DNA of 64,000 nucleotides, taken from NCBI GenBank assembly GCA_964016885.1, contig OZ024743.1, positions 62,620,001 through 62,684,000 of the forward strand. The letters are read 5' to 3'. The notes below the pieces were generated by a model, which made no database searches, was not told the DNA's origin, and was given only the letters and a program-made list of their open reading frames with translations. This document shows, one piece after another, positions 1-64,000 of the stretch (positions are counted from its first letter, which is position 1; every line of letters starts with the position of its first letter). This DNA comes from Eledone cirrhosa. Lineage: Eukaryota. The translations under genes and the position numbers were made by a program.

Positions 1-3000
1 CTTCGTAGATTAGATGGATGGCTGGAAAAATTGGAATCAGCTCTAGCGATACATTTTAGCAGAGAAGAATGGGAAAGTGTCTTATCTCTTCAATATTTTC
101 AGATTGAATGAATTAGGTTAAAGACAGGGTAGTAGCCTTAAAGAAGTGCATAGAGAGGGGGGTAGGAACTGAGGGTCGCATGGTAAATAACTGAGAGAGA
201 TACAATAGGATTAGAATACCGCATGGTAAATATCCAAGTTAATAAGTTAATACTACATCAGTAAAATTAATAATAACGTCATGAAAAACTACTAAGAGAA
301 ACCCTCGAAAATTTATTGCTAATACAGCAGGGAAAATTTAACGCTAATACAGCAGGGAACATCATAATATTAACGACAATATGTAGGCTAAAATACCTTC
401 GTAGATTAGATGGATGGCTGGAAAAATTGGAATCAGCTCTAGTGATACATTTTAGCAGAGAAGAATGGGAAAGTGTCTTATCTCTTCAATATTTTCAGAT
501 TGAATGAATTAGGTTAAAGACGGGGTAGTAGCCTTAAAGAAGTGCATAGAGAGGGGGGGTAGGAACTGAGGGTCGCATGGTAAATAACTGAGAGAGATAC
601 AATAGGATTAGAATACCGCATGGTAATATCCAAGTTAATACTACATCAGTAAAATTAACAATAATAACGTCATGAAAAACTACTAAGAGAAACCCTCGAA
701 AATTTATTGCTAATACAGCAGGGAAAATTTAACGCTAATACAGCAGGGAAAATCATAATATTAACGACAATATGTAGGCTAAAATACCTTCGTAGATTAG
801 ATGGATGGCTGGAAAAATTGGAATCAGCTCTAGTGATACACTTTAGCAGAGAAGAATGGGAAAGTGTCTTATCTCTTCAATATTTTCAGATTGAATGAAT
901 TAGGTTAAAGACAGGGTAGTAGCCTTAAAGAAGTGCATAGAGAGGGGGGGTAGGAACTGAGGGTCGCATGGTAAATAACTGAGAGAGATACAATAGGATT
1001 AGAATACCGCATGGTAAATATCCAAGTTAATAAGTTAATACTACATCAGTAAAATTAACAATAATAACGTCATGAAAAACTACTAAGAGAAACCCTCGAA
1101 AATTTATCGCTAATACAGCAGGGAAAATTTAACGCTAATACAGCAGGGAACATCATAATATTAACGACAATATGTAGGCTAAAATACCTTCGTAGATTAG
1201 ATGGATGGCTGGAAAAATTGGAATCAGCTCTAGTGATACATTTTAGCAGAGAAGAATGGGAAAGTGTCTTATCTCTTCAATATTTTCAGATTGAATGAAT
1301 TAGGTTAAAGACAGGGGAGTAGCCTTAAAGAAGTGCATAGAGAGGGTGGGGGTAGGAACTGAGGGTCGCATGGTAAATAACTGAGAGAGATACAATAGGA
1401 TTAGAATACCGCATGGTAAATATCCAAGTTAATACTACATCAGTAAAATTAACAATAATAACGTCATGAAAAACTACTAAGAGAAACCCTCGAAAATTTA
1501 TTGCTAATACAGCAGGGAAAATTTAACGCTAATACAGCAGGGAACATCATAATATTAACGACAATATGTAGGCTAAAATACCTTCGTAGATTAGATGGAT
1601 GGCTGGAAAAATTGGAATCAGCTCTAGTGATACATTTTAGCAGAGAAGAATGGGAAAGTGTCTTATCTCTTCAATATTTTCAGATTGAATGAATTAGGTT
1701 AAAGACAGGGTAGTAGCCTTAAAGAAGTGCATAGAGAGGGGGGGGTAGGAACTGAGGGTCGCATGGTAAATAACTGAGAGAGATACAATAGGATTAGAAT
1801 ACCGCATGGTAAATATCCAAGTTAATAAGTTAATACTACATCAGTAAAATTAATAATAACGTCATGAAAAACTACTAAGAGAAACCCTCGAAAATTTATT
1901 GCTAATACAGCAGGGAAAATTTAACGCTAATACAGCAGGGAACATCATAATATTAACGACAATATGTAGGCTAAAATACCTTCGTAGATTAGATGGATGG
2001 CTGGAAAAATTGGAATCAGCTCTAGTGATACATTTTAGCAGAGAAGAATGGGAAAGTGTCTTATCTCTTCAATATTTTCAGATTGAATGAATTAGGTTAA
2101 AGACGGGGTAGTAGCCTTAAAGAAGTGCATAGAGAGGGGGGGTAGGAACTGAGGGTCGCATGGTAAATAACTGAGAGAGATACAATAGGATTAGAATACC
2201 GCATGGTAATATCCAAGTTAATACTACATCAGTAAAATTAACAATAATAACGTCATGAAAAACTACTAAGAGAAACCCTCGAAAATTTATTGCTAATACA
2301 GCAGGGAAAATTTAACGCTAATACAGCAGGGAACATCATAATATTAACGACAATATGTAAGCTAAAATACCTTCGTAGATTAGATGGATGGCTGGAAAAA
2401 TTGGAATCAGCTCTAGTGATACATTTTAGCAGAGAAGAATGGGAAAGTGTCTTATCTCTTCAATATTTTCAGATTGAATGAATTAGGTTAAAGACAGGGT
2501 AGTAGCCTTAAAGAAGTGCATAGAGAGGGGGGTAGGAACTGAGGGTCGCATGGTAAATAACTGAGAGAGATACAATAGGATTAGAATACCGCATGGTAAA
2601 TATCCAAGTTAATAAGTTAATACTACATCAGTAAAATTAACAATAATAACGTCATGAAAAACTACTAAGAGAAACCCTCGAAAATTTATCGCTAATACAG
2701 CAGGGAAAATTTAACGCTAATACAGCAGGGAACATCATAATATTAACGACAATATGTAGGCTAAAATACCTTCGTAGATTAGATGGATGGCTGGAAAAAT
2801 TGGAATCAGCTCTAGTGATACATTTTAGCAGAGAAGAATGGGAAAGTGTCTTATCTCTTCAATATTTTCAGATTGAATGAATTAGGTTAAAGACAGGGGT
2901 AGTAGCCTTAAAGAAGTGCATAGAGAGGGGGGTAGGAACTGAGGGTCGCATGGTAAATAACTGAGAGAGATACAATAGGATTAGAATACCGCATGGTAAT

Positions 3001-6000
3001 ATCCAAGTTAATACTACATCAGTAAAATTAACAATAATAACGTCATGAAAAACTACTAAGAGAAACTCTCGAAAATTTATTGCTAATACAGCAGGGAAAA
3101 TTTAACGCTAATACAGCAGGGAACATCATAATATTAACGACAATATGTAAGCTAAAATACCTTCGTAGATTAGATGGATGGCTGGAAAAATTGGAATCAG
3201 CTCTAGTGATACATTTTAGCAGAGAAGAATGGGAAAGTGTCTTATCTCTTCAATATTTTCAGATTGAATGAATTAGGTTAAAGACAGGGTAGTAGCCTTA
3301 AAGAAGTGCATAGAGAGGGGGGGTAGGAACTGAGGGTCGCATGGTAAATAACTGAGAGAGATACAATAGGATTAGAATACCGCATGGTAAATATCCAAGT
3401 TAATAAGTTAATACTACATCAGTAAAATTAACAATAATAACGTCATGAAAAACTACTAAGAGAAACCCTCGAAAATTTATCGCTAATACAGCAGGGAAAA
3501 TTTAACGCTAATACAGCAGGGAACATCATAATATTAACGACAATATGTAGGCTAAAATACCTTCGTAGATTAGATGGATGGCTGGAAAAATTGGAATCAG
3601 CTCTAGTGATACATTTTAGCAGAGAAGAATGGGAAAGTGTCTTATCTCTTCAATATTTTCAGATTGAATGAATTAGGTTAAAGACAGGGGAGTAGCCTTA
3701 AAGAAGTGCATAGAGAGGGTGGGGGTAGGAACTGAGGGTCGCATGGTAAATAACTGAGAGAGATACAATAGGATTAGAATACCGCATGGTAAATATCCAA
3801 GTTAATACTACATCAGTAAAATTAACAATAATAACGTCATGAAAAACTACTAAGAGAAACCCTCGAAAATTTATTGCTAATACAGCAGGGAAAATTTAAC
3901 GCTAATACAGCAGGGAACATCATAATATTAACGACAATATGTAGGCTAAAATACCTTCGTAGATTAGATGGATGGCTGGAAAAATTGGAATCAGCTCTAG
4001 TGATACATTTTAGCAGAGAAGAATGGGAAAGTGTCTTATCTCTTCAATATTTTCAGATTGAATGAATTAGGTTAAAGACAGGGTAGTAGCCTTAAAGAAG
4101 TGCATAGAGAGGGGGGGGTAGGAACTGAGGGTCGCATGGTAAATAACTGAGAGAGATACAATAGGATTAGAATACCGCATGGTAAATATCCAAGTTAATA
4201 AGTTAATACTACATCAGTAAAATTAATAATAACGTCATGAAAAACTACTAAGAGAAACCCTCGAAAATTTATTGCTAATACAGCAGGGAAAATTTAACGC
4301 TAATACAGCAGGGAACATCATAATATTAACGACAATATGTAGGCTAAAATACCTTCGTAGATTAGATGGATGGCTGGAAAAATTGGAATCAGCTCTAGTG
4401 ATACATTTTAGCAGAGAAGAATGGGAAAGTGTCTTATCTCTTCAATATTTTCAGATTGAATGAATTAGGTTAAAGACGGGGTAGTAGCCTTAAAGAAGTG
4501 CATAGAGAGGGGGGGTAGGAACTGAGGGTCGCATGGTAAATAACTGAGAGAGATACAATAGGATTAGAATACCGCATGGTAATATCCAAGTTAATACTAC
4601 ATCAGTAAAATTAACAATAATAACGTCATGAAAAACTACTAAGAGAAACCCTCGAAAATTTATTGCTAATACAGCAGGGAAAATTTAACGCTAATACAGC
4701 AGGGAACATCATAATATTAACGACAATATGTAGGCTAAAATACCTTCGTAGATTAGATGGATGGCTGGAAAAATTGGAATCAGCTCTAGTGATACATTTT
4801 AGCAGAGAAGAATGGGAAAGTGTCTTATCTCTTCAATATTTTCAGATTGAATGAATTAGGTTAAAGACAGGGTAGTAGCCTTAAATAAGTGCATAGAGAG
4901 AGGGGGTAGGAACTGAGGGTCGCATGGTAAATAACTGAGAGAGATACAATAGGATTAGAATACCGCATGGTAAATATCCAAGTTAATACTACATCAGTAA
5001 AATTAACAATAATAACGTCATGAAAAACTACTAAGAGAAACCCTCGAAAATGTATTGCTAATACAGCAGGGAAAATTTAACGCTAATACAGCAGGGAAAA
5101 TCATAATATTAACGACAATATGTAGGCTAAAATACCTTCGTAGATTAGATGGAGGGCTGGAAAAATTGGAATCAGCTCTAGTGATACATTTTAGCAGAGA
5201 AGAATGGGAAAGTGTCTTATCTCTTCAATATTTTCAGATTGAATGAATTAGGTTAAAGACGGGGTAGTAGCCTTAAAGAAGTGCATAGAGAGGGGGGGTA
5301 GGAACTGAGGGTCGCATGGTAAATAACTGAGAGAGATACAATAGGATTAGAATACCGCATGGTAATATCCAAGTTAATACTACATCAGTAAAATTAACAA
5401 TAATAACGTCATGAAAAACTACTAAGAGAAACCCTCGAAAATTTATTGCTAATACAGCAGGGAAAATTTAACGCTAATACAGCAGGGAACATCATAATAT
5501 TAACGACAATATGTAAGCTAAAATACCTTCGTAGATTAGATGGATGGCTGGAAAAATTGGAATCAGCTCTAGTGATACATTTTAGCAGAGAAGAATGGGA
5601 AAGTGTCTTATCTCTTCAATATTTTCAGATTGAATGAATTAGGTTAAAGACAGGGTAGTAGCCTTAAAGAAGTGCATAGAGAGGGGGGGTAGGAACTGAG
5701 GGTCGCATGGTAAATAACTGAGAGAGATACAATAGGATTAGAATACCGCATGGTAAATATCCAAGTTAATAAGTTAATACTACATCAGTAAAATTAACAA
5801 TAATAACGTCATGAAAAACTACTAAGAGAAACCCTCGAAAATTTATCGCTAAATCAGCAGGGAAAATTTAACGCTAATACAGCAGGGAACATCATAATAT
5901 TAACGACAATATGTAGGCTAAAATACCTTCGTAGATTAGATGGATGGCTGGAAAAATTGGAATCAGCTCTAGTGATACATTTTAGCAGAGAAGAATGGGA

Positions 6001-9000
6001 AAGTGTCTTATCTCTTCAATATTTTCAGATTGAATGAATTAGGTTAAAGACAGGGGAGTAGCCTTAAAGAAGTGCATAGAGAGGGTGGGGGTAGGAACTG
6101 AGGGTCGCATGGTAAATAACTGAGAGAGATACAATAGGATTAGAATACCGCATGGTAAATATCCAAGTTAATACTACATCAGTAAAATTAACAATAATAA
6201 CGTCATGAAAAACTACTAAGAGAAACCCTCGAAAATTTATTGCTAATACAGCAGGGAAAATTTAACGCTAATACAGCAGGGAACATCATAATATTAACGA
6301 CAATATGTAGGCTAAAATACCTTCGTAGATTAGATGGATGGCTGGAAAAATTGGAATCAGCTCTAGCGATACATTTTAGCAGAGAAGAATGGGAAAGTGT
6401 CTTATCTCTTCAATATTTTCAGATTGAATGAATTAGGTTAAAGACAGGGTAGTAGCCTTAAAGAAGTGCATAGAGAGGGGGGTAGGAACTGAGGGTCGCA
6501 TGGTAAATAACTGAGAGAGATACAATAGGATTAGAATACCGCATGGTAAATATCCAAGTTAATAAGTTAATACTACATCAGTAAAATTAATAATAACGTC
6601 ATGAAAAACTACTAAGAGAAACCCTCGAAAATTTATTGCTAATACAGCAGGGAAAATTTAACGCTAATACAGCAGGGAACATCATAATATTAACGACAAT
6701 ATGTAGGCTAAAATACCTTCGTAGATTAGATGGATGGCTGGAAAAATTGGAATCAGCTCTAGTGATACATTTTAGCAGAGAAGAATGGGAAAGTGTCTTA
6801 TCTCTTCAATATTTTCAGATTGAATGAATTAGGTTAAAGACGGGGTAGTAGCCTTAAAGAAGTGCATAGAGAGGGGGGGTAGGAACTGAGGGTCGCATGG
6901 TAAATAACTGAGAGAGATACAATAGGATTAGAATACCGCATGGTAATATCCAAGTTAATACTACATCAGTAAAATTAACAATAATAACGTCATGAAAAAC
7001 TACTAAGAGAAACCCTCGAAAATTTATTGCTAATACAGCAGGGAAAATTTAACGCTAATACAGCAGGGAAAATCATAATATTAACGACAATATGTAGGCT
7101 AAAATACCTTCGTAGATTAGATGGATGGCTGGAAAAATTGGAATCAGCTCTAGTGATACACTTTAGCAGAGAAGAATGGGAAAGTGTCTTATCTCTTCAA
7201 TATTTTCAGATTGAATGAATTAGGTTAAAGACAGGGTAGTAGCCTTAAAGAAGTGCATAGAGAGGGGGGGTAGGAACTGAGGGTCGCATGGTAAATAACT
7301 GAGAGAGATACAATAGGATTAGAATACCGCATGGTAAATATCCAAGTTAATAAGTTAATACTACATCAGTAAAATTAACAATAATAACGTCATGAAAAAC
7401 TACTAAGAGAAACCCTCGAAAATTTATCGCTAATACAGCAGGGAAAATTTAACGCTAATACAGCAGGGAACATCATAATATTAACGACAATATGTAGGCT
7501 AAAATACCTTCGTAGATTAGATGGATGGCTGGAAAAATTGGAATCAGCTCTAGTGATACATTTTAGCAGAGAAGAATGGGAAAGTGTCTTATCTCTTCAA
7601 TATTTTCAGATTGAATGAATTAGGTTAAAGACAGGGGAGTAGCCTTAAAGAAGTGCATAGAGAGGGTGGGGGTAGGAACTGAGGGTCGCATGGTAAATAA
7701 CTGAGAGAGATACAATAGGATTAGAATACCGCATGGTAAATATCCAAGTTAATACTACATCAGTAAAATTAACAATAATAACGTCATGAAAAACTACTAA
7801 GAGAAACCCTCGAAAATTTATTGCTAATACAGCAGGGAAAATTTAACGCTAATACAGCAGGGAACATCATAATATTAACGACAATATGTAGGCTAAAATA
7901 CCTTCGTAGATTAGATGGATGGCTGGAAAAATTGGAATCAGCTCTAGTGATACATTTTAGCAGAGAAGAATGGGAAAGTGTCTTATCTCTTCAATATTTT
8001 CAGATTGAATGAATTAGGTTAAAGACAGGGTAGTAGCCTTAAAGAAGTGCATAGAGAGGGGGGGTAGGAACTGAGGGTCGCATGGTAAATAACTGAGAGA
8101 GATACAATAGGATTAGAATACCGCATGGTAAATATCCAAGTTAATAAGTTAATACTACATCAGTAAAATTAATAATAACGTCATGAAAAACTACTAAGAG
8201 AAACCCTCGAAAATTTATTGCTAATACAGCAGGGAAAATTTAACGCTAATACAGCAGGGAACATCATAATATTAACGACAATATGTAGGCTAAAATACCT
8301 TCGTAGATTAGATGGATGGCTGGAAAAATTGGAATCAGCTCTAGTGATACATTTTAGCAGAGAAGAATGGGAAAGTGTCTTATCTCTTCAATATTTTCAG
8401 ATTGAATGAATTAGGTTAAAGACGGGGTAGTAGCCTTAAAGAAGTGCATAGAGAGGGGGGGTAGGAACTGAGGGTCGCATGGTAAATAACTGAGAGAGAT
8501 ACAATAGGATTAGAATACCGCATGGTAATATCCAAGTTAATACTACATCAGTAAAATTAACAATAATAACGTCATGAAAAACTACTAAGAGAAACCCTCG
8601 AAAATTTATTGCTAATACAGCAGGGAAAATTTAACGCTAATACAGCAGGGAAAATCATAATATTAACGACAATATGTAGGCTAAAATACCTTCGTAGATT
8701 AGATGGATGGCTGGAAAAATTGGAATCAGCTCTAGTGATACACTTTAGCAGAGAAGAATGGGAAAGTGTCTTATCTCTTCAATATTTTCAGATTGAATGA
8801 ATTAGGTTAAAGACGGGGTAGTAGCCTTAAAGAAGTGCATAGAGAGGGGGGGTAGGAACTGAGGGTCGCATGGTAAATAACTGAGAGAGATACAATAGGA
8901 TTAGAATACCGCATGGTAAATATCCAAGTTAATAAGTTAATACTACATCAGTAAAATTAACAATAATAACGTCATGAAAAACTACTAAGAGAAACCCTCG

Positions 9001-12000
9001 AAAATTTATTGCTAATACAGCAGGGAAAATTTAACGCTAATACAGCAGGGAACATCATAATATTAACGACAATATGTAGGCTAAAATACCTTCGTAGATT
9101 AGATGGATGGCTGGAAAAATTGGAATCAGCTCTAGTGATACATTTTAGCAGAGAAGAATGGGAAAGTGTCTTATCTCTTCAATATTTTCAGATTGAATGA
9201 ATTAGGTTAAAGACAGGGTAGTAGCCTTAAAGAAGTGCATAGAGAGGGGGGGTAGGAACTGAGGGTCGCATGGTAAATAACTGAGAGAGATACAATAGGA
9301 TTAGAATACCGCATGGTAAATATCCAAGTTAATACTACATCAGTAAAATTAACAATAATAACGTCATGAAAAACTACTAAGAGAAACCCTCGAAAATTTA
9401 TTGCTAATACAGCAGGGAAAATTTAACGCTAATACAGCAGGGAACATCATAATATTAACGACAATATGTAGGCTAAAATACCTTCGTAGATTAGATGGAT
9501 GGCTGGAAAAATTGGAATCAGCTCTAGTGATACATTTTAGCAGAGAAGAATGGGAAAGTGTCTTATCTCTTCAATATTTTCAGATTGAATGAATTAGGTT
9601 AAAGACAGGGTAGTAGCCTTAAAGAAGTGCATAGAGAGGGGGGTAGGAACTGAGGGTCGCATGGTAAATAACTGAGAGAGATACAATAGGATTAGAATAC
9701 CGCATGGTAAATATCCAAGTAAATAAGTTAATACTACATCAGTAAAATTAACAATAATAACGTCATGAAAAACTACTAAGAGAAACCCTCGAAAATTTAT
9801 CGCTAAATCAGCAGGGAAAATTTAACGCTAATACAGCAGGGAACATCATAATATTAACGACAATATGTAGGCTAAAATACCTTCGTAGATTAGATGGATG
9901 GCTGGAAAAATTGGAATCAGCTCTAGTGATACATTTTAGCAGAGAAGAATGGGAAAGTGTCTTATCTCTTCAATATTTTCAGATTGAATGAATTAGGTTA
10001 AAGACAGGGGAGTAGCCTTAAAGAAGTGCATAGAGAGGGTGGGGGTAGGAACTGAGGGTCGCATGGTAAATAACTGAGAGAGATACAATAGGATTAGAAT
10101 ACCGCATGGTAAATATCCAAGTTAATACTACATCAGTAAAATTAACAATAATAACGTCATGAAAAACTACTAAGAGAAACCCTCGAAAATTTATTGCTAA
10201 TACAGCAGGGAAAATTTAACGCTAATACAGCAGGGAACATCATAATATTAACGACAATATGTAGGCTAAAATACCTTCGTAGATTAGATGGATGGCTGGA
10301 AAAATTGGAATCAGCTCTAGCGATACATTTTAGCAGAGAAGAATGGGAAAGTGTCTTATCTCTTCAATATTTTCAGATTGAATGAATTAGGTTAAAGACA
10401 GGGTAGTAGCCTTAAAGAAGTGCATAGAGAGGGGGGTAGGAACTGAGGGTCGCATGGTAAATAACTGAGAGAGATACAATAGGATTAGAATACCGCATGG
10501 TAAATATCCAAGTTAATAAGTTAATACTACATCAGTAAAATTAATAATAACGTCATGAAAAACTACTAAGAGAAACCCTCGAAAATTTATTGCTAATACA
10601 GCAGGGAAAATTTAACGCTAATACAGCAGGGAACATCATAATATTAACGACAATATGTAGGCTAAAATACCTTCGTAGATTAGATGGATGGCTGGAAAAA
10701 TTGGAATCAGCTCTAGTGATACATTTTAGCAGAGAAGAATGGGAAAGTGTCTTATCTCTTCAATATTTTCAGATTGAATGAATTAGGTTAAAGACGGGGT
10801 AGTAGCCTTAAAGAAGTGCATAGAGAGGGGGGGGGTAGGAACTGAGGGTCGCATGGTAAATAACTGAGAGAGATACAATAGGATTAGAATACCGCATGGT
10901 AATATCCAAGTTAATACTACATCAGTAAAATTAACAATAATAACGTCATGAAAAACTACTAAGAGAAACCCTCGAAAATTTATTGCTAATACAGCAGGGA
11001 AAATTTAACGCTAATACAGCAGGGAAAATCATAATATTAACGACAATATGTAGGCTAAAATACCTTCGTAGATTAGATGGATGGCTGGAAAAATTGGAAT
11101 CAGCTCTAGTGATACACTTTAGCAGAGAAGAATGGGAAAGTGTCTTATCTCTTCAATATTTTCAGATTGAATGAATTAGGTTAAAGACAGGGTAGTAGCC
11201 TTAAAGAAGTGCATAGAGAGGGGGGGGTAGGAACTGAGGGTCGCATGGTAAATAACTGAGAGAGATACAATAGGATTAGAATACCGCATGGTAAATATCC
11301 AAGTTAATAAGTTAATACTACATCAGTAAAATTAACAATAATAACGTCATGAAAAACTACTAAGAGAAACCCTCGAAAATTTATTGCTAATACAGCAGGG
11401 AAAATTTAACGCTAATACAGCAGGGAACATCATAATATTAACGACAATATGTAAGCTAAAATACCTTCGTAGATTAGATGGATGGCTGGAAAAATTGGAA
11501 TCAGCTCTAGTGATACATTTTAGCAGAGAAGAATGGGAAAGTGTCTTATCTCTTCAATATTTTCAGATTGAATGAATTAGGTTAAAGACAGGGTAGTAGC
11601 CTTAAAGAAGTGCATAGAGAGGGGGGGGTAGGAACTGAGGGTCGCATGGTAAATTACTGAGAGAGATACAATAGGATTAGAATACCGCATGGTAAATATC
11701 CAAGTTAATAAGTTAATACTACATCAGTAAAATTAACAATAATAACGTCATGAAAAACTACTAATAGAAACCCTCGAAAATTTATTGCTAATACAGCAGG
11801 GAAAATTTAACGCTAATACAGCAGGGAACATCATAATATTAACGACAATATGTAGGCTAAAATACCTTCGTAGATTAGATGGATGGCTGGAAAAATTGGA
11901 ATCAGCTCTAGTGATACATTTTAGCAGAGAAGAATGGGAAAGTGTCTTATCTCTTCAATATTTTCAGATTGAATGAATTAGGTTAAAGACAGGGGAGTAG

Positions 12001-15000
12001 CCTTAAAGAAGTGCATAGAGAGGGTGGGGGTAGGAACTGAGGGTCGCATGGTAAATAACTGAGAGAGATACAATAGGATTAGAATACCGCATGGTAAATA
12101 TCCAAGTTAATACTACATCAGTAAAATTAACAATAATAACGTCATGAAAAACTACTAAGAGAAACCCTCGAAAATTTATTGCTAATACAGCAGGGAAAAT
12201 TTAACGCTAATACAGCAGGGAACATCATAATATTAACGACAATATGTAGGCTAAAATACCTTCGTAGATTAGATGGATGGCTGGAAAAATTGGAATCAGC
12301 TCTAGTGATACACTTTAGCAGAGAAGAATGGGAAAGTGTCTTATCTCTTCAATATTTTCAGATTGAATGAATTAGGTTAAAGACAGGGTAGTAGCCTTAA
12401 AGAAGTGCATAGAGAGGGGGGGGTAGGAACTGAGGGTCGCATGGTAAATAACTGAGAGAGATACAATAGGATTAGAATACCGCATGGTAAATATCCAAGT
12501 TAATAAGTTAATACTACATCAGTAAAATTAACAATAATAACGTCATGAAAAACTACTAAGAGAAACCCTCGAAAATTTATTGCTAATACAGCAGGGAAAA
12601 TTTAACGCTAATACAGCAGGGAAAATCATAATATTAACGACAATATGTAGGCTAAAATACCTTCGTAGATTAGATGGATGGCTGGAAAAATTGGAATCAG
12701 CTCTAGTGATACACTTTAGCAGAGAAGAATGGGAAAGTGTCTTATCTCTTCAATATTTTCAGATTGAATGAATTAGGTTAAAGACAGGGTAGTAGCCTTA
12801 AAGAAGTGCATAGAGAGGGGGGGTAGGAACTGAGGGTCGCATGGTAAATAACTGAGAGAGATACAATAGGATTAGAATACCGCATGGTAAATATCCAAGT
12901 TAATAAGTTAATACTACATCAGTAAAATTAACAATAATAACGTCATGAAAAACTACTAAGAGAAACCCTCGAAAATTTATTGCTAATACAGCAGGGAAAA
13001 TTTAACGCTAATACAGCAGGGAAAATCATAATATTAACGACAATATGTAGGCTAAAATACCTTCGTAGATTAGATGGATGGCTGGAAAAATTGGAATCAG
13101 CTCTAGTGATACACTTTAGCAGAGAAGAATGGGAAAGTGTCTTATCTCTTCAATATTTTCAGATTGAATGAATTAGGTTAAAGACAGGGTAGTAGCCTTA
13201 AAGAAGTGCATAGAGAGGGGGGGGTAGGAACTGAGGGTCGCATGGTAAATAACTGAGAGAGATACAATAGGATTAGAATACCGCATGGTAAATATCCAAG
13301 TTAATAAGTTAATACTACATCAGTAAAATTAACAATAATAACGTCATGAAAAACTACTAAGAGAAACCCTCGAAAATTTATTGCTAATACAGCAGGGAAA
13401 ATTTAACGCTAATACAGCAGGGAACATCATAATATTAACGACAATATGTAAGCTAAAATACCTTCGTAGATTAGATGGATGGCTGGAAAAATTGGAATCA
13501 GCTCTAGTGATACATTTTAGCAGAGAAGAATGGGAAAGTGTCTTATCTCTTCAATATTTTCAGATTGAATGAATTAGGTTAAAGACAGGGTAGTAGCCTT
13601 AAAGAAGTGCATAGAGAGGGGGGGGTAGGAACTGAGGGTCGCATGGTAAATTACTGAGAGAGATACAATAGGATTAGAATACCGCATGGTAAATATCCAA
13701 GTTAATAAGTTAATACTACATCAGTAAAATTAACAATAATAACGTCATGAAAAACTACTAATAGAAACCCTCGAAAATTTATTGCTAATACAGCAGGGAA
13801 AATTTAACGCTAATACAGCAGGGAACATCATAATATTAACGACAATATGTAGGCTAAAATACCTTCGTAGATTAGATGGATGGCTGGAAAAATTGGAATC
13901 AGCTCTAGTGATACATTTTAGCAGAGAAGAATGGGAAAGTGTCTTATCTCTTCAATATTTTCAGATTGAATGAATTAGGTTAAAGACAGGGGAGTAGCCT
14001 TAAAGAAGTGCATAGAGAGGGTGGGGGTAGGAACTGAGGGTCGCATGGTAAATAACTGAGAGAGATACAATAGGATTAGAATACCGCATGGTAAATATCC
14101 AAGTTAATACTACATCAGTAAAATTAACAATAATAACGTCATGAAAAACTACTAAGAGAAACCCTCGAAAATTTATTGCTAATACAGCAGGGAAAATTTA
14201 ACGCTAATACAGCAGGGAACATCATAATATTAACGACAATATGTAGGCTAAAATACCTTCGTAGATTAGATGGATGGCTGGAAAAATTGGAATCAGCTCT
14301 AGTGATACATTTTAGCAGAGAAGAATGGGAAAGTGTCTTATCTCTTCAATATTTTCAGATTGAATGAATTAGGTTAAAGACAGGGTAGTAGCCTTAAAGA
14401 AGTGCATAGAGAGGGGGGTAGGAACTGAGGGTCGCATGGTAAATAACTGAGAGAGATACAATAGGATTAGAATACCGCATGGTAAATATCCAAGTTAATA
14501 AGTTAATACTACATCAGTAAAATTAACAATAATAACGTCATGAAAAACTACTAAGAGAAACCCTCGAAAATTTATTGCTAATACAGCAGGGAAAATTTAA
14601 CGCTAATACAGCAGGGAACATCATAATATTAACGACAATATGTAGGCTAAAATACCTTCGTAGATTAGATGGATGGCTGGAAAAATTGGAATCAGCTCTA
14701 GTGATACATTTTAGCAGAGAAGAATGGGAAAGTGTCTTATCTCTTCAATATTTTCAGATTGAATGAATTAGGTTAAAGACAGGGTAGTAGCCTTAAAGAA
14801 GTGCATAGAGAGGGGGGTAGGAACTGAGGGTCGCATGGTAAATAACTGAGAGAGATACAATAGGATTAGAATACCGCATGGTAAATATCCAAGTTAATAA
14901 GTTAATACTACATCAGTAAAATTAACAATAATAACGTCATGAAAAACTACTAAGAGAAACCCTCGAAAATTTATTGCTAATACAGCAGGGAAAATTTAAC

Positions 15001-18000
15001 GCTAATACAGCAGGGAACATCATAATATTAACGACAATATGTAGGCTAAAATACCTTCGTAGATTAGATGGATGGCTGGAAAAATTGGAATCAGCTCTAG
15101 TGATACATTTTAGCAGAGAAGAATGGGAAAGTGTCTTATCTCTTCAATATTTTCAGATTGAATGAATTAGGTTAAAGACAGGGGAGTAGCCTTAAAGAAG
15201 TGCATAGAGAGGGTGGGGGTAGGAACTGAGGGTCGCATGGTAAATAACTGAGAGAGATACAATAGGATTAGAATACCGCATGGTAAATATCCAAGTTAAT
15301 ACTACATCAGTAAAATTAACAATAATAACGTCATGAAAAACTACTAAGAGAAACCCTCGAAAATTTATTGCTAATACAGCAGGGAAAATTTAACGCTAAT
15401 ACAGCAGGGAACATCATAATATTAACGACAATATGTAGGCTAAAATACCTTCGTAGATTAGATGGATGGCTGGAAAAATTGGAATCAGCTCTAGTGATAC
15501 ATTTTAGCAGAGAAGAATGGGAAAGTGTCTTATCTCTTCAATATTTTCAGATTGAATGAATTAGGTTAAAGACAGGGTAGTAGCCTTAAAGAAGTGCATA
15601 GAGAGGGGGGTAGGAACTGAGGGTCGCATGGTAAATAACTGAGAGAGATACAATAGGATTAGAATACCGCATGGTAAATATCCAAGTTAATAAGTTAATA
15701 CTACATCAGTAAAATTAACAATAATAACGTCATGAAAAACTACTAAGAGAAACCCTCGAAAATTTATTGCTAATACAGCAGGGAAAATTTAACGCTAATA
15801 CAGCAGGGAACATCATAATATTAACGACAATATGTAGGCTAAAATACCTTCGTAGATTAGATGGATGGCTGGAAAAATTGGAATCAGCTCTAGTGATACA
15901 TTTCAGCAGAGAAGAATGGGAAAGTGTCTTATCTCTTCAATATTTTCAGATTGAATGAATTAGGTTAAAGACAGGGTAGTAGCCTTAAAGAAGTGCATAG
16001 AGAGGGGGGTAGGAACTGAGGGTCGCATGGTAAATAACTGAGAGAGATACAATAGGATTAGAATACCGCATGGTAAATATCCAAGTTAATAAGTTAATAC
16101 TACATCAGTAAAATTAACAATAATAACGTCATGAAAAACTACTAAGAGAAACCCTCGAAAATTTATTGCTAATACAGCAGGGAAAATTTAACGCTAATAC
16201 AGCAGGGAACATCATAATATTAACGACAATATGTAGGCTAAAATACCTTCGTAGATTAGATGGATGGCTGGAAAAATTGGAATCAGCTCTAGTGATACAT
16301 TTTAGCAGAGAAGAATGGGAAAGTGTCTTATCTCTTCAATATTTTCAGATTGAATGAATTAGGTTAAAGACAGGGTAGTAGCCTTAAAGAAGTGCATAGA
16401 GAGGGGGGGTAGGAACTGAGGGTCGCATGGTAAATAACTGAGAGAGATACAATAGGATTAGAATACCGCATGGTAAATATCCAAGTTAATACTACATCAG
16501 TAAAATTAACAATAATAACGTCATGAAAAACTACTAAGAGAAACCCTCGAAAATTTATTGCTAATACAGCAGGGAAAATTTAACGCTAATACAGCAGGGA
16601 ACATCATAATATTAACGACAATATGTAGGCTAAAATACCTTCGTAGATTAGATGGATGGCTGGAAAAATTGGAATCAGCTCTAGTGATACATTTTAGCAG
16701 AGAAGAATGGGAAAGTGTCTTATCTCTTCAATATTTTCGGATTGAATGAATTAGGTTAAAGACAGGGTAGTAGCCTTAAAGAAGTGCATAGAGAGGGGGG
16801 TAGGAACTGAGGGTCGCATGGTAAATAACTGAGAGAGATACAATAGGATTAGAATACCGCATGGTAAATATCCAAGTTAATAAGTTAATACTACATCAGT
16901 AAAATTAACAATAATAACGTCATGAAAAACTACTAAGAGAAACCCTCGAAAATGTATTGCTAATACAGCAGGGAAAATTTAACGCTAATACAGCAGGGAA
17001 AATCATAATATTAACGACAATATGTAGGCTAAAATACCTTCGTAGATTAGATGGAGGGCTGGAAAAATTGGAATCAGCTCTAGTGATACATTTTAGCAGA
17101 GAAGAATGGGAAAGTGTCTTATCTCTTCAATATTTTCAGATTGAATGAATTAGGTTAAAGACAGGGTAGTAGCCTTAAAGAAGTGCATAGAGAGGGGGGT
17201 AGGAACTGAGGGTCGCATGGTAAATAACTGGGAGAGATACAATAGGATTAGAATACCGCATGGTAAATATCCAAGTTAATAAGTTAATACTACATCAGTA
17301 AAATTAACAATAATAACGTCATGAAAAACTACTAAGAGAAACCCTCGAAAATTTATTGCTAATACAGCAGGGAAAATTTAACGCTAATACAGCAGGGAAC
17401 ATCATAATATTAACGACAATATGTAGGCTAAAATACCTTCGTAGATTAGATGGATGGCTGGAAAAATTGGAATCAGCTCTAGTGATACATTTTAGCAGAG
17501 AAGAATGGGAAAGTGTCTTATCTCTTCAATATTTTCAGATTGAATGAATTAGGTTAAAGACAGGGTAGTAGCCTTAAAGAAGTGCATAGAGAGGGGGGTA
17601 GGAACTGAGGGTCGCATGGTAAATAACTGAGAGAGATACAATAGGATTAGAATACCGCATGGTAAATATCCAAGTTAATAAGTTAATACTACATCAGTAA
17701 AATTAACAATAATAACGTCATGAAAAACTACTAAGAGAAACCCTCGAAAATTTATCGCTAATACAGCAGGGAAAATTTAACGCTAATACAGCAGGGAACA
17801 TCATAATATTAACGACAATATGTAGGCTAAAATACCTTCGTAGATTAGATGGATGGCTGGAAAAATTGGAATCAGCTCTAGTGATACATTTTAGCAGAGA
17901 AGAATGGGAAAGTGTCTTATCTCTTCAATATTTTCAGATTGAATGAATTAGGTTAAAGACAGGGGAGTAGCCTTAAAGAAGTGCATAGAGAGGGTGGGGG

Positions 18001-20387
18001 TAGGAACTGAGGGTCGCATGGTAAATAACTGAGAGAGATACAATAGGATTAGAATACCGCATGGTAAATATCCAAGTTAATACTACATCAGTAAAATTAA
18101 CAATAATAACGTCATGAAAAGCTACTAAGAGAAACCCTCGAAAATTTATTGCTAATACAGCAGGGAAAATTTAACGCTAATACAGCAGGGAACATCATAA
18201 TATTAACGACAATATGTAGGCTAAATTACCTTCGTAGATTAGATGGATGGCTGGAAAAATTGGAATCAGCTCTAGTGATACATTTTAGCAGAGAAGAATG
18301 GGAAAGTGTCTTATCTCTTCAATATTTTCAGATTGAATGAATTAGGTTAAAGACAGGGTAGTAGCCTTAAAGAAGTGCATAGAGAGGGGGGTAGGAACTG
18401 AGGGTCGCATGGTAAATAACTGAGAGAGATACAATAGGATTAGAATACCGCATGGTAAATATCCAAGTTAATACTACATCAGTAAAATTAACAATAATAA
18501 CGTCATGAAAAACTACTAAGAGAAACCCTCGAAAATTTATTGCTAATACAGCAGGGAAAATTTAACGCTAATACAGCAGGGAACATCATAATATTCACGA
18601 CAATATGTAGGCTAAAATACCTTCGTAGATTAGATGGATGGCTGGAAAAATTGGAATCAGCTCTAGTGATACACTTTAGCAGAGAAGAATGGGAAAGTGT
18701 CTTATCTCTTCAATATTTTCAGATTGAATGAATTAGGTTAAAGACAGGGTAGTAGCCTTAAAGAAGTGCATAGAGAGGGGGGGTAGGAACTGAGGGTCGC
18801 ATGGTAAATAACTGAGAGAGATACAATAGGATTAGAATACCGCATGGTAAATATCCAAGTTAATAAGTTAATACTACATCAGTAAAATTAACAATAATAA
18901 CGTCATGAAAAACTACTAAGAGAAACCCTCGAAAATTTATCGCTAATACAGCAGGGAAAATTTAACGCTAATACAGCAGGGAACATCATAATATTAACGA
19001 CAATATGTAGGCTAAAATACCTTCGTAGATTAGATGGATGGCTGGAAAAATTGGAATCAGCTCTAGTGATACATTTTAGCAGAGAAGAATGGCAAAGTGT
19101 CTTATCTCTTCAATATTTTCAGATTGAATGAATTAGGTTAAAGACAGGGTAGTAGCCTTAAATAAGTGCATAGAGAGGGGGGGTAGGAACTGAGGGTCGC
19201 ATGGTAAATAACTGAGAGAGATACAATAGGATTAGAATACCGCATGGTAAATATCCAAGTTAATACTACATCAGTAAAATTAACAATAATAACGTCATGA
19301 AAAACTACTAAGAGAAACCCTCGAAAATTTATTGCTAATACAGCAGGGAAAATTTAACGCTAATACAGCAGGGAACATCATAATATTAACGACAATATGT
19401 AGGCTAAAATACCTTCGTAGATTAGATGGATGGCTGGAAAAATTGGAATCAGCTCTAGTGATACATTTTAGCAGAGAAGAATGGGAAAGTGTCTTATCTC
19501 TTCAATATTTTCAGATTGAATGAATTAGGTTAAAGACAGGGTAGTAGCCTTAAAGAAGTGCATAGAGAGGGGGGTATGAACTGAGGGTCGCATGGTAAAT
19601 AACTGAGAGAGATACAATAGGATTAGAATACCGCATGGTAAATATCCAAGTTAATAAGTTAATACTACATCAGTAAAATTAACAATAATAACGTCATGAA
19701 AAACTACTAAGAGAAACCCTCGAAAATTTATTGCTAATACAGCAGGGAAAATTTAACGCTAATACAGCAGGGAAAATCATAATATTAACGACAATATGTA
19801 GGCTAAAATACCTTCGTAGATTAGATGGATGGCTGGAAAAATTGGAATCAGCTCTAGTGATACATTTTAGCAGAGAAGAATGGGAAAGTGTCTTATCTCT
19901 TCAATATTTTCAGATTGAATGAATTAGGTTAAAGACAGGGTAGTAGCCTTAAAGAAGTGCATAGAGAGGGGGGGTAGGAACTGAGGGTCGCATGGTAAAT
20001 ACCTGAGAGAGATACAATACGATCAGAATACCGCATGGTAAATATCCAAGTTAATAAGTTAATACTACATCAGTAAAATTAACAATAATAACGTCATGAA
20101 AAACTACTAAGAGAAACCCTCGAAAATTTATCGCTAATACAGCAGGGAAAATTTAACGCTAATACATCAGGGAACATCATAATATTAACGACAATATGTA
20201 GGCTAAATTACCTTCGTAGATTAGATGGATGGCTGGAAAAATTGGAATCAGCTCTAGTGATACATTTTAGCAGAGAAGAATGGGAAAGTGTCTTATCTCT
20301 TCAATATTTTCAGATTGAATGAATTAGGTTAAAGACAGGGTAGTAGCCTTAAAGAAGTGCATAGAGAGGGGGGTAGGAACTGAGGGT
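1..20387. repeat. Satellite array, ~391-401-bp monomer, ~51.5 copies, open at the left window edge
   Basis: The same monomer recurs every 391-401 bp (starts at 316, 707, 1107, 1501 ... 19731, 20130). Length varies with a G-run, an optional aagttaat duplication and an optional aac. Internal subrepeats are gctaatacagcagggaa x2 and cgcatggtaaata x2. Confidence 0.99.
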
Positions 20388-20389
20388 AG

Positions 20390-20480
20390 TTTCCCTGCTG
20401 TATTAGCGATAAATTTTCGAGGGTTTCATTTAGTAGTTTTTCATGACGTTATTATTGTTAATTTTACTGATGTAGTATTA
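20390..20480 (-). repeat. Inverted partial satellite monomer terminating the array
   Basis: tttccctgctgtattagcgataaattttcgaggg...actgatgtagtatta is the reverse complement of the monomer segment taatactacatcagt...cagcagggaaa. Confidence 0.97.
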
Positions 20481-20484
20481 TATG

Positions 20485-20515
<31 letters not shown>

Positions 20516-20575
20516 TTATATATATATATTTATATATATATATGTATATATATATATATTTATTATATATATATG

Positions 20576-20608
<33 letters not shown>

Positions 20609-20637
20609 TTATATATATATATGTATATATATATATG

Positions 20638-20668
<31 letters not shown>

Positions 20669-20697
20669 TTATATATATATATGTATATATATATATG

Positions 20698-20728
<31 letters not shown>

Positions 20729-20763
20729 TTATATATATATATGTATATATATATATGTATATA

Positions 20764-20808
<45 letters not shown>

Positions 20809-20837
20809 GTATATATATATATTTATATATATATATT

Positions 20838-20908
<71 letters not shown>

Positions 20909-20929
20909 GTATATATATATATATGTATA

Positions 20930-21012
<83 letters not shown>

Positions 21013-21016
21013 GTAT
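20481..21016. repeat. Long interrupted (TA)n microsatellite
   Basis: TA dinucleotide run with periodic TG/TT interruptions. Confidence 0.99.
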
Positions 21017-21153
21017 TAGAAAGTGAGGTTTTTTTTACAAAATGAAAAATAACCGAGGTGTCCTACACGAGTGAAAGTATAAAGAAAAAGAGATGAAATC
21101 GAAAATGCAACTGGAGTCCTATTTTTTTTTTAAATATATATATTTATTTGGTT

Positions 21154-21191
21154 CCTTTACCGGTTTCGCAGTTCTTCTGCTTTTCAAATGG
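21154..21191 (-). ncRNA. Minimal type I hammerhead ribozyme, U3-A8 core variant
   Basis: The minus strand reads ccat-UUGAAAA-gcag(aagaa)ctgc-GAAA-ccgg-UA-aagg. Stem II is 4 bp, stem III is the palindrome accggt, the triplet is GUA, and stem I has one mismatch. Confidence 0.65.
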
Positions 21192-21249
21192 TGAGTTGAG
21201 ATGAAGGGTCTGTGGTTTTTCTGAAAAACTCATTCCACTGCAAAGTGGT

Positions 21250-21413
21250 CGTGGAGGTGCCACGGCAAAAAAGCACCCAGCACTCACTGTAAATGAGGTT
21301 GGTGTTAGGAAGGGCATCCAGCTGTAGAAATCAAGCCAGAATCAGTTCCCGTCCCACCCTTGCAAGCAGGGAAAAAGCGGACGTAAAATGAAATGATGAT
21401 GATGATGATGATG
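21250..21413 (+). mobile_element. RTE LINE 3' tail fragment ending in (GAT)n
   Basis: Contains ggtgttaggaagggcatccagctgtagaaa and a (gat)n tail, matching the 3' UTR of the RTE at 51319-53390. Confidence 0.75.
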
Positions 21414-21773
21414 AGAAAGAACATAATTATTATATATATATATATAAAAAAATAAATATTGTATATATAAAAAAAATTATATTGTAAAAATAAAAATAAA
21501 AATAAAAATAAAAATGAAAATAAAAAGTTGGGAATACGACAAATAATAAATAAAAAAATATATATTTAGGAAAGGGTATAAATGCTTATAGCAGATTTAG
21601 AGCACTCAACAAGTTCCTGGAGTAAAAGATCAATGAAAAAATCATTAAATCGTATATAATGATGCATATACATACACCCTTATACATATATACATATACA
21701 TACATATATATACATACACACACACAGACACACAAAAACACAACCACAGAAATACACATACACATACAATTAC

Positions 21774-21814
<41 letters not shown>

Positions 21815-21815
21815 T

Positions 21816-21866
21816 AGGAAAAAGTCTGACCCCACGGCAGAGCTCAAGCCTTTTCTGAGGCTATTA
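21816..21866 (-). mobile_element. Remnant of the hammerhead-element family seen at 34844 and 49664
   Basis: taggaaaaagtctgaccccacggcagagctcaagcc matches the terminal arm at 34844-34880 and lies between TA/CA tracts. Confidence 0.75.
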
Positions 21867-22558
21867 TATATATACACACAACCATTATATAAAAAAATAC
21901 ATATACATGCACAAATATACACACGCCCATACACACACATTAAATCTATATATACACACATACATACATACACATATATACATACACACATATATATATA
22001 TATATACACACATATATACACACATACATACATACATATAAATGTATAGACACACGCGCACAAATACAACAGAAATATATAATATATACGATTATATATA
22101 CATATATAAACATACATACACACACATATATATACATACACATATCCATACACACACACATATACATACACACATATACATATATATATATACATATATA
22201 CACACATACATACATATACGCCACACAAAAAAAAATGAATATCTAAAAATTAAAAATAAAAATAAAAAAATAAAAAATATAAAAAATAAAAACTATAAAA
22301 ATAAAAAAAAATGTTGGTATGTGAAGGGTAAGGCAAAAAAATAGGAGGGAATTTTGATGATTGAAAGCAAAATTTTTTTGCTTTTAAGAAACCACTGGTA
22401 AATGAAATAATTGCCTTATGTTGTTTATTACATAACTATTAAGTTCTGTTACCTACATAGAGCACTCTTTTTTCCTGGACTTTTCCGACGGAATTACTTC
22501 ATTTACACACACACATATATATATATATACATATGTATATATATATATATATGTATAC

Positions 22559-22608
<50 letters not shown>

Positions 22609-22896
22609 GTATATATATGTAAACGGAAAAAATGAAACGAAATTTCATTTCTCACTCTTAGTACGGCTGTTACTTAAATATAAGTATGTATACGTACATA
22701 CATATATGTATACAGACATACAGTGGTATGTATATATATATATATATATACATGCACACATATATATATTGTACATATGGATTCACCGAACATTTATTAT
22801 AATGCTCGGTGTGTTTGTAAACAAACATCCTGAATTAAGCCGTACAATGTCTAGCAACCATCGTTGCTCATTTGTTCAACACTGACAAAGGAACGC

Positions 22897-22942
22897 TGTA
22901 CTAGTTTCAAGCTTATTAGCTAATAAGCTTGAAACTAGTACA
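22897..22942. repeat. Perfect 46-bp palindrome carrying a hammerhead 3' half (GAAA-ctag-UA), abutting (TA)n
   Basis: tgtactagtttcaagcttattag|ctaataagcttgaaactagtaca is self-complementary. Confidence 0.85.
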
Positions 22943-22954
22943 TATATATATATA

Positions 22955-23530
22955 GATGAAATTAGAACAGACTCAGCTGCTGGACCTGATGGATTCTCAG
23001 CAGTTCTCTTAAAAACATGTAAGCGGGCCTTAGCAACTCCACTGAAGATGCTTTTCAGAAGCTTCTTGGCTAGCGGTGTACTACCCAGGGAGCTGAAAGA
23101 AGGCACAATATGCCCTATCCATAAAGGTGGTAGCAGAGCGGAGGCCAAAAACTATAGGCCAGTCTCCCTGACGTCGCATATCAGTAAGGTCATGGAGCGA
23201 GTCGTCAGAAAGAAACTGATCACTTTCCTCGAGGAAAATGACCGCCTGACTAGCACGCAGCATGGCTTCCGCCCAGGAAGAAGCTGCCTTACACAGCTGC
23301 TACATCACTACGACTGGGTACTGAAACAACTACTAGACAGCTCACATGTGGACGTGATATATCTTGACTTTGCGAAGGCCTTTGACAAGGTCGACCACGG
23401 AATGATATGTCACAAACTACACGGACTCGGCATAACTGGAAAAGTAGGTGAGTGGCTGCAAGACTTCCTAAAGGACAGAAGCCAGACAGTCGCAGCAAAT
23501 GGGGCCCTCTGAAAGGAAACACCAATAACA
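22955..23530 (+). mobile_element. CR1/L2 (Jockey-group) LINE reverse transcriptase fragment
   Basis: Motifs AGPDG, PIHKGG, NYRPVSLTS, QHGFRPGRSC and YLDFAKAFDKVDH. Truncated at both ends. Confidence 0.9.
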
Positions 23531-23531
23531 A

Positions 23532-24632
23532 GTGCGCTATTACTTTTTCTGTGACCTTCATGACTTGGTCAATTAATTTAATGCCTCTATAGTTTCCCCT
23601 ATCTAGGGCATCTCCTTTACCCTTGTAGCAGTTAATGATGATGCTGCTACGCCAGTCCTTTGGTACGCCCCATTCTGTATAACTTGGTTTACTATCCGGG
23701 TGACCATGGTGTGTCCCACCGTTCCAGATGCTTTCAGCATTTCAGCAACTATTTCCGAAGGCCTAGCCGCCTTTCCTGTCTTCATATCTTTAATTACCTT
23801 ACTTATTATACTACATTCAACTTGCACTGCTGGTCCCTCTATTGGATCGATGTGGGGGAGACTGTCTTTCTCCCATTTATTCTCCTCATTTAGTAGCCTT
23901 TCGTAGTGACACTTCCAAGCTACGTTCTTATCAGCGTCAGTGATGGCAAGTACACCATCATCATTACTGACACACTTCTCCCCAACAATATCATGGTTCT
24001 CCTTGACACATTGTCTAGCAATCCTGAACACCTACGTTTTTGGTTCTCGCGTTGTAGAACATGCTTGAACTTTCTTTCCTCTGCTTCCCTTCTTGTGAAG
24101 TACACTTGTCTCCTAGCTTCCCTCCTGGCCACTTGATAGTCTTCTCTACTTCCCCCATCCCGCCATATTTTCCAAGCCTGCTTTTTGGCCTTAATTGACT
24201 CCTCCACCTTACTATTCCACCACCACGTTACTCTCCTCCTGCCTATAGGCCTGCTCCAGCCACAGACATCATCTGCCGCCTTCAGCAGGTTAGCTTTCAG
24301 GAATTCCCACTGTTCCTCTATATTGTACGACTCTAATTGCTCTTCCTTACTGTCAAAAGCATCAAGTAATATGCTTTTAAATTTATTACTGGCTGTGGGG
24401 TCCTTTAACTTCCATATTTTTCTCCTAAGGATAGTCCTCTTCTGTTGTCGAATATGTCTCGTCCTGACTATGAGGTCGCTAACTATGAGGCTATGTTGGG
24501 AGGTGCATTCTTCATGGAGGGATTTAGTGTTTACAACAGACACTCTGTCTCGTTTTCTGGTAAGGATATAATCTATCTGACTGGCGTGTTCCCCTAATCT
24601 ATAGGTGATCAAGTGATTGTCTCGTTTTTTGA
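23532..24632 (-). mobile_element. RTE LINE fragment (endonuclease end, linker, RT start)
   Basis: Motifs SQIDYIL, TWWWN and MKTGKA. 23535-23840 closely matches 53085-53390. Frameshifted. Confidence 0.9.
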
Positions 24633-24663
24633 AATGTATATATATGTGTATGTATATATATAT

Positions 24664-24699
<36 letters not shown>

Positions 24700-24703
<4 letters not shown>

Positions 24704-24940
24704 CGGGTAAAATTTGCGAGATCCATGGACGAGTTCTCTCCAGTGGTCTCTGACCCTCATTATCGCTGCCATGACCTGTGTCTCCAACAGACCAGTGTCT
24801 GTCCTTAGGGCATCAACATACGTTAACCTTGGTCTTCCACTTCCAGTGTGTCCATGTAGGGGCTCCCACAGGAGCACTGAGTGCAATGTCAAATCTGGAT
24901 GACAGTGAGCATGTCCAACTAACTTCAGGCTCCTCTGTGT
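24700..24940 (-). mobile_element. RTE/RTEX-type LINE 3' end (second copy at 25322-25476)
   Basis: C-terminal motif VLLWEP..GRPRLTYVDAL..DTGL..RDHWRELV, present twice. Confidence 0.8.
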
Positions 24941-25537
24941 CACTTTTGTATATGTATATATATATGTATATGTATATATATATGTATATATATATATATA
25001 TAATGTATATGTATGTATATATCATCATCATCAACGTTTAACGTCTATCTTCCACGCTAGCATGGGTTTAGATGGGAATTGTCCTACTTGAGACAAGATT
25101 GGTCGGGTGACCATTTCTCGCTCGTATAGGGCACCAATTTATTCGGAGTGGTAGCTCTCCTAGACGGGTTGCCTACACTACGGCTTACGGAGCCTCCATC
25201 CACCGCTTGTCTGCTCTATAATATATTCACCAGGGAGCAGTTATCGTACAGCGTCGGGCATGTATACCAATACATACATCTATATATGTCACATACATAC
25301 ATTTTTTTTTTTTCTATTCTAGGCGGGTAAAATTCCCGAGATCCATGGACGAGTTCTCTCCAGCGGTCTCTGTCCCTCATCATCGTTGCCATGTCCTGCG
25401 TCTCCACCAGACCAGTGTCTGTCCTTAGGGCATCAACATACGTTAACCTTGGTCTTCCTCTTCCAGTGTGTCCATGTATATAAATATGTACAAATCTCAT
25501 GCGAACTGAAAAATTTGGAGATACGAATAATAATAAT

Positions 25538-25647
25538 TGTTTCTACTTTTGGCACAAAGCCAGCAATTACTCAGTGCATTACTGGTACTTTATTCTATCG
25601 ACCCCATACGGATGAAAGGCAAAGTTAACCTTGGCGGGATTTGAACG
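25538..25647 (-). mobile_element. 5'-truncated tRNA-SINE with target-site duplication
   Basis: SINE body flanked by the direct repeat gatacgaataataataat (25520, 25649). Confidence 0.85.
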
Positions 25648-25721
25648 GGATACGAATAATAATAATAAACTTAAACTTATCTCAACGGATTCTCCAAATT
25701 ATGTATCATATTCAACCAAAC

Positions 25722-26452
25722 ATGTCTTTACCATGCTGGCCAGTATGACTGCCTCTAACTGTCTCTACGAAGTCGTCTACTCCCTTCGGAATCCTAACAT
25801 TTTGCCTTGTCTATTATAGGTATTCGTATCGGTTTATTTCGCCGAAATACCCTGAGATGCTATAGGCCATGATGACTACGCTCTCTCTCTCTCTAAGCCA
25901 CCTATCCCCTACCTATTACCTCCCCTTCTCTTCCATTCATCCCTCACTCATCTTGAGGTTCTTGAAGAGATAAGACACACTTGATTCTGAAAGGCTAAAA
26001 TGAATCACTAGAACTGCTAAACCATGTCCTAGCCATCCATATATGTCTTTCACCTATCCCTCTATTTCCCAATTGCAACTGTTCCACTCACACTATTATT
26101 AGTATTATTGTTGTATTTATCATTTCACTAGCCTCCACAACACATATTTATTTTTTTACCCTCGTTTTTTCCCATGCTGGCCAGTATGACTGTCTCTGCG
26201 AAGTCATCTACTCCCTTCCTCTCTCTTACATTATTATTATTGTTGTATTTATCATTTCGCTGGCCCCTTCACAACACATATTTATTCTTTACCCTTGTCT
26301 TTACCATGCTGGTCAGTATGACTGTCTCTAACTGTCTCTACGAAGTCGTCTACTCCCTTCGAAATCCTAAGATTTTGCCTTGTCTAATATAGGTACTCGT
26401 ATCGGTTTATTTCGCTGAAATACGCTGAGATGCTATAGGCCATGATGGCTAC
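25722..26452 (+). mobile_element. Non-coding element with ~155-bp terminal direct repeats (period ~573 bp), related to the satellite monomer
   Basis: tgtctttaccatgctgg...gctataggccatgatg occurs at ~25723 and ~26296. The internal segment 25962-26040 matches the satellite minus strand in three blocks. Confidence 0.7.
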
Positions 26453-26769
26453 CTATCTCACAACCCCCCCCCCCCCTCACACCAATCAAATCTCAGCATC
26501 CCCACCCCACCCATCACCAACCCCAACAAACTCTGCCATTACTACTACTACCTCTCTCCTCACCCATCCCAGCCCCAACAAACCCTGCCATTATTACCAC
26601 CACCACTGTTCTTCTAGCCCTGAATTCTTCTACCCTTATGTATGGATGAGCTGAAAATAAATGGAACAACCCCGAATTAATAAATGAAAATGAATATGAA
26701 TCCGCGAGCTACCAAGCACCCATGCGAAGCTTCAATTCAGAGACAGGAAGCATAGACACACCCCTGCAA

Positions 26770-27222
26770 AAATTTACCTTTCCCACAAATGTTGACAAAT
26801 GCCCAAAACTCCGAGTTGGAACCATTAATGTAAGCACAATGAAAGGAAGGGCAGGAGAAATCGTAGAGATGCTAGAGCGAAAGAAAATTGATGTATGCTG
26901 TGTGCAAGAGACTAGATGGAGAGGAGAGTCTGCTAGAGTCCTTGTAGGCAGAAGGCAGTGCTACAAATTTTTCTGGGTGAGAAATGACGATGGGATGGGT
27001 GGTGTAGGTATCCTACTAGCTGACAAATGGGTAGATAAGGTAATCTCAGTGAACAGGGTGAATGCAAGAATCATTAAACTCAGACTAGTCATGAATAAAA
27101 CAATTGCCACAATAATATCAGCTTACGCACCCCAATCGGAGTTGCCAGACGAACTTAGAGATAGGTTTTACTGCTCTAACAAACGTCAATGACTTCCTAA
27201 CTATTGCAGGAGATTTTAACGG
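26770..27222 (+). mobile_element. RTE LINE APE endonuclease fragment
   Basis: Motifs RVGTINV, DVCCVQETRW, GVGILL and IISAYAPQ, followed by a frameshifted AGDFNG. Confidence 0.9.
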
Positions 27223-27433
27223 TTGGCAAAACCGGCCATTTATCGCTCGTATACAGGAAACTGACTGGCCAGTCTGCTGATAGGCAAATCTGGCTGATCA
27301 GTGGATCTGCTAATATGCAGATCTGACTGATCAGCCAGTCTGCTAATATGCAAATCAGACCGATCAGTCACTGCGTATTTTTGAAAATAGTATATATTTT
27401 TATTAGCTCTGACAGTTTGGTAGGTGAACAGTG

Positions 27434-27481
27434 AGCTGTACTGATGAAGAGTGATACCCAGAAACATTAGTGTCTGCAGTT
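27434..27481 (+). ncRNA. Type I hammerhead ribozyme with degenerate stem II
   Basis: agctgta-CUGAUGA-agagtgataccca-GAAA-cattagtg-UC-tgcagtt. Stem I is 7 bp with GU pairs, stem III is near-palindromic, and the triplet is GUC. Confidence 0.75.
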
Positions 27482-28007
27482 CTGTTCGCATGCCAACACA
27501 AGAGCAAGGATGAAGGGTTCATTCTACTGACATGGCTATAAAATTGAGGCTTGTTTGCATAATTGCAAACGAATCTAATGTTATTAATATTTGAAAAACT
27601 CACATTACATTTATTATATATATATATCAGGGGCGAAGGGTCCGTGCATGAAACGCATGCAGTGCATGCGTTATAGAATCTTGAGTTGATCAATTGCGTC
27701 GGTTGAAGCAAGCAGAATTTTGGCTGCTTACTAAAACGTATAGACACAAAAAAAGATAACACACACATGCACACACACACATACACACAAACATATACAC
27801 ACAAATACATGACAGCTTTGGGGCAAGTAGAATTTAGACTGCTTACTAAATCGTAGACACATAAAAAGATAACACACACACACACAAATACACAACAGCT
27901 CTGGGGCAAGCAGAATTTTGACTGCTTACTATTTAACACACTGTACTATATTCTGTTGGTTAAGTTGTATATTATTGCATTACTATATCTCATTATCTTA
28001 TTGTGTA

Positions 28008-28153
28008 TTGGCAGTATTGGTAGATAGTCGGATGCCATGCTTTGACGCATAGAGTTACGGCCCTTGCTATTCTGAGTTCAAATCCCGCCAAGGTTAACTT
28101 TGCCTTTCATCCTTACGGGGTCAAGTAAAACACTGAGTAATTGCTGGCCTTGT
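28008..28153 (+). mobile_element. tRNA-derived SINE
   Basis: A-box tggcagtattggtag, B-box gagttcaaatccc, core gcctttcatccttacggggtc and tail gtagaaacaatt. Confidence 0.9.
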
Positions 28154-28844
28154 GCCTAACGTAGAAACAATTATCTTATTATAATTTTCATCTTTTAATA
28201 TACTATCTTTCCTAGCCATAACCTTAATTTATATTCACCTTAAAACTCAATACAACACTAATCACCATTTATTTTGACATTCCTTTTAAATTCACTATAC
28301 AAGATACATTCAACTATCAATCCCCTTGACAATCCCCTTGACAATCCCCTTCCTTCCTAATAGATTTTTATGCCATTTCTACTAACACCTTTCAACCATT
28401 CCTTTCAAAGTATCATGACCTCAACTAAAGTGTATTACTTTTCATCTTAACACCATATGAAAAAAACAATTTGATTCGTTAGTTCTTCAACTACCTCCAA
28501 ATATGGACATGATACTAATTCTGAGTAAAATTATTATTGCTTTTGAAAACAGCTGGTGATATGCATGTAAGTAAATATTCTCTCTATCTGATAGTTTGTA
28601 AACTTACATAGATCAATAACTGAGTATAGATACAATGTATTATCACGATCGTAAAGCAGTGAAGTATATCTCTAATGACTTGATTTTTTATTTCATTGTT
28701 TTAACTTATATCATGACTCTGTTTTCCTTTTAATGTTTTATTGTTTTCTGAGATTTATCTTAACCTACAACATTTTCAACATATGGATTACATTGAGTTC
28801 TTCATACAGAATAGACCCCACAACTTACAGTGGATACCTCTGTG

Positions 28845-28892
<48 letters not shown>

Positions 28893-29195
28893 CTTTACTC
28901 TATATCCCACCTTTATAACTTATCGAGATTTCCTATAATACACTTAAACTTTTTCATATAAGACTCGGTAATTTCATTAAATAATTCTCGCAACACAAAC
29001 CTTTAATTTTCTATTAATTTTCTAATAATTTAATTTCATCCTATAATTCTTAACATAAGTTAACGTTCCAATTTTCTGTTCACACAGACTATACAGACAC
29101 CCATATATATGCCTTTGTTAAAATATGGGTTCTTTGGAATAACTTTTTTCGCGGCGTCTTCTAGCATGACTGTAGTGTAACCCTTATGCTGACTT

Positions 29196-29304
<109 letters not shown>

Positions 29305-29493
29305 TTTTATTCTCTGACGGAGAGGTGGTAGTACATTATAAGCCTTCGCCCCCTCACCAGATCGTCATTAGTAGACCAAGTTGCCATCACTTGAGGGCGA
29401 CTGACCAAAGTGAAAGCAGCTAGTTGGTCAGTCGTCCTCTCTGTCTCTGATTTCGGACTCATGGATTTTATATATTCCTTTGTTATATTTCGA

Positions 29494-29551
29494 ATACCTG
29501 ATGATATCACCGGATTCATACGGAACCCGGTCATTGAAATGATCATAGTAT
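29494..29551 (+). ncRNA. Type I hammerhead ribozyme
   Basis: atac-CUGAUGA-[accgg..ttc/gaa..ccggt stem II]-GAAA-tgatca-UA-gtat. Stem III is the palindrome atgatcat, the triplet is AUA, and aataaa follows. Confidence 0.8.
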
Positions 29552-30402
29552 AATAAACTTTTCAAGCATTTACACCAGTCCAACCTCCTGTTATTTTATT
29601 TATAATAATTAACTCAGTATTAGCACCACCAACTACACAAACGAAGGCGGGTGAACTGCACTGCGTTGAGTACTCTCTATAATATTACATCAAGATTGAC
29701 CATACGGAATGACCAATTCTATCGAGTGGTGAACCAACAAACCTAAATAAATATATATTTATATGCAGAGGTTATATTTAATTTGTTGGGATTCAACAAG
29801 CTTAAACATTTTTATAACTGATATAAAGCACAATTATCTCCACTATCCAGCGAATTTCAACCATTGAGGTTGTCTTTTTTCCGGGTGTCAATATTTATTT
29901 ATAAAACAAATCTGTATTTTATCTGATGAAAGCGCACCATAATTTACCTTGGTCGCCTATGAAATATATATAATAAAATAATTATGTTTTATAAATATAG
30001 TTTCCATTTATTAATATATTGTATATATATACATACACACAAATATATACGCACCCATATATGTACACACAAACACACACACATATAAATATGTATACAC
30101 ATAAATACAAACACAAAAGGCTCTATATGTATACGCACATACATATATAGACATACATATCATATCCATAGATGCATGTATATATATATATATATATATA
30201 TACATATGCATACATATATTAATATGTACAAACCATTGGGAAGTAGTTCAAGGGCATAAATAAATAAATAAGATTTAAAAAATTCAAAAAATATATAAGA
30301 AAATAAAAATAAAAATAAAGCCATAAAGGGACGTGTTGACAACGAAGGGTGGGGTGGATAATAAAATATAAATACAAACAACGTAAAAATAAACAAAAGA
30401 TC

Positions 30403-30447
<45 letters not shown>

Positions 30448-30574
30448 CATATCATGTGTGCCCCCTCTTATCGAGAATGGCCATTGCAGAGGAGAAAAAA
30501 AAAACCCATAATAATAACAACAACAACAATAATATACACATATATATATACACACACTCACATAAACATATCTA

Positions 30575-33500
30575 CACACACACACGATAGCAACTAACAG
30601 CGCTGCGATCGAATGTGGCTTTTTAGCACAGCCAATGATCCAAAATGTCTTGCACAGAGCTGGCAACCAAAACATTCACTGGGAATAGCCGGCTGTGGTT
30701 GGAGTTCATGTACTTTTGCATGTCGCTTGAGCCCTCCTGCTGATTTACATTCTCTACCACATGCTTGGCAAGCATGATGAGTAGCATCTCCAGCAGCAGC
30801 CTGGTAGTCAACCACTGGTCTTACTTTATGACTGCGAAGATGACTTTCGAGTCCAGCTTTGCTTAGGCAGAGTCTCGCACAGACGCTGCATGTCAGCACC
30901 ATAGGAGGACCCTCGCCGTCTGGAAGTGCAACAGCAATGCCCTTCCTCACATCCCGCTTTACTTTCTCGTATGCGATTCGAGATGCCTCAAAGGCAACGT
31001 TTCCCTCATATACAGTCTTTCTCCATTTATTACGATCAGCAGCAACATTTCTCCATGTATCATCAGAGACGCTAGCATCTGTCAAAGAGGCTTTCAAGGA
31101 ATCCTTATACCTCTTTTTTGGTTTATGTGGCGGTCGTTTTCCTTTAACCAACTCTCCATAAAAGAGTTGTTTTGGTATTCTAGAATCCTTCATTCTGGCA
31201 AGGTGACCACTCCAATGGAGTCTTTGCTAAAGCACAAGAGCTTCTATATTGTCACACATAGAGCTTTCCAAAATCTCGATATCACTGATGTGGTCCCTCC
31301 AGTGAACGCCATGGATCCGTCTGAGACACATCTGATGGAAACGCTCCAATTGCTTAAGGTGGTGTCGATATGTGACCCAGGTCTCGCAGGCATAAAGAAG
31401 AGAAGAGAGCACACATGCCTTGTACACTTTTACCTTTGTCTTCTTGCATATGTCTCGCCGACTCCAGAGTCGCCTTTCTAGCTTTCCGAAAGCATTACTT
31501 GCTTTCCTAATCCTGAGTGGGATTTCATTATCAAGGTTGCTGTATCTATTGACAGTGCTTCCCAGGTAGACAAACTGATCAACCACTCCAAGTCGTTTAC
31601 CATACACATAGATATTGGTTCACTGTACTGCCTACCAGGGACAGGTTGGTACATGACGACGGTTTCCTTGAGACTGACAGTCAATCCTAGGGCAGTGCAA
31701 GCATCAGAAAATGCATTCAAAATGTGCTGCATATCACTCTCTGTGTGCATTGCAATATCGTAATCATCTGCATACAAGAGGTCTCTTATGATTGATGTAA
31801 ATACTTTTGTTTTTGCAGCAAAGCGCCTGAGGTTTGATATTGGATGTAAACACCATGCTCGCAATTCCTGAATGCAATATAGAAAACCATTGCAAAGTAT
31901 ATGGCAAACAGGGTCGGTGCTGGAGTATCCCCTCGTTTCACTCCCTTTTTTACTGAGATAGGTTCCGACATTAACCGAAGCCTTCATGTCGTCATGGAAA
32001 GACCTAACCAAAACAAGGAACTTATCAAGGCAACCAAGTTTCTGGAGAACCTTTCATAATGGATTTCTGTTAACAGTATCGAAAGCTTTTGTCAGATCGA
32101 CAAAAACCTGATACAGATCCAAACCTTGTTCCATGCACTTCTCCTGGAGCTGTCTAGCTGAGAAGATCATATCAGTAGTGCCGCGTCCAGCACAAAAACC
32201 AGATTGACTTTCCGGAAGAACACAATCTGCAATGTGTGTCAGCAGACGGTCCCGAAGCACCCTACATAAAACTTTCCCTACGACAGAAAGCAATGATATA
32301 CCTCTGTAGTTCCCACAATCATTCCTGTTACCCTTTCACTTGTACAAGACCACCATTACTGCATCTCTCCAGTCCTCAGGTACGGATTCATTAGCCCATA
32401 TCCTGCCAAACAAAGAGTGAAGATGTTGCAGAAGTCTCTCACCACCATATTGTAGGAGCTCTGCATGTATGCCATCCATACCTGAAGACCTTCCACTGTT
32501 CAGCTTCGAGATAGCTACTGCAACCTCCACAAGCGTCGGATGTTCTGCGAGAGCTACTTTCACAGGACTTTCTGGAATGAGATTGAGGAAATCTTCATTG
32601 ACGACAGATAGCTGATTCAAAAGTTCATGAAAGTGCTCTCGCCACCTTCGTAGAATTCCTTGTGAGTCACAAAGAAGTTCTTTGCCATCCTTGCTGCGAA
32701 GCGGTGTCACCAGAGAAGAAGACGGTCAATAAACTTCACGCAAGAGACTGTACAACAGCTTTGTGTTATTGGAATCTGATGCAGCTTGTATCTCATCAGC
32801 CTTCTCACTCCACCACTGATCCTTCATCTGAGAAAGACTCCGCCTAACACGTGATTTCACATCCTTGAGTTCCTTATGCAACATATTCTTCTCCTGTGGT
32901 TTTGCCATCAAGTAGCGTGACAGAGCACGCCTCTTATCAGCCAACAAGTCTTCTATATGTTCATCATTCTCATTAAACCAGTCTTGATGTTTTCTCTGCA
33001 CCAATCCCAGAACATGCCTGCCTACATTATAAACCAACTTTTTACGGATCGGCCAATCCTCATCAAGATCTGCAACCTGCATCTCATCTTGCAATGTCCT
33101 CTTTACATTTTTATCCCTAAGACGAGCAGTATTCAATCTTCTGGGCAGGGTAACACCAGGAGCCCGGATTTTACGTTTCGTGATTAGTTTCACTTTTGCG
33201 CATACCAGGCGGTGGTCCGTCCAGCACTCAGCTCCACGAAGAGCACGGACACATTGCACATCTCGTCTGTCATGCATCCTGACAAGGACGTAGTTCAAAA
33301 GATGCCATTCCTTAGATGCAGGATGCATCTATGTAGTCTTAAATTTTTTTTTTTGTTGGAACATGGTGTTGGTAACACACAGATCCAGCTCCTCACACAT
33401 CTGCAGCAGGAGCATACCATTGTTGTTACACTTTCTCACCCCATGCCTTCCGATTACATTCCATGTGTTAAAATCCCTACCCATTCTAGCATTAAAGTCA

Positions 33501-33930
33501 CCAAGCACGATGACTTTGTCTGCCTGAGGGATATTTGTTAAAACACCTTTCAAGGCATGGTAAAAGGACAGTTTTTCTTCATCGACAAAATTCATAGTTG
33601 GAGCATACACACTCACCAGGGTCGCATATCTTCCTTTGTCCAGCGGAATTCTCATGGACATAAGACGCTCACTAATCCCCCACTGGGAATTCTTCCACAA
33701 GAGCAGTCTTAACGGCAAATGCTACCCCAGCCTCTCTTCTGGTTCCTTCATCTCTTCCTTTCCAGAAGAATGTATATTCTCCACAAAATTCTGTAAGATG
33801 ACCATCTTCAGATAAAACCACAATGTCAAGATCGTAACGTCGAAGCTCCTTTGCAACAAGAGCGGTCCTTCGTTCAGGACGTTCCAAGGAATCCCTGTCA
33901 AGCAGCGTCCGTACGTTCCAGCAGCCAAGA
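30575..33930 (-). mobile_element. Near full-length, decayed RTE (BovB-like) LINE with three C-terminal C2H2 zinc fingers
   Basis: Motifs WNVRTLLD..RPERRTALVA, YAPT, GDFNAR, WTDHRLV, VDLTKAFD, LLYADD, YLGS and RIPKQLFYGEL, then CxxC..H..H repeats. Multiple frameshifts and a (GT)n tail. Confidence 0.93.
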
Positions 33931-33937
33931 CTATATA

Positions 33938-34404
33938 TGTTTCACACTGTTGGTGTTCATCAGAGCTTAGCACTTGCCGACCTTTGCTGAAAATTATAAA
34001 GAAACAGATCTGTCAGTTTATCTCCGTTCGTTTGTTGAAAAAAGAAGTAAGTGACATAATCACTACTTTAAAATAATAGCGCAAGGTCTTCAAAATGTTT
34101 ATAATTAAGCATACAGTATATTGCCAAATATTTAAAATTTTCAATTTTTGCTGGATCGGCATTCGCTCTGTATAATCAGTTCCTGATTATTACTGGAATT
34201 CTATAAGAATCCAGCCTCTATAATTTTCAGCAAAGGTCGGCGAGTGCTAAGCTCTGATGAACACCAACAGTGTGAAACAGATCTGTCAGCTTATCTCCCT
34301 TCGTTTGTTGAAAAAAGAAGTAAGTGACATAGTCACTACTTTAAAATAATAGCACAAGGTCTTTAAAATGTTTTTAATTAAGCATACAGTATATTGCCAA
34401 ATAT
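33938..34404 (+). mobile_element. Retrozyme-like or PLE pseudo-LTR element: inverted 5' segment plus ~1.5 tandem 273-bp units, in TA-rich flanks
   Basis: 34001-34131 repeats at 34274-34404. 33938-33998 is the reverse complement of 34219-34279. Contains a hammerhead. Confidence 0.85.
34248..34293 (+). ncRNA. Canonical minimal type I hammerhead ribozyme
   Basis: taagct-CUGAUGA-acac(caaca)gtgt-GAAA-cagatctg-UC-agctta. Stem I is 6 bp, stem II is 4 bp, and stem III is the palindrome acagatctgt. Predicted cleavage is after C34287. Confidence 0.92.
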
Positions 34405-34432
34405 ACTATACATATATTCATATATATATATA

Positions 34433-34833
34433 CTAGCAGATGTACCTGGCGTTGCTCGGGAAATGAATGACAGCCTGAATTGTTCAAGGTCATTTATGGC
34501 TTAGCTAGCAATTTCTGAATGCATGTCAGCTAATTGGCTAGCCAATGAGAGGTCGCCTCAATAGCACGTGCCAAATCGGCCTAGTACTTCAAAGGTTAAA
34601 AGGAGCCTAGTATTTGTACACAGACAGATACACACACAAAATCGATTTTTCGGCCCCAATATCAATTTTTTTTTCAAATTTGTTTTTGTCCAAAACCTGC
34701 TCTGGTATATAAGCAACATGTGTGCTAAATTTGGTTGAAATCGGCCTAGTACTTCAAAAGTTAAAAGGAGCCTAGTGTTTGTACACAGACAGACAGACAC
34801 ACACACAGACCGACTTGCTTTTATATATATAGA
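34433..34833 (-). mobile_element. Non-autonomous Helitron
   Basis: The minus strand starts a|TCtatatatataaaa and ends with the hairpin cccgagcaacgccagg, then CTAG|t. Internal (CAGA)n and a ~55-bp duplication. Confidence 0.8.
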
Positions 34834-34843
34834 TATATATATA

Positions 34844-35033
34844 ATAGGGAAAAGTATGACCCCGACGGCAGAGCTCAAGCTGTTTCGATGGCTTTTTCCA
34901 GAAATAGCCGTCGAAACGACTTGAGCTCTGCCGTCGGGGTCATACTTTTTCCTATTTCCCACTCTACTACCCTAAGTATTGAGTACTCTGGTGCGTTATG
35001 GTCAAACTGGTTCCTTACCACAATTCCTTTGTT
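34844..35033 (+). mobile_element. Truncated hammerhead-family element with a terminal palindrome, in (TA)n
   Basis: 34844-34955 is an imperfect palindrome containing gccgtcGAAAcgacttgagctctgccGTCggggt. The tail is homologous to 49664-49745. Confidence 0.85.
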
Positions 35034-35535
35034 ATATATATACATACAAAAGATACACACACACATGCACACATACATGTATATATGTATAAATACAAAT
35101 ATATGTGTATGTACACATATGCCTGCCTGCATATGCGCCCACATACAACCATATATGAGTACACTTAAAAACATAGTGGGTATGTAAGGACAGGGGGTGG
35201 GTATAACTGAAATCAAATAATATAAAAAAATTTAGATGAACAGGTGAGTGAGAAAAGGGGTGTATAACTTGTGGTAGAGAGTAAGTGTTTGTGAAGAGAT
35301 CTGGATAAGGGTATATAGTTAAAAAGTGATCTGGGTAAAGGTAGAGTACAGGATGAAGGTGGTAGGTGTGTAATGTGTTAAAGGTATGGTAGAAAATAGG
35401 GGGGTGTTATAAGTCAAATGAAAAAAATATTGATAAAGATGAGGGAGAAAAAAATGTATATATTGGTAGAAAGTATGTATTCATAAGGTGATGATATTGG
35501 TAGTGAGTGGAAGGCGTGATATGTAAAGTGGAAGC

Positions 35536-37100
35536 TCAGGGTGGTTGAGTAATCATTGGTGTGTTAATCCAGCTAAAAAGTAGATGCGATTTCAGGTGCG
35601 GACAACATCTAAAGATCTCGGTCTTAGAGTTGAGACAAGTGGGAGGAGTTTTCAAATTTTGGAAAATTCTGAATTTTTCCGTAGTACACAAAGAACTTTT
35701 CTTTGTGCCCCTTTGGTATTCTCTTGAGTGTTCTAAAATAGACCAATCAGTAGAGTATGGAATGTTTTTTGTCTTTAAACTCCCGCACTTTATTTGCCAG
35801 TGCCGTTGCTGTTCTTTATTCAGGGTGTTTGAAAGAAGCGACATGTGCATAGTACCTGGTTTTAAATCTGTCCTGAGTCATGCCAACATATTGTTCACTT
35901 CTGGCTATCTGGTTATTAATCATCGGTGTCAACTTGGCCTCATACACAATGGATTTGGTATTACATTTGCCCTGTAATGGGCATTCTTCCAGTTTCCTGC
36001 AGCTGCATCCTGGATTTACTCTAGTACCATTTGAGTTGGTAATTTTAGTTTTCATTGATGGGCAGCAAGAGTAGCTGATTTTAACTAAATTTCTATTAAA
36101 TATCTTATATCTATGATTAGAAGTTCGAGGAATTCGGTGAAGCCGCTGTTATTGAGGGCCTTATTATATAATAAGGGGAAGCTTTGTTAAAAATATCTAT
36201 AAACGAAGATAAGGTAGAGATCTTACGGCTAATGTTAGGAATAAGATTTTTAAAGACTATAGGGGTATGGCAAGACTCTTTGTGTATATATCTTAAATTC
36301 TCATTGGGTTTATGATAAGGTTTAAAAGAGGCAGTAAGTAGGTCAAGATTGATATCAAGGAAGTTAGTATTAGTAAGATTCGTATCTATAGTAATTTTAA
36401 GGTTTAAGTTAGCAAAGGTATTGATTAAGTCTTTACGGAATTTATCAAGGTTATGGCCGTTGGTGGTATGAGAAACTGTCAAATCATCGTCTCGGTATAA
36501 ACCGATATTATGGCAAGGAAATTTCTCTTTAAGGGTGTGGAGGAGGAATAATCCTACTAAGTTGCACACATCGGTGCTATCAAATGAGCCCATCGCGACA
36601 TCAAAACTTTTCAGGGCTTGATTTTTTAACACAAGTAACTTCATTAGCAAAAAGTAGTGTTTTCCTAGCATGTAAGATAACATCTTCTTCTAATTTAGAA
36701 ATATTAATGAAAAGTCTAGCAAAAACTAAGGCTTTAGTTAATAAGGATTCTGTGATAGAGGGGTAAAAATCAACAATATCAAATTGGGTAAATCTACACT
36801 TATTTTTTCCTTGTATATTATTAAACCAAGAAATAACAGGATGTATTTAACCATTGGGATAAGTCAGTCATAGTTCTTATTTGTAGTGTTATATTTCTTA
36901 GGATTTTTTTACTCGCAAGACCAATTTCATATTTAGCAGGGTTGATTAATCTACAACTGGGTCGATTAGTAAAGTCTAATTTATGGTCTTTAAGGGTAAT
37001 ATATGCTTTACGTTTGGCTAGGCTTTCAATTCGGTTGTCAATTTTTAAAGTGCTAGCTAGGGCTTTAGCTTCATTATTAATGGTATTATAAGTATTACTG
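35536..37100 (-). mobile_element. Penelope-like element, probably Hydra clade (RT plus C-terminal GIY-YIG), decayed
   Basis: Motifs YITLKDHK, CRLINPAK, GSFDSTDVCNLVG, LYRDD and NFLD. The linker CSCRKLEEC fits CxCx5C, followed by IVYEA..YVGMT..FKTRY and LNSKTEIFRCCPH. Frameshifted. Confidence 0.88.
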
Positions 37101-37513
37101 TTTGCTATTATATATGTATGTATATATAGAGAGAAAGAAAAATATGTACCTTGTATATATGCAATATATTGTATTCTCATGGATATATGGTTCTTCCTTT
37201 CCCTCTATATATACATATATCTTTTCATTTGAATTATTATAGCTCTGGAAAAACGTGTATTGAGAAGCACAAAAATCAAGCATACTAGATGTTTTGTTAC
37301 CTTAAATTTGTGTATAATATATATGTGTATGTGTGTGTCCTAATAACTGACAGACTACCCATCCCAAGGCGCCTGGGGAAATAAACAGGTGACAGTCTTC
37401 TTGTGTATGTATGTCTATATATATATATATATACACACACATACACAAGACGACTGTCTCCTGTTTATATATATATATATATATATATATAACATTAAAT
37501 AAAAAATCGATTG

Positions 37514-37561
<48 letters not shown>

Positions 37562-38416
37562 CTAGCAGCAGGACCCGGCGTTGCACAGGGTAGGAAACGT
37601 GAAATAGCAACACGCATATACAAAGATTGGGGAATGTAGCTGTGTACGTTTTGAATTCCCTTATTCTCAGGGAATGATTGTTTATCTACTGGAAACGTAG
37701 AACACCAGCAGGCCCGAATCGTGAAACATCTGAAGAAAATCAGCTGGATATTTGGGCGGCACTGGTAACACTGCGTTTACACAGCAACAAGTGCAACAAA
37801 AGTGGTCACCGCGGAATTAGCACAACCGCTGTTCGGCGTACTTGCACAAGGCGTTCATACTGCGGTGTAGGTGCGACAAAAGGGGTCTTAGTAGAAGTAG
37901 CACAGATGTGAATTTTACAGTGCCAACGTACACGGCAACATACACAGGACCCAGATTTGTGCGTGATGAAAGCACGAAGCATCAACAGGCCGCCGACAAA
38001 AATTTTAAGGTCCTCCTCGTTTCCTCAATCTCCCGAAAATGGTCCTGCTTAAAAGTAAGTGTTGTGTCCTTTGTTAAATAAACCAAATTTTTAACGAAAT
38101 ATTATACGCCCCAGCATGAACTCAGCCGGATGGCTGGAGCAGGAAAAAGAGTACTTACGATGTTTAAGTAGCGTTTATATTGAAAATGAAAATGGAAATG
38201 GCATGTAATGCCCAATGCTAATTCGTAAAATTTCTAGAATCCATTAATGGAATCGGAAATTAGCTGGATTATCTTTAAGTTACACCTCAAAAAAGCCTAC
38301 AAATGCCTTTAGAATGCGGTTTTACGCCTAATGCGTAAAGTTTGAAAAAAATCGGTCGGGTATTTCTCAAGTTTTAGGGATTTACACAGACAGACAGACA
38401 TCCTCTGTTTTATATA

Positions 38417-39717
38417 CAGGGTGGAGCATAAAAATTGTTACAAAATAAAATGCAAATAGTTCTTGAAAAAACATTTATTTCAAGATCTGACTTCAACAAA
38501 TAGTGAGTAATATACTATTAAACAGCTGCACAAAAAATTATTCGAAATGCTTTCCTCTAGCTCTCACTACCGCTCGAAGTCTTCTAGGAAAGTCTTCGAT
38601 GGCTGCATGAACAGTTTCCATGGGTATTTTCTCCCATACTTTATTCAGTTTTGATTTTAGAGTTTCAATATTTTGGCTAGAAGTAGAGCAGGCTTCACTC
38701 TCAAGAATTGGCCATAAAGAAAAATCGAGAGGGTTGAGATCTGGTGTTGTGAGAAGCCACTCTTCCTTACTGATCCATGCAGGATAATGGTCTCTACACC
38801 ACTGTTGTGTTATGCAAGCAGTGTGGCTCGTCGCTCCATCTTGTTGGAGAGTCCAAATGTCATCGCCATAAACAGATGTGCACCATGGCATCAGTGCTCC
38901 TTCCAAAATATCTTTTATGTAAAGTTCATTGTTAATTTTAACTCCTTGAGGCACAAAAACCAGAGGAGACTTCCCTCTTTTAGAAATGACTGCCCAAACC
39001 ATCACTGATGCTGGTTTCTGTGTTCTGAACACTTTTCCTACACTTGAAGGAATTGATTTGAGACTTTTTGCAAGTACACGATCATTTTGATGATTGTGAG
39101 ACTGTTGCACAGTGAATAACTTCTCATCTGTAAAGATGTTTTGCAGCATGCCATCCTTGATACGGTTCAATAACAGTTTACTTCTGGAGAGCCTCTTTTC
39201 AATTATGGCTGCAGAAAGAAGCTGCCTCTTTTTGAACTTATAGGGTGACATCCCCAGATCATCTCGACATATCCTCCACATAGTTCTTGACGATGTTTCT
39301 GCTTCTTCTGCCATTTCTCTCATGGACCTTCTTGGATTACGCCTTATTTTTTCCCTCACACTTTTAACGAGCTTTGGTGTTCTTGAGGTGCGAGGGCGTC
39401 CGGATCGTGGTCTGTCTTTGGACGAGGAAGTTTCCTTAAATTGATCGATTGACCTTTTGATCAACATTCTATTGATCTTAAGAGTTTTCCCCAGTTTAAA
39501 TATCTCGGGTGGAGTCAGGCCTTTTTCATGCTTCTCTATTATGAACTTTCTTTTCAATTCTATGGACATTGCAAATTGTTAATGGCGTAATGTTCTGAAA
39601 AATAGTTAATATGGTTATAGTGCATGGATTTGATACAAATATATTAGTTATATTAGCAACATAATGTATTTTTAAAATTGATTTAAAACCTTGTAACAGG
39701 AATTATGCCCCACCCTG
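38417..39717 (-). mobile_element. Tc1/mariner DD37D (maT) DNA transposon, full length
   Basis: Imperfect TIRs cagggtggagcataaaaattgttacaa / ttgtaacaggaattatgccccaccctg with a TA target-site duplication. Confidence 0.95.
38538..39569 (-). CDS. DD37D transposase, 343 aa
   Basis: HTH/GRPR region, then FTDEK, QQDGA and PDLNPLD. I counted 37 residues between the second and third D. Confidence 0.93.
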   Translation of the reverse strand: MSIELKRKFIIEKHEKGLTPPEIFKLGKTLKINRMLIKRSIDQFKETSSSKDRPRSGRPRTSRTPKLVKSVREKIRRNPRRSMREMAEEAETSSRTMWRICRDDLGMSPYKFKKRQLLSAAIIEKRLSRSKLLLNRIKDGMLQNIFTDEKLFTVQQSHNHQNDRVLAKSLKSIPSSVGKVFRTQKPASVMVWAVISKRGKSPLVFVPQGVKINNELYIKDILEGALMPWCTSVYGDDIWTLQQDGATSHTACITQQWCRDHYPAWISKEEWLLTTPDLNPLDFSLWPILESEACSTSSQNIETLKSKLNKVWEKIPMETVHAAIEDFPRRLRAVVRARGKHFE

Positions 39718-40974
39718 TATATAGATAAACCCATCAAACAATTACAGAGGATAATTTCTAAAGAGTGTAAACACACATAGTTACGGAAGTAACATTAAAA
39801 ATTAACGAGACCCTTGAATATAACCTTGCAATAATGAGTTTGAACTCTTTACAAATTATCCTCTGTGATTGTTTGATGTGTTTATTTTATATATATATGT
39901 CAATCGATTTTTAATTTAATGTTAATAAATGCTCAGATGTATTCCTTAGAATCTTTGAGCTTATCCTACAGGTGGTATGGCGCATGTTTCTGATATTCTC
40001 AAACATGATATCTTTAATTTATATATATATATTTACAATGAAAGTAATAATGCGGAGATCAAGGACATTTTCGACAATATTGCCTAATAACTGATAGATT
40101 CTACCCATCCCAAGGCCCCTGTTTATTTTCCCAGGGGCATTCATGTCATGGCTGTCAACTGTAACAATTGTTATTCTTTGTATATTCAATGATGTTTATA
40201 TAAGTGTTAGCTATCAGTTGTTTTTAGTGTTTTTTTTAAGAATAATTACTGACCATTTAACTTCATTATCTATGTGTTTTTATTTTTAAATCCTTTGTGT
40301 TCTGTGTCTCAGTATGAAGCCACACTGCCATGAAGTTAAATATTTTGTCGTCACTCACCGCCGTCCCTAGAGCCATTCTGATATTACAGGGATAATTGGT
40401 ATGCTTTATAGAATAACCATTAAAGCTGTTCGTTTCATTCATTAAATAAACAATAAGATCAACGATAACAAAGAAAACCAAATAAATGGAAAATATTGTA
40501 ACATGTGGAACAAGATCCTGTTTCAGCAGCAGGCAGGACAATATCTTTGTGTCATCGCCATCACAATAATTGAACATCTACAATGAGGAATTCTCTATGA
40601 AGTCGGTTGCTATGCTAGAAATAGCACTAATTTCCTCCAGATCCCCTCAAATCGCACCTTTAAAAAGGAAGGATACGTCAGACAATCTAGTGTGTGTGTG
40701 CAGGAAATTGCATTAACTAGGGGTTGGCTAATGAGGGAGCAGATGCTTTTGTTCATTTTTTCCACGTATTTTGTTTTTTGTTGGGTTTTTTTTCGTATGA
40801 AACTTTGCTATACATATATTGCGCTAAGCAGCCGAAACTATGTAAATGTGTATATAAATTTACAAATGTTTTTAGTATATAGATATGTAAACATGCCAAA
40901 TATATGTATTTTCCTGTAAATTTTCAAGCCTATTTGCACTTAAATCACAATCTGTATATGAAGCGAAGCAAAGG

Positions 40975-43470
40975 CGAATATCCGTAGTATACTGGGATAT
41001 AAAATCCAGGTGGCACACTTCTCTAGGTGAGAGACGGTCAGGCTCGGAATACAGAGCGTACGTGAGAGGTTTATGCTCCATGTGCCGGAAATGTCTCACA
41101 CTGAGGTACGCTGCCAAAAGTTCCCGACCGAATATGCTGTACTTTGTTTCGGCCAGTTTGAGTCGCCTAGAGAAGAAAGAAACTGGCAGCCACATATCGT
41201 CTACGCATCGTTGGAGGACGCCACCGACTCCAACATCCGATGCATCGACGAACAGACCAAGCGGTGCGTCCGGTTTGGGATGAACCAACATTGTGGTCTC
41301 TGCTAAGTGATAAGCTGGTTCTTCCGTTTGCACTACCCTAGGATGTCTATTAGTGGCTGGAGAGACTCTGCACAGCGAGGAATGAACCGGCAATAAAAAT
41401 GTATGAGGCCGAGGAACTCACGTACTTTCCTCGGTGACGTAGGAGTGGGAAACTCCAGAATAACCTTAACTTTGTCGTGGAGGGGGCGGATTCTTCGTTC
41501 GTCGATGTGGTGTCCCAGAAAATCAAGGGAAGAGACACCGAAAAGGCATTTGTTGGGGTTGATGATGACACCAAACTGAGAAAAACGCTCAAAAAGCAGT
41601 TGTAGGTGCCTCTCATATTCCTCATGGGATGTGCTGGTTACCAACACATCGTCAATATACACGTAGACACAGGGTAAACAATGTACTGCTGTGTCGATGA
41701 AACGCTGGAAGGTCGATGCAGCATTGCGTAAACCAAATGGCATTCTAAGAAACTCGAAAAGGCCAAAAGGAATTGTAATGGCTGTTTTCAGAATGTCGTC
41801 AGGTTCAATAGGAATCTGGTTGTACACCCGCACAAGGTCGATTTTCGAAAAGACCCTAGCTCCATATAGGGAGCAGAGAAATCTTGTATGTGAGGCACCG
41901 GATACTTATCAGGTTTTGTGCGTGTGTAAAGAAACCGATAGTCTCCACATGGTCGACCCACAGATTTCTTGGGAACCATGTGAAGGGGGGAAGACCAACT
42001 GCTACTGGATGGACGAACAATGCCCAGTTCTAGCATATGATTGAACTCTGCTTTGGCGATCTTAGCACGGTCAGGAGGGAGTCGCCGTTGTTTAGAAGAA
42101 ACCGGAGGGTCCTTAGTCACGATATGATGCATAACACTGTGGGTCACCAGCCGACTGTTAAAAATCAGGCGCGAGATGTCAGGGTGCTTGTGCAGGATAG
42201 CGTTGTATCTGCCGGACTGCACTGGGTTAAAAAAAATGGGCTGAGGGAGGGTGCCTTAGTGCTGATACCACGAGCATTGGAGCCCGAGGTGGAATCAATC
42301 AGTCTGTTGTGTTTAACGTCCACCAGGAGACCGAAATGGTGTAAAAAATCCATTCTTAGGATCGGAGTCGGCAACTCGGCGCTGATAAAAACTCGCTGGA
42401 AGACTCGACGGAGCCCAAGATCAAGAGTTATGGACTTTTCTCCACATGTGGGTATAGCAGAATGGTTCACCGCCTTGAGGACTGTTGTGGGTTTCCGACT
42501 GCCTAGCACCAGAGGTGATGGTATTACGCTAACCTCCGCTCTGCTTCCACCAGAAAAATGAACACCAGCTGATCGGTCGCTAATGTGGAACAAGCGGCTA
42601 GGTTTGGAAGAGCCAGGTGTAGTTGTCGCCGTTACTACCTGGCCACGTCGTTTCCCGGAACATAACGGCATTAGGCACTTACAGGCCTTTTTGCCGAATT
42701 TACGGTGGCAATAGCACATGGTGGAATTGGTCGCCTGGGTACGACTCGGGTCTCGCGGGTGCTGATGGAAAGCGCGTCGAGATGAGCTGGCATTGCTGCG
42801 CGGTTGTAGCTGCAGTTTAGCCATAAGAGCGTTCAGTTGCTTGGCCTGTTCTTCCACCTGAGCCTTGAGCGCCACCACCTCCAAAACAGAAGACGAGGAA
42901 GAAGAATTAAAAAATGAGGAAGAAAGAGGGGAAGAAAAGGAGCTTACTATTGGATGTATGTGTGTCACCTGGGTTACGAGTGACAATGGTGCTGCCACCT
43001 CCATGATCCTATCGGCTGAATCCGCCAGCTCCTCGATTAGGGTGGATACTTCACTGGCCGCCAAAATACTGCGAGTGGCTGGTGGCAGCCTTTGTAAGAA
43101 CAGCTGTTTTAAGATGGCCAGCTCCATGATCTTTTCTCCCAATAGTTGCTTTAGCCATCTTAGGAACTGTGACGGTTTCTTATCGCCTAACTCCTTTGAA
43201 TGAAACAGCTGATTAATTTGTTGCTGCTGCGAGACGGATGTCCGCTTTATAAGCTCGGACCTAAATGTGGCATAAGAATATGTGCCTGGTGGTGCTGTAA
43301 GCAAATCCCGGATCTGCTGCAGGCTCTCAGGAGGAAGCGCCCCCACAACATGGGAAATTTTGGTCCTGTCTGCTGAAATATGGTGTGTTTCAAATTGGGC
43401 CTCAATGAATCTGAACCAAATGGTAGGATTATGAGGCCAGAATGTCGGTATCCGCAGGGATATTGCTGCT
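40975..43470 (-). mobile_element. Ty3/Gypsy gag-pol remnant (gag, decayed protease, RT, RNase H; no integrase)
   Basis: Motifs [54 protein letters not shown] and DASDVGVG. Confidence 0.93.
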
Positions 43471-44253
43471 TATACAGACGATGATGCTCGTCATTGTTCC
43501 ATATTGCAACAAAGCTGGGTGATTATTGTTGGTAATTATAGATGGCTTGGAAAGCTGCATGTTCTAATGTCAGGTCAGCAATTGAAGCAAAGCAAAGTTA
43601 GTAGTTATTGTTAGAGGAAATAACACAAATAAATGATTTACTTTTGATATAAAATTGACTTCACTTCAGTTAAAAAGAACAATCAATAGGTTACCATGAG
43701 TCACAAAGGTTGACGATGTTGTTTATGTGAAACAGCGAGTGGCCAGACAATGTTTGTTGGTCATTGCAGTCAGGTAGTAGCCCTCATGGTGATTGAAAAT
43801 TCTCTGTCCCTACCTCTAGAGATCATCCACGCATCAACTGGTTTACGCCAAAAGGGTGGTGACCTAGAATTTGACCTTTAAGTATCACTCAGGGCTCGAG
43901 GTGTGGACAGATTTCGCTACATATATATCATCTAAAGAACCACAAGTAAATACTTGTGATAAATAGAGTAATTTTTTTGCTAAAAAGTCTAAAAGTCTAT
44001 GAAAATTTAAAATATCCTAGAAATGGCGGGGCTGGACCATTCTGCGGTAGTAAACCCCTCATGTGAGATGCCACATGCAGCGATCATTCTCCTACAGCAA
44101 CTTGGTGCAGTCAGCGACTAACCCAGGCTCTGCTGCACTTCGGGCCGAGGAGGGTAAACTCTCCAAATATTGGTCACTCTCTGACACAGATTTGTGATCG
44201 AGCCTGTGGAGATTTCTTGTCTTTAGCCCTAGGGAAATTATAACAGGTTGTGA

Positions 44254-44380
44254 CACAAGGCCAGCAATTATCCCAGTGCATTACTGGTACTTTATTTTAT
44301 CGACCTCATAAGAATGAAAGGCAAAGTTAACCTTGGTGGGATTTGAACTCCAACCGTAAAGAGACGTAACTCTATGCTGG
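44254..44380 (-). mobile_element. tRNA-SINE, partial
   Basis: Same core as the other SINE copies. Confidence 0.85.
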
Positions 44381-45060
44381 AAATAATATATAATACGCTT
44401 GTGTATTTGTCCATCACAAGAGATAACTGAGAAAGTAAGGGGTGATGATAAACTGAGAAAGGAACGGGTGATAACGTCAACTGAGAAAAGAAGGGGTGGC
44501 AGCGTCCAATATTCGCTACATCTGTGTGTGTCTATTGTGTCTATATGTGTGTTTGTGTAAATTATATTTATATATATTTGTGTGAGTGTATATGTGTTTA
44601 TTTAGAAAGATACATAGACAATAGAATTACAAACACACACGAATCTACACATGCATATATATAAACAGACACACTTAGAAAAAATAATTATTATATACAC
44701 AAACATCTATGTGATGACTGAGGAAAGAAGTGGGAGATTGTAGAAGTCCAGCGCTCTAAGATTCATCACAGCTGTGTGTTTGTATCACTTGTGTGAATGT
44801 GTGTGAAGGAACCAACCAACAAACAAACATCTCTTTTTTTATATTATGTATACATATTACAATTACCCGTCATTTTTGTTGATTTTTGTAATGAATAATA
44901 AAGATCTTAAGTTAAAATTTATAATATCTTTAGGTCTATATAAGGTATAAAAAATTTTTTTTATTTCTGAAAATAAGGCCTAAAGTTCTAAAAACTAAAA
45001 ATGTTAAGTTCTAAAAAAAATTGCCCTAGTGATAAGGTATATAAGCCTCTTGATTACATA

Positions 45061-45432
45061 ATTGTTTCTACTTTAGGCACAAGGCCAGCAATTATCCAGT
45101 GCATTACTGGTACTTTATTTTATCGACCCCGTAAGGATGAAAGGCAAAGTCAACCTCGGCGGGATTTGAACTCAGATCATAAAGGGACGTAACTATGCTG
45201 GAAAGCATGGCGTCCGACCCTCTACCGATACTGCCATTACATAATACCTTGTGATTACTCATCCAACCCTTGCTAGCAGGTAAAGTGGATGATGATAATT
45301 ATTTCTACTATAGGCACAAGGACAGCAATTTGAAGGGGAAGGCAAAGTCGATTAAATTGACCCCAGTACTCAGTGGTGCTTTATTTTATTGACCCGGTAG
45401 GGATGAAAGTCAAAGCTAACCTTGGCAGGATG
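45061..45432 (-). mobile_element. Two tRNA-SINE copies; the first has the TSD attacataat
   Basis: Full SINE at 45063-45235 flanked by attacataat. A longer-variant fragment lies at 45298-45432. Confidence 0.88.
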
Positions 45433-46489
45433 TTGATGATACATATGTGGCAGTAATTTGAACTCTTGTGTTGATATTTATAAAGTAGGTCGGTGTGTCC
45501 ACATGCTGACCTTGTTGTACAGTTTTGAATTGTTGTCAGTTTGCCTAGTCAATTACAGTTGACAACATTCTGCTCTTGTTTCTCAACAAAGGCTGATAGC
45601 AATTCTCCCATTGGCGCGTAAAGAAACAAGCCTCACAGCTGAAATGACAAATGAACCAGAGGGTCAGCACTATGCTGTGATAATGAAGACCTGGCCACAA
45701 GCATACGGCACAATATGATTTGACCCATCCATGTGTCCCCCCTCCCTCTCTTCCAGTAGCACTCCCCAGCAACCCACTCTTCACCAACACAATCCATACC
45801 CCATCTAGAACTATTCCTTAGCTACCCCCCCTCGTCTAAAGCTCTTAGATACCCTTACTATTTCACCCTAGTAGCTACTCCCTCTACCCCTTGTGCACTT
45901 TCCATTACCACCACTTACCTATCTCTCCGTCACTACCTTCTTTAGTACCATGAAAATACACCTGGTAGGGTGGTTGGTGACAACTTGATGCCTCTGTAGA
46001 TACTCTCTAAAGGAGTTGAGAAGACCTGGTAGGGTGGTTGGTGACAGGAAGGGCACCCTGTTGTAGAAACATTGGCTAAAGGAGTTGAGAAGACCCTTCA
46101 ATTGTGCCAATGACACAATAACCTCTTTTGTGATCTACATGAGAAATGTAGTAAAGTGGATGATAGGAAGGACATCCAGCTGTAGAAAGCTTGACAAACA
46201 AAGAGTTGAGAGGACATGACAAACTCCTAGTTCTGGTGATTTACACGATTAAAGCACCCAATCTACCCTTCATTCTGAGAGAGAAGCCCTTTGTTGTCTA
46301 AACTTCTTCCAGTCTGTTCTGATCTTGGCTGTTACACTTTCAGTGCATCCTCCCCAACTGCTAATTTGATTGCTTATGTAACAAAAGTTGTTAACAACTT
46401 CTATGGAGCCTCCCTAGCAACTGAAGGAATCCACTTCATATGTGTTCTTAGTGCTTACTTCTCCTGTGTGTCTACCGCATACTAAGTTT

Positions 46490-48145
46490 ACTTTTAGGCC
46501 TTTCAATTCTAGGTTTTTCCATACTTGTAATTTTGTCTCTTAACTCTCCTACAGATTCAGCTATGAGGACTAAGTCTTCAGCATATAAGAGCTCCCCTGG
46601 AGTGCTAGTTTTAAACTCCTCAGTGATAGCCTGAAGGACAATGATAAACAGTAGTGGACTTAGGACTGAGCCCTAGTGAACCCCCACCTCTACTTCAAAT
46701 TCATCACTGTACTCATTTCCAACTCTCACTCTGCTAGTTGCTCTTTTATACATGACCTGCATGGCCCTCACAAACCTTTCATCAACACCTAGCTTCCTAA
46801 GTACCCACCAGATGACAAAGTGTAGGACCCTGTCAAAGGCCTTCTCCAGATCTACAAATGCTATATACAGTGATTTACTCTTAGCTAAATACATCTACTG
46901 TAGTTGTCTCACCACAAAGAGGACATCTGTAATACTCCTGCCTGGCATAAATCAAAACTGTATCTCATCTAACTTTATTCTGTCCCAACTCTCATGACCT
47001 GGTCCATCAACTTGATGCTATCCTAACTCTCATGATCTGGTCCGTCAACTTGATGCCTCTGTAGATACTCTCTAGTGCATCGCCTTTGCTAGCAATTTAC
47101 AATGATACTGCTGCACCAGTCATTGGGTATGACACCATCCTGTACTACTTGATTAACTATGCATCTAACTAGCACATATCCTACCATGTCAGATGCTTTT
47201 ATCATCCCAGCAACTATACTAGATGGTCAAGCTGCCTTCTCCACCTTCTTGTCTTTAATTGCTTTATCTTCCACAGTGTTGTCAACTTTTATACCTGGTC
47301 CCTCAGTTGAGTCTGCATGGGGTAGGCCCTTGCAATCCCATTTATTCTCTTCATTCAGCAGTCTCTCTCATAGTAAATCTTCCATGCTTCCTTCTTTTCA
47401 GCATCAAACAGGGCAAGTGCTCCACTATCATTTCAACCACACTTTTCCCCAATCACATTACGATTTTCTCTAACACACTGTCTTGCAATCTGAAACACTT
47501 CAAGTCTGATCTTCGCAACACAGAACATGAGAAAATTATTTTATTTTCTACCTCTGCTCTTACTAAGTATACCTGACACCTAGCCTCTCTCCTAGCTATT
47601 TCATATTTCTCCCTGTCTTCTCCTTTCCTTCATTCTCTTCAGGCTTGTCTTTTTGTTTTTATGACTATATCTACCTTATCATTCCACCACCACATCACTC
47701 TGCACCTTACTAGGACCTTGTTCCAGCCCCAAGCCTGCTTTGTAGTTTCCAGCAAGTTATCCTGAAGGAAACACCAGTTTTCCTCTATGTTAGATGTCTC
47801 CATCTCCTCTTCCTTCCTGTCAAAGGTGTCAAGTAGGATTTCTCTGTATTTGTTACCTACAGCAGGTTCTCTTAGCTTCCATATCTTCCATCTCCAGACT
47901 GACTTGTGTCTCTTAGTCCTTATTGTAAGATCCTTGTCAGTGTTGGGAGGTACATTCTTCCCCAGGAAAGGCTTTGGTATATACAACCATTTGCTTGTCC
48001 TATTTCCTAGTGAGGATGAAGTCTATTGGGCCTGTATGCCCTCTTGATTGGTAGGTAATCAGGTGGCTGGCTGGTTTCTTAAGGTTTATGTTACAGATCA
48101 TTAAGTTGAAAGCATCACAGAACGCCAGAAATTTAGTCCCATTCT
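46490..48145 (-). mobile_element. Older decayed RTE LINE of the same group as 51319-53390
   Basis: Motifs IDFIL, WWWND, AFVDLEKAFDRV, GVH and LLYAEDL. Many stops. Confidence 0.88.
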
Positions 48146-48156
48146 CTGTGTGTATG

Positions 48157-48193
<37 letters not shown>

Positions 48194-48202
48194 TTATTAT
48201 TA

Positions 48203-48365
48203 GAGTCAGACGCCATGCTTTCCAGCATAGTTACGTCCCTTTACGGTCTGAGTTCAAATCCCGTCGAGGTTAATTTTGCCTTTCATTCTTACGGGGTCGA
48301 TAAAATAAAATACCAGTAATGTACTGGGTAATTGCTGGCCTTGTGCCAAAAGTAGAAACAATTAT
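48203..48365 (+). mobile_element. tRNA-SINE
   Basis: B-box, core and tail as in the other copies. Confidence 0.88.
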
Positions 48366-48661
48366 TTAACATCCATTCTCCCAGCTAGCAAGGGTTAGAC
48401 AGGCCATCACCGACCAAGTCAGTACTTAATCTGTGCTACTGATCTTTCAGATAGACTTAATACTGCATCTCATTTACAAACATTGCCTCATCCTACCGAG
48501 TGCACTAGATGTATTTTATTGTGGTACCAGTACTGGGGAGGTTGTCTTATCTCTGTTTCAATGTATGTGTATGCATGTGTGTTTGTGTGACACATAATCT
48601 CTTATATTTATTTTATAACTTGCCTTTTTTTCTTCTTCTCTTTACAGTCGCAGTAAAAGAA

Positions 48662-49471
48662 ATGGTGGTCAGATGTTGGATATCAAAGCGCATGCGTTGT
48701 ATGATAGTATTAAGCCTATGTATTTTGACATTGATGATCTGGTCTGTGTATGCCCATTTTCGATATTCTTTGGCTGAATTCAAGCAGAAAATATCTTCAA
48801 AAGACCTCAAAGTTCTCAATGAAACTTTACAAATTTTCACAGAAGCTGCCGACAAGGCAAACTTGACATACTTTTTATATGGAGGGAGTCTTCTGGGTTC
48901 ATATCGTCACCATGGCATCATCCCTTGGGATGATGATGTTGATATTATAATGAACTCCTCACAGAAAGGACTAATAGTAGAGACTTTTAAGAAATTTTCT
49001 CCTCGATTTGGTATGTACACACATCCAAGAACTCAGTGGAAGTTCTATTATGCAAACACAAATACACTTCCTGATAAGCCATTCCGATGGCCCTATATCG
49101 ATATATTCTTCTTCAATGAGGATAAAGAATATATCTGGGATGAAATTCCTGCCTTTAAATCTTCTTTCACTGTAAAGAAAGCCAAAGTGTTTCCACTGAT
49201 ACGGCGACCATTTAATGGTCTCTCTTTGTGGGCTCCATGTGATCCAGAACAAGGTCTTTCTGGTTATGATATCGACAAATGTGCAGCAAGTTCTTATAAC
49301 CACAATATTGAACAATGGAGACCTATGTATACCTGGGCTAAAGTCCCATGTGCGCGCCTAATGGATATATTTCCTTTCGTTCAGCGAAAGAAAATCGCAA
49401 ACGGTTGGGAAGAAAGCATCTGGAATTCGTCCAAAAAACAGAGCCAAGTTATCATACCAGAGAGCTGCTGA
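48662..49471 (+). CDS. LicD/fukutin-family nucleotidyltransferase-fold protein, type II membrane, ~269 aa
   Basis: N-terminal hydrophobic anchor, then YFLYGGSLLGSYRHHGIIPWDDDVDI, WPYIDIFFF and VFPL. A polypyrimidine tract with tttacag acceptor at 48647 places the likely ATG at 48662, not 48509. Confidence 0.9.
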   Translation: MVVRCWISKRMRCMIVLSLCILTLMIWSVYAHFRYSLAEFKQKISSKDLKVLNETLQIFTEAADKANLTYFLYGGSLLGSYRHHGIIPWDDDVDIIMNSSQKGLIVETFKKFSPRFGMYTHPRTQWKFYYANTNTLPDKPFRWPYIDIFFFNEDKEYIWDEIPAFKSSFTVKKAKVFPLIRRPFNGLSLWAPCDPEQGLSGYDIDKCAASSYNHNIEQWRPMYTWAKVPCARLMDIFPFVQRKKIANGWEESIWNSSKKQSQVIIPESC

Positions 49472-49756
49472 TTAATTTTTTTTTTTTTTTTTTCTAAATT
49501 ATATCCTGCTAAATTACACAAACTCACACACAAACATACTCACTTTATGAGATGAGTGATTATTCATATGAATCTCCAACTGTCTTGTAAGAAACCTGCT
49601 ACATGTATTGAATACTCTTGACTTTCATTTGTAACTGAAAAATACATATATATATATATATATAACGAAGGAAATGTGGTAAGGAACCAGGTGGACCATA
49701 ACGCACCAAAGTACTCAATACTTAGGGTAGTAGAGTGGGTAATAGGAACAAGTAAG

Positions 49757-49850
49757 ACCCCGACAGCTGAGCTCAAGCCGTTTCGACGGCTAATTCTGTA
49801 CTGAATGAAAATTTATTCTGGTATTTAAATAGCCGAACTTATCAAGGGGT
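49757..49850 (-). ncRNA. Type I hammerhead ribozyme, U3-A8 core, long stem II loop (minus-strand copy)
   Basis: Reverse-complement copy of 50969-51062 with one GC-to-GU change in stem III. Confidence 0.78.
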
Positions 49851-50548
49851 AATTCCATATATGGTCAAAGAGATAATCACCAGGATTGGTCACATCACAA
49901 GTTAGTAGTAAATCTGTGATGGCAAGTTGGTGGGGGAAGGGGTAGCTAAACCTGCCGGTAGGAGAAAAAGGGAGAGGGGGTGGAGTAGACCCATTCATGC
50001 GTTGGTAGTGCCGGCTACAGCTGGGTGTGAGGTCAAAGAGGATACTGGGGAGGAGGTCGAAACGGTAAGTAGAACAATGAAAGGTAAAACTATAAAAGGT
50101 ACTGAGAGAGAAAAAAAATAAGCAAAATCTGGTTACTAAGACATAAGTCTCTCGCTATTGCTAGGCTAAAGAAATACATAAATAAATAAATAAATAAACA
50201 AATACGTGAATAAAAGAATAGATAAATAAATTTAAAAACAATGTATATATATATATATAATGTAGAATAAAAAAATAAATAATAATAATAGAAATAAACT
50301 AGGTGGGACGGAAATAAAGGGACCCTTATACGAGGTATAAGTGCGTGTATCGTACGGTAACGGGTCAACAAAGGGGGGGGGGGGAAGAATACTAAAGAGA
50401 CTACCACGAAAATAATAAAGGTTTCTACCCCAATCACAGGGCCGGCAACCACCCAGTGTAAGAAAGTAAACTAGTACGAGAATATAATAATTATTTCCGT
50501 CCCACCTAGTTTATTTCTATTATTATTATTTATTTTTTTATTCTACAT

Positions 50549-50580
<32 letters not shown>

Positions 50581-50968
50581 TTTATTTATCTATTCTTTTA
50601 TTCACGTATTTGTTTGTTTATTTATTTATGTATTTCTTTAGCCTAGCAATAGCGAGAGACTTATGTCTTAGTAACCAGATTTTGCTTTTTTTTTTTCTCT
50701 CTCAGTACCTTTTATAGTTTTACCTTTCATTGTTCTACTTACCGTTTCGACCTCCTCCCCCTCCCCCTCCCCAGTATCCTCTTTGACCTCACACCCAGCT
50801 GTAGCTGGCACTATCTACGCATGAATGGGTCTACTCCACCCCCTCTCCCTTTTTCTCCTACCGGCAGGTTTAGCTACCCCTTCCCCCACCAACTTGCCAT
50901 CACAGATTTACTACTAACTTGTGATGTGACCAATCCTGGTGATTATCTCTTTGACCATATATGGAATT

Positions 50969-51062
50969 ACCCCTTGATAAGTTCGGCTATTTAAATACCA
51001 GAATAAATTTTCATTCAGTACAGAATTAGCCGTCGAAACGGCTTGAGCTCAGCCGTCGGGGT
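50969..51062 (+). ncRNA. Type I hammerhead ribozyme, U3-A8 core, long stem II loop
   Basis: acccc-UUGAUAA-gttcggcta...tagccgtc-GAAA-cggct(tgagctc)agccg-UC-ggggt. Stem I is 5 bp, stem III is 6 bp with a palindromic loop, and the triplet is GUC. Confidence 0.8.
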
Positions 51063-51099
51063 CTTACTTGTTCCTATATATATATATATATATATATAA

Positions 51100-51288
51100 A
51101 ACGAAGGAAATGTGGTAAGGAACCAGGTGGACCATAACGCACCAAAGTACTCAATACTTGAGGTAGTAGAGTGGGTAATAGGAACCAGTAAGACCCCGAC
51201 AGCTGAGCTCAAGCCGTTTCGACGGCTAATTCAGTCCAGAATTAGCCGTCGAAACGGCTTGAGCTCAGCTGTCGGGGTCTTACTGGTT

Positions 51289-51293
<5 letters not shown>
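51100..51293 (-). mobile_element. Short copy of the same element with a terminal palindrome
   Basis: 51178-51293 has ~55-bp arms around a 6-nt spacer. The tail matches 49664-49745. Confidence 0.9.
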
Positions 51294-51318
<25 letters not shown>

Positions 51319-51321
<3 letters not shown>

Positions 51322-53390
51322 TCATCATCATCATCATCAACGTTTAACGTCCGTGTTCCACGCTTGCATGGGTTTGGACGGGGGTAGTCCCACTTGAGGC
51401 AAGAGTGATTGTCTTGCTCGCATAGGACTGTCTGGCAGGTTTTCTACAGTTGGATGCCCTTCCTAACACCAACCACATTTACAGTGTGGGTCTGGGAGGT
51501 TTTTACCGTGTTGCCTACACGGCCACATTACAGCGTGGACTGTGTGTTTTTTTTGTCGTGACACCTACACGATCTCATTTGTTTCGGCCTCGATGGCGCG
51601 GCACCAACATAACTTTACATAGAACGGGGTGGTGTGGATGGGGTAGGGGTGGGGGTGGTGGGACGGGGTGTATTTTGTTAGGGATGCCTACTGGCTGGAG
51701 TAGGTTTTACTATATATTTAGGTAAGGCGGGTCTTCTCTGTTACTGAGTACCGCCAAAGGTCTCGGTCCAGTGACATTGTCTTGGAGAGGTGTAAGTGTG
51801 TGATGTCGGAGTTTATCAGCTCGTCCCAGGTTTTTCTAGGTCTGCCTATTCCGTGACTACCGTCTATCTTTATTGCCCTGCACTTTGTTATACAGCTATC
51901 GACTTTCATGCGCATCACGTGTCCATACCAACGTAGCCTTCTCTCGAGTAAACAACATCTGATCCCTCTTATCTCTAATTTATTCCTTAGTTCGTTTATG
52001 CTTTGCCGTTCACGTATATTACTGTTACACATCCAGCGGAGCATGCAAGCTTCGTTCCTCTCTAGTCTGCGTATATCCTCTGCACACAATGCCCAGGTCT
52101 CACTGCCATGCAGCATTGCTGTTCGTATGCAGGCATCGTACAACCTGCCTTTCATTTTTAGTGAGAACCCTTTAGCAGCTAATAGTGGTATAAGCTCTCT
52201 GAACTTTTTCCAACCAGTTCTGACTCTAGCTACAGTACTTTCAGAGCACCCTCCCCCACTGCTGATTTTATCGCCCAGGTAACGGAAGCTGTCCACTATT
52301 TCTATAGAACCCTCTGCGCAATTGAAAGAGCTAGTAGCTTGTGGGCACTTGCTGCTACTTATTGCACCAGAGCACCGGCCACATGTAAAATCTATGTTCT
52401 TAGTTAGCTTACCTGTGATCCCACTACATCTTTTATGCACCCATACTTTGCATTTAGGACATAAAATGGAGTTTCTACCTACGCCTTTCCTACACACCGA
52501 GCACGACCATTTCCCAGAAGGGACCGCCGCCTTGTTTTCTTTCCTACAAACTAGTACTTTGGTCTTAGCCAGGTTAATTTTAAGTCCTTTTGACTCTAAG
52601 CCGTGCTTCCATGTTTGGAATTTCTTCTCTAGCTCGGCCATTGATTCCGCTATGAGTGTCAGGTCGTCTGCGTATAGGAGTTCCCATGGGCAGCCTGTCT
52701 TGAACTCCTCTGTTATAGCCTGAAGGGCAATAATAAATAGTAGTGGGCTGAGAACAGAGCCCTGATGGACGCCAACTTTTACGCTAAACTCTTCACTATA
52801 TTCGTTGTTAATTCTAACCTTGCTGACTGTTTCTTTATACATGGCTTGTATAGCCCTCACAAGCCATTCGTCAACGCCTAGTTTTCTAAGAGCCCACCAG
52901 ATAATGGAGCGGGGGACTCTGTCGAAGGCTTTCTCCAAGTCGACAAAAGCTAAGTAGAGGGGTTTACCTTTAGCTAGGTACTTCTCCTGTAGTTGTCGTA
53001 CTATGAAAAGAGCGTCTGTGGTACTTTTGCCTGACACAAACCCGAACTGCATTTCATCTAGGTCAATTCTCTCTCTGATTAGTTGCGCTATTACTTTTTC
53101 CGTGACCTTCATGACCTGGTCGATTAATTTAATGCCTCTATAGTTACTCCTATCTAGGGCGTCTCCTTTACCCTTATAACAGTTAACGATGATGCTGCTA
53201 TGCCAGTCCTTCGGAACAACCCCATTCTGTACGACTTGGTTAACTATGCGGGTGACCATGGTGTGTCCCACCGTGCCAGATGCCTTCAGCATCTCAGCAA
53301 CTATTTCCGAAGGCCCAGCCGCCTTACCCGTCTTCATATCCTTGATTGCCTTACTTATTATACTCCCCTCGACTAACACTGCTGGTCCCT
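51319..53390 (-). mobile_element. 5'-truncated young RTE LINE with open RT ORF, internal PHD finger, 3' UTR and (GAT)n tail, in (TA)n
   Basis: 553-aa ORF at 51718-53379 with NYRGIKL, FVDLEKAFD, GVHQGSVLSP, LLYADD, YLG and RLRWYGHV. The tail ends gatgatgatga. Confidence 0.95.
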
Positions 53391-53477
53391 ATATATATAT
53401 ATGTGTGTGTATCTATAAATATATATGTGTGTGTATGTATAAATATATATGTGTGTGTGTGTATGTATATATATATA

Positions 53478-53518
<41 letters not shown>

Positions 53519-53644
53519 GTTTGTATATATATATATATGTGTGTGTTTGTATATATATATATATGTTTATCTCGGGAATTTTACCTGCCCTTGATAGATA
53601 GATATGTTTGTAAGTGTGTATATATATGTGTGTATATATATATA

Positions 53645-53967
53645 CGCTGTAAATGTGGCCGTGTAGGCAACACGGTAAAAACCTCCCAGCCCCACACTGT
53701 AAATGTGGTTGGTGTTAGGAAGGGCATCCAGCTGTAGAAAACCCGCCAGACAGTCCACGCTGTAATGTGGCCGTGTAGGCAACACGGTAAAAACCTCCCA
53801 GCCCCACACTGTAAATGTGGTTGGTGTTAGGAAGGGCATCCAACTGTAGAAAACCCGCCAGACAGTCCTATGCGAGCAAGACAACCACTCTTGCCTCAAG
53901 TGGGAAAACACCCGTCCAAACCCATGCAAGCGTGGAACACGGACGCTAAACCTGATGATGATGATGA

Positions 53968-53971
<4 letters not shown>
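53645..53971 (+). mobile_element. RTE 3' tail copy with an internal ~111-bp tandem duplication
   Basis: Inverted match to 51319-51537. acgctgtaa..cagacagtcc is repeated. Confidence 0.88.
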
Positions 53972-54017
<46 letters not shown>

Positions 54018-54622
54018 GTCTATTTTACACTGATTTATACAGACTAGTACCCTCATCTTGGTTTTATAGTTACAATATTTTGTTTGAAACAGGACTATAA
54101 CAACTGAAATTAGGATAGTTATTTGAATGAATTATGGTGCAATATGTGTGTTGTTGAATGGTAGAAGAGAAACAATTAAAATAAGGTTCTCAGTACATCA
54201 GGTAGAGATAGTATTTATTTTATTTCATTGAGAGTCTTTATCACAAGATTAGTCCTGTTTTATTTGGTAGCTTTCTGATGATTTCATAACCAAATAAAAC
54301 AGAACCAGTCAGGAAACAGTCACCTCCCAATGAAATAAAATAAATTACATTTATTTGTATATGTGCATACATACATTTATCTATACACTTTATAAACATA
54401 TACACAAAACATAAGCTGCCAAACAAATAAAATGAAAATATGGATATTTGACAGAAGTGAAACCTTCATGTCAAGGAACAGAAACAACTTAACTACACCC
54501 GGTGTCTTCATTGCTGGGGGAAACTCTAGTGAAAGGGGGGGGGGGGGGGGGGGGGGGTGATGGAATTAATTTTGTTGGAAATATCCACAATAGCTCCCTG
54601 ATCTCTAACTAGCTACCATATA

Positions 54623-54937
54623 CTCTTTGGTCTTGAATAATAGCCCCACTCACACTAATTTTTCAGATTTTTTTCCAAGCCCCCTTTAAATTTTATTTTA
54701 AGTGTTATTCCTGCAACTATTGATTTTCTTTATACATCAAAAAATATACATGACAAAAAAGTAGATTACTAGAAATCCCATATGTTATAAAATAAATAGG
54801 ATGGGTTGGGGCCTCAATATGTAAACTAAACCACTGATTCTGGTTTCCAAAAAAATTAATGAAGACAACAGAAAAAAATTCTGATCCCCCCCTCTCACTT
54901 ATCCCTCCCCCCCCCCTTATTATTTGGGACCTGAGAG
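54623..54937. mobile_element. MITE (second copy at 60047-60398)
   Basis: Termini ctct(t)gggtc..aataa / ttatt.ggac.tgagag. Shared interior ttactagaaat.ccatatgttataaaataaata. Confidence 0.7.
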
Positions 54938-54946
54938 AAGTATATA

Positions 54947-55122
54947 CAGGTAAAATTCTGTTATAACAAATACCATTATAATGAATTTTTCAGTATAACA
55001 ACATTTTTTTCAATCCCCGGCTATACACTTGATGTATTAGGTCGATCTTGTTATAAACAATTTTTCGTTACCACAATTTTCTTTTTATACCCTGTGAATT
55101 TCGTTGTAACGGAATTTCACTG
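54947..55122. mobile_element. Tigger/pogo-like MITE
   Basis: TA|caggtaaaattctgttataac ... gttgtaacggaatttcactg|TA. Confidence 0.7.
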
Positions 55123-55419
55123 TATATGGATGTGAATTGTTAGTTTTACATCGACTGCAGGAGCTACTCTTGCTGTTTTGTTTATTTGATCTCTGAATTG
55201 TTTCATTTTTATTTGTTTGTTTTTCTATTGCTACATTATTTTCTTATTTGTTACATACATCATCATCACCGCCATCTTCTCCTCCTCCAAAAACAACATT
55301 GTTGTATCACTATCACCAACAACAGTAACGTTATTTAGAAAACATACAAAAACAAACATTATACTGTTAACTTCTCCAATGAAACTGGAAATCTCATGTT
55401 TTTGTTTTTAATATGAAAT

Positions 55420-55586
55420 TTGGCAGTATCGGTAAAGCGTCAGACATCATGCTATGCAGCACAGAGTTATGGCCCTTTACGTTTTGGGTACAATTCCTGC
55501 CAAGGTTAGCTTTGCCTTTCATCCTTACGGGGTCAATAATGCAGTGGGGTAATTGCTGGCCTTGTGCTAAAAGTAGAAACATTATT
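55420..55586 (+). mobile_element. tRNA-SINE
   Basis: A-box, core and tail present. Confidence 0.85.
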
Positions 55587-55821
55587 ATAAATCTTGTTTT
55601 CAGTTGTTCATATTTACAACCATCTTAAAATGATTGCAATATCTGATAAACATGGACAGTTAAAAGTGTCCTTTATAATTCAACAGAAAACCTTAAAACA
55701 GATTAGATGTAATATTAACTTTTATAGTAGTCGGCAACAATAGAGTAATCTCCCCTTATTACATAATGCAGTGTCAAGAGAAGCAATTCATAAAAAATTC
55801 AGTATGCTGAAGGTTAAATTA

Positions 55822-57000
55822 GCTTCAATAGGAACCAAACCATCTTTTACTGAGAGCTATAGACTTCAGTATTAGGAACCAAACCATCTTTTACTGAAAG
55901 ATATAGACTTAATATTAGGAACTAAACTATCTTTTACATAGAGCTATAGACTTAATAATAGGAACTAAACCATCTTTTACTGAGAGATATAGACTTAATA
56001 ATAGGAACTAAACCATCTTTTACTGAAAGCTATAGACTTAATAATAGGAACTAAACCATCTTTTACTGAAAGATATAGACTTAATAATAGGAACTAAACC
56101 ATCTTTTACTGAAAGCTATAGACTTAATAATAGGAACTAAACCATCTTTTACTGAAAGATATAGACTTAATATTAGGAACTAAACTATCTTTTACATAGA
56201 GCTATAGACTTAATAATAGGAACTAAACCATCTTTTACTGAGAGATATAGACTTAATAATAGGAACTAAACCATCTTTTACTGAGAGATATAGACTTAAT
56301 AATAGGAACTAAACCATCTTTTACTGAAAGCTATAGACTTAATAATAGGAACTAAACCATCTTTTACTGAAAGATATAGACTTAATATTAGGAACTAAAC
56401 TATCTTTTACATAGAGCTATAGACTTAATAATAGGAACTAAAACTTCTTTTACTGAAAGCTATAGACTTAATAATAGGAACTAAACCATCTTTTACTCAA
56501 AGCTATAGACTTAATAATAGGAACTAAACCATCTTTTCATGAGAGCTATAGACTTCAGTATTAGGAACCAAACCATCTTTTACTGAGAGCTATAGACTTC
56601 AGTATTAGGAACCAAACCATCTTTTACTGAGAGCTATAGACTTAATAATTGTTTCTACTATTGGCACAAGGCCAGCAATTACCCAGTGCATTACTGGTAC
56701 TTTATTTTATCGACCCCGTAAGGATGAAAAGCAAAGTTAACCTCGGCGGGATTTGAACTCAGAATGGCAAGGGGCGTAACTCTATGCATCAAAGCATGGC
56801 GTCCGACACTCTACCGATACTGCCAATCTACCACCTATAGACTTAATAATAGGAACCAAACCATCTTTTACATAGAGCTATAGACTTAATAATAGGAACT
56901 AAACCATCTTTTACTGAGAGATATAGACTTCAATATTAGGAACTAAACCATCTTTTCCTGAGAGATGTAGATCTCAGTATTAGTAACTGGACCAACTTTT
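55822..57000. repeat. 38-39-bp minisatellite interrupted by a SINE
   Basis: Unit aataggaactaaaccatcttttactgagagctatagactt(aat), about 25 copies. Confidence 0.97.
56650..56835 (-). mobile_element. Full-length tRNA-SINE with a 16-bp TSD
   Basis: Flanked by ctatagacttaataat on both sides. Confidence 0.92.
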
Positions 57001-57573
57001 ATATAGAGGGGTACAAATCCCAGTGTTAGGAAATAAACCAACTTTTTTATAGAAACCTTAGTTGTAGTCTTTTGTGCTAATCAATCAGTGCAAATTTGGT
57101 TACATCTGACAACTACTATAACATGTTATGACAGATTGTTAATAATTCTATTAAAAAAAAGGTGGGGTGGCTTCTAGACATGTCACAAAAACAGAAAGGA
57201 GCAAATCATCAGATCATACCCCAAAAAACAATCTTTCTGTTGCTGATATTATTTGTGGGTCATAACTTTTGGAAGAAAGGGCAACATGAAATAAAGTATT
57301 TTGCTCATGAACACAAGATGCCACCCAGTCCAGGAACCAAACCCTTGGCCTTAAGACTGTGAGTGTAACAGTCTAGGCCACATGCCCTCATGTCTCTGAA
57401 AACTTAAATAATAGCAATTAAATTTGGTGAATAAATTAGATAGCCATACAGTGCAGCATAATAATGATATATTCAAAATAACAGTTATCTTAATTCTATA
57501 ATAGTGATATATCCAAAATAACTGATACATTTCCTGAAAATAAGTTATTTTAATTCTATTATTAAAGGACATT

Positions 57574-58185
57574 GGTGGATTGGCAGTATCGGTAGAGGGT
57601 CGGACGCCATGCTTTGCAGCATAGAGTTACGGCCCTTTGTGGTCTGAGTTAAAAAACTGCTGAGGTTAATTAACTTTGCCTTTCATCCTTACAGGGTCAA
57701 TAAAATAAAGTACCAGTAATGCACTGGGATAATTGCTGGCCTTGTGCCAAAAGTAGAAACAATTATTAAAGAACATTTTGGGCGGTGGATTGGCAGTATC
57801 GGTAGAGAGTCGGACACCATGCTTTGCAGCACAGAGTTACGGTCCTTTATGATCTGACTTCAAATCCTGCCGAGGTTAACTTTACCTTTCATCCTTATGG
57901 AGTCGATAAAATAAAGTACCTGTCATGCACTGGGGTCAATTTAATCAACTTTCCCCTCCCCCAAAATTGCTAGCCTTGTGCCTATATAAGAAACCATTGT
58001 GGATTGGCAGTATTGGTAGAGGGTCGGACGCCATGCTTTGACGTATAGAGTTACGGCTCTTTCCATTCTGAGTTCAAATCCCGCCGAGGTTAACTTTGCC
58101 TTTCATCCTTACGGGGTCGATAAAATAAAGTACCAGTAATAGACTGGGTAATTGCTGGCCTTGTGCCTAACGTAGAAACAATTAT
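57574..58185 (+). mobile_element. Three head-to-tail tRNA-SINEs
   Basis: Starts at ~57574, 57782 and 57999. attattaaag(a/g)acatt recurs at ~57559, 57762 and 58181. Confidence 0.92.
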
Positions 58186-58268
58186 TAAAGAACATTTTGA
58201 AAATTTACATTTTCTCAGCTGAATCTCATTTAAAGTCCCACAGATTACAATATCAGGTACAATATTAA

Positions 58269-58437
58269 CCCTTTTGATGCCAAAACCACCCATTTTAAAG
58301 GGTTACTATTTAAATAATATTATATAAGAACCAAATGTTAAGTAATGAAATAATTATAATAATTTTAGTAAATCCCTCGAAATTTATTAATTAATTGAAA
58401 TCGAATGTATTTAATTAGAAGTATGATTATGAAAGGG
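58269..58437. mobile_element. piggyBac-type MITE (related partial copy at 58692-58900)
   Basis: TTAA|cccttt ... aaaggg|TTAA. Confidence 0.7.
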
Positions 58438-58509
58438 TTAACTTGCTTTCACCAGTCTTGTAGGTCATGAAAAGGTGTAATTGGTATTTCTCTTCATTAT
58501 CTGATTAAG

Positions 58510-58640
58510 TTACGTCCCTTTACGATCTGAGTTCAAATCTCGCCGAGGTTGACTTTGCCTTTCATCCTTACGGGGTCGATAAAATAAAGTACCAGTAATG
58601 CACTGGGTAATTGCTGGCCTTGTGCCTAAAGTAGAAACAA
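58510..58640 (+). mobile_element. 5'-truncated tRNA-SINE with the TSD attatctgattaag
   Basis: Direct repeat at 58496 and 58640. Confidence 0.9.
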
Positions 58641-59324
58641 TTATCTGATTAAGCAAAAATATTTTTAAGTAAAGGGGAAAGACTAAACCCTTTAACCCTT
58701 TAGTTACCAGGCCCAATATACCTGCTCTGGTTCTATAAAATTTTAAAGGTTTCCAATTTAAATTAAAATCTTCCATCATAATTTTATATAAGAACCTTAC
58801 ATTAAGTTACTATCTTAGTAATGAAATAATAAATAATTTTAGTACATCCCTTAAAATTCTTTATTAATTAATTGAAATAGAGTGTATTTCATTAGAAATG
58901 CAGTCAGTGTTATGTTTAGTCAATAGAAGAGATTAATATTCATATATACACGATGATGATGACACTAACTCATTCAATGGAAGGGACATCACTATAATGT
59001 TCATATTTGTCGAATTTCCATCAGTTACAATTATGAAAGTTCCAGTTGATTCAATCAATAGAATAAATAGCCTGATCATGAAATTAACATGCAAGTGGCT
59101 GAGCATTCCACAGACACATCTTCTCTTAATGTAGTGCTCAAGAAGATTCATATACAGTCTGTAGTACACAATCTCATTCAATAAAAAGGCTATGATATTC
59201 ATATAACCTATGAACTACACTACCTCAGACATTAAAAGAGATGTCCCTACATTATTTCAGCCAATAAAAGGAATATCACCACATGAGAAAAAAAAAGGGA
59301 CCAAATCCACCATGTAAAGTGATT

Positions 59325-59560
59325 GTGTTGGTGACATGATGAAAAAGCACCCAGTTCACCCTATAAGGTGGTCGTGCTGGTGACATGATGAAAAAGCACC
59401 CAGTTCACACTGAAACATGGACGGCATTAGGAAGGGCATCCAGCTATAGAAACCAAGCCAAACAAGACATGGTCTCCTGACCTGACTTGTCTCGTAATGT
59501 GACAACTCATCTAACCCATACAAGTATGGAAAAATAGTTGTTAAACAATGATGATGATGT
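59325..59560 (+). mobile_element. Diverged RTE 3' tail fragment
   Basis: aaaagcacccag x2, ttaggaagggcatccagct and a (gat)n tail. Confidence 0.7.
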
Positions 59561-61510
59561 GTGTAATACACTATCTCAGTCAGTAGAAGAGATATCCCCA
59601 TATAATATTCATATGAACTGGGAAGTATGCTATATCAGTTAGTAAAATCTCTAGACTATTTTAGTTAATAAAAAGGATAATCTTACACTATAATATTCTT
59701 AAATATATATATATATAATTAGTAATACACTGCCCCAGCCAATAAAAGGAATATCACCACACTATAATATTTATACAAATGATGTGTATTATTACACATA
59801 GTCCCTATTACAGTCAGCAAAATGGATATCCTCCATAATATTCATATAAATCATCTTTAAACACTACCTCAATCAGGGAAATGGATACCTCCACACAATA
59901 ATATTTATATGTAAAATACACTACCTCAATCAGTAAAAGAACATTGGAATCCGGGAGAAGCTACTACAGTCGATCAGACAATTCTTCGTCCTAGCTCAAA
60001 CATGATGTAAACAATCACTTAACCTCCATACAATAATATTCATATACTCTTGGGTCTCAAATAATGCCCCCACACCTCACCCTGCTTTTTAATTTTTTCA
60101 GATTTATTCCAATTATTATTAAATTTTGCTAATCTGTCTCCAGCGAAAATTTATTTTAATTGGTAGCATTCTTATCAACAATTAATTTTCTTCATACATT
60201 ATACCTGACAAAAAAAAGTGCATTACTAGAAATTCCATATGTTATAAAATAAATAAGATGGGTTGGGTCTCAATATGTAAACTAAACGACTAATTCTGTT
60301 TTTTTTTTAAATTCAATGGAGACAATCTAGAAAAATTACAGATTTTCCACACACACACACCTGCTTATCCCCCGCCCCACTTATTTAGGACTTGAGAGTA
60401 AACTGTGTAGTACATACACTATCAGAAACTGGACCTTGTTTCTATCTTCAGCCCATCTCTCATCTTTACACATCTTGTGGTATTTATTGCTCAACCCATT
60501 TAATAACAACGAAACAAATCTGACCCTGATTCTATAAAACTAAATCACTAATTTTAAAGTGTTTCTATCTATATTAAAATCTTCTAGCATTATTTCAAGT
60601 GTATTTCATTAGAATTACTATGACGAAAGATCTATTCAGAATTTATTTCTTTTATTACCTACTACTAATCAGGTGCAGATTAAGCTTGCCTGGGGGCTCC
60701 TGGCTGAATATGTCTTCTATGTGTAATATATTATTTATAGAGGAAAATAAAAATTATAATTTAGAGTTCTTTAAATATTGTAGGGATTCTAGCTATAGCT
60801 CAATGAGGCCTACCCACTTAATTTTCCCCTATCATCATCACTCTTGTTATTTTTGTTATTGTTGTTTTTGCTCCCTAATTCAATAATGTTCCAAACATTC
60901 TTTGACTCTTGTAAATTGTTTATAGACTTTTAACTAGAACAGGTACAACACTGAGTCAACTTATGCTTTTGTGAATAAACAAAACTTTAAACAACCAAAA
61001 AGCAATATAATAAGACTTCTGTACATTTATTTTTCAGCTCAACTTCTGTATTACATCCTTTCTTTTTTTTTTTTAGGGGGTATTTTTGGCGTATCCTGTA
61101 ATGTACAGGCATCCTGTCAAGTAACCAATAATCATTATATACATTTACATACTCATATAAAAACTACTACATCTGTCACTCATAATCGAGTATAACTTGG
61201 TAGTATATACCATGTTTTTTACTAAGAGTTTTTGGTGCCCTTGCAGTCAATTGCAGACAAACATTTTCTCAACCCTCCCACTTTTGATACAGCAGAACTT
61301 CTAAGGTGTGACAGCTGGAAGGAAAGAGCTACACCAATGCTTGACTGCTACTTTTTTATCAACCCCAAAAGAATGAAAGATAAAGTGGACCTCGGCAAGA
61401 TTTGAACTCAATGCAAATTTTCTACCCATCTTACACACACACAGATATGTTTAATTACATATGGAAGAAAACATCAACTATCAAATAAAATGGAACCGAT
61501 CATATATTAC

Positions 61511-61690
61511 TTGTTTCTACTTTAGGCACAAGGCCAGCAATTACCCAGTGCATTACTGGTACTTTATTTTATCGACTCCCGTAAGGTTGAAAGGCAAAGT
61601 TAACCTCGGCGGGATTTGAACTGAGATCGAAAAGGGACGTAACTATGCTAGAAAGCATGGCGTCCGACCCTCTACCGATACTGCCAATCT
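61511..61690 (-). mobile_element. Full-length tRNA-SINE
   Basis: Reverse complement of the common SINE. Confidence 0.9.
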
Positions 61691-63599
61691 AATGGCACAA
61701 GATGATGTCAGTTAGGCACTGTAGAAAAAAATCACAGGATCAAGGGCTTGTCAAAATTGTTCTGAGGTAGTTAAGAGAAGAATAATGCCATTAGGATTTC
61801 TAGACCAAAAAGTTCTAAAGATCCAACAACAGCACCTCTCCTAAACCACCACTGGTCTCCCATCCCACTCCATTGATGACATTCTGATGCTTAGAGCCAT
61901 CTGCAAATTCTTATTTTTCTGTTTGATGACATCCATGGTGTCATTAATGTAAATAAGGAAGAGGAGCAGGGAGGCCCAACACAGTGATTGGTGGAACACC
62001 ACTGATGCACTTTGGTTGTGCTTGATTGCACTCCTTTGATCAAAATGTAGAGTTCGTCTAAGGTCTATGCGACTTAAACAATGACTTCGGCAGTTTCCGT
62101 GTCGCTAAACAGATTGATTAGAAAAATAAAATAAAACACAATCTCTCTGTACATAACAAAGATTGCCGAGCACACATAGAAGACTACCGGCGCGGAAACT
62201 GCGTAATTGTTTACATTGCGTTGACCTAAAAGGAAGGATTACCTGATCCACAGTAGTAGCTTCCCACGGATTCTAATGTTAGTTATTTTTTTATTTTTTT
62301 CAGCAGGATGCCGTGGTTGCCATGCTTACATTCATATATTTCACATATAACATGAACACATGTATGTGTGTCTGTGTGTTTGCATATATCTACAGGAAAA
62401 CGTTGAAATGTCAACTGTTGTCTGTCTAATAATATTTCCTCTTTGACCCTAAGAAAAAACAACGTTGTCCTATAATTATAGCAATGACATTGATGTTACA
62501 CTGTAGTGGTTGGTGGTGATGGTGGTAGTAGTAATGGTGGTTGTAGTAGTTGTTGTTGTGAGAAGTGGTAGTGTATATGATGCGATAGTCTTATTGCTAC
62601 ATATTTAGGTACAGCTGTACATGGGATTAGAATTTTATGAGCGAATGTGTAATATTTATGTTCATGTGTGTGACAAAGCTGGTCTTTTGGATTACAGTAG
62701 AACTCATTTTTCTTTCAAGCTGAATGAACTAGAACCTTTTTCAATGAGACAATTCACCACTGAGAATCGAACTTACAATCGTGACCCTAACTACTACGCC
62801 ACACGCCTTCACACACCCTTAAATAGATGCAAACAAACAGATTCATATAGAGATACGGAGGTCTGTATGGATGTATGTGATTCAAATGTTTGTGTGCGGT
62901 TCAACGCGTACAGATACGGAGGTATGTGCGTGACGTTCAACAGAAATACGGAGATCTGTATGTATGTGTGCGTGTAGTTCAACAAACACGACTGTATGTA
63001 TGGTTCATCAGAGATAAAGACCTGAATACCTAGAGACTGACATGTCAGTTAACCTTTAAGTACCCTCACAACAGCTTCGGGGACGCTAATTACCATCACT
63101 CACAGCATTCAAATCTGACAAATAATACGTCGACCTTCGGGGTGGGGAGGTCATGAACGTGCACTTCCGGTTAATAGTTCAAAATGAAAAACCCTACTTT
63201 GAGCGATTGTCAATCCTTTTGATACTGAACCGCCCCTGGTTCTATAATACTGTTTGTTTTAAAGTGTTTATATTTATCTTAAAAACGTTCCCAAAACTAG
63301 CTTAATAAGAAAGTTAGTTATGTTACTTTTTTTTTTTTTCTGGCCGAGTTTACACTCGCAAATAAGAACCAGGGCCACCCCTAGGAGCATTGGATTTGGT
63401 GTACTTCATATCTGTTTCGGTTGCTGAATACAATCAGGGATCGCTGCTTCTCCCGAAGATCAATAGTTCTCTTCTAACTCAACGCCTTTGCATTGATCAT
63501 CTGCAAAGCTGCATTGTTCTCAGAACCACTACACCAGTCTTTCGATGTGTGCAGCTAGAACTACTGCCACCCATTTATTTGGCAGGATCGCAACTCATT

Positions 63600-63712
63600 T
63601 CTACAGCTAGAGCAACGTGAAATAAAGTGTCTTGCTCAAGGATACACCACATCATCCGGTCCGAGAATCAAACACAGCAAGCCCAATACTCTAACCACTA
63701 AGCCATGCGCCT
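63600..63712 (-). mobile_element. Second tRNA-SINE family, head region (related piece at 57280-57390)
   Basis: The minus strand reads aggcgcatggcttagtggttagag (A-box) ... ccttgagcaagacactt, a CORE-like segment. Confidence 0.7.
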
Positions 63713-63859
63713 TATATTACTATACTCCTTTAAATTCTTAATAATCTTAAAATCTAAGAAAACCACACTATTTAAAAACAGAAAGGCAAGGGCTCTAGGG
63801 TCACAGAATAATGGGAGGATGATGGGCTCTACGCCTAACGCGCGGCAGTTTTGGGGCTT

Positions 63860-64000
63860 CGCCCCGCGAATAAGATTGACACACACTGCAACAGCCACCC
63901 CACCTCGCAGGGCTCCTTCCTCAGACGGGCTGCTGACATTCCGATCTTGCGGAGGAGCTCGATAGTAGGAGGTCCAAGTACGCCTAAGGTCTCGATGGTG
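63860..64000 (-). mobile_element. CRE-clade non-LTR retrotransposon, C-terminal fragment
   Basis: The minus strand translates to TIETLGVLGPPTIELLRKIG..EPCEVGWLLQCVSI, resembling the ETLG..G..L..IG..L.QR.S motif after the CRE restriction-like endonuclease. Confidence 0.65.

Follow-up and report, generated by a model that had tools for sequence, protein, structure and literature searches.

The locus analysed here, a window of 64,000 nucleotides of Eledone cirrhosa DNA, raises the question of how a long satellite array came to end in a short, flipped piece of its own monomer set directly against a (TA)n run. The spread of satellites to new loci is usually ascribed to DNA circles or unequal exchange, for which there is little direct evidence. 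The initial annotation of the window, made from the letters alone, proposed that the array is an amplified concatemer of a non-autonomous RNA mobilised by Penelope-like elements (PLEs), with the minus strand as sense, which may have been seeded by rolling-circle reverse transcription of a circular RNA of about 396 nt.

Structure of the array and of its end

The features considered are collected in Table 1. The array comprises 51.4 head-to-tail copies with 97% matches (TRF) of a monomer of about 396 bp (391-401 bp; TRF period 399), and it runs past the start of the window, so that one end of one array is in view. The monomer has a GC content of 0.34-0.35 and is non-coding, without a long ORF (longest stop-free stretch, 71-76 aa); it is thus a tandem, non-coding, low-GC unit within the range of about 150-450 bp that characterises retrozymes. 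Monomers lying 4, 6 and 10 units apart are more alike than random pairs (p 0.004, 0/5000 and 0/5000, respectively), adjacent monomers are less alike than random (p 0.005), and 27 haplotypes occur among 51 monomers. This periodicity and diversity are typical of expansion at the DNA level, and the array is not a uniform concatemer. The genome is very rich in this family, with a word depth of about 4,000-147,000 in run X1, and the last full monomer before the array edge carries five rare changes. A long homogeneous array, multi-monomer periodicity, a diverged edge and high abundance are together the features of a satellite under concerted evolution. No dispersed satellite copies were found in the remaining 43 kb of the window. 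A near-identical monomer was seen at low depth in run X4 (organism B), as a relative or as carry-over. In the RAD data, read ends at AATT sites, together with the low-agreement loose ends found there, were attributed to the library.

Table 1. Positions of the features in the window
Feature	Position	Strand	Remarks
Satellite array	1..20387	- (inferred sense)	TRF, monomer matching and higher-order periodicity
Terminal partial monomer, 176 bp	20212..20387	-	Equals consensus except for poly-G length (by-eye comparison)
Decayed hammerhead-like region, in every copy	20222..20304	-	TTGAAGA core-like motif kept, GAAA and stem I lost (alignment)
Two filler bases, inner junction	20388..20389	.	Sole unassigned bases ahead of the TA run
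Inverted 91-bp monomer segment	20390..20480	+	Element-sense on +, 3' end against TA, 2-nt TA overlap
(TA)n run interrupted by G/T variants, presumed target	20479..21016 (538 bp)	.	TRF
Dispersed monomer relative	25650..26460	+	Partial tandem, 573-bp period; hammerhead-like motif about 25957-26015
Comparison element, 1.5 units of 273 bp	33935..34404	+	Canonical type I hammerhead about 34248-34293; 67-bp inverted head
Fold-back mini-insertion, second hammerhead family	34841..35031	+	TA on both sides; without tandem unit
Broken Hydra-like Penelope RT and GIY-YIG endonuclease frames	35816..37204	-	By-eye motif comparison with the Hydra-1_Obim protein
Second-family element, 590-bp inverted arms	49664..51077	-	U3-A8 hammerhead twice (49845 minus, 50974 plus)
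Fold-back mini-insertion, second hammerhead family	51100..51293	-	Comparison element

The junction itself was present as the initial annotation had described it: the array stops, flips its orientation and passes into (TA)n, and the inverted piece, put at about 90 bp, measures 91 bp. No other stretch of 1-21100 matches the monomer on the minus strand, and this one corresponds to consensus positions 249-339 with 96.7% identity. The ends of pure (TA)5+ runs occur at 0.002 per base in 21017-64000, and a flipped copy adjoining TA is therefore unlikely by position alone; TA runs may nevertheless attract breakpoints. No comparable TA run of at least 100 bp was found in 21017-64000. TA is present at the one array end in view, the far end, with any tail, lying outside the window.

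An inverted end could also have arisen as an artefact of assembly or of the library where a collapsed repeat stops, and satellite loci are often misassembled, as the available text of PMC5411766 states. No contig or read among those listed from the four runs spans the junction or supports it independently. Monomer position 249 joined to TA was absent from the loose ends listed for these runs, which run on into the array, and the depth at 20489-20492 was 0 in 4/4 runs, two observations to be read with the caveat that TA-bearing reads may be filtered. However, the inverted segment is offset rather than being a mirror image of the array end and has two private bases, and the rare changes in the last full monomer are those expected of an aged array edge. 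An artefact is consequently considered very improbable.

Hammerhead remnant and sense strand

A stretch of 82 bp of the monomer matches the dispersed repeat at 25.6 kb (25962-26043; 74% over 85 columns, E 2e-7). The match begins at the hammerhead-like motif of that repeat, and the relaxed hammerhead scan gives a match that starts at 25962, the first matched base. The descriptor was relaxed only after the motif had been noticed; on shuffled sequence it gave 14 matches in 20 runs of 44 kb, that is, about 0.001 expected per 82 bp. The motif is irregular, with U at core position 3, an irregular helix II and a helix III of 2 bp; it had no match in the strict hammerhead scan, its MFE fold is not a hammerhead, and the repeat gave no Rfam match in the small-range scan. 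Anchored upstream homology reached scores equalled by 0, 3 and 3 of 500 shuffles at 150, 200 and 250 nt and by 15/500 at 100 nt, while unanchored upstream and downstream alignments of the satellite with this repeat did not reach significance (equalled by 57-348 of 500 shuffles). Sequence comparison shows homology of the monomer to a dispersed repeat across the hammerhead-like motif of that repeat, and the motif is broken in the satellite. The strict-scan match at 29923 was rejected as chance (AT-rich DNA, 1-bp helix II).

The position of the motif in this homologue fixes the sense orientation independently of the junction. It supports the minus strand as the probable sense strand, in agreement with the original proposal, as does a C+T content of 0.61, similar to that of three of the four comparison sense strands. 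With minus-strand sense, the 3' end of the flipped copy therefore faces TA. The array end would then show an inverted 5'-truncated copy at its 5' end with the 3' end of that copy outward, as in Penelope-like insertions, a likeness that depends on the minus strand being sense.

The circular RNA found no support. A non-LTR retrozyme, in which a circular RNA of about 396 nt would be copied by rolling-circle reverse transcription into a concatemer, fits the size of the monomer and the length of the array, since known retrozyme arrays reach 62-mers and 180-300 units, and it is plausible that its ancestor carried a functional hammerhead. However, descriptor scans found no hammerhead on either strand of the monomer, and the small-range Rfam scan no relevant match; an Rfam scan of 19000-64000 gave only sub-threshold TA or hairpin miRNA-type matches and also missed a canonical hammerhead. 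Consecutive units with an intact type I hammerhead were not found, the remnant lacking GAAA and stem I. GAAA in sense orientation between core and site occurs in 1/52 copies, through a private change, and its restoration is absent from the read variants listed. The monomer folds no better than its shuffles (z -0.71 and +0.86 linear, -0.17 circular, against -3.5 for the unit of the 33938 element), and is thus not the highly self-paired RNA of a retrozyme. Moreover, 27 haplotypes and block periodicity are unlike the product of a single template. The retrozyme route is accordingly judged very unlikely for the satellite.

Neighbouring elements and Penelope machinery

Four small elements, at 33938, 34844, 49664 and 51100, had been said to share the satellite's layout of tandem unit, inverted terminal segment and TA. 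All four do have an inverted segment with its outer end on TA, but only the one at 33938 has a tandem unit, and that element adjoins only a short TATATA. They fall into two hammerhead-bearing families and have no sequence in common with the satellite. The 33938 element fits the hammerhead retrozyme kind, and the small-range Rfam scans gave HH9 only at 34236-34309. The junctions of these neighbours have TA overlaps of 2-3 nt, with short fillers at some inner junctions. The expected Penelope-type end polarity was borne out, the sense 3' end of the inverted copy lying on TA in 4/4 neighbours and in the satellite; taken alone, the agreement of the satellite is a 50% coin toss. The outer end of the satellite lies 195 nt past the remnant cut site, compared with +20 and -5 for the neighbours' inverted copies and +98 and +117 for their tailed ends.

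This polarity bears on a purely DNA-level origin of the end, in which repair of a break or of a stalled fork at the long TA run switched template to the neighbouring monomer, or a circle of satellite DNA was reinserted, with no reverse transcriptase involved; the monomer may still be Penelope-derived in that case. The inverted segment is identical to the last full monomer at 89/91 positions, including the C323 variant (present in 9/51 monomers), and may have been copied locally from 20060-20150. The abundance of the family also favours such an origin, and circle reinsertion and array-end inversions have been proposed or seen in Drosophila satellites, according to the accessible part of PMC5411766. 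However, the shared variant is also expected from a tandem RNA template, and a DNA-only event predicts neither the 3'-end-to-TA polarity nor the likeness to four Penelope-type neighbours. It is considered rather unlikely.

The attribution of a (TA)n target to Hydra/Naiad PLEs agrees with documented preference, as (TA)n is the preferred target of Hydra-1_Obim and of the Naiads of octopuses. The Hydra-like relic in the window is a possible type of trans-acting partner; it has no DNA similarity to the satellite, Pfam recognised none of the four Penelope relic frames, and motifs of the satellite had no match in published Naiad/Hydra consensi. By eye, the monomer may resemble a hairpin in Hydra tails. 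In vitro, a Penelope protein cuts AT-rich DNA on both strands and extends each of them, and hammerhead mutants leave Penelope insertion unreduced (PMC11167929). Two matches from pattern scans were rejected, namely a 23-bp chance match within a LINE-like ORF (L001) and 24 bp in a bacterial genome, without homology beyond this stretch (L002; about 1.1 exact 20-mer matches expected); the other scans gave 0 matches.

Discussion

The satellite combines features of several systems already described. Animal non-LTR retrozymes and hammerhead satellites (Cervera and de la Pena, 2020, PMC7229834; Li, Clavereau and Pollet, 2026, preprint 10.64898/2026.07.22.740005) likewise form long arrays of a non-coding, low-GC tandem unit of 150-450 bp and are proposed to stem from Penelope pLTRs, with subsequent local amplification, whereas the satellite units are devoid of a hammerhead or stable fold, show the multi-monomer periodicity of an ordinary satellite and are known here from DNA alone. 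Insertions of endonuclease-bearing Hydra/Naiad PLEs, as described by Craig et al. (2021, PMC8557442), share the 5'-truncated, inverted copy next to the 5' end, the (TA)n target (presumed for the satellite) and partial tandems, and have octopus members; the satellite differs in the absence of an ORF, in more than 50 units and in having no sequence match to published consensi. The non-autonomous Chlamys elements such as MRC1 in the same source are non-coding Penelope passengers that are frequently inserted head-to-tail in multiple copies, in a clade mostly without hammerheads, but they belong to green algae; their similarity at the 3' end to an autonomous partner is documented, that of the satellite is not. 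The SF1 satellites of flea beetles have monomers partly homologous to Penelope elements, although the accessible text (PMC11846391) does not describe an array end with an insertion signature. No described cephalopod case was found in the literature searches.

The reading preferred here, which is held to be somewhat probable, is that a ribozyme-dead, Penelope-derived repeat was seeded at this locus by Penelope machinery and then expanded by recombination. The ancestor of the monomer would have been a non-autonomous Penelope-like element whose hammerhead later decayed. A read-through transcript of existing tandem copies, rather than a circle, may have served as template, and Penelope enzymes acting in trans would have inserted the seed. 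The Penelope protein may have nicked both strands of the TA run and primed twice, so that the array would be one product and the short flipped copy, which meets TA with its 3' end, the other. Unequal exchange would then have duplicated multi-monomer blocks to more than 20 kb; the block pattern is seen in the array, the process being the presumed part. As the pieces at the array end resemble the present monomer to 98-100%, the insertion would postdate the loss of the ribozyme. A wider proposal, that an abundant ribozyme-less satellite founds new arrays when its own tandem transcript is reverse-transcribed into (TA)n by Penelope enzymes, is put forward only tentatively.

Penelope-derived satellites and hammerhead arrays are already known; what is new is the 82-bp match of the monomer to the hammerhead-like repeat at 25962, as judged by alignment. 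With one end of one array in view, the locus provides a lead and not a demonstration. The window shows possible stages side by side, from a live-looking hammerhead tandem through a decayed one to a ribozyme-dead satellite. If the array end does keep the scar of a Penelope insertion that postdates ribozyme loss, a retro-route would exist that requires neither ribozyme nor circular RNA. Under the wider proposal, array ends would retain a readable scar of retro-insertion, and this route of satellite DNA to new loci would be countable.

The array and its junction

The monomer is repeated 51.4 times, with 97% matches, in a single tandem array spanning 1-20387. When its consensus was tiled over 1-21100, the sole minus-strand match was found at 20390-20480, with two bases (20388-20389) left unassigned, and a TA-rich run follows directly, up to 21016. 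The order of array end, inverted partial unit and TA repeat proposed in the initial annotation is thus borne out by consensus tiling. The inverted piece corresponds to monomer positions 249-339 and is identical at 89 of 91 positions to its seven best-matching monomers, all of which carry the variant C323 and among which is the last full monomer. The piece is offset rather than a mirror image and carries two bases private to it, and five rare changes occur in the last full monomer, which suggests that the sequence of the junction is genuine and slightly aged. In the predicted sense-strand fold, the end of the inverted copy (20455-20480) would lie close to the foot of a small hairpin, on its 3' side.

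Four of 24 public sequencing runs were compared with 20153-20492. Organism A, the source of run X1, holds the monomer in great abundance; the word depth of ~4,000-147,000 there is a depth without single-copy reference and not a copy number. The reads of this organism include diverged monomer variants missing from the array, and one X1 loose end at 20246 indicates a further related family. Among the matches listed for the four runs, from which TA-bearing reads may have been filtered, no junction-spanning piece was found, and no loose end at 20387 or 20480 leads into TA, all continuing into the array. Because the matches listed are a part of the whole and TA-bearing reads were possibly dropped, the run data weigh neither way, and they neither back nor exclude the junction or dispersed copies.

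Growth of the array

Leaving poly-G length aside, 27 haplotypes are present among the 51 full monomers, and a pair of monomers shows 4.2 differences on average. The likeness of monomers 4, 6 and 10 units apart exceeded that in 5000 permutations, while adjacent monomers were less alike. Such a pattern would be produced by repeated block duplication but not by copying once round a monomer circle. The suggestion that the array had been seeded by rolling-circle copying of a circular monomer RNA is therefore disfavored, also by the monomer itself, in which no hammerhead was found with a strict or relaxed descriptor and the fold is nothing unusual; it has no relevant Rfam match and no long ORF. At about monomer 29 the variant pattern turns from one of 4/6-unit blocks into one built of different blocks, and the monomer contains internal duplications of 25 bp, ~43 bp and a polymorphic 8 bp. 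The TA run (20479-21016) has its own ~60-bp pattern of G/T variants and therefore likewise grew by block duplication.

Origin of the monomer

The monomer minus strand matches 25962-26043 (74%, E 2e-7), which is part of a dispersed partial tandem with a 573-bp period. A relaxed-descriptor hammerhead match lies at 25962, with a 5-bp stem I, TTGAAGA core, irregular helix II, GAAA and 2-bp helix III. Shuffling gave 14 matches in 20 runs, or ~0.001 expected within these 82 bp, a figure qualified by the descriptor having been relaxed only after the motif had been noticed. The repeat gave no hammerhead match in Rfam, and the hammerhead is absent from the MFE fold of the motif. The satellite monomer has kept a core-like heptamer and lost GAAA and stem I; no variant with GAAA restored was among those listed for the four runs. 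The score of core-anchored alignments, which reach 150-250 nt upstream, was equalled in 0-3 of 500 shuffles, and unanchored alignments of monomer and repeat were not significant. On these comparisons, we interpret the monomer as related to a Penelope passenger that carries a hammerhead, its own motif having decayed. The minus strand as sense, as initially proposed, is backed by the hammerhead-like homologue at 25962, and with this polarity the inverted piece would meet TA by its 3' end, as in the small neighbouring elements. Its end is 195 nt past the remnant cut site, a greater distance than those neighbours show. Another candidate hammerhead at 29915-29980, with an 8-bp AT-rich stem I and a 1-bp helix II, was taken as a chance descriptor match.

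Small neighbouring elements

The initial annotation overstated the layout shared by the elements at 33938, 34844, 49664 and 51100: the inverted segment and TA hold, and the tandem unit occurs in only one of the four. They form two families without sequence relationship to the satellite. The 33938 unit is well folded (circular z -3.5), its hammerhead matches Rfam HH9 (E 0.006, under the gathering threshold), and its 273-bp tandem has a stronger claim than the satellite to being a retrozyme. Its insertion point is a short TATATA within a LINE ORF, in the 5' portion of that frame. The second-family hammerhead has U3 and A8 replacing C3 and G8, a palindromic loop 3 and a long helix II insert. Hammerheads with this swap may stay active; confirmation of this was sought in the literature and none was found, nor was a published record of such a Penelope-type family. 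Its inverted copies have one fixed stop ~20 nt past the cut site in four places, beyond which comes TA in the elements or, for the fragment, TG; the tailed ends of the family reach ~98 nt past the cut site. The layout of these small elements is that described for Penelope-like elements in the available text of Craig et al. (PMC8557442).

The rest of the window holds mostly transposon remains and microsatellites. The LicD-family gene shares 71% identity with an Octopus vulgaris protein and 68% with an Argonauta protein, which places the host among the octopods. The mariner-type ORF lies within another repeat that has related ends (37560-39930).

Features of the window outside the satellite
Feature	Coordinates	Strand	Description
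33938 element	33935-34404		1.5 units of 273 bp; 67-bp inverted head; canonical type I hammerhead
Second family	49664-51293, 34841-35031, 21814-21865		elements at 34844, 49664, 51100; fragment 21814-21865
LicD/FKTN-family coding exon	48509-49471		intact-looking; best matches octopod
43-bp minisatellite	55827-56649, 56836-57001		19 + 4 copies, split by SINE-like repeat
Mariner-type transposase ORF	38538-39578	minus	346 aa stop to stop
LTR-retrotransposon gag-pol frames	40870-43470	minus	broken
LINE fragment	51342-53951		556-aa RT frame; flanks are 205-bp inverted copies of SINE-like repeat

Proposed insertion and its machinery

The Penelope relic at 35816-37204 (minus) matches RT-plus-GIY-YIG proteins at 41%, and its frames resemble Hydra-1_Obim when compared by eye. 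A (TA)n preference is given for Hydra-1_Obim, 24 of 26 other Hydra entries and cephalopod Naiads in the accessible part of the supplement to PMC8557442. According to the portion available of Frangieh et al. (PMC11167929), a Penelope protein nicks and extends both strands of AT-rich DNA and starts inside the RNA, hammerhead cleavage being unnecessary. Two primings within one TA run would give the array and a short inverted copy, each with its 3' end outward. The template may have been a transcript of pre-existing tandem copies, which, being already concatemeric, would require no circle. Since the pieces at the end still resemble the present monomer at 98-100%, insertion would have come after ribozyme loss. 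Alternatively, the inverted end could have been made by a repair-type fold-back or by reinsertion of a circle, as outlined in the accessible text of PMC5411766; this accounts equally well for the local C323 match but leaves the polarity unexplained. We infer that the insertion step was carried out by a Penelope enzyme.

As far as the available texts go, the satellite differs from non-LTR retrozymes in lacking the hammerhead by which these are recognised (10.64898/2026.07.22.740005; PMC7229834). The former, in its accessible part, already proposes Penelope ends as a source of locally amplified tandem repeats. Long arrays are known as well, and satellites with Penelope matches are reported in the portion available of PMC11846391. 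The available text of the centromere atlas preprint mentions no cephalopod, and no cephalopod case was found described in the literature searched, which lay largely outside subscription journals. The distinctive feature here is a large satellite that has kept a probable insertion scar at its edge.

What the first reader, a model, noticed from the sequence alone, without database searches (positions are those of the whole stretch)
25962..26040. Three spaced conserved blocks shared between the satellite monomer and a dispersed direct-repeat element
Seen: the satellite minus strand reads TTGAAGAGATAAGACAC-N16-GCTAAAATGtATCACTAGAgCTG-N14-AGCCATCCAT. This locus reads TTGAAGAGATAAGACAC-N15-GCTAAAATGaATCACTAGAaCTG-N14-AGCCATCCAT. 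The blocks match at 17/17, 21/23 and 10/10 while the spacers are largely divergent. Both elements also share tttaccatgc, tctacgaag and an upstream C-rich tract. Inference: conserved blocks with free spacers indicate a selected cis-element, such as an unrecognised structured or catalytic RNA, an internal promoter or an RT-recognition signal. I found no canonical hammerhead in either element, so this motif could be what processes the monomer.
Basis: partly seen in the sequence, partly recalled or inferred. Interest (0 to 1): 0.85.

Follow-up and report, generated by a model that had tools for sequence, protein, structure and literature searches.

The report
LINE leader repeats with shunt-like layout
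The 'satellite' and the dispersed repeat are both 5'-leader repeat units of one LINE retrotransposon lineage, and their shared blocks contain a likely internal promoter, a conserved three-codon mini-ORF and one arm of a predicted long-range RNA stem, a layout that would let ribosomes jump over the long, AUG-rich leader as in some viruses.

Summary
The three blocks are real, but they are homologous parts of one retrotransposon. The 'satellite' is a 66-unit tandem 5' UTR that runs into an intact 1039-aa endonuclease-reverse transcriptase ORF just left of the window. The dispersed element is the 5' UTR of an older subfamily. 'Conserved blocks, free spacers' holds only for this pair: between older subfamilies blocks A and B change and spacer 1 does not. 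No ribozyme was found, and 5' ends are scattered.

Three features do persist across 16 subfamily consensuses:
- an AUG-x-x-stop mini-ORF in block B;
- a predicted stem pairing block C with the AUG cluster 400-750 nt downstream, with double-sided changes, and with a counterpart in a sister family about 70% identical in protein;
- an Inr-to-DPE-like spacing in block A (13 of 16).

My best reading is that each unit is an internal promoter followed by a caulimovirus/foamy-virus-type ribosome-shunt take-off site. The identity is shown (about 0.97). The stem is predicted (about 0.75). Promoter and shunt are inferred and untested (about 0.5 and 0.4). My searches found no report of a shunt in a non-LTR element.

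The parts
1..20387 (-). 51 of 66 tandem ~397-nt 5' UTR units of a young LINE copy. The array goes on ~5.7 kb left of the window into a ~260-nt unique leader, an intact 1039-aa APE-RT-PHD ORF (L091:920-4039, minus) and a (GAT)n tail in a (TA)n tract
20390..20480 (+). Inverted piece of a unit at the 5' end of the array, as expected from twin-primed LINE insertion (mechanism inferred)
20225..20304 (-). Blocks A, B, C in the 5'-most unit of the array
25723..26460 (+). 5' UTR repeat region (about 1.3 units) of an older-subfamily copy of the same LINE
25944..25949 (+). Predicted initiator, with the predicted +1 at 25946
   Evidence: spacing to the invariant AGACA in 13 of 16 subfamily consensuses; inferred, no RNA 5' end data
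25962..25978 (+). Block A, predicted downstream core promoter (+17 to +33), with DPE-like AGACA at 25973-25977 (+28 to +32)
   Evidence: DPE position from PMC4748587 passages
26000..26011 (+). Three-codon upstream ORF (Met-Asn-His-stop) inside block B (25994-26016), A at -3
   Evidence: kept as AUG-x-x-stop in 16 of 16 subfamily consensuses
26012..26050 (+). 5' arm of the predicted long-range stem: end of block B, spacer 2, block C (26031-26040) and the bases after it
26482..26486 (+). CCAAT motif in the unique leader, also present in the sister family
   Evidence: NF-Y role recalled, untested
26637..26668 (+). 3' arm of the predicted stem, holding the first AUG cluster of the unique leader
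26684..27222 (+). Start of the LINE ORF (endonuclease domain), frameshifted and cut off at its 3' side in this copy

Best explanation
The blocks are the head of the 5' UTR repeat unit of an RTE-type LINE, where block A likely acts as an internal Inr/DPE promoter, block B holds a conserved three-codon upstream ORF, and block C is the 5' arm of a predicted long-range stem that would let ribosomes shunt past the AUG-rich leader to the main ORF. Shown: both elements are UTR units upstream of the same APE-RT ORF, the units occur in 1 to 66 copies, the mini-ORF frame is kept, and the two arms stay complementary while both change. Inferred: Pol II starts 16 nt before block A. The ribosome meets the mini-ORF first (about +55), stops next to the stem base, skips the looped 300-600 nt with its 3 to 11 AUGs, lands on an A/U-rich stretch and starts at the main AUG, 7-27 nt after the stem in 15 of 16 consensuses. 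In a tandem array any unit's arm could pair with the single 3' arm, which would explain why long arrays are tolerated. Odds: identity 0.97, selected stem 0.75, selected mini-ORF 0.6, promoter in block A 0.5, shunting as the mechanism 0.4.
For: Identity: the array runs into an intact ORF with RVT_1, Exo_endo_phos and PHD domains. The ORF follows the last motif copy in 40 of 42 listed loci that have 900 nt or more behind it, some of them overlapping. Mini-ORF: AUG-x-x-stop in 16 of 16 consensuses with six different peptides, a TAA/TAG exchange, and A at -3 kept even where neighbouring bases change. It is the first AUG after the predicted +1 in 15 of 16; the 16th has an extra in-frame AUG ending at the same stop. 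Private mutations in 78 copies hit AUG, middle and stop in proportion to length (6/11/7), so the site is not immutable. Stem: unguided RNAalifold on 21 copies over 973 columns returns it as the only helix above 3 bp, with both sides changed at two pairs (CG3/UG2/UA15 and AU10/CU4/CG7) plus one single-copy case. 93% of cells pair against 20-51% when slid. Arms beat shuffles in 16 of 16 consensuses (z -3.2 to -6.6). It forms in 20 of 26 whole-leader folds. Own-partner pairing ranks 1 of 720 (core, 6 hand-picked types) and 32 of 5040 (full arms). The sister family has a different sequence with the same pairing (9 of 15 copies at 2 or fewer of 100 shuffles) and an AUG-stop before it. Promoter: AGACA at exactly +28 to +32 from a pyrimidine-C-A start in 13 of 16 consensuses, while spacer 1 varies from 12 to 18 nt.
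Against: No RNA 5' ends, structure probing or translation data exist; the runs laid were contigs of unknown type. Subfamilies form one ladder, so permutation and shuffle numbers overstate independence: there are about three independent double-sided events. The stem core is a (CCAT)n/(ATGG)n repeat. Its lower part (spacer 2) shows no own-partner preference (820 of 5040). The copy at this locus does not form the stem in its whole-leader fold. Stop-to-stem distance ranges from -17 to +14 nt, against 6-8 nt in CaMV, RTBV and RTSV. The sister family's upstream ORF is only AUG-stop, and its predicted duplex reaches over the main AUG in 4 of 5 copies. Two loci share a mutated mini-ORF AUG in their last unit, and 8 of 66 array units have GTG. 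5' ends are not significantly enriched at the predicted +1 (6 of 46 against 2.9 expected, p=0.065). No stem signal in 19 distant relatives at about 37-56% protein identity.
Confidence: 0.45

Rival explanations
1. The stem is real and selected but does not drive a shunt. It masks the first AUG cluster as a translation brake or switch, or folds the leader for RNP assembly or 5'-end template switching, and the mini-ORF only dampens scanning.
For: The stem covers AUGs directly; in the sister family and in one subfamily the covered AUG is in frame with the main ORF. Stop-to-stem distance is loose.
Against: It does not explain why a three-codon ORF is kept just before the 5' arm in every subfamily, nor how 3-11 looped AUGs are passed.
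Confidence: 0.22
2. The blocks have little function. The UTR unit evolves fast and patchily, possibly under pressure from host repressors, so the blocks are just the parts that did not change between these two subfamilies. Arm complementarity comes from low-complexity repeats and template switching by the reverse transcriptase.
For: Block divergence is not below synonymous divergence, and A and B change at about 25% in the older half of the lineage. Propagated variants of B exist. The core is a tetranucleotide repeat.
Against: All eight propagated changes I counted in the 12-nt mini-ORF outside the one AUG loss keep its frame. The two compensated pairs pass through an intermediate state (UG or CU) instead of being copied in one step. 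The pairing survives in a family with a different arm sequence.
Confidence: 0.18
3. The looped region is an intron. A donor-like site just after block C is spliced to an acceptor-like site about 25 nt before the 3' arm, removing the upstream AUGs for translation, while unspliced RNA transposes, as in Penelope.
For: G|GTAT follows block C in nearly all subfamilies, and a pyrimidine tract ending in TAG is conserved before the 3' arm. Penelope has a promoter-proximal intron (PMC2377424 passages).
Against: No intron-less genomic copy turned up among the loci I read.
Confidence: 0.1
4. The blocks form an unknown self-cleaving ribozyme that processes the monomer.
For: RTE and other non-LTR leaders carry HDV-like or twister ribozymes (search listing; RTE detail recalled). 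Tandem units are typical of retrozymes.
Against: No Rfam hit, no hammerhead core, no conserved local fold, no fixed 5' end, and the putative core bases change between subfamilies.
Confidence: 0.04

Closest known systems
RTE-clade LINEs, e.g. RTE-2_OV (PMC9115989, passages)
   Same: Single ORF with AP endonuclease and RT, about 600-nt 5' UTR, microsatellite 3' end, many 5'-truncated copies
   Different: This ORF has a PHD finger after the RT core, where RTE-2_OV has a C2H2 finger. The passages I read mention no tandem UTR units, uORF or stem. Clade name here rests on architecture, not on a tree with named references.
Mouse L1 5' UTR monomers (bioRxiv 2022.08.06.500894, passages)
   Same: Variable number of tandem units upstream of a unique region; arrays shorten on insertion and can expand by recombination or template switching; units change fast between subfamilies
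   Different: Units are ~400-570 nt rather than ~200 nt and arrays reach 66 units. The YY1 core GCCATCTT is not matched (block C reads GCCATCCA). Each unit here carries a mini-ORF and a stem arm. Promoter activity is untested.
Inr/DPE internal promoters of jockey, Doc, F, G, I, SART1, TRAS1, Penelope and L1Tc Pr77 (PMC4748587, PMC2377424, passages)
   Same: A DPE-type pentamer at +28 to +32 from a pyrimidine-C-A start inside the element
   Different: Here it sits in every tandem unit, and the start site is predicted, not mapped
Short-ORF-dependent ribosome shunt of CaMV, RTBV, RTSV and prototype foamy virus (PMC5902531 section 6 and passages; PMC2761275, PMC2241666 passages)
   Same: 5'-proximal short ORF of unconserved peptide ending next to a basal stem whose arm sequences can change, many AUGs looped out, an A/U-rich stretch and the main AUG after the stem
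   Different: Host is an animal non-LTR retrotransposon. The 5' arm is repeated in tandem against one 3' arm. The loop is not a conserved hairpin, the stop-to-stem distance is variable, and there is no functional test.

Membership tests
RTE-clade LINE | Single ORF with AP endonuclease and RT, no ORF1 | tested here: met
   only short upstream ORFs in the leader
RTE-clade LINE | Microsatellite 3' tail, 5' truncations and inversions | tested here: met
   (GAT)n tail; scattered 5' ends; inversion
RTE-clade LINE | RT tree groups it with named RTE elements | not tested
   none of the 120 listed homologues carried a clade name; assignment from recalled architecture
RTE-clade LINE | Target-site duplication | tested here: inconclusive
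   both flanks are (TA)n tracts
L1-type monomeric promoter array | Tandem units in variable number upstream of a unique 5' UTR part | tested here: met
L1-type monomeric promoter array | Each unit adds promoter activity | not testable with these tools
   needs reporter assays
L1-type monomeric promoter array | 5' ends cluster near the internal start site | tested here: inconclusive
   6 of 46 against 2.9 expected, p=0.065; by eye, 9 older copies begin between about -5 and +10
Inr/DPE core promoter | DPE pentamer at +28 to +32 from the initiator A | tested here: met
   13 of 16 consensuses, 3 are one base off; by eye, met in one of two sister-family types
Inr/DPE core promoter | Mapped start site and DPE dependence | not testable with these tools
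   no raw RNA reads served
Short-ORF-dependent ribosome shunt | 5'-proximal short ORF with free peptide | tested here: met
   16 of 16 consensuses; 5'-proximal only if the predicted +1 is right
Short-ORF-dependent ribosome shunt | Stop codon a few nt before the basal stem | tested here: inconclusive
   -17 to +14 nt, most often -3 to +7
Short-ORF-dependent ribosome shunt | Stable basal stem joining the two ends of the leader | tested here: met
   predicted only:
Short-ORF-dependent ribosome shunt | A/U-rich landing stretch, then the main start codon | tested here: met
   main AUG 7-27 nt after the stem in 15 of 16 consensuses; not clean in the sister family
Short-ORF-dependent ribosome shunt | Cap-dependent, non-linear scanning shown by reporter mutants | not testable with these tools
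   bench test
Self-cleaving ribozyme (hammerhead, HDV-like, twister) | Family core and fold | tested here: not met
Self-cleaving ribozyme (hammerhead, HDV-like, twister) | Fixed 5' end at the cleavage site | tested here: not met
Free-standing satellite DNA | Arrays independent of a transposon body | tested here: not met
   40 of 42 rows end in the LINE ORF; a 16-unit higher-order repeat shows satellite-like expansion of this one array

The most novel reading that the evidence does not exclude
An animal non-LTR retrotransposon uses a caulimovirus-type short-ORF-plus-stem ribosome shunt, built into a tandem promoter unit. Each unit supplies its own start site, mini-ORF and stem arm, so the element can stack promoters up to multi-kilobase, satellite-like arrays without blocking translation of its single ORF.
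Probability: 0.35. Interest if true: 0.8.

Novelty: new variant of a known kind. Interest (0 to 1): 0.6.

Why it matters
How single-ORF LINEs with long, AUG-rich leaders translate their ORF is poorly known (my recall); HDV-like ribozymes and stop-start coupling are the described routes. This lineage offers a fully specified, cheap test: a 12-nt mini-ORF, two arms and natural compensatory variants across 16 subfamilies. If it holds, short-ORF shunting extends from pararetroviruses and foamy viruses to LINEs. Independently of that, it shows mouse-L1-like promoter arrays in an RTE-type element and a 26-kb satellite-like array growing out of a LINE leader, which repeat annotators would mislabel as satellite.

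Tried and rejected
Ribozyme: rejected.

Relic coding origin: tblastx against two Penelope-like pieces gave only the unit's own tail and hits at E 0.2 or worse; blastx against the fetched RT homologues gave nothing. An antisense reading frame across the blocks breaks because spacer lengths vary.

Blocks A and B in other RTE-type families of the genome: no convincing match in the 30 sister-family loci (16 reach the ORF start). A third, older family gave 6 loci with ORF starts and no visible blocks.

Structure in A or B: no consistent partner across subfamilies. A small A/spacer-1 hairpin appears only in the oldest and youngest subfamilies.

Distant relatives: 20 of 80 metagenome loci tried, 1 too short, 19 tested, best 1 of 25 shuffles; their UTRs may be incomplete.

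Expression and splicing: only Logan contigs were served, most of unknown type; no splice joint was seen, which says nothing either way.

Automatic 5'-end mapping was confused by (TA)n flanks, so ends were read by hand.

Pair counts on alignment A2 come from my own script.

Earlier findings of the scan: none.

Full report
Observation. The three blocks are at 25962, 25994 and 26031 as described, and recur on the minus strand of the array at 1-20387 (blastn 70/101, E 3e-11). The two-block pattern with a free spacer has 878 exact matches in the 3.0-Gb genome and 0 for the reversed control. Rfam gives 69 matches in the window, all below gathering score and none at the locus or in the array.

What the two elements are. 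The array continues about 5.7 kb left of the window and runs into a short unique leader, an intact ORF and a (GAT)n tail within a (TA)n tract. The 1039-aa protein has RVT_1, Exo_endo_phos and PHD domains. The array has 66 units with a 16-unit higher-order repeat, which points to expansion at the DNA level, and an inverted piece at its 5' end. Elsewhere the same unit occurs in arrays of one to more than twenty copies that end at the same 3' position and start at varied 5' positions. In 40 of the 42 listed loci with 900 nt or more behind the last motif, the same ORF follows; some loci overlap, and the two exceptions are interrupted by other elements. The element at 25723-27222 is the leader and ORF start of an older subfamily. 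There are 1702 matches to the family's ORF-start pattern. Of 30 ORF-anchored loci I could read 24, because the output was cut: 11 reach the blocks and have them, and 13 end before them. The clade name RTE rests on recalled architecture; the resemblance of the genome to octopus is also recalled and comes from no call.

Are the blocks conserved? I sorted 78 copies by hand into 16 subfamilies forming a ladder. Copies differ from their consensus by about 3% in this locus's subfamily and 0.2% in the array's. Between these two, the ORF differs at 34/690 sites (synonymous 21/153), blocks at 2/50, spacers at 10/15 and 8/14. So blocks are not significantly below neutral (Fisher p=0.07; against fourfold sites p=0.71); it is the spacers that run fast. 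Between the oldest subfamily and this one, A differs at 4/16 plus a gap, B at 6/23 and spacer 1 at 0/15 plus 3 gap columns, with synonymous divergence 14/152. The block-and-spacer picture is therefore specific to one comparison.

What persists, 1: a mini-ORF. Block B contains AUG-x-x-stop in 16 of 16 consensuses (MDY, MNY, MNQ, MNH, MYH; MYQ in two further copies), with A at -3. By my count eight propagated changes fall in the two middle codons or swap TAA and TAG. One propagated change removes the AUG, in the last unit of two neighbouring loci, one of which keeps an intact upstream unit. Private changes in the 78 copies hit AUG, middle and stop 6, 11 and 7 times. This contrast is suggestive, not significant on its own. 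In the 66-unit array 8 units have GTG. The sister family (about 70% protein identity) has AUG-stop at the matching place in 9 of the 10 copies where an arm-like match was found.

What persists, 2: a long-range stem. The best partner for the leader's first AUG cluster is block C in 16 of 18 copies. Unguided RNAalifold on 21 copies, from the predicted start to the ORF, returns this 16-bp stem and only two 3-bp helices besides, with nothing in A or B. Two pairs change on both sides through an intermediate: CG 3, UG 2, UA 15, and AU 10, CU 4, CG 7. Cells pair at 93% against 20-51% when slid by 1-4 columns; 0 of 2000 column shuffles reach it, though relatedness inflates that figure. Extended arms give 24-42 pairs and -24 to -45 kcal/mol, with z -3.2 to -6.6 against shuffles in 16 of 16. 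Own partners rank 1 of 720 for six hand-picked types and 32 of 5040 for full arms, but 820 of 5040 for the lower stem alone. Whole-leader folds show the stem in 20 of 26 copies, not in this locus's copy. In the sister family a different arm pairs the same way: 9 of 15 copies at 2 or fewer of 100 shuffles, two partial or weaker, four lacking the arm. No such signal was found in 19 distant relatives.

What persists, 3: promoter-like spacing. Placing the invariant AGACA of block A at +28 to +32 puts +1 on the A of a pyrimidine-C-A motif in 13 of 16 consensuses; three are one base off. That is the DPE position reported for insect non-LTR promoters (PMC4748587 passages; PMC2377424 passages). With this start the mini-ORF AUG, at +53 to +58, is the first AUG in 15 of 16. 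Genomic 5' ends give weak support: 6 of 46 hand-read ends of the youngest subfamilies lie at -11 to +14 against 2.9 expected (p=0.065), and other spots are as dense. By eye, nine older copies and two middle-aged ones begin between about -5 and +10, but microhomology with (TA)n targets could cause that.

Mechanism. A 5'-proximal short ORF of free peptide ending at a basal stem with exchangeable arms, followed by an A/U-rich landing stretch, is the shunt configuration defined for CaMV, RTBV and RTSV (PMC5902531, section 6 and passages; PMC2241666 passages) and for foamy virus (PMC2761275 passages). Here the loop holds 3-11 AUGs in 12 copies counted, and the main AUG follows 7-27 nt after the stem in 15 of 16 consensuses. 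I infer that each unit is a promoter plus take-off site and that any unit's arm can pair with the single 3' arm. The fit is imperfect: the stop-to-stem distance is -17 to +14 nt, and the sister family's upstream ORF is only AUG-stop. Rivals are a translation brake or packaging fold, neutral patchy evolution with template switching, an intron between a conserved donor-like site after block C and an acceptor-like site before the 3' arm, and a ribozyme; odds are given above. The sequencing runs served were contigs, mostly of unknown type, and decided nothing.

What is known. Tandem promoter units are known from mouse L1 (bioRxiv 2022.08.06.500894 passages). RTE elements are active in octopus (PMC9115989 and PMC13282606 passages); those passages mention no tandem UTR, uORF or stem. 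PMC6007223 passages cover RTE microsatellite tails. The shunt review credits non-LTR elements with termination-reinitiation, not shunting, in the passages I read. Searches for a shunt or long-range leader stem in LINEs and for RTE monomer arrays listed no such report, and I saw most of those papers only as listings. Searches were listings for ribozymes, L1 monomers, DPE and clade. The library lacks many subscription papers, Repbase and Dfam were not searchable, and I opened no supplements; the octopus repeat annotation's library may already hold this family.

Verdict. It is a new variant of a known kind, with a well-specified but untested shunt-like layout. Interest 0.6; 0.8 if shunting is shown.

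Noticed in passing
window 26041-26060 and equivalent sites in all subfamilies (alignment A2): A donor-like G|GTAT follows block C in nearly all subfamilies (mutated in this window copy), and an acceptor-like pyrimidine tract ending in TAG lies about 25 nt before the 3' arm
   Followed up: partly
window 26482-26486; L101, L108 unique leader: A CCAAT motif with the same flanks is shared by this family and its sister family at about 70% protein identity
   Followed up: no
L060:minus strand, after the last unit: A Penelope-like RT ORF with its own 5' inversion sits directly behind five units, apparently inserted into the array; related to the remnant at window 36168-37114
   Followed up: partly
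L286 and G000:C1:378.74-378.75 Mb; G000:C2:390.14 Mb; G000:C11:4.54 Mb: Other long arrays of the same unit (about 16 to more than 25 copies)
   Followed up: partly
L062, L266, L078: block A and spacer 1: Spacer 1 becomes complementary to block A in the younger subfamilies (up to 7 bp hairpin); a 5-bp version exists in the oldest and none in the middle ones
   Followed up: partly
L091:920-4039 minus, residues 777-820: PHD finger after the RT core; many of the 120 listed homologues have it too
   Followed up: no
window 48509-49471 +: Intron-less 320-aa ORF with a transmembrane-like start and a motif I recall as LicD-family nucleotidyltransferase
   Followed up: no
window 38538-39578 -: Open 346-aa ORF that looks like a Tc1/mariner transposase (recalled motifs)
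   Followed up: no
window 40872-43469 -: Broken gag-pol remnant of a gypsy-like LTR retrotransposon (recalled motifs)
   Followed up: no
window 55827-57001: 43-bp minisatellite (19 + 4 copies) interrupted by a short dispersed repeat at about 56650-56835
   Followed up: no
window 49742-51077: 315-nt, 98% inverted arms with a nested 192-nt pair, MITE-like
   Followed up: no
window 23433-24633 -, 46486-48099 -, 51728-53395 -: Pieces of sister and older RTE-type families
   Followed up: partly

Follow-up and report, generated by a model that had tools for sequence, protein, structure and literature searches.

A terminal-repeat hammerhead of type I with a U3-A8 core in a (TA)n-inserted Penelope-like element of Eledone cirrhosa, likely to cleave a minority of the element's RNA

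Introduction

A 64,000-nucleotide stretch of the Eledone cirrhosa genome (GCA_964016885.1, contig OZ024743.1, positions 62,620,001 to 62,684,000, here called the window) contains at 50969-51062 a motif that resembles a hammerhead ribozyme. The locus raises the questions of which element carries this motif and whether it cleaves RNA in vivo. Hammerheads with a U3-A8 core have been described for Penelope-like elements (PLEs), with about 1,300 hits in the Cercyon elements of Schistosoma in the part of Cervera and De la Pena (2014, PMC4209133) consulted here. Both the class of motif and its U3-A8 core have been described before, so that the finding as first worded is an ordinary one. The role of PLE hammerheads is nevertheless called unclear in the consulted part of PMC8557442, and the present family is very large and young and likely keeps a DNA record of RNA cleavage and of the cap site. 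Its natural core variants (U3-A8, U3.G8, C3-G8 and C3.A8) occur on a fold that is stable as a monomer, which makes the cleavage question directly testable.

Results

Structure and folding of the hammerhead motif

The plus strand at 50969-51062 forms a type-I hammerhead with a U3-A8 core, as judged from the sequence, the folding of an identical copy and the comparison of subfamilies. The predicted cleavage site is 51057|51058, i.e., between C17 and G1.1. The motif consists of the following parts:

50969-50973 with 51058-51062, plus strand: stem I (sequence, fold)
50974-50980, plus strand: core U3 U4 G5 A6 U7 A8 A9, UUGAUAA (sequence)
50984-50989 with 51027-51032, plus strand: the 6 bp of stem II that follow G10.1-C11.1 and a 2x1 internal loop (sequence, fold)
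50990-51026, plus strand: loop II, 37 nt, AT-rich (sequence)
51035-51038, plus strand: GAAA (sequence)
51038-51043 with 51051-51056, plus strand: stem III, 6 bp (sequence, fold)
51044-51050, plus strand: loop of stem III, 7 nt, with the palindrome GAGCUC, kept across subfamilies and a predicted dimer interface
51056-51057, plus strand: U16.1-C17 (sequence)
50963-51074, plus strand: extended stem I, with a distal helix of 50963-50967 and 51070-51074 (MFE fold)

The distal part of stem I, which the earlier note had overlooked, finishes exactly at the end of the insertion (51074). Otherwise the note's description of the motif was borne out by sequence and folding: the U3-A8 hammerhead with a UUGAUAA core, the 6-bp stem III with a palindromic gagctc loop, the mismatch near the base of stem II, which is the 2x1 internal loop after G10.1-C11.1, and the long AT-rich loop II, which had been put at about 35 nt. 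In the identical read-through copy L012, the hammerhead fold was dominant in the ensemble with pair probabilities of 0.62-0.99 for stems I-III, and the fold energy was ordinary (z = -1.4 compared to 200 shuffles). Three helices surround the core in the folded copy and stem I is the open one, which defines type I. The core conforms to the hammerhead consensus N3 U4 G5 A6 N7 N8 A9, G12 A13 A14, A15.1-U16.1 and H17, with positions 3 and 8 paired. A switch-like alternative hairpin of the 3' strand of stem II with the 5' strand of stem III was ruled out by its probability of 0.01 in the ensemble.

The GAGCUC homoduplex was calculated at -30.7 kcal/mol compared to 2 x -7.1 kcal/mol for separate hairpins, so that the dimer is preferred by about 16 kcal/mol over two hairpins. 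This preference makes cleavage as a dimer possible, a mode which has been described for other PLE hammerheads (PMC6765202, consulted in part).

The comparison with Rfam proposed in the earlier note yielded no hammerhead match, neither at E ≤ 1 over the whole window nor at E ≤ 10 over 50900-51100 (201 nt). The miRNA matches returned by Rfam in the window are TA hairpins. Such sub-threshold matches also fell on 37381-37468, a near-perfect 88-nt hairpin around a TA run, which may be a short fold-back insert of another element. At 29494-29560 on the plus strand, a CUGAUGA...GAAA pattern was noticed, in which stem I has 4 bp and stem III is replaced by a palindrome of 6 nt; from its sequence, it could be a minimal hammerhead with C3-G8 that belongs to an unrelated family, or a chance occurrence.

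Insertions of the family in the window

The earlier note had counted five pieces of the family in the window. All of these pieces exist, but they are not five ribozymes, as only those at 49.8 and 51.0 kb are complete. They are distributed as follows:

50491-51074, plus strand: right arm of a PLE insertion, with a 5'-truncated 3' UTR and the hammerhead, 92% to the unit of locus L033
49659-50488, minus strand: left, inverted arm of the same insertion, with about 720 nt of 3' UTR, a complete hammerhead and a tail of about 100 nt
49850-49757, minus strand: the complete hammerhead of the left arm
51100-51291, both strands: separate short fold-back insertion of subfamily A', with the 3' half of the ribozyme only
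34846-35038, no strand assigned: short fold-back insertion of subfamily D type, with the 3' half only
21816-21863, minus strand: lone, decayed arm with the 3' half, lying within a TA run (21.8 kb)

The two complete hammerheads thus sit in a single inverted insertion, 49659-51074, one in each arm. The right arm terminates within a (TA)n run at +17 from the cut, and in the left arm a single C>U change makes a G.U pair in stem III. In the insertion at 51100-51291, the tail arm on the minus strand (51100-51242) and the short arm on the plus strand (51229-51291) meet in loop II; like the insert at 34.9 kb, it contains the 3' half without the UUGAUAA core.

The window also contains repeats of other kinds. 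From position 1 to about 20400 it is occupied by a satellite-like tandem array of 51 copies of a unit of about 395 bp, which are 94-100% alike and show a repeating order of unit lengths. Inverted pairs of SINE-like interspersed repeats of 170-205 nt are present at 51342-51546/53747-53951, 56642-56831/57999-58188 and 45054-45221/48202-48369.

The carrier is a Penelope-like retrotransposon

The motif is almost certainly a terminal-repeat (pLTR) hammerhead of a PLE rather than part of a stand-alone family. At locus L033, 3.7-kb units are arranged head to tail in the order ribozyme, tail of about 100 nt, ORF, 3' UTR and ribozyme; both ORFs at this locus are broken. The hammerhead lies about 1.2 kb downstream of an ORF for reverse transcriptase (RT) and GIY-YIG endonuclease and about 150 nt upstream of the ORF of the next unit. 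The translated ORF contains the RT motifs FDIESYY and YRDD, a Cys-rich linker and the VIY/YIG of a C-terminal GIY-YIG domain. In the ESM Atlas, the protein falls with RVT_1/GIY-YIG clusters at 0.95-0.97; its model (pLDDT 83) matched RTs and telomerases in a fold search, and the best 120 of its 912 relatives were 38-56% identical. Pfam scans and PDB sequence searches gave no name for the ORF.

The element has the hallmarks of an EN+ PLE, namely a single ORF for RT and C-terminal GIY-YIG and a hammerhead in the pLTR. The layout agrees as well, with partial tandems serving as pLTRs, an inverted 5'-truncated copy and an optional tail, and this includes the insertion at 49659-51074. An inverted second copy of the ribozyme was found upstream in 11 of 14 long loci, ten of them with the tail. 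The target is (TA)n: TA flanks both sides in 27 of 30 insertions and follows the tail in 97 of 100. A first look with a 146-nt region gave 1,659 candidates in the 3.0-Gb genome, and 17 of the 40 candidates scored were identical. By its Cys-rich linker, the element may be Neptune-like. According to the parts of the sources consulted, a Cys-rich linker is also present in Nematis (PMC8557442), and a PLE layout matching that of the present element has been described (PMC8557442, PMC3846280).

The overlooked ribozyme-bearing family envisaged in the earlier note could be a stand-alone one of the SINE, MITE or retrozyme kind. Such a family would account for the fact that most copies are short, non-coding and palindromic, and for one tandem array of 274-bp units derived from the 5' region of the element (L451-455). 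However, the hairpin junctions vary from copy to copy, and therefore the hairpins arose independently and not from a hairpin master. Moreover, the long copies continue into the PLE ORF, and the short copies and the 274-bp array lack the catalytic core. A stand-alone family is therefore highly improbable, having been largely refuted by the sequence continuity with the PLE ORF. The element is also no non-LTR retrozyme, which would consist of short non-coding tandem units with a whole hammerhead in each.

Abundance, subfamilies and variation of the core

Genome-wide, 49,918 exact matches to the 3' half of the ribozyme were found compared to 3,981 to the 5' core, the two counts coming from differing search patterns. 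Most family members are, by their sequence, half-ribozymes. The earlier note's proposal of an abundant, overlooked family thus stands with respect to abundance and in that Rfam misses the family, but not with respect to novelty, as the family is of the known kind of PLE pLTR hammerheads.

Among the first 100 of the 3,981 core matches, which were obtained with a pattern that fixes all core bases other than those at variable positions, 65 had U3-A8, 4 U3.G8 and 31 C3.A8. Three older copies (L391-393) had C3-G8. Across the compared subfamilies, N7 can be any of the four bases and the only other change of the core is at positions 3 and 8; U4, G5, A6, A9, G12-A15.1 and U16.1-C17 are unchanged. Loop II, in contrast, has diverged almost totally between subfamilies except for a YTAGT/TCAGT motif. 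The GAGCUC palindrome is conserved, whereas stem III varies in its sixth pair, which is subfamily-specific and U-A in 5 of 14 aligned representatives.

The covariation of stems by which the earlier note wished to judge the family did not reach significance: the score of the 14 representatives was equalled by 39 of 500 shuffles, though single compensatory changes exist. One pair of stem II has switched from G-C to A-U, and stems I and III showed no compensatory change among these representatives. Young subfamilies with a C3.A8 mismatch (L045-L064, L309-L316) represent a natural core mutant. Subfamily B is mostly of this type (6 of 8 where the core and tail lists intersect), and the C3.A8 subfamily has been amplified widely.

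Copies ending at the predicted cleavage site

If the RNA of the element is cleaved, some copies might end at G1.1. The 3' ends of copies fall sharply at two distances from the cut, +17/20 and +97/100, and a copy usually comprises a pair of arms lying head to head within a TA run. Of 294 arms, 138 ended at +20 and 137 at +100; these positions include a 3-nt match to the TA target, and the same ends had in part served to select the loci. The 5' ends were determined for 100 unselected tail arms, drawn from 2,561 in genomic order. Six were located at 0/-1, 6 at -5 to -20, 79 at -25 to -46 and 9 beyond 190, and 4 were scored at -53/-54, which by eye extend further.

Arm ends near the cut were then tallied by hand at two-arm junctions, using the first 100 rows each of 189 (subfamily A), 215 (B) and 239 (A') and keeping only the 30, 29 and 41 junctions, respectively, with non-matching spacer bases, so that microhomology and blunt junctions were left aside. 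Zero-spacer CCCC|GGGG junctions were excluded because a 2-nt CG microhomology could account for them. G1.1 was the end of 45 of 60 arms in A, 41 of 58 in B and 60 of 82 in A', i.e., of 146 of 200 unambiguous near-cut ends. The others included 17 at +2, and the upstream positions together accounted for 12, of which 2 were at -1. Since G1.1 opens a run of four Gs, calls of +1 and +2 are blurred. A strict script applied to the first 30 A' loci placed 27 of 42 arm ends at G1.1. These tallies replaced count controls at -1 (72 matches) and +2 (76 matches), because the latter were mostly CCCC/GGGG palindromes and G-run deletions. Single arms fused straight to the flank also begin at G1.1 (L181, L329, L332, L335), so processing of a palindrome is not required, and L437 has three G1.1 ends within one insertion. 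The spacers between arms are mostly A/T, which is what run-off additions would be expected to give. The spike was weaker in subfamily D, where about 8 of 80 junctions had both arms at G1.1.

Judged from these ends, copies that start at G1.1 quite probably record cleavage of the RNA by the ribozyme in vivo. Such copies are few, with 4-7 of 100 tail arms of subfamily A and about 1-7% of arms overall. Their share was about 3% in A and about 0.8% in B, as counted with patterns that are not length-matched. The lower share in B fits a reduced cleavage or a cleavage in trans, which it would not prove.

Subfamily B, mostly C3.A8, still has the G1.1 spike and provides a natural-mutant control. One tail variant is tied to U3-A8 (4 of 4 U3-type compared to 0 of 6 C3-type B tails). 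Contrary to expectation, this variant was not enriched in the cut-ended B copies (5 of 39 compared to 4 of 30 in the background). Therefore either the mismatch is tolerated, or cleavage occurs in trans, or the spike does not reflect ribozyme chemistry.

The last of these options would hold if the fold served only as a signal for protein binding and RT initiation, with a largely inactive ribozyme, and if the G1.1 ends resulted from RT stalling or end joining at the G4 run beside stem III. The wide amplification of the C3.A8 subfamily with the same G1.1 spike would be in line with this, as would the fact that distal stem I ends just where the first RT start site is located. For PAc, the Poseidon element of Anolis, hammerhead mutations were without effect on insertion in vitro and no RNA-seq ends at the cut are reported in the consulted part of PMC11167929. 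However, ends at C17 (-1) would be expected if RT stalled at the stem III base, and the unambiguous ends were 146 at +1 compared to 2 at -1. In addition, the position of the cut was set in advance by the hammerhead rule, and the catalytic 5' core is conserved except for N7 and positions 3 and 8, though it is missing from most copies and distant from the RT start sites. We therefore regard an inactive ribozyme as unlikely.

The long copies bear on the question of whether cleavage is obligatory. The first 30 of 69 places at which the tail continues into the ORF contained 18 long units. Fifteen of these were preceded by a complete ribozyme with a variable length of upstream sequence; the other three began at -75, at -45 and within the tail, and none at the cut. 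From the 15 units that follow an intact ribozyme, we conclude that the ribozyme of productive templates is either uncut or re-ligated. Re-ligation after a pair of cuts spaced by one unit could provide the latter, yielding a unit-length RNA circle as template for every long or tandem copy; a rolling-circle model for PLEs has been proposed (PMC4209133, consulted in part). Although the RT start sites lie 17-100 nt downstream of the cut, long copies extend across it, in L033 three times, and a circle would give the observed predominance of intact ribozymes with variable upstream length and the absence of starts at the cut. The same picture is, however, obtained from the read-through RNA of a tandem donor without a circle, and the C3.A8 subfamily has been amplified well. 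Obligatory cleavage via circles is accordingly quite improbable, and somewhat less credible than an inactive ribozyme.

Two further features of junctions were observed. At L437:1392-1757 and also in L427, L430, L431, L436 and L447, RT apparently ran off at the 5' end of the RNA and jumped to +190 to +320; in L437 this happened at G1.1. In subfamily B, the spacers between arms often contain 4-8 nt copied from nearby sequence, which we presume to resemble polymerase-theta end joining.

A predicted transcription start within loop II

Most 5' ends of short copies are located in loop II, where the following elements were assigned:

51011-51019, plus strand: two overlapping initiator-like motifs, with A at 51013 corresponding to -45 and A at 51017 to -41 (5'-end pile-up of short copies)
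50988-50997, plus strand: putative TATA-like run starting 29 nt upstream of -41, without counterpart in subfamilies C and E

These data suggest that the promoter of the element likely initiates inside the long loop II, with a predicted capped start. Among 52 unambiguous arm ends, 14 were at -40/-41 and none beyond -45. Both edges, -40/-41 and -45, coincide with the A of an initiator-like motif. An extra 5' G is expected from reverse transcription of the cap, as known from work on LINE-1. The untemplated purine 5' of -41 was G in 86 of the first 100 of 3,880 matches, part of which excess at -42 can derive from the partner arm. At two-arm junctions with both arms reaching -41 (50 loci), the extra purine was G in 20 cases and A in 4. 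The exact ends in loop II are blurred because a near-palindrome at the same place also promotes joining. Initiator-like motifs in pLTRs have been noted before (PMC3846280 and PMC2377424, both consulted in part).

Proposed mechanism

We consider it likely that the motif acts as a type-I U3-A8 pLTR hammerhead of a (TA)n PLE which in vivo cuts a minor fraction of the element's RNA, with the promoter likely located in loop II. The endonuclease would nick both strands of a TA run (twin priming), and RT would prime internally at two sites on the element RNA, as reported in vitro for PAc (PMC11167929, consulted in part). RT would then continue until it runs off at whichever 5' end of the RNA it encounters. 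A capped start at -41/-45 would result in the abundant half-ribozyme hairpins that make up most copies, an end at G1.1 formed by the ribozyme in the shortest inserts of few copies, and read-through RNA whose ribozyme is uncut or re-ligated in long and tandem copies. RNA from the internal start would not be cleaved in cis, because the 5' strand of stem I, the core and the 5' strand of stem II are missing. Cleavage would thus be confined to read-through RNA or to RNA pairing with the 5' half of another copy, and for this reason it would mainly trim tandem and read-through RNA and would not be needed for each insertion.

A more far-reaching version, which we hold to be possible but doubtful, is a swapped bimolecular hammerhead. 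Here, too, the promoter would be in loop II and transcripts would be half-hammerheads, with the 5' half coming from 3.7 kb downstream or from a second RNA docked via the GAGCUC palindrome; both ends would be cut, and a unit-length circle would template the long and tandem copies. If this were true, tens of thousands of short copies would record the cap site as well as cleavage in vivo. If cleavage occurs in trans, the cut-ended copies of the C3.A8 subfamily would also be explained.

Comparison with known systems

All comparisons below refer to the parts of the cited sources that were consulted. The element shares with the pLTR hammerheads of EN+ PLEs (PMC4209133) the type-I topology, the pLTR location, the U3-A8 core and a short helix I, the long helix II with G10.1-C11.1 and the palindrome in helix III, and also thousands of mostly truncated copies and head-to-head pairs. 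In the animal PLE hammerheads of that study, helix III is absent or very short and loop II is short, though its supplement may hold similar variants, whereas the Eledone cirrhosa element has a helix III of 5-6 bp with a 6-nt palindrome, a loop II of about 37 nt and a distal stem I. Moreover, loop II here likely holds the start site, unlike in those animal PLE motifs. A large helix III has been reported for fungal and protist PLEs (PMC4209133). In the literature consulted, we found no read-out of cleavage based on truncations, no start site in loop II and, for EN+ PLEs of animals, no palindromic stem III that is stable as a monomer, whereby supplements may hold similar variants, and no useful account of natural C3/A8 cores.

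With PAc (Frangieh et al., 2024, PMC11167929), the element has in common the two internal RT start sites 3' of the hammerhead, which delimit an optional tail, an AT-rich target cut on both strands and insertions most of which read through the ribozyme. It differs from PAc in its tail, which is about 80 nt long and located before the ORF. PAc has a C3-G8 core and no reads ending at the cut in the consulted part of that study, whereas genomic copies of the present element do end there. A C-terminal GIY-YIG domain that is separated from the RT by a Cys-rich linker, insertions in tandem and inverted form and a bias for microsatellites are likewise found in PLEs of the Neptune/Nematis type (Craig et al., 2021, PMC8557442).

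Non-LTR retrozymes (PMC7229834; bioRxiv 10.64898/2026.07.22.740005) share the type-I hammerhead and the PLE origin, and the U.U mismatch at the base of helix II is also present in the axolotl retrozyme HHR_Amex2 (PMC7229834). Retrozymes consist of short tandem units with a whole ribozyme each, in contrast to the inverted half-ribozymes and the coding 3.7-kb unit found here. One locus (L451-L455, G000:C3:214145138-214149254) lacks the catalytic core and is built from tandem 274-bp units that span about -62 to +210 of the element, a retrozyme-like layout.
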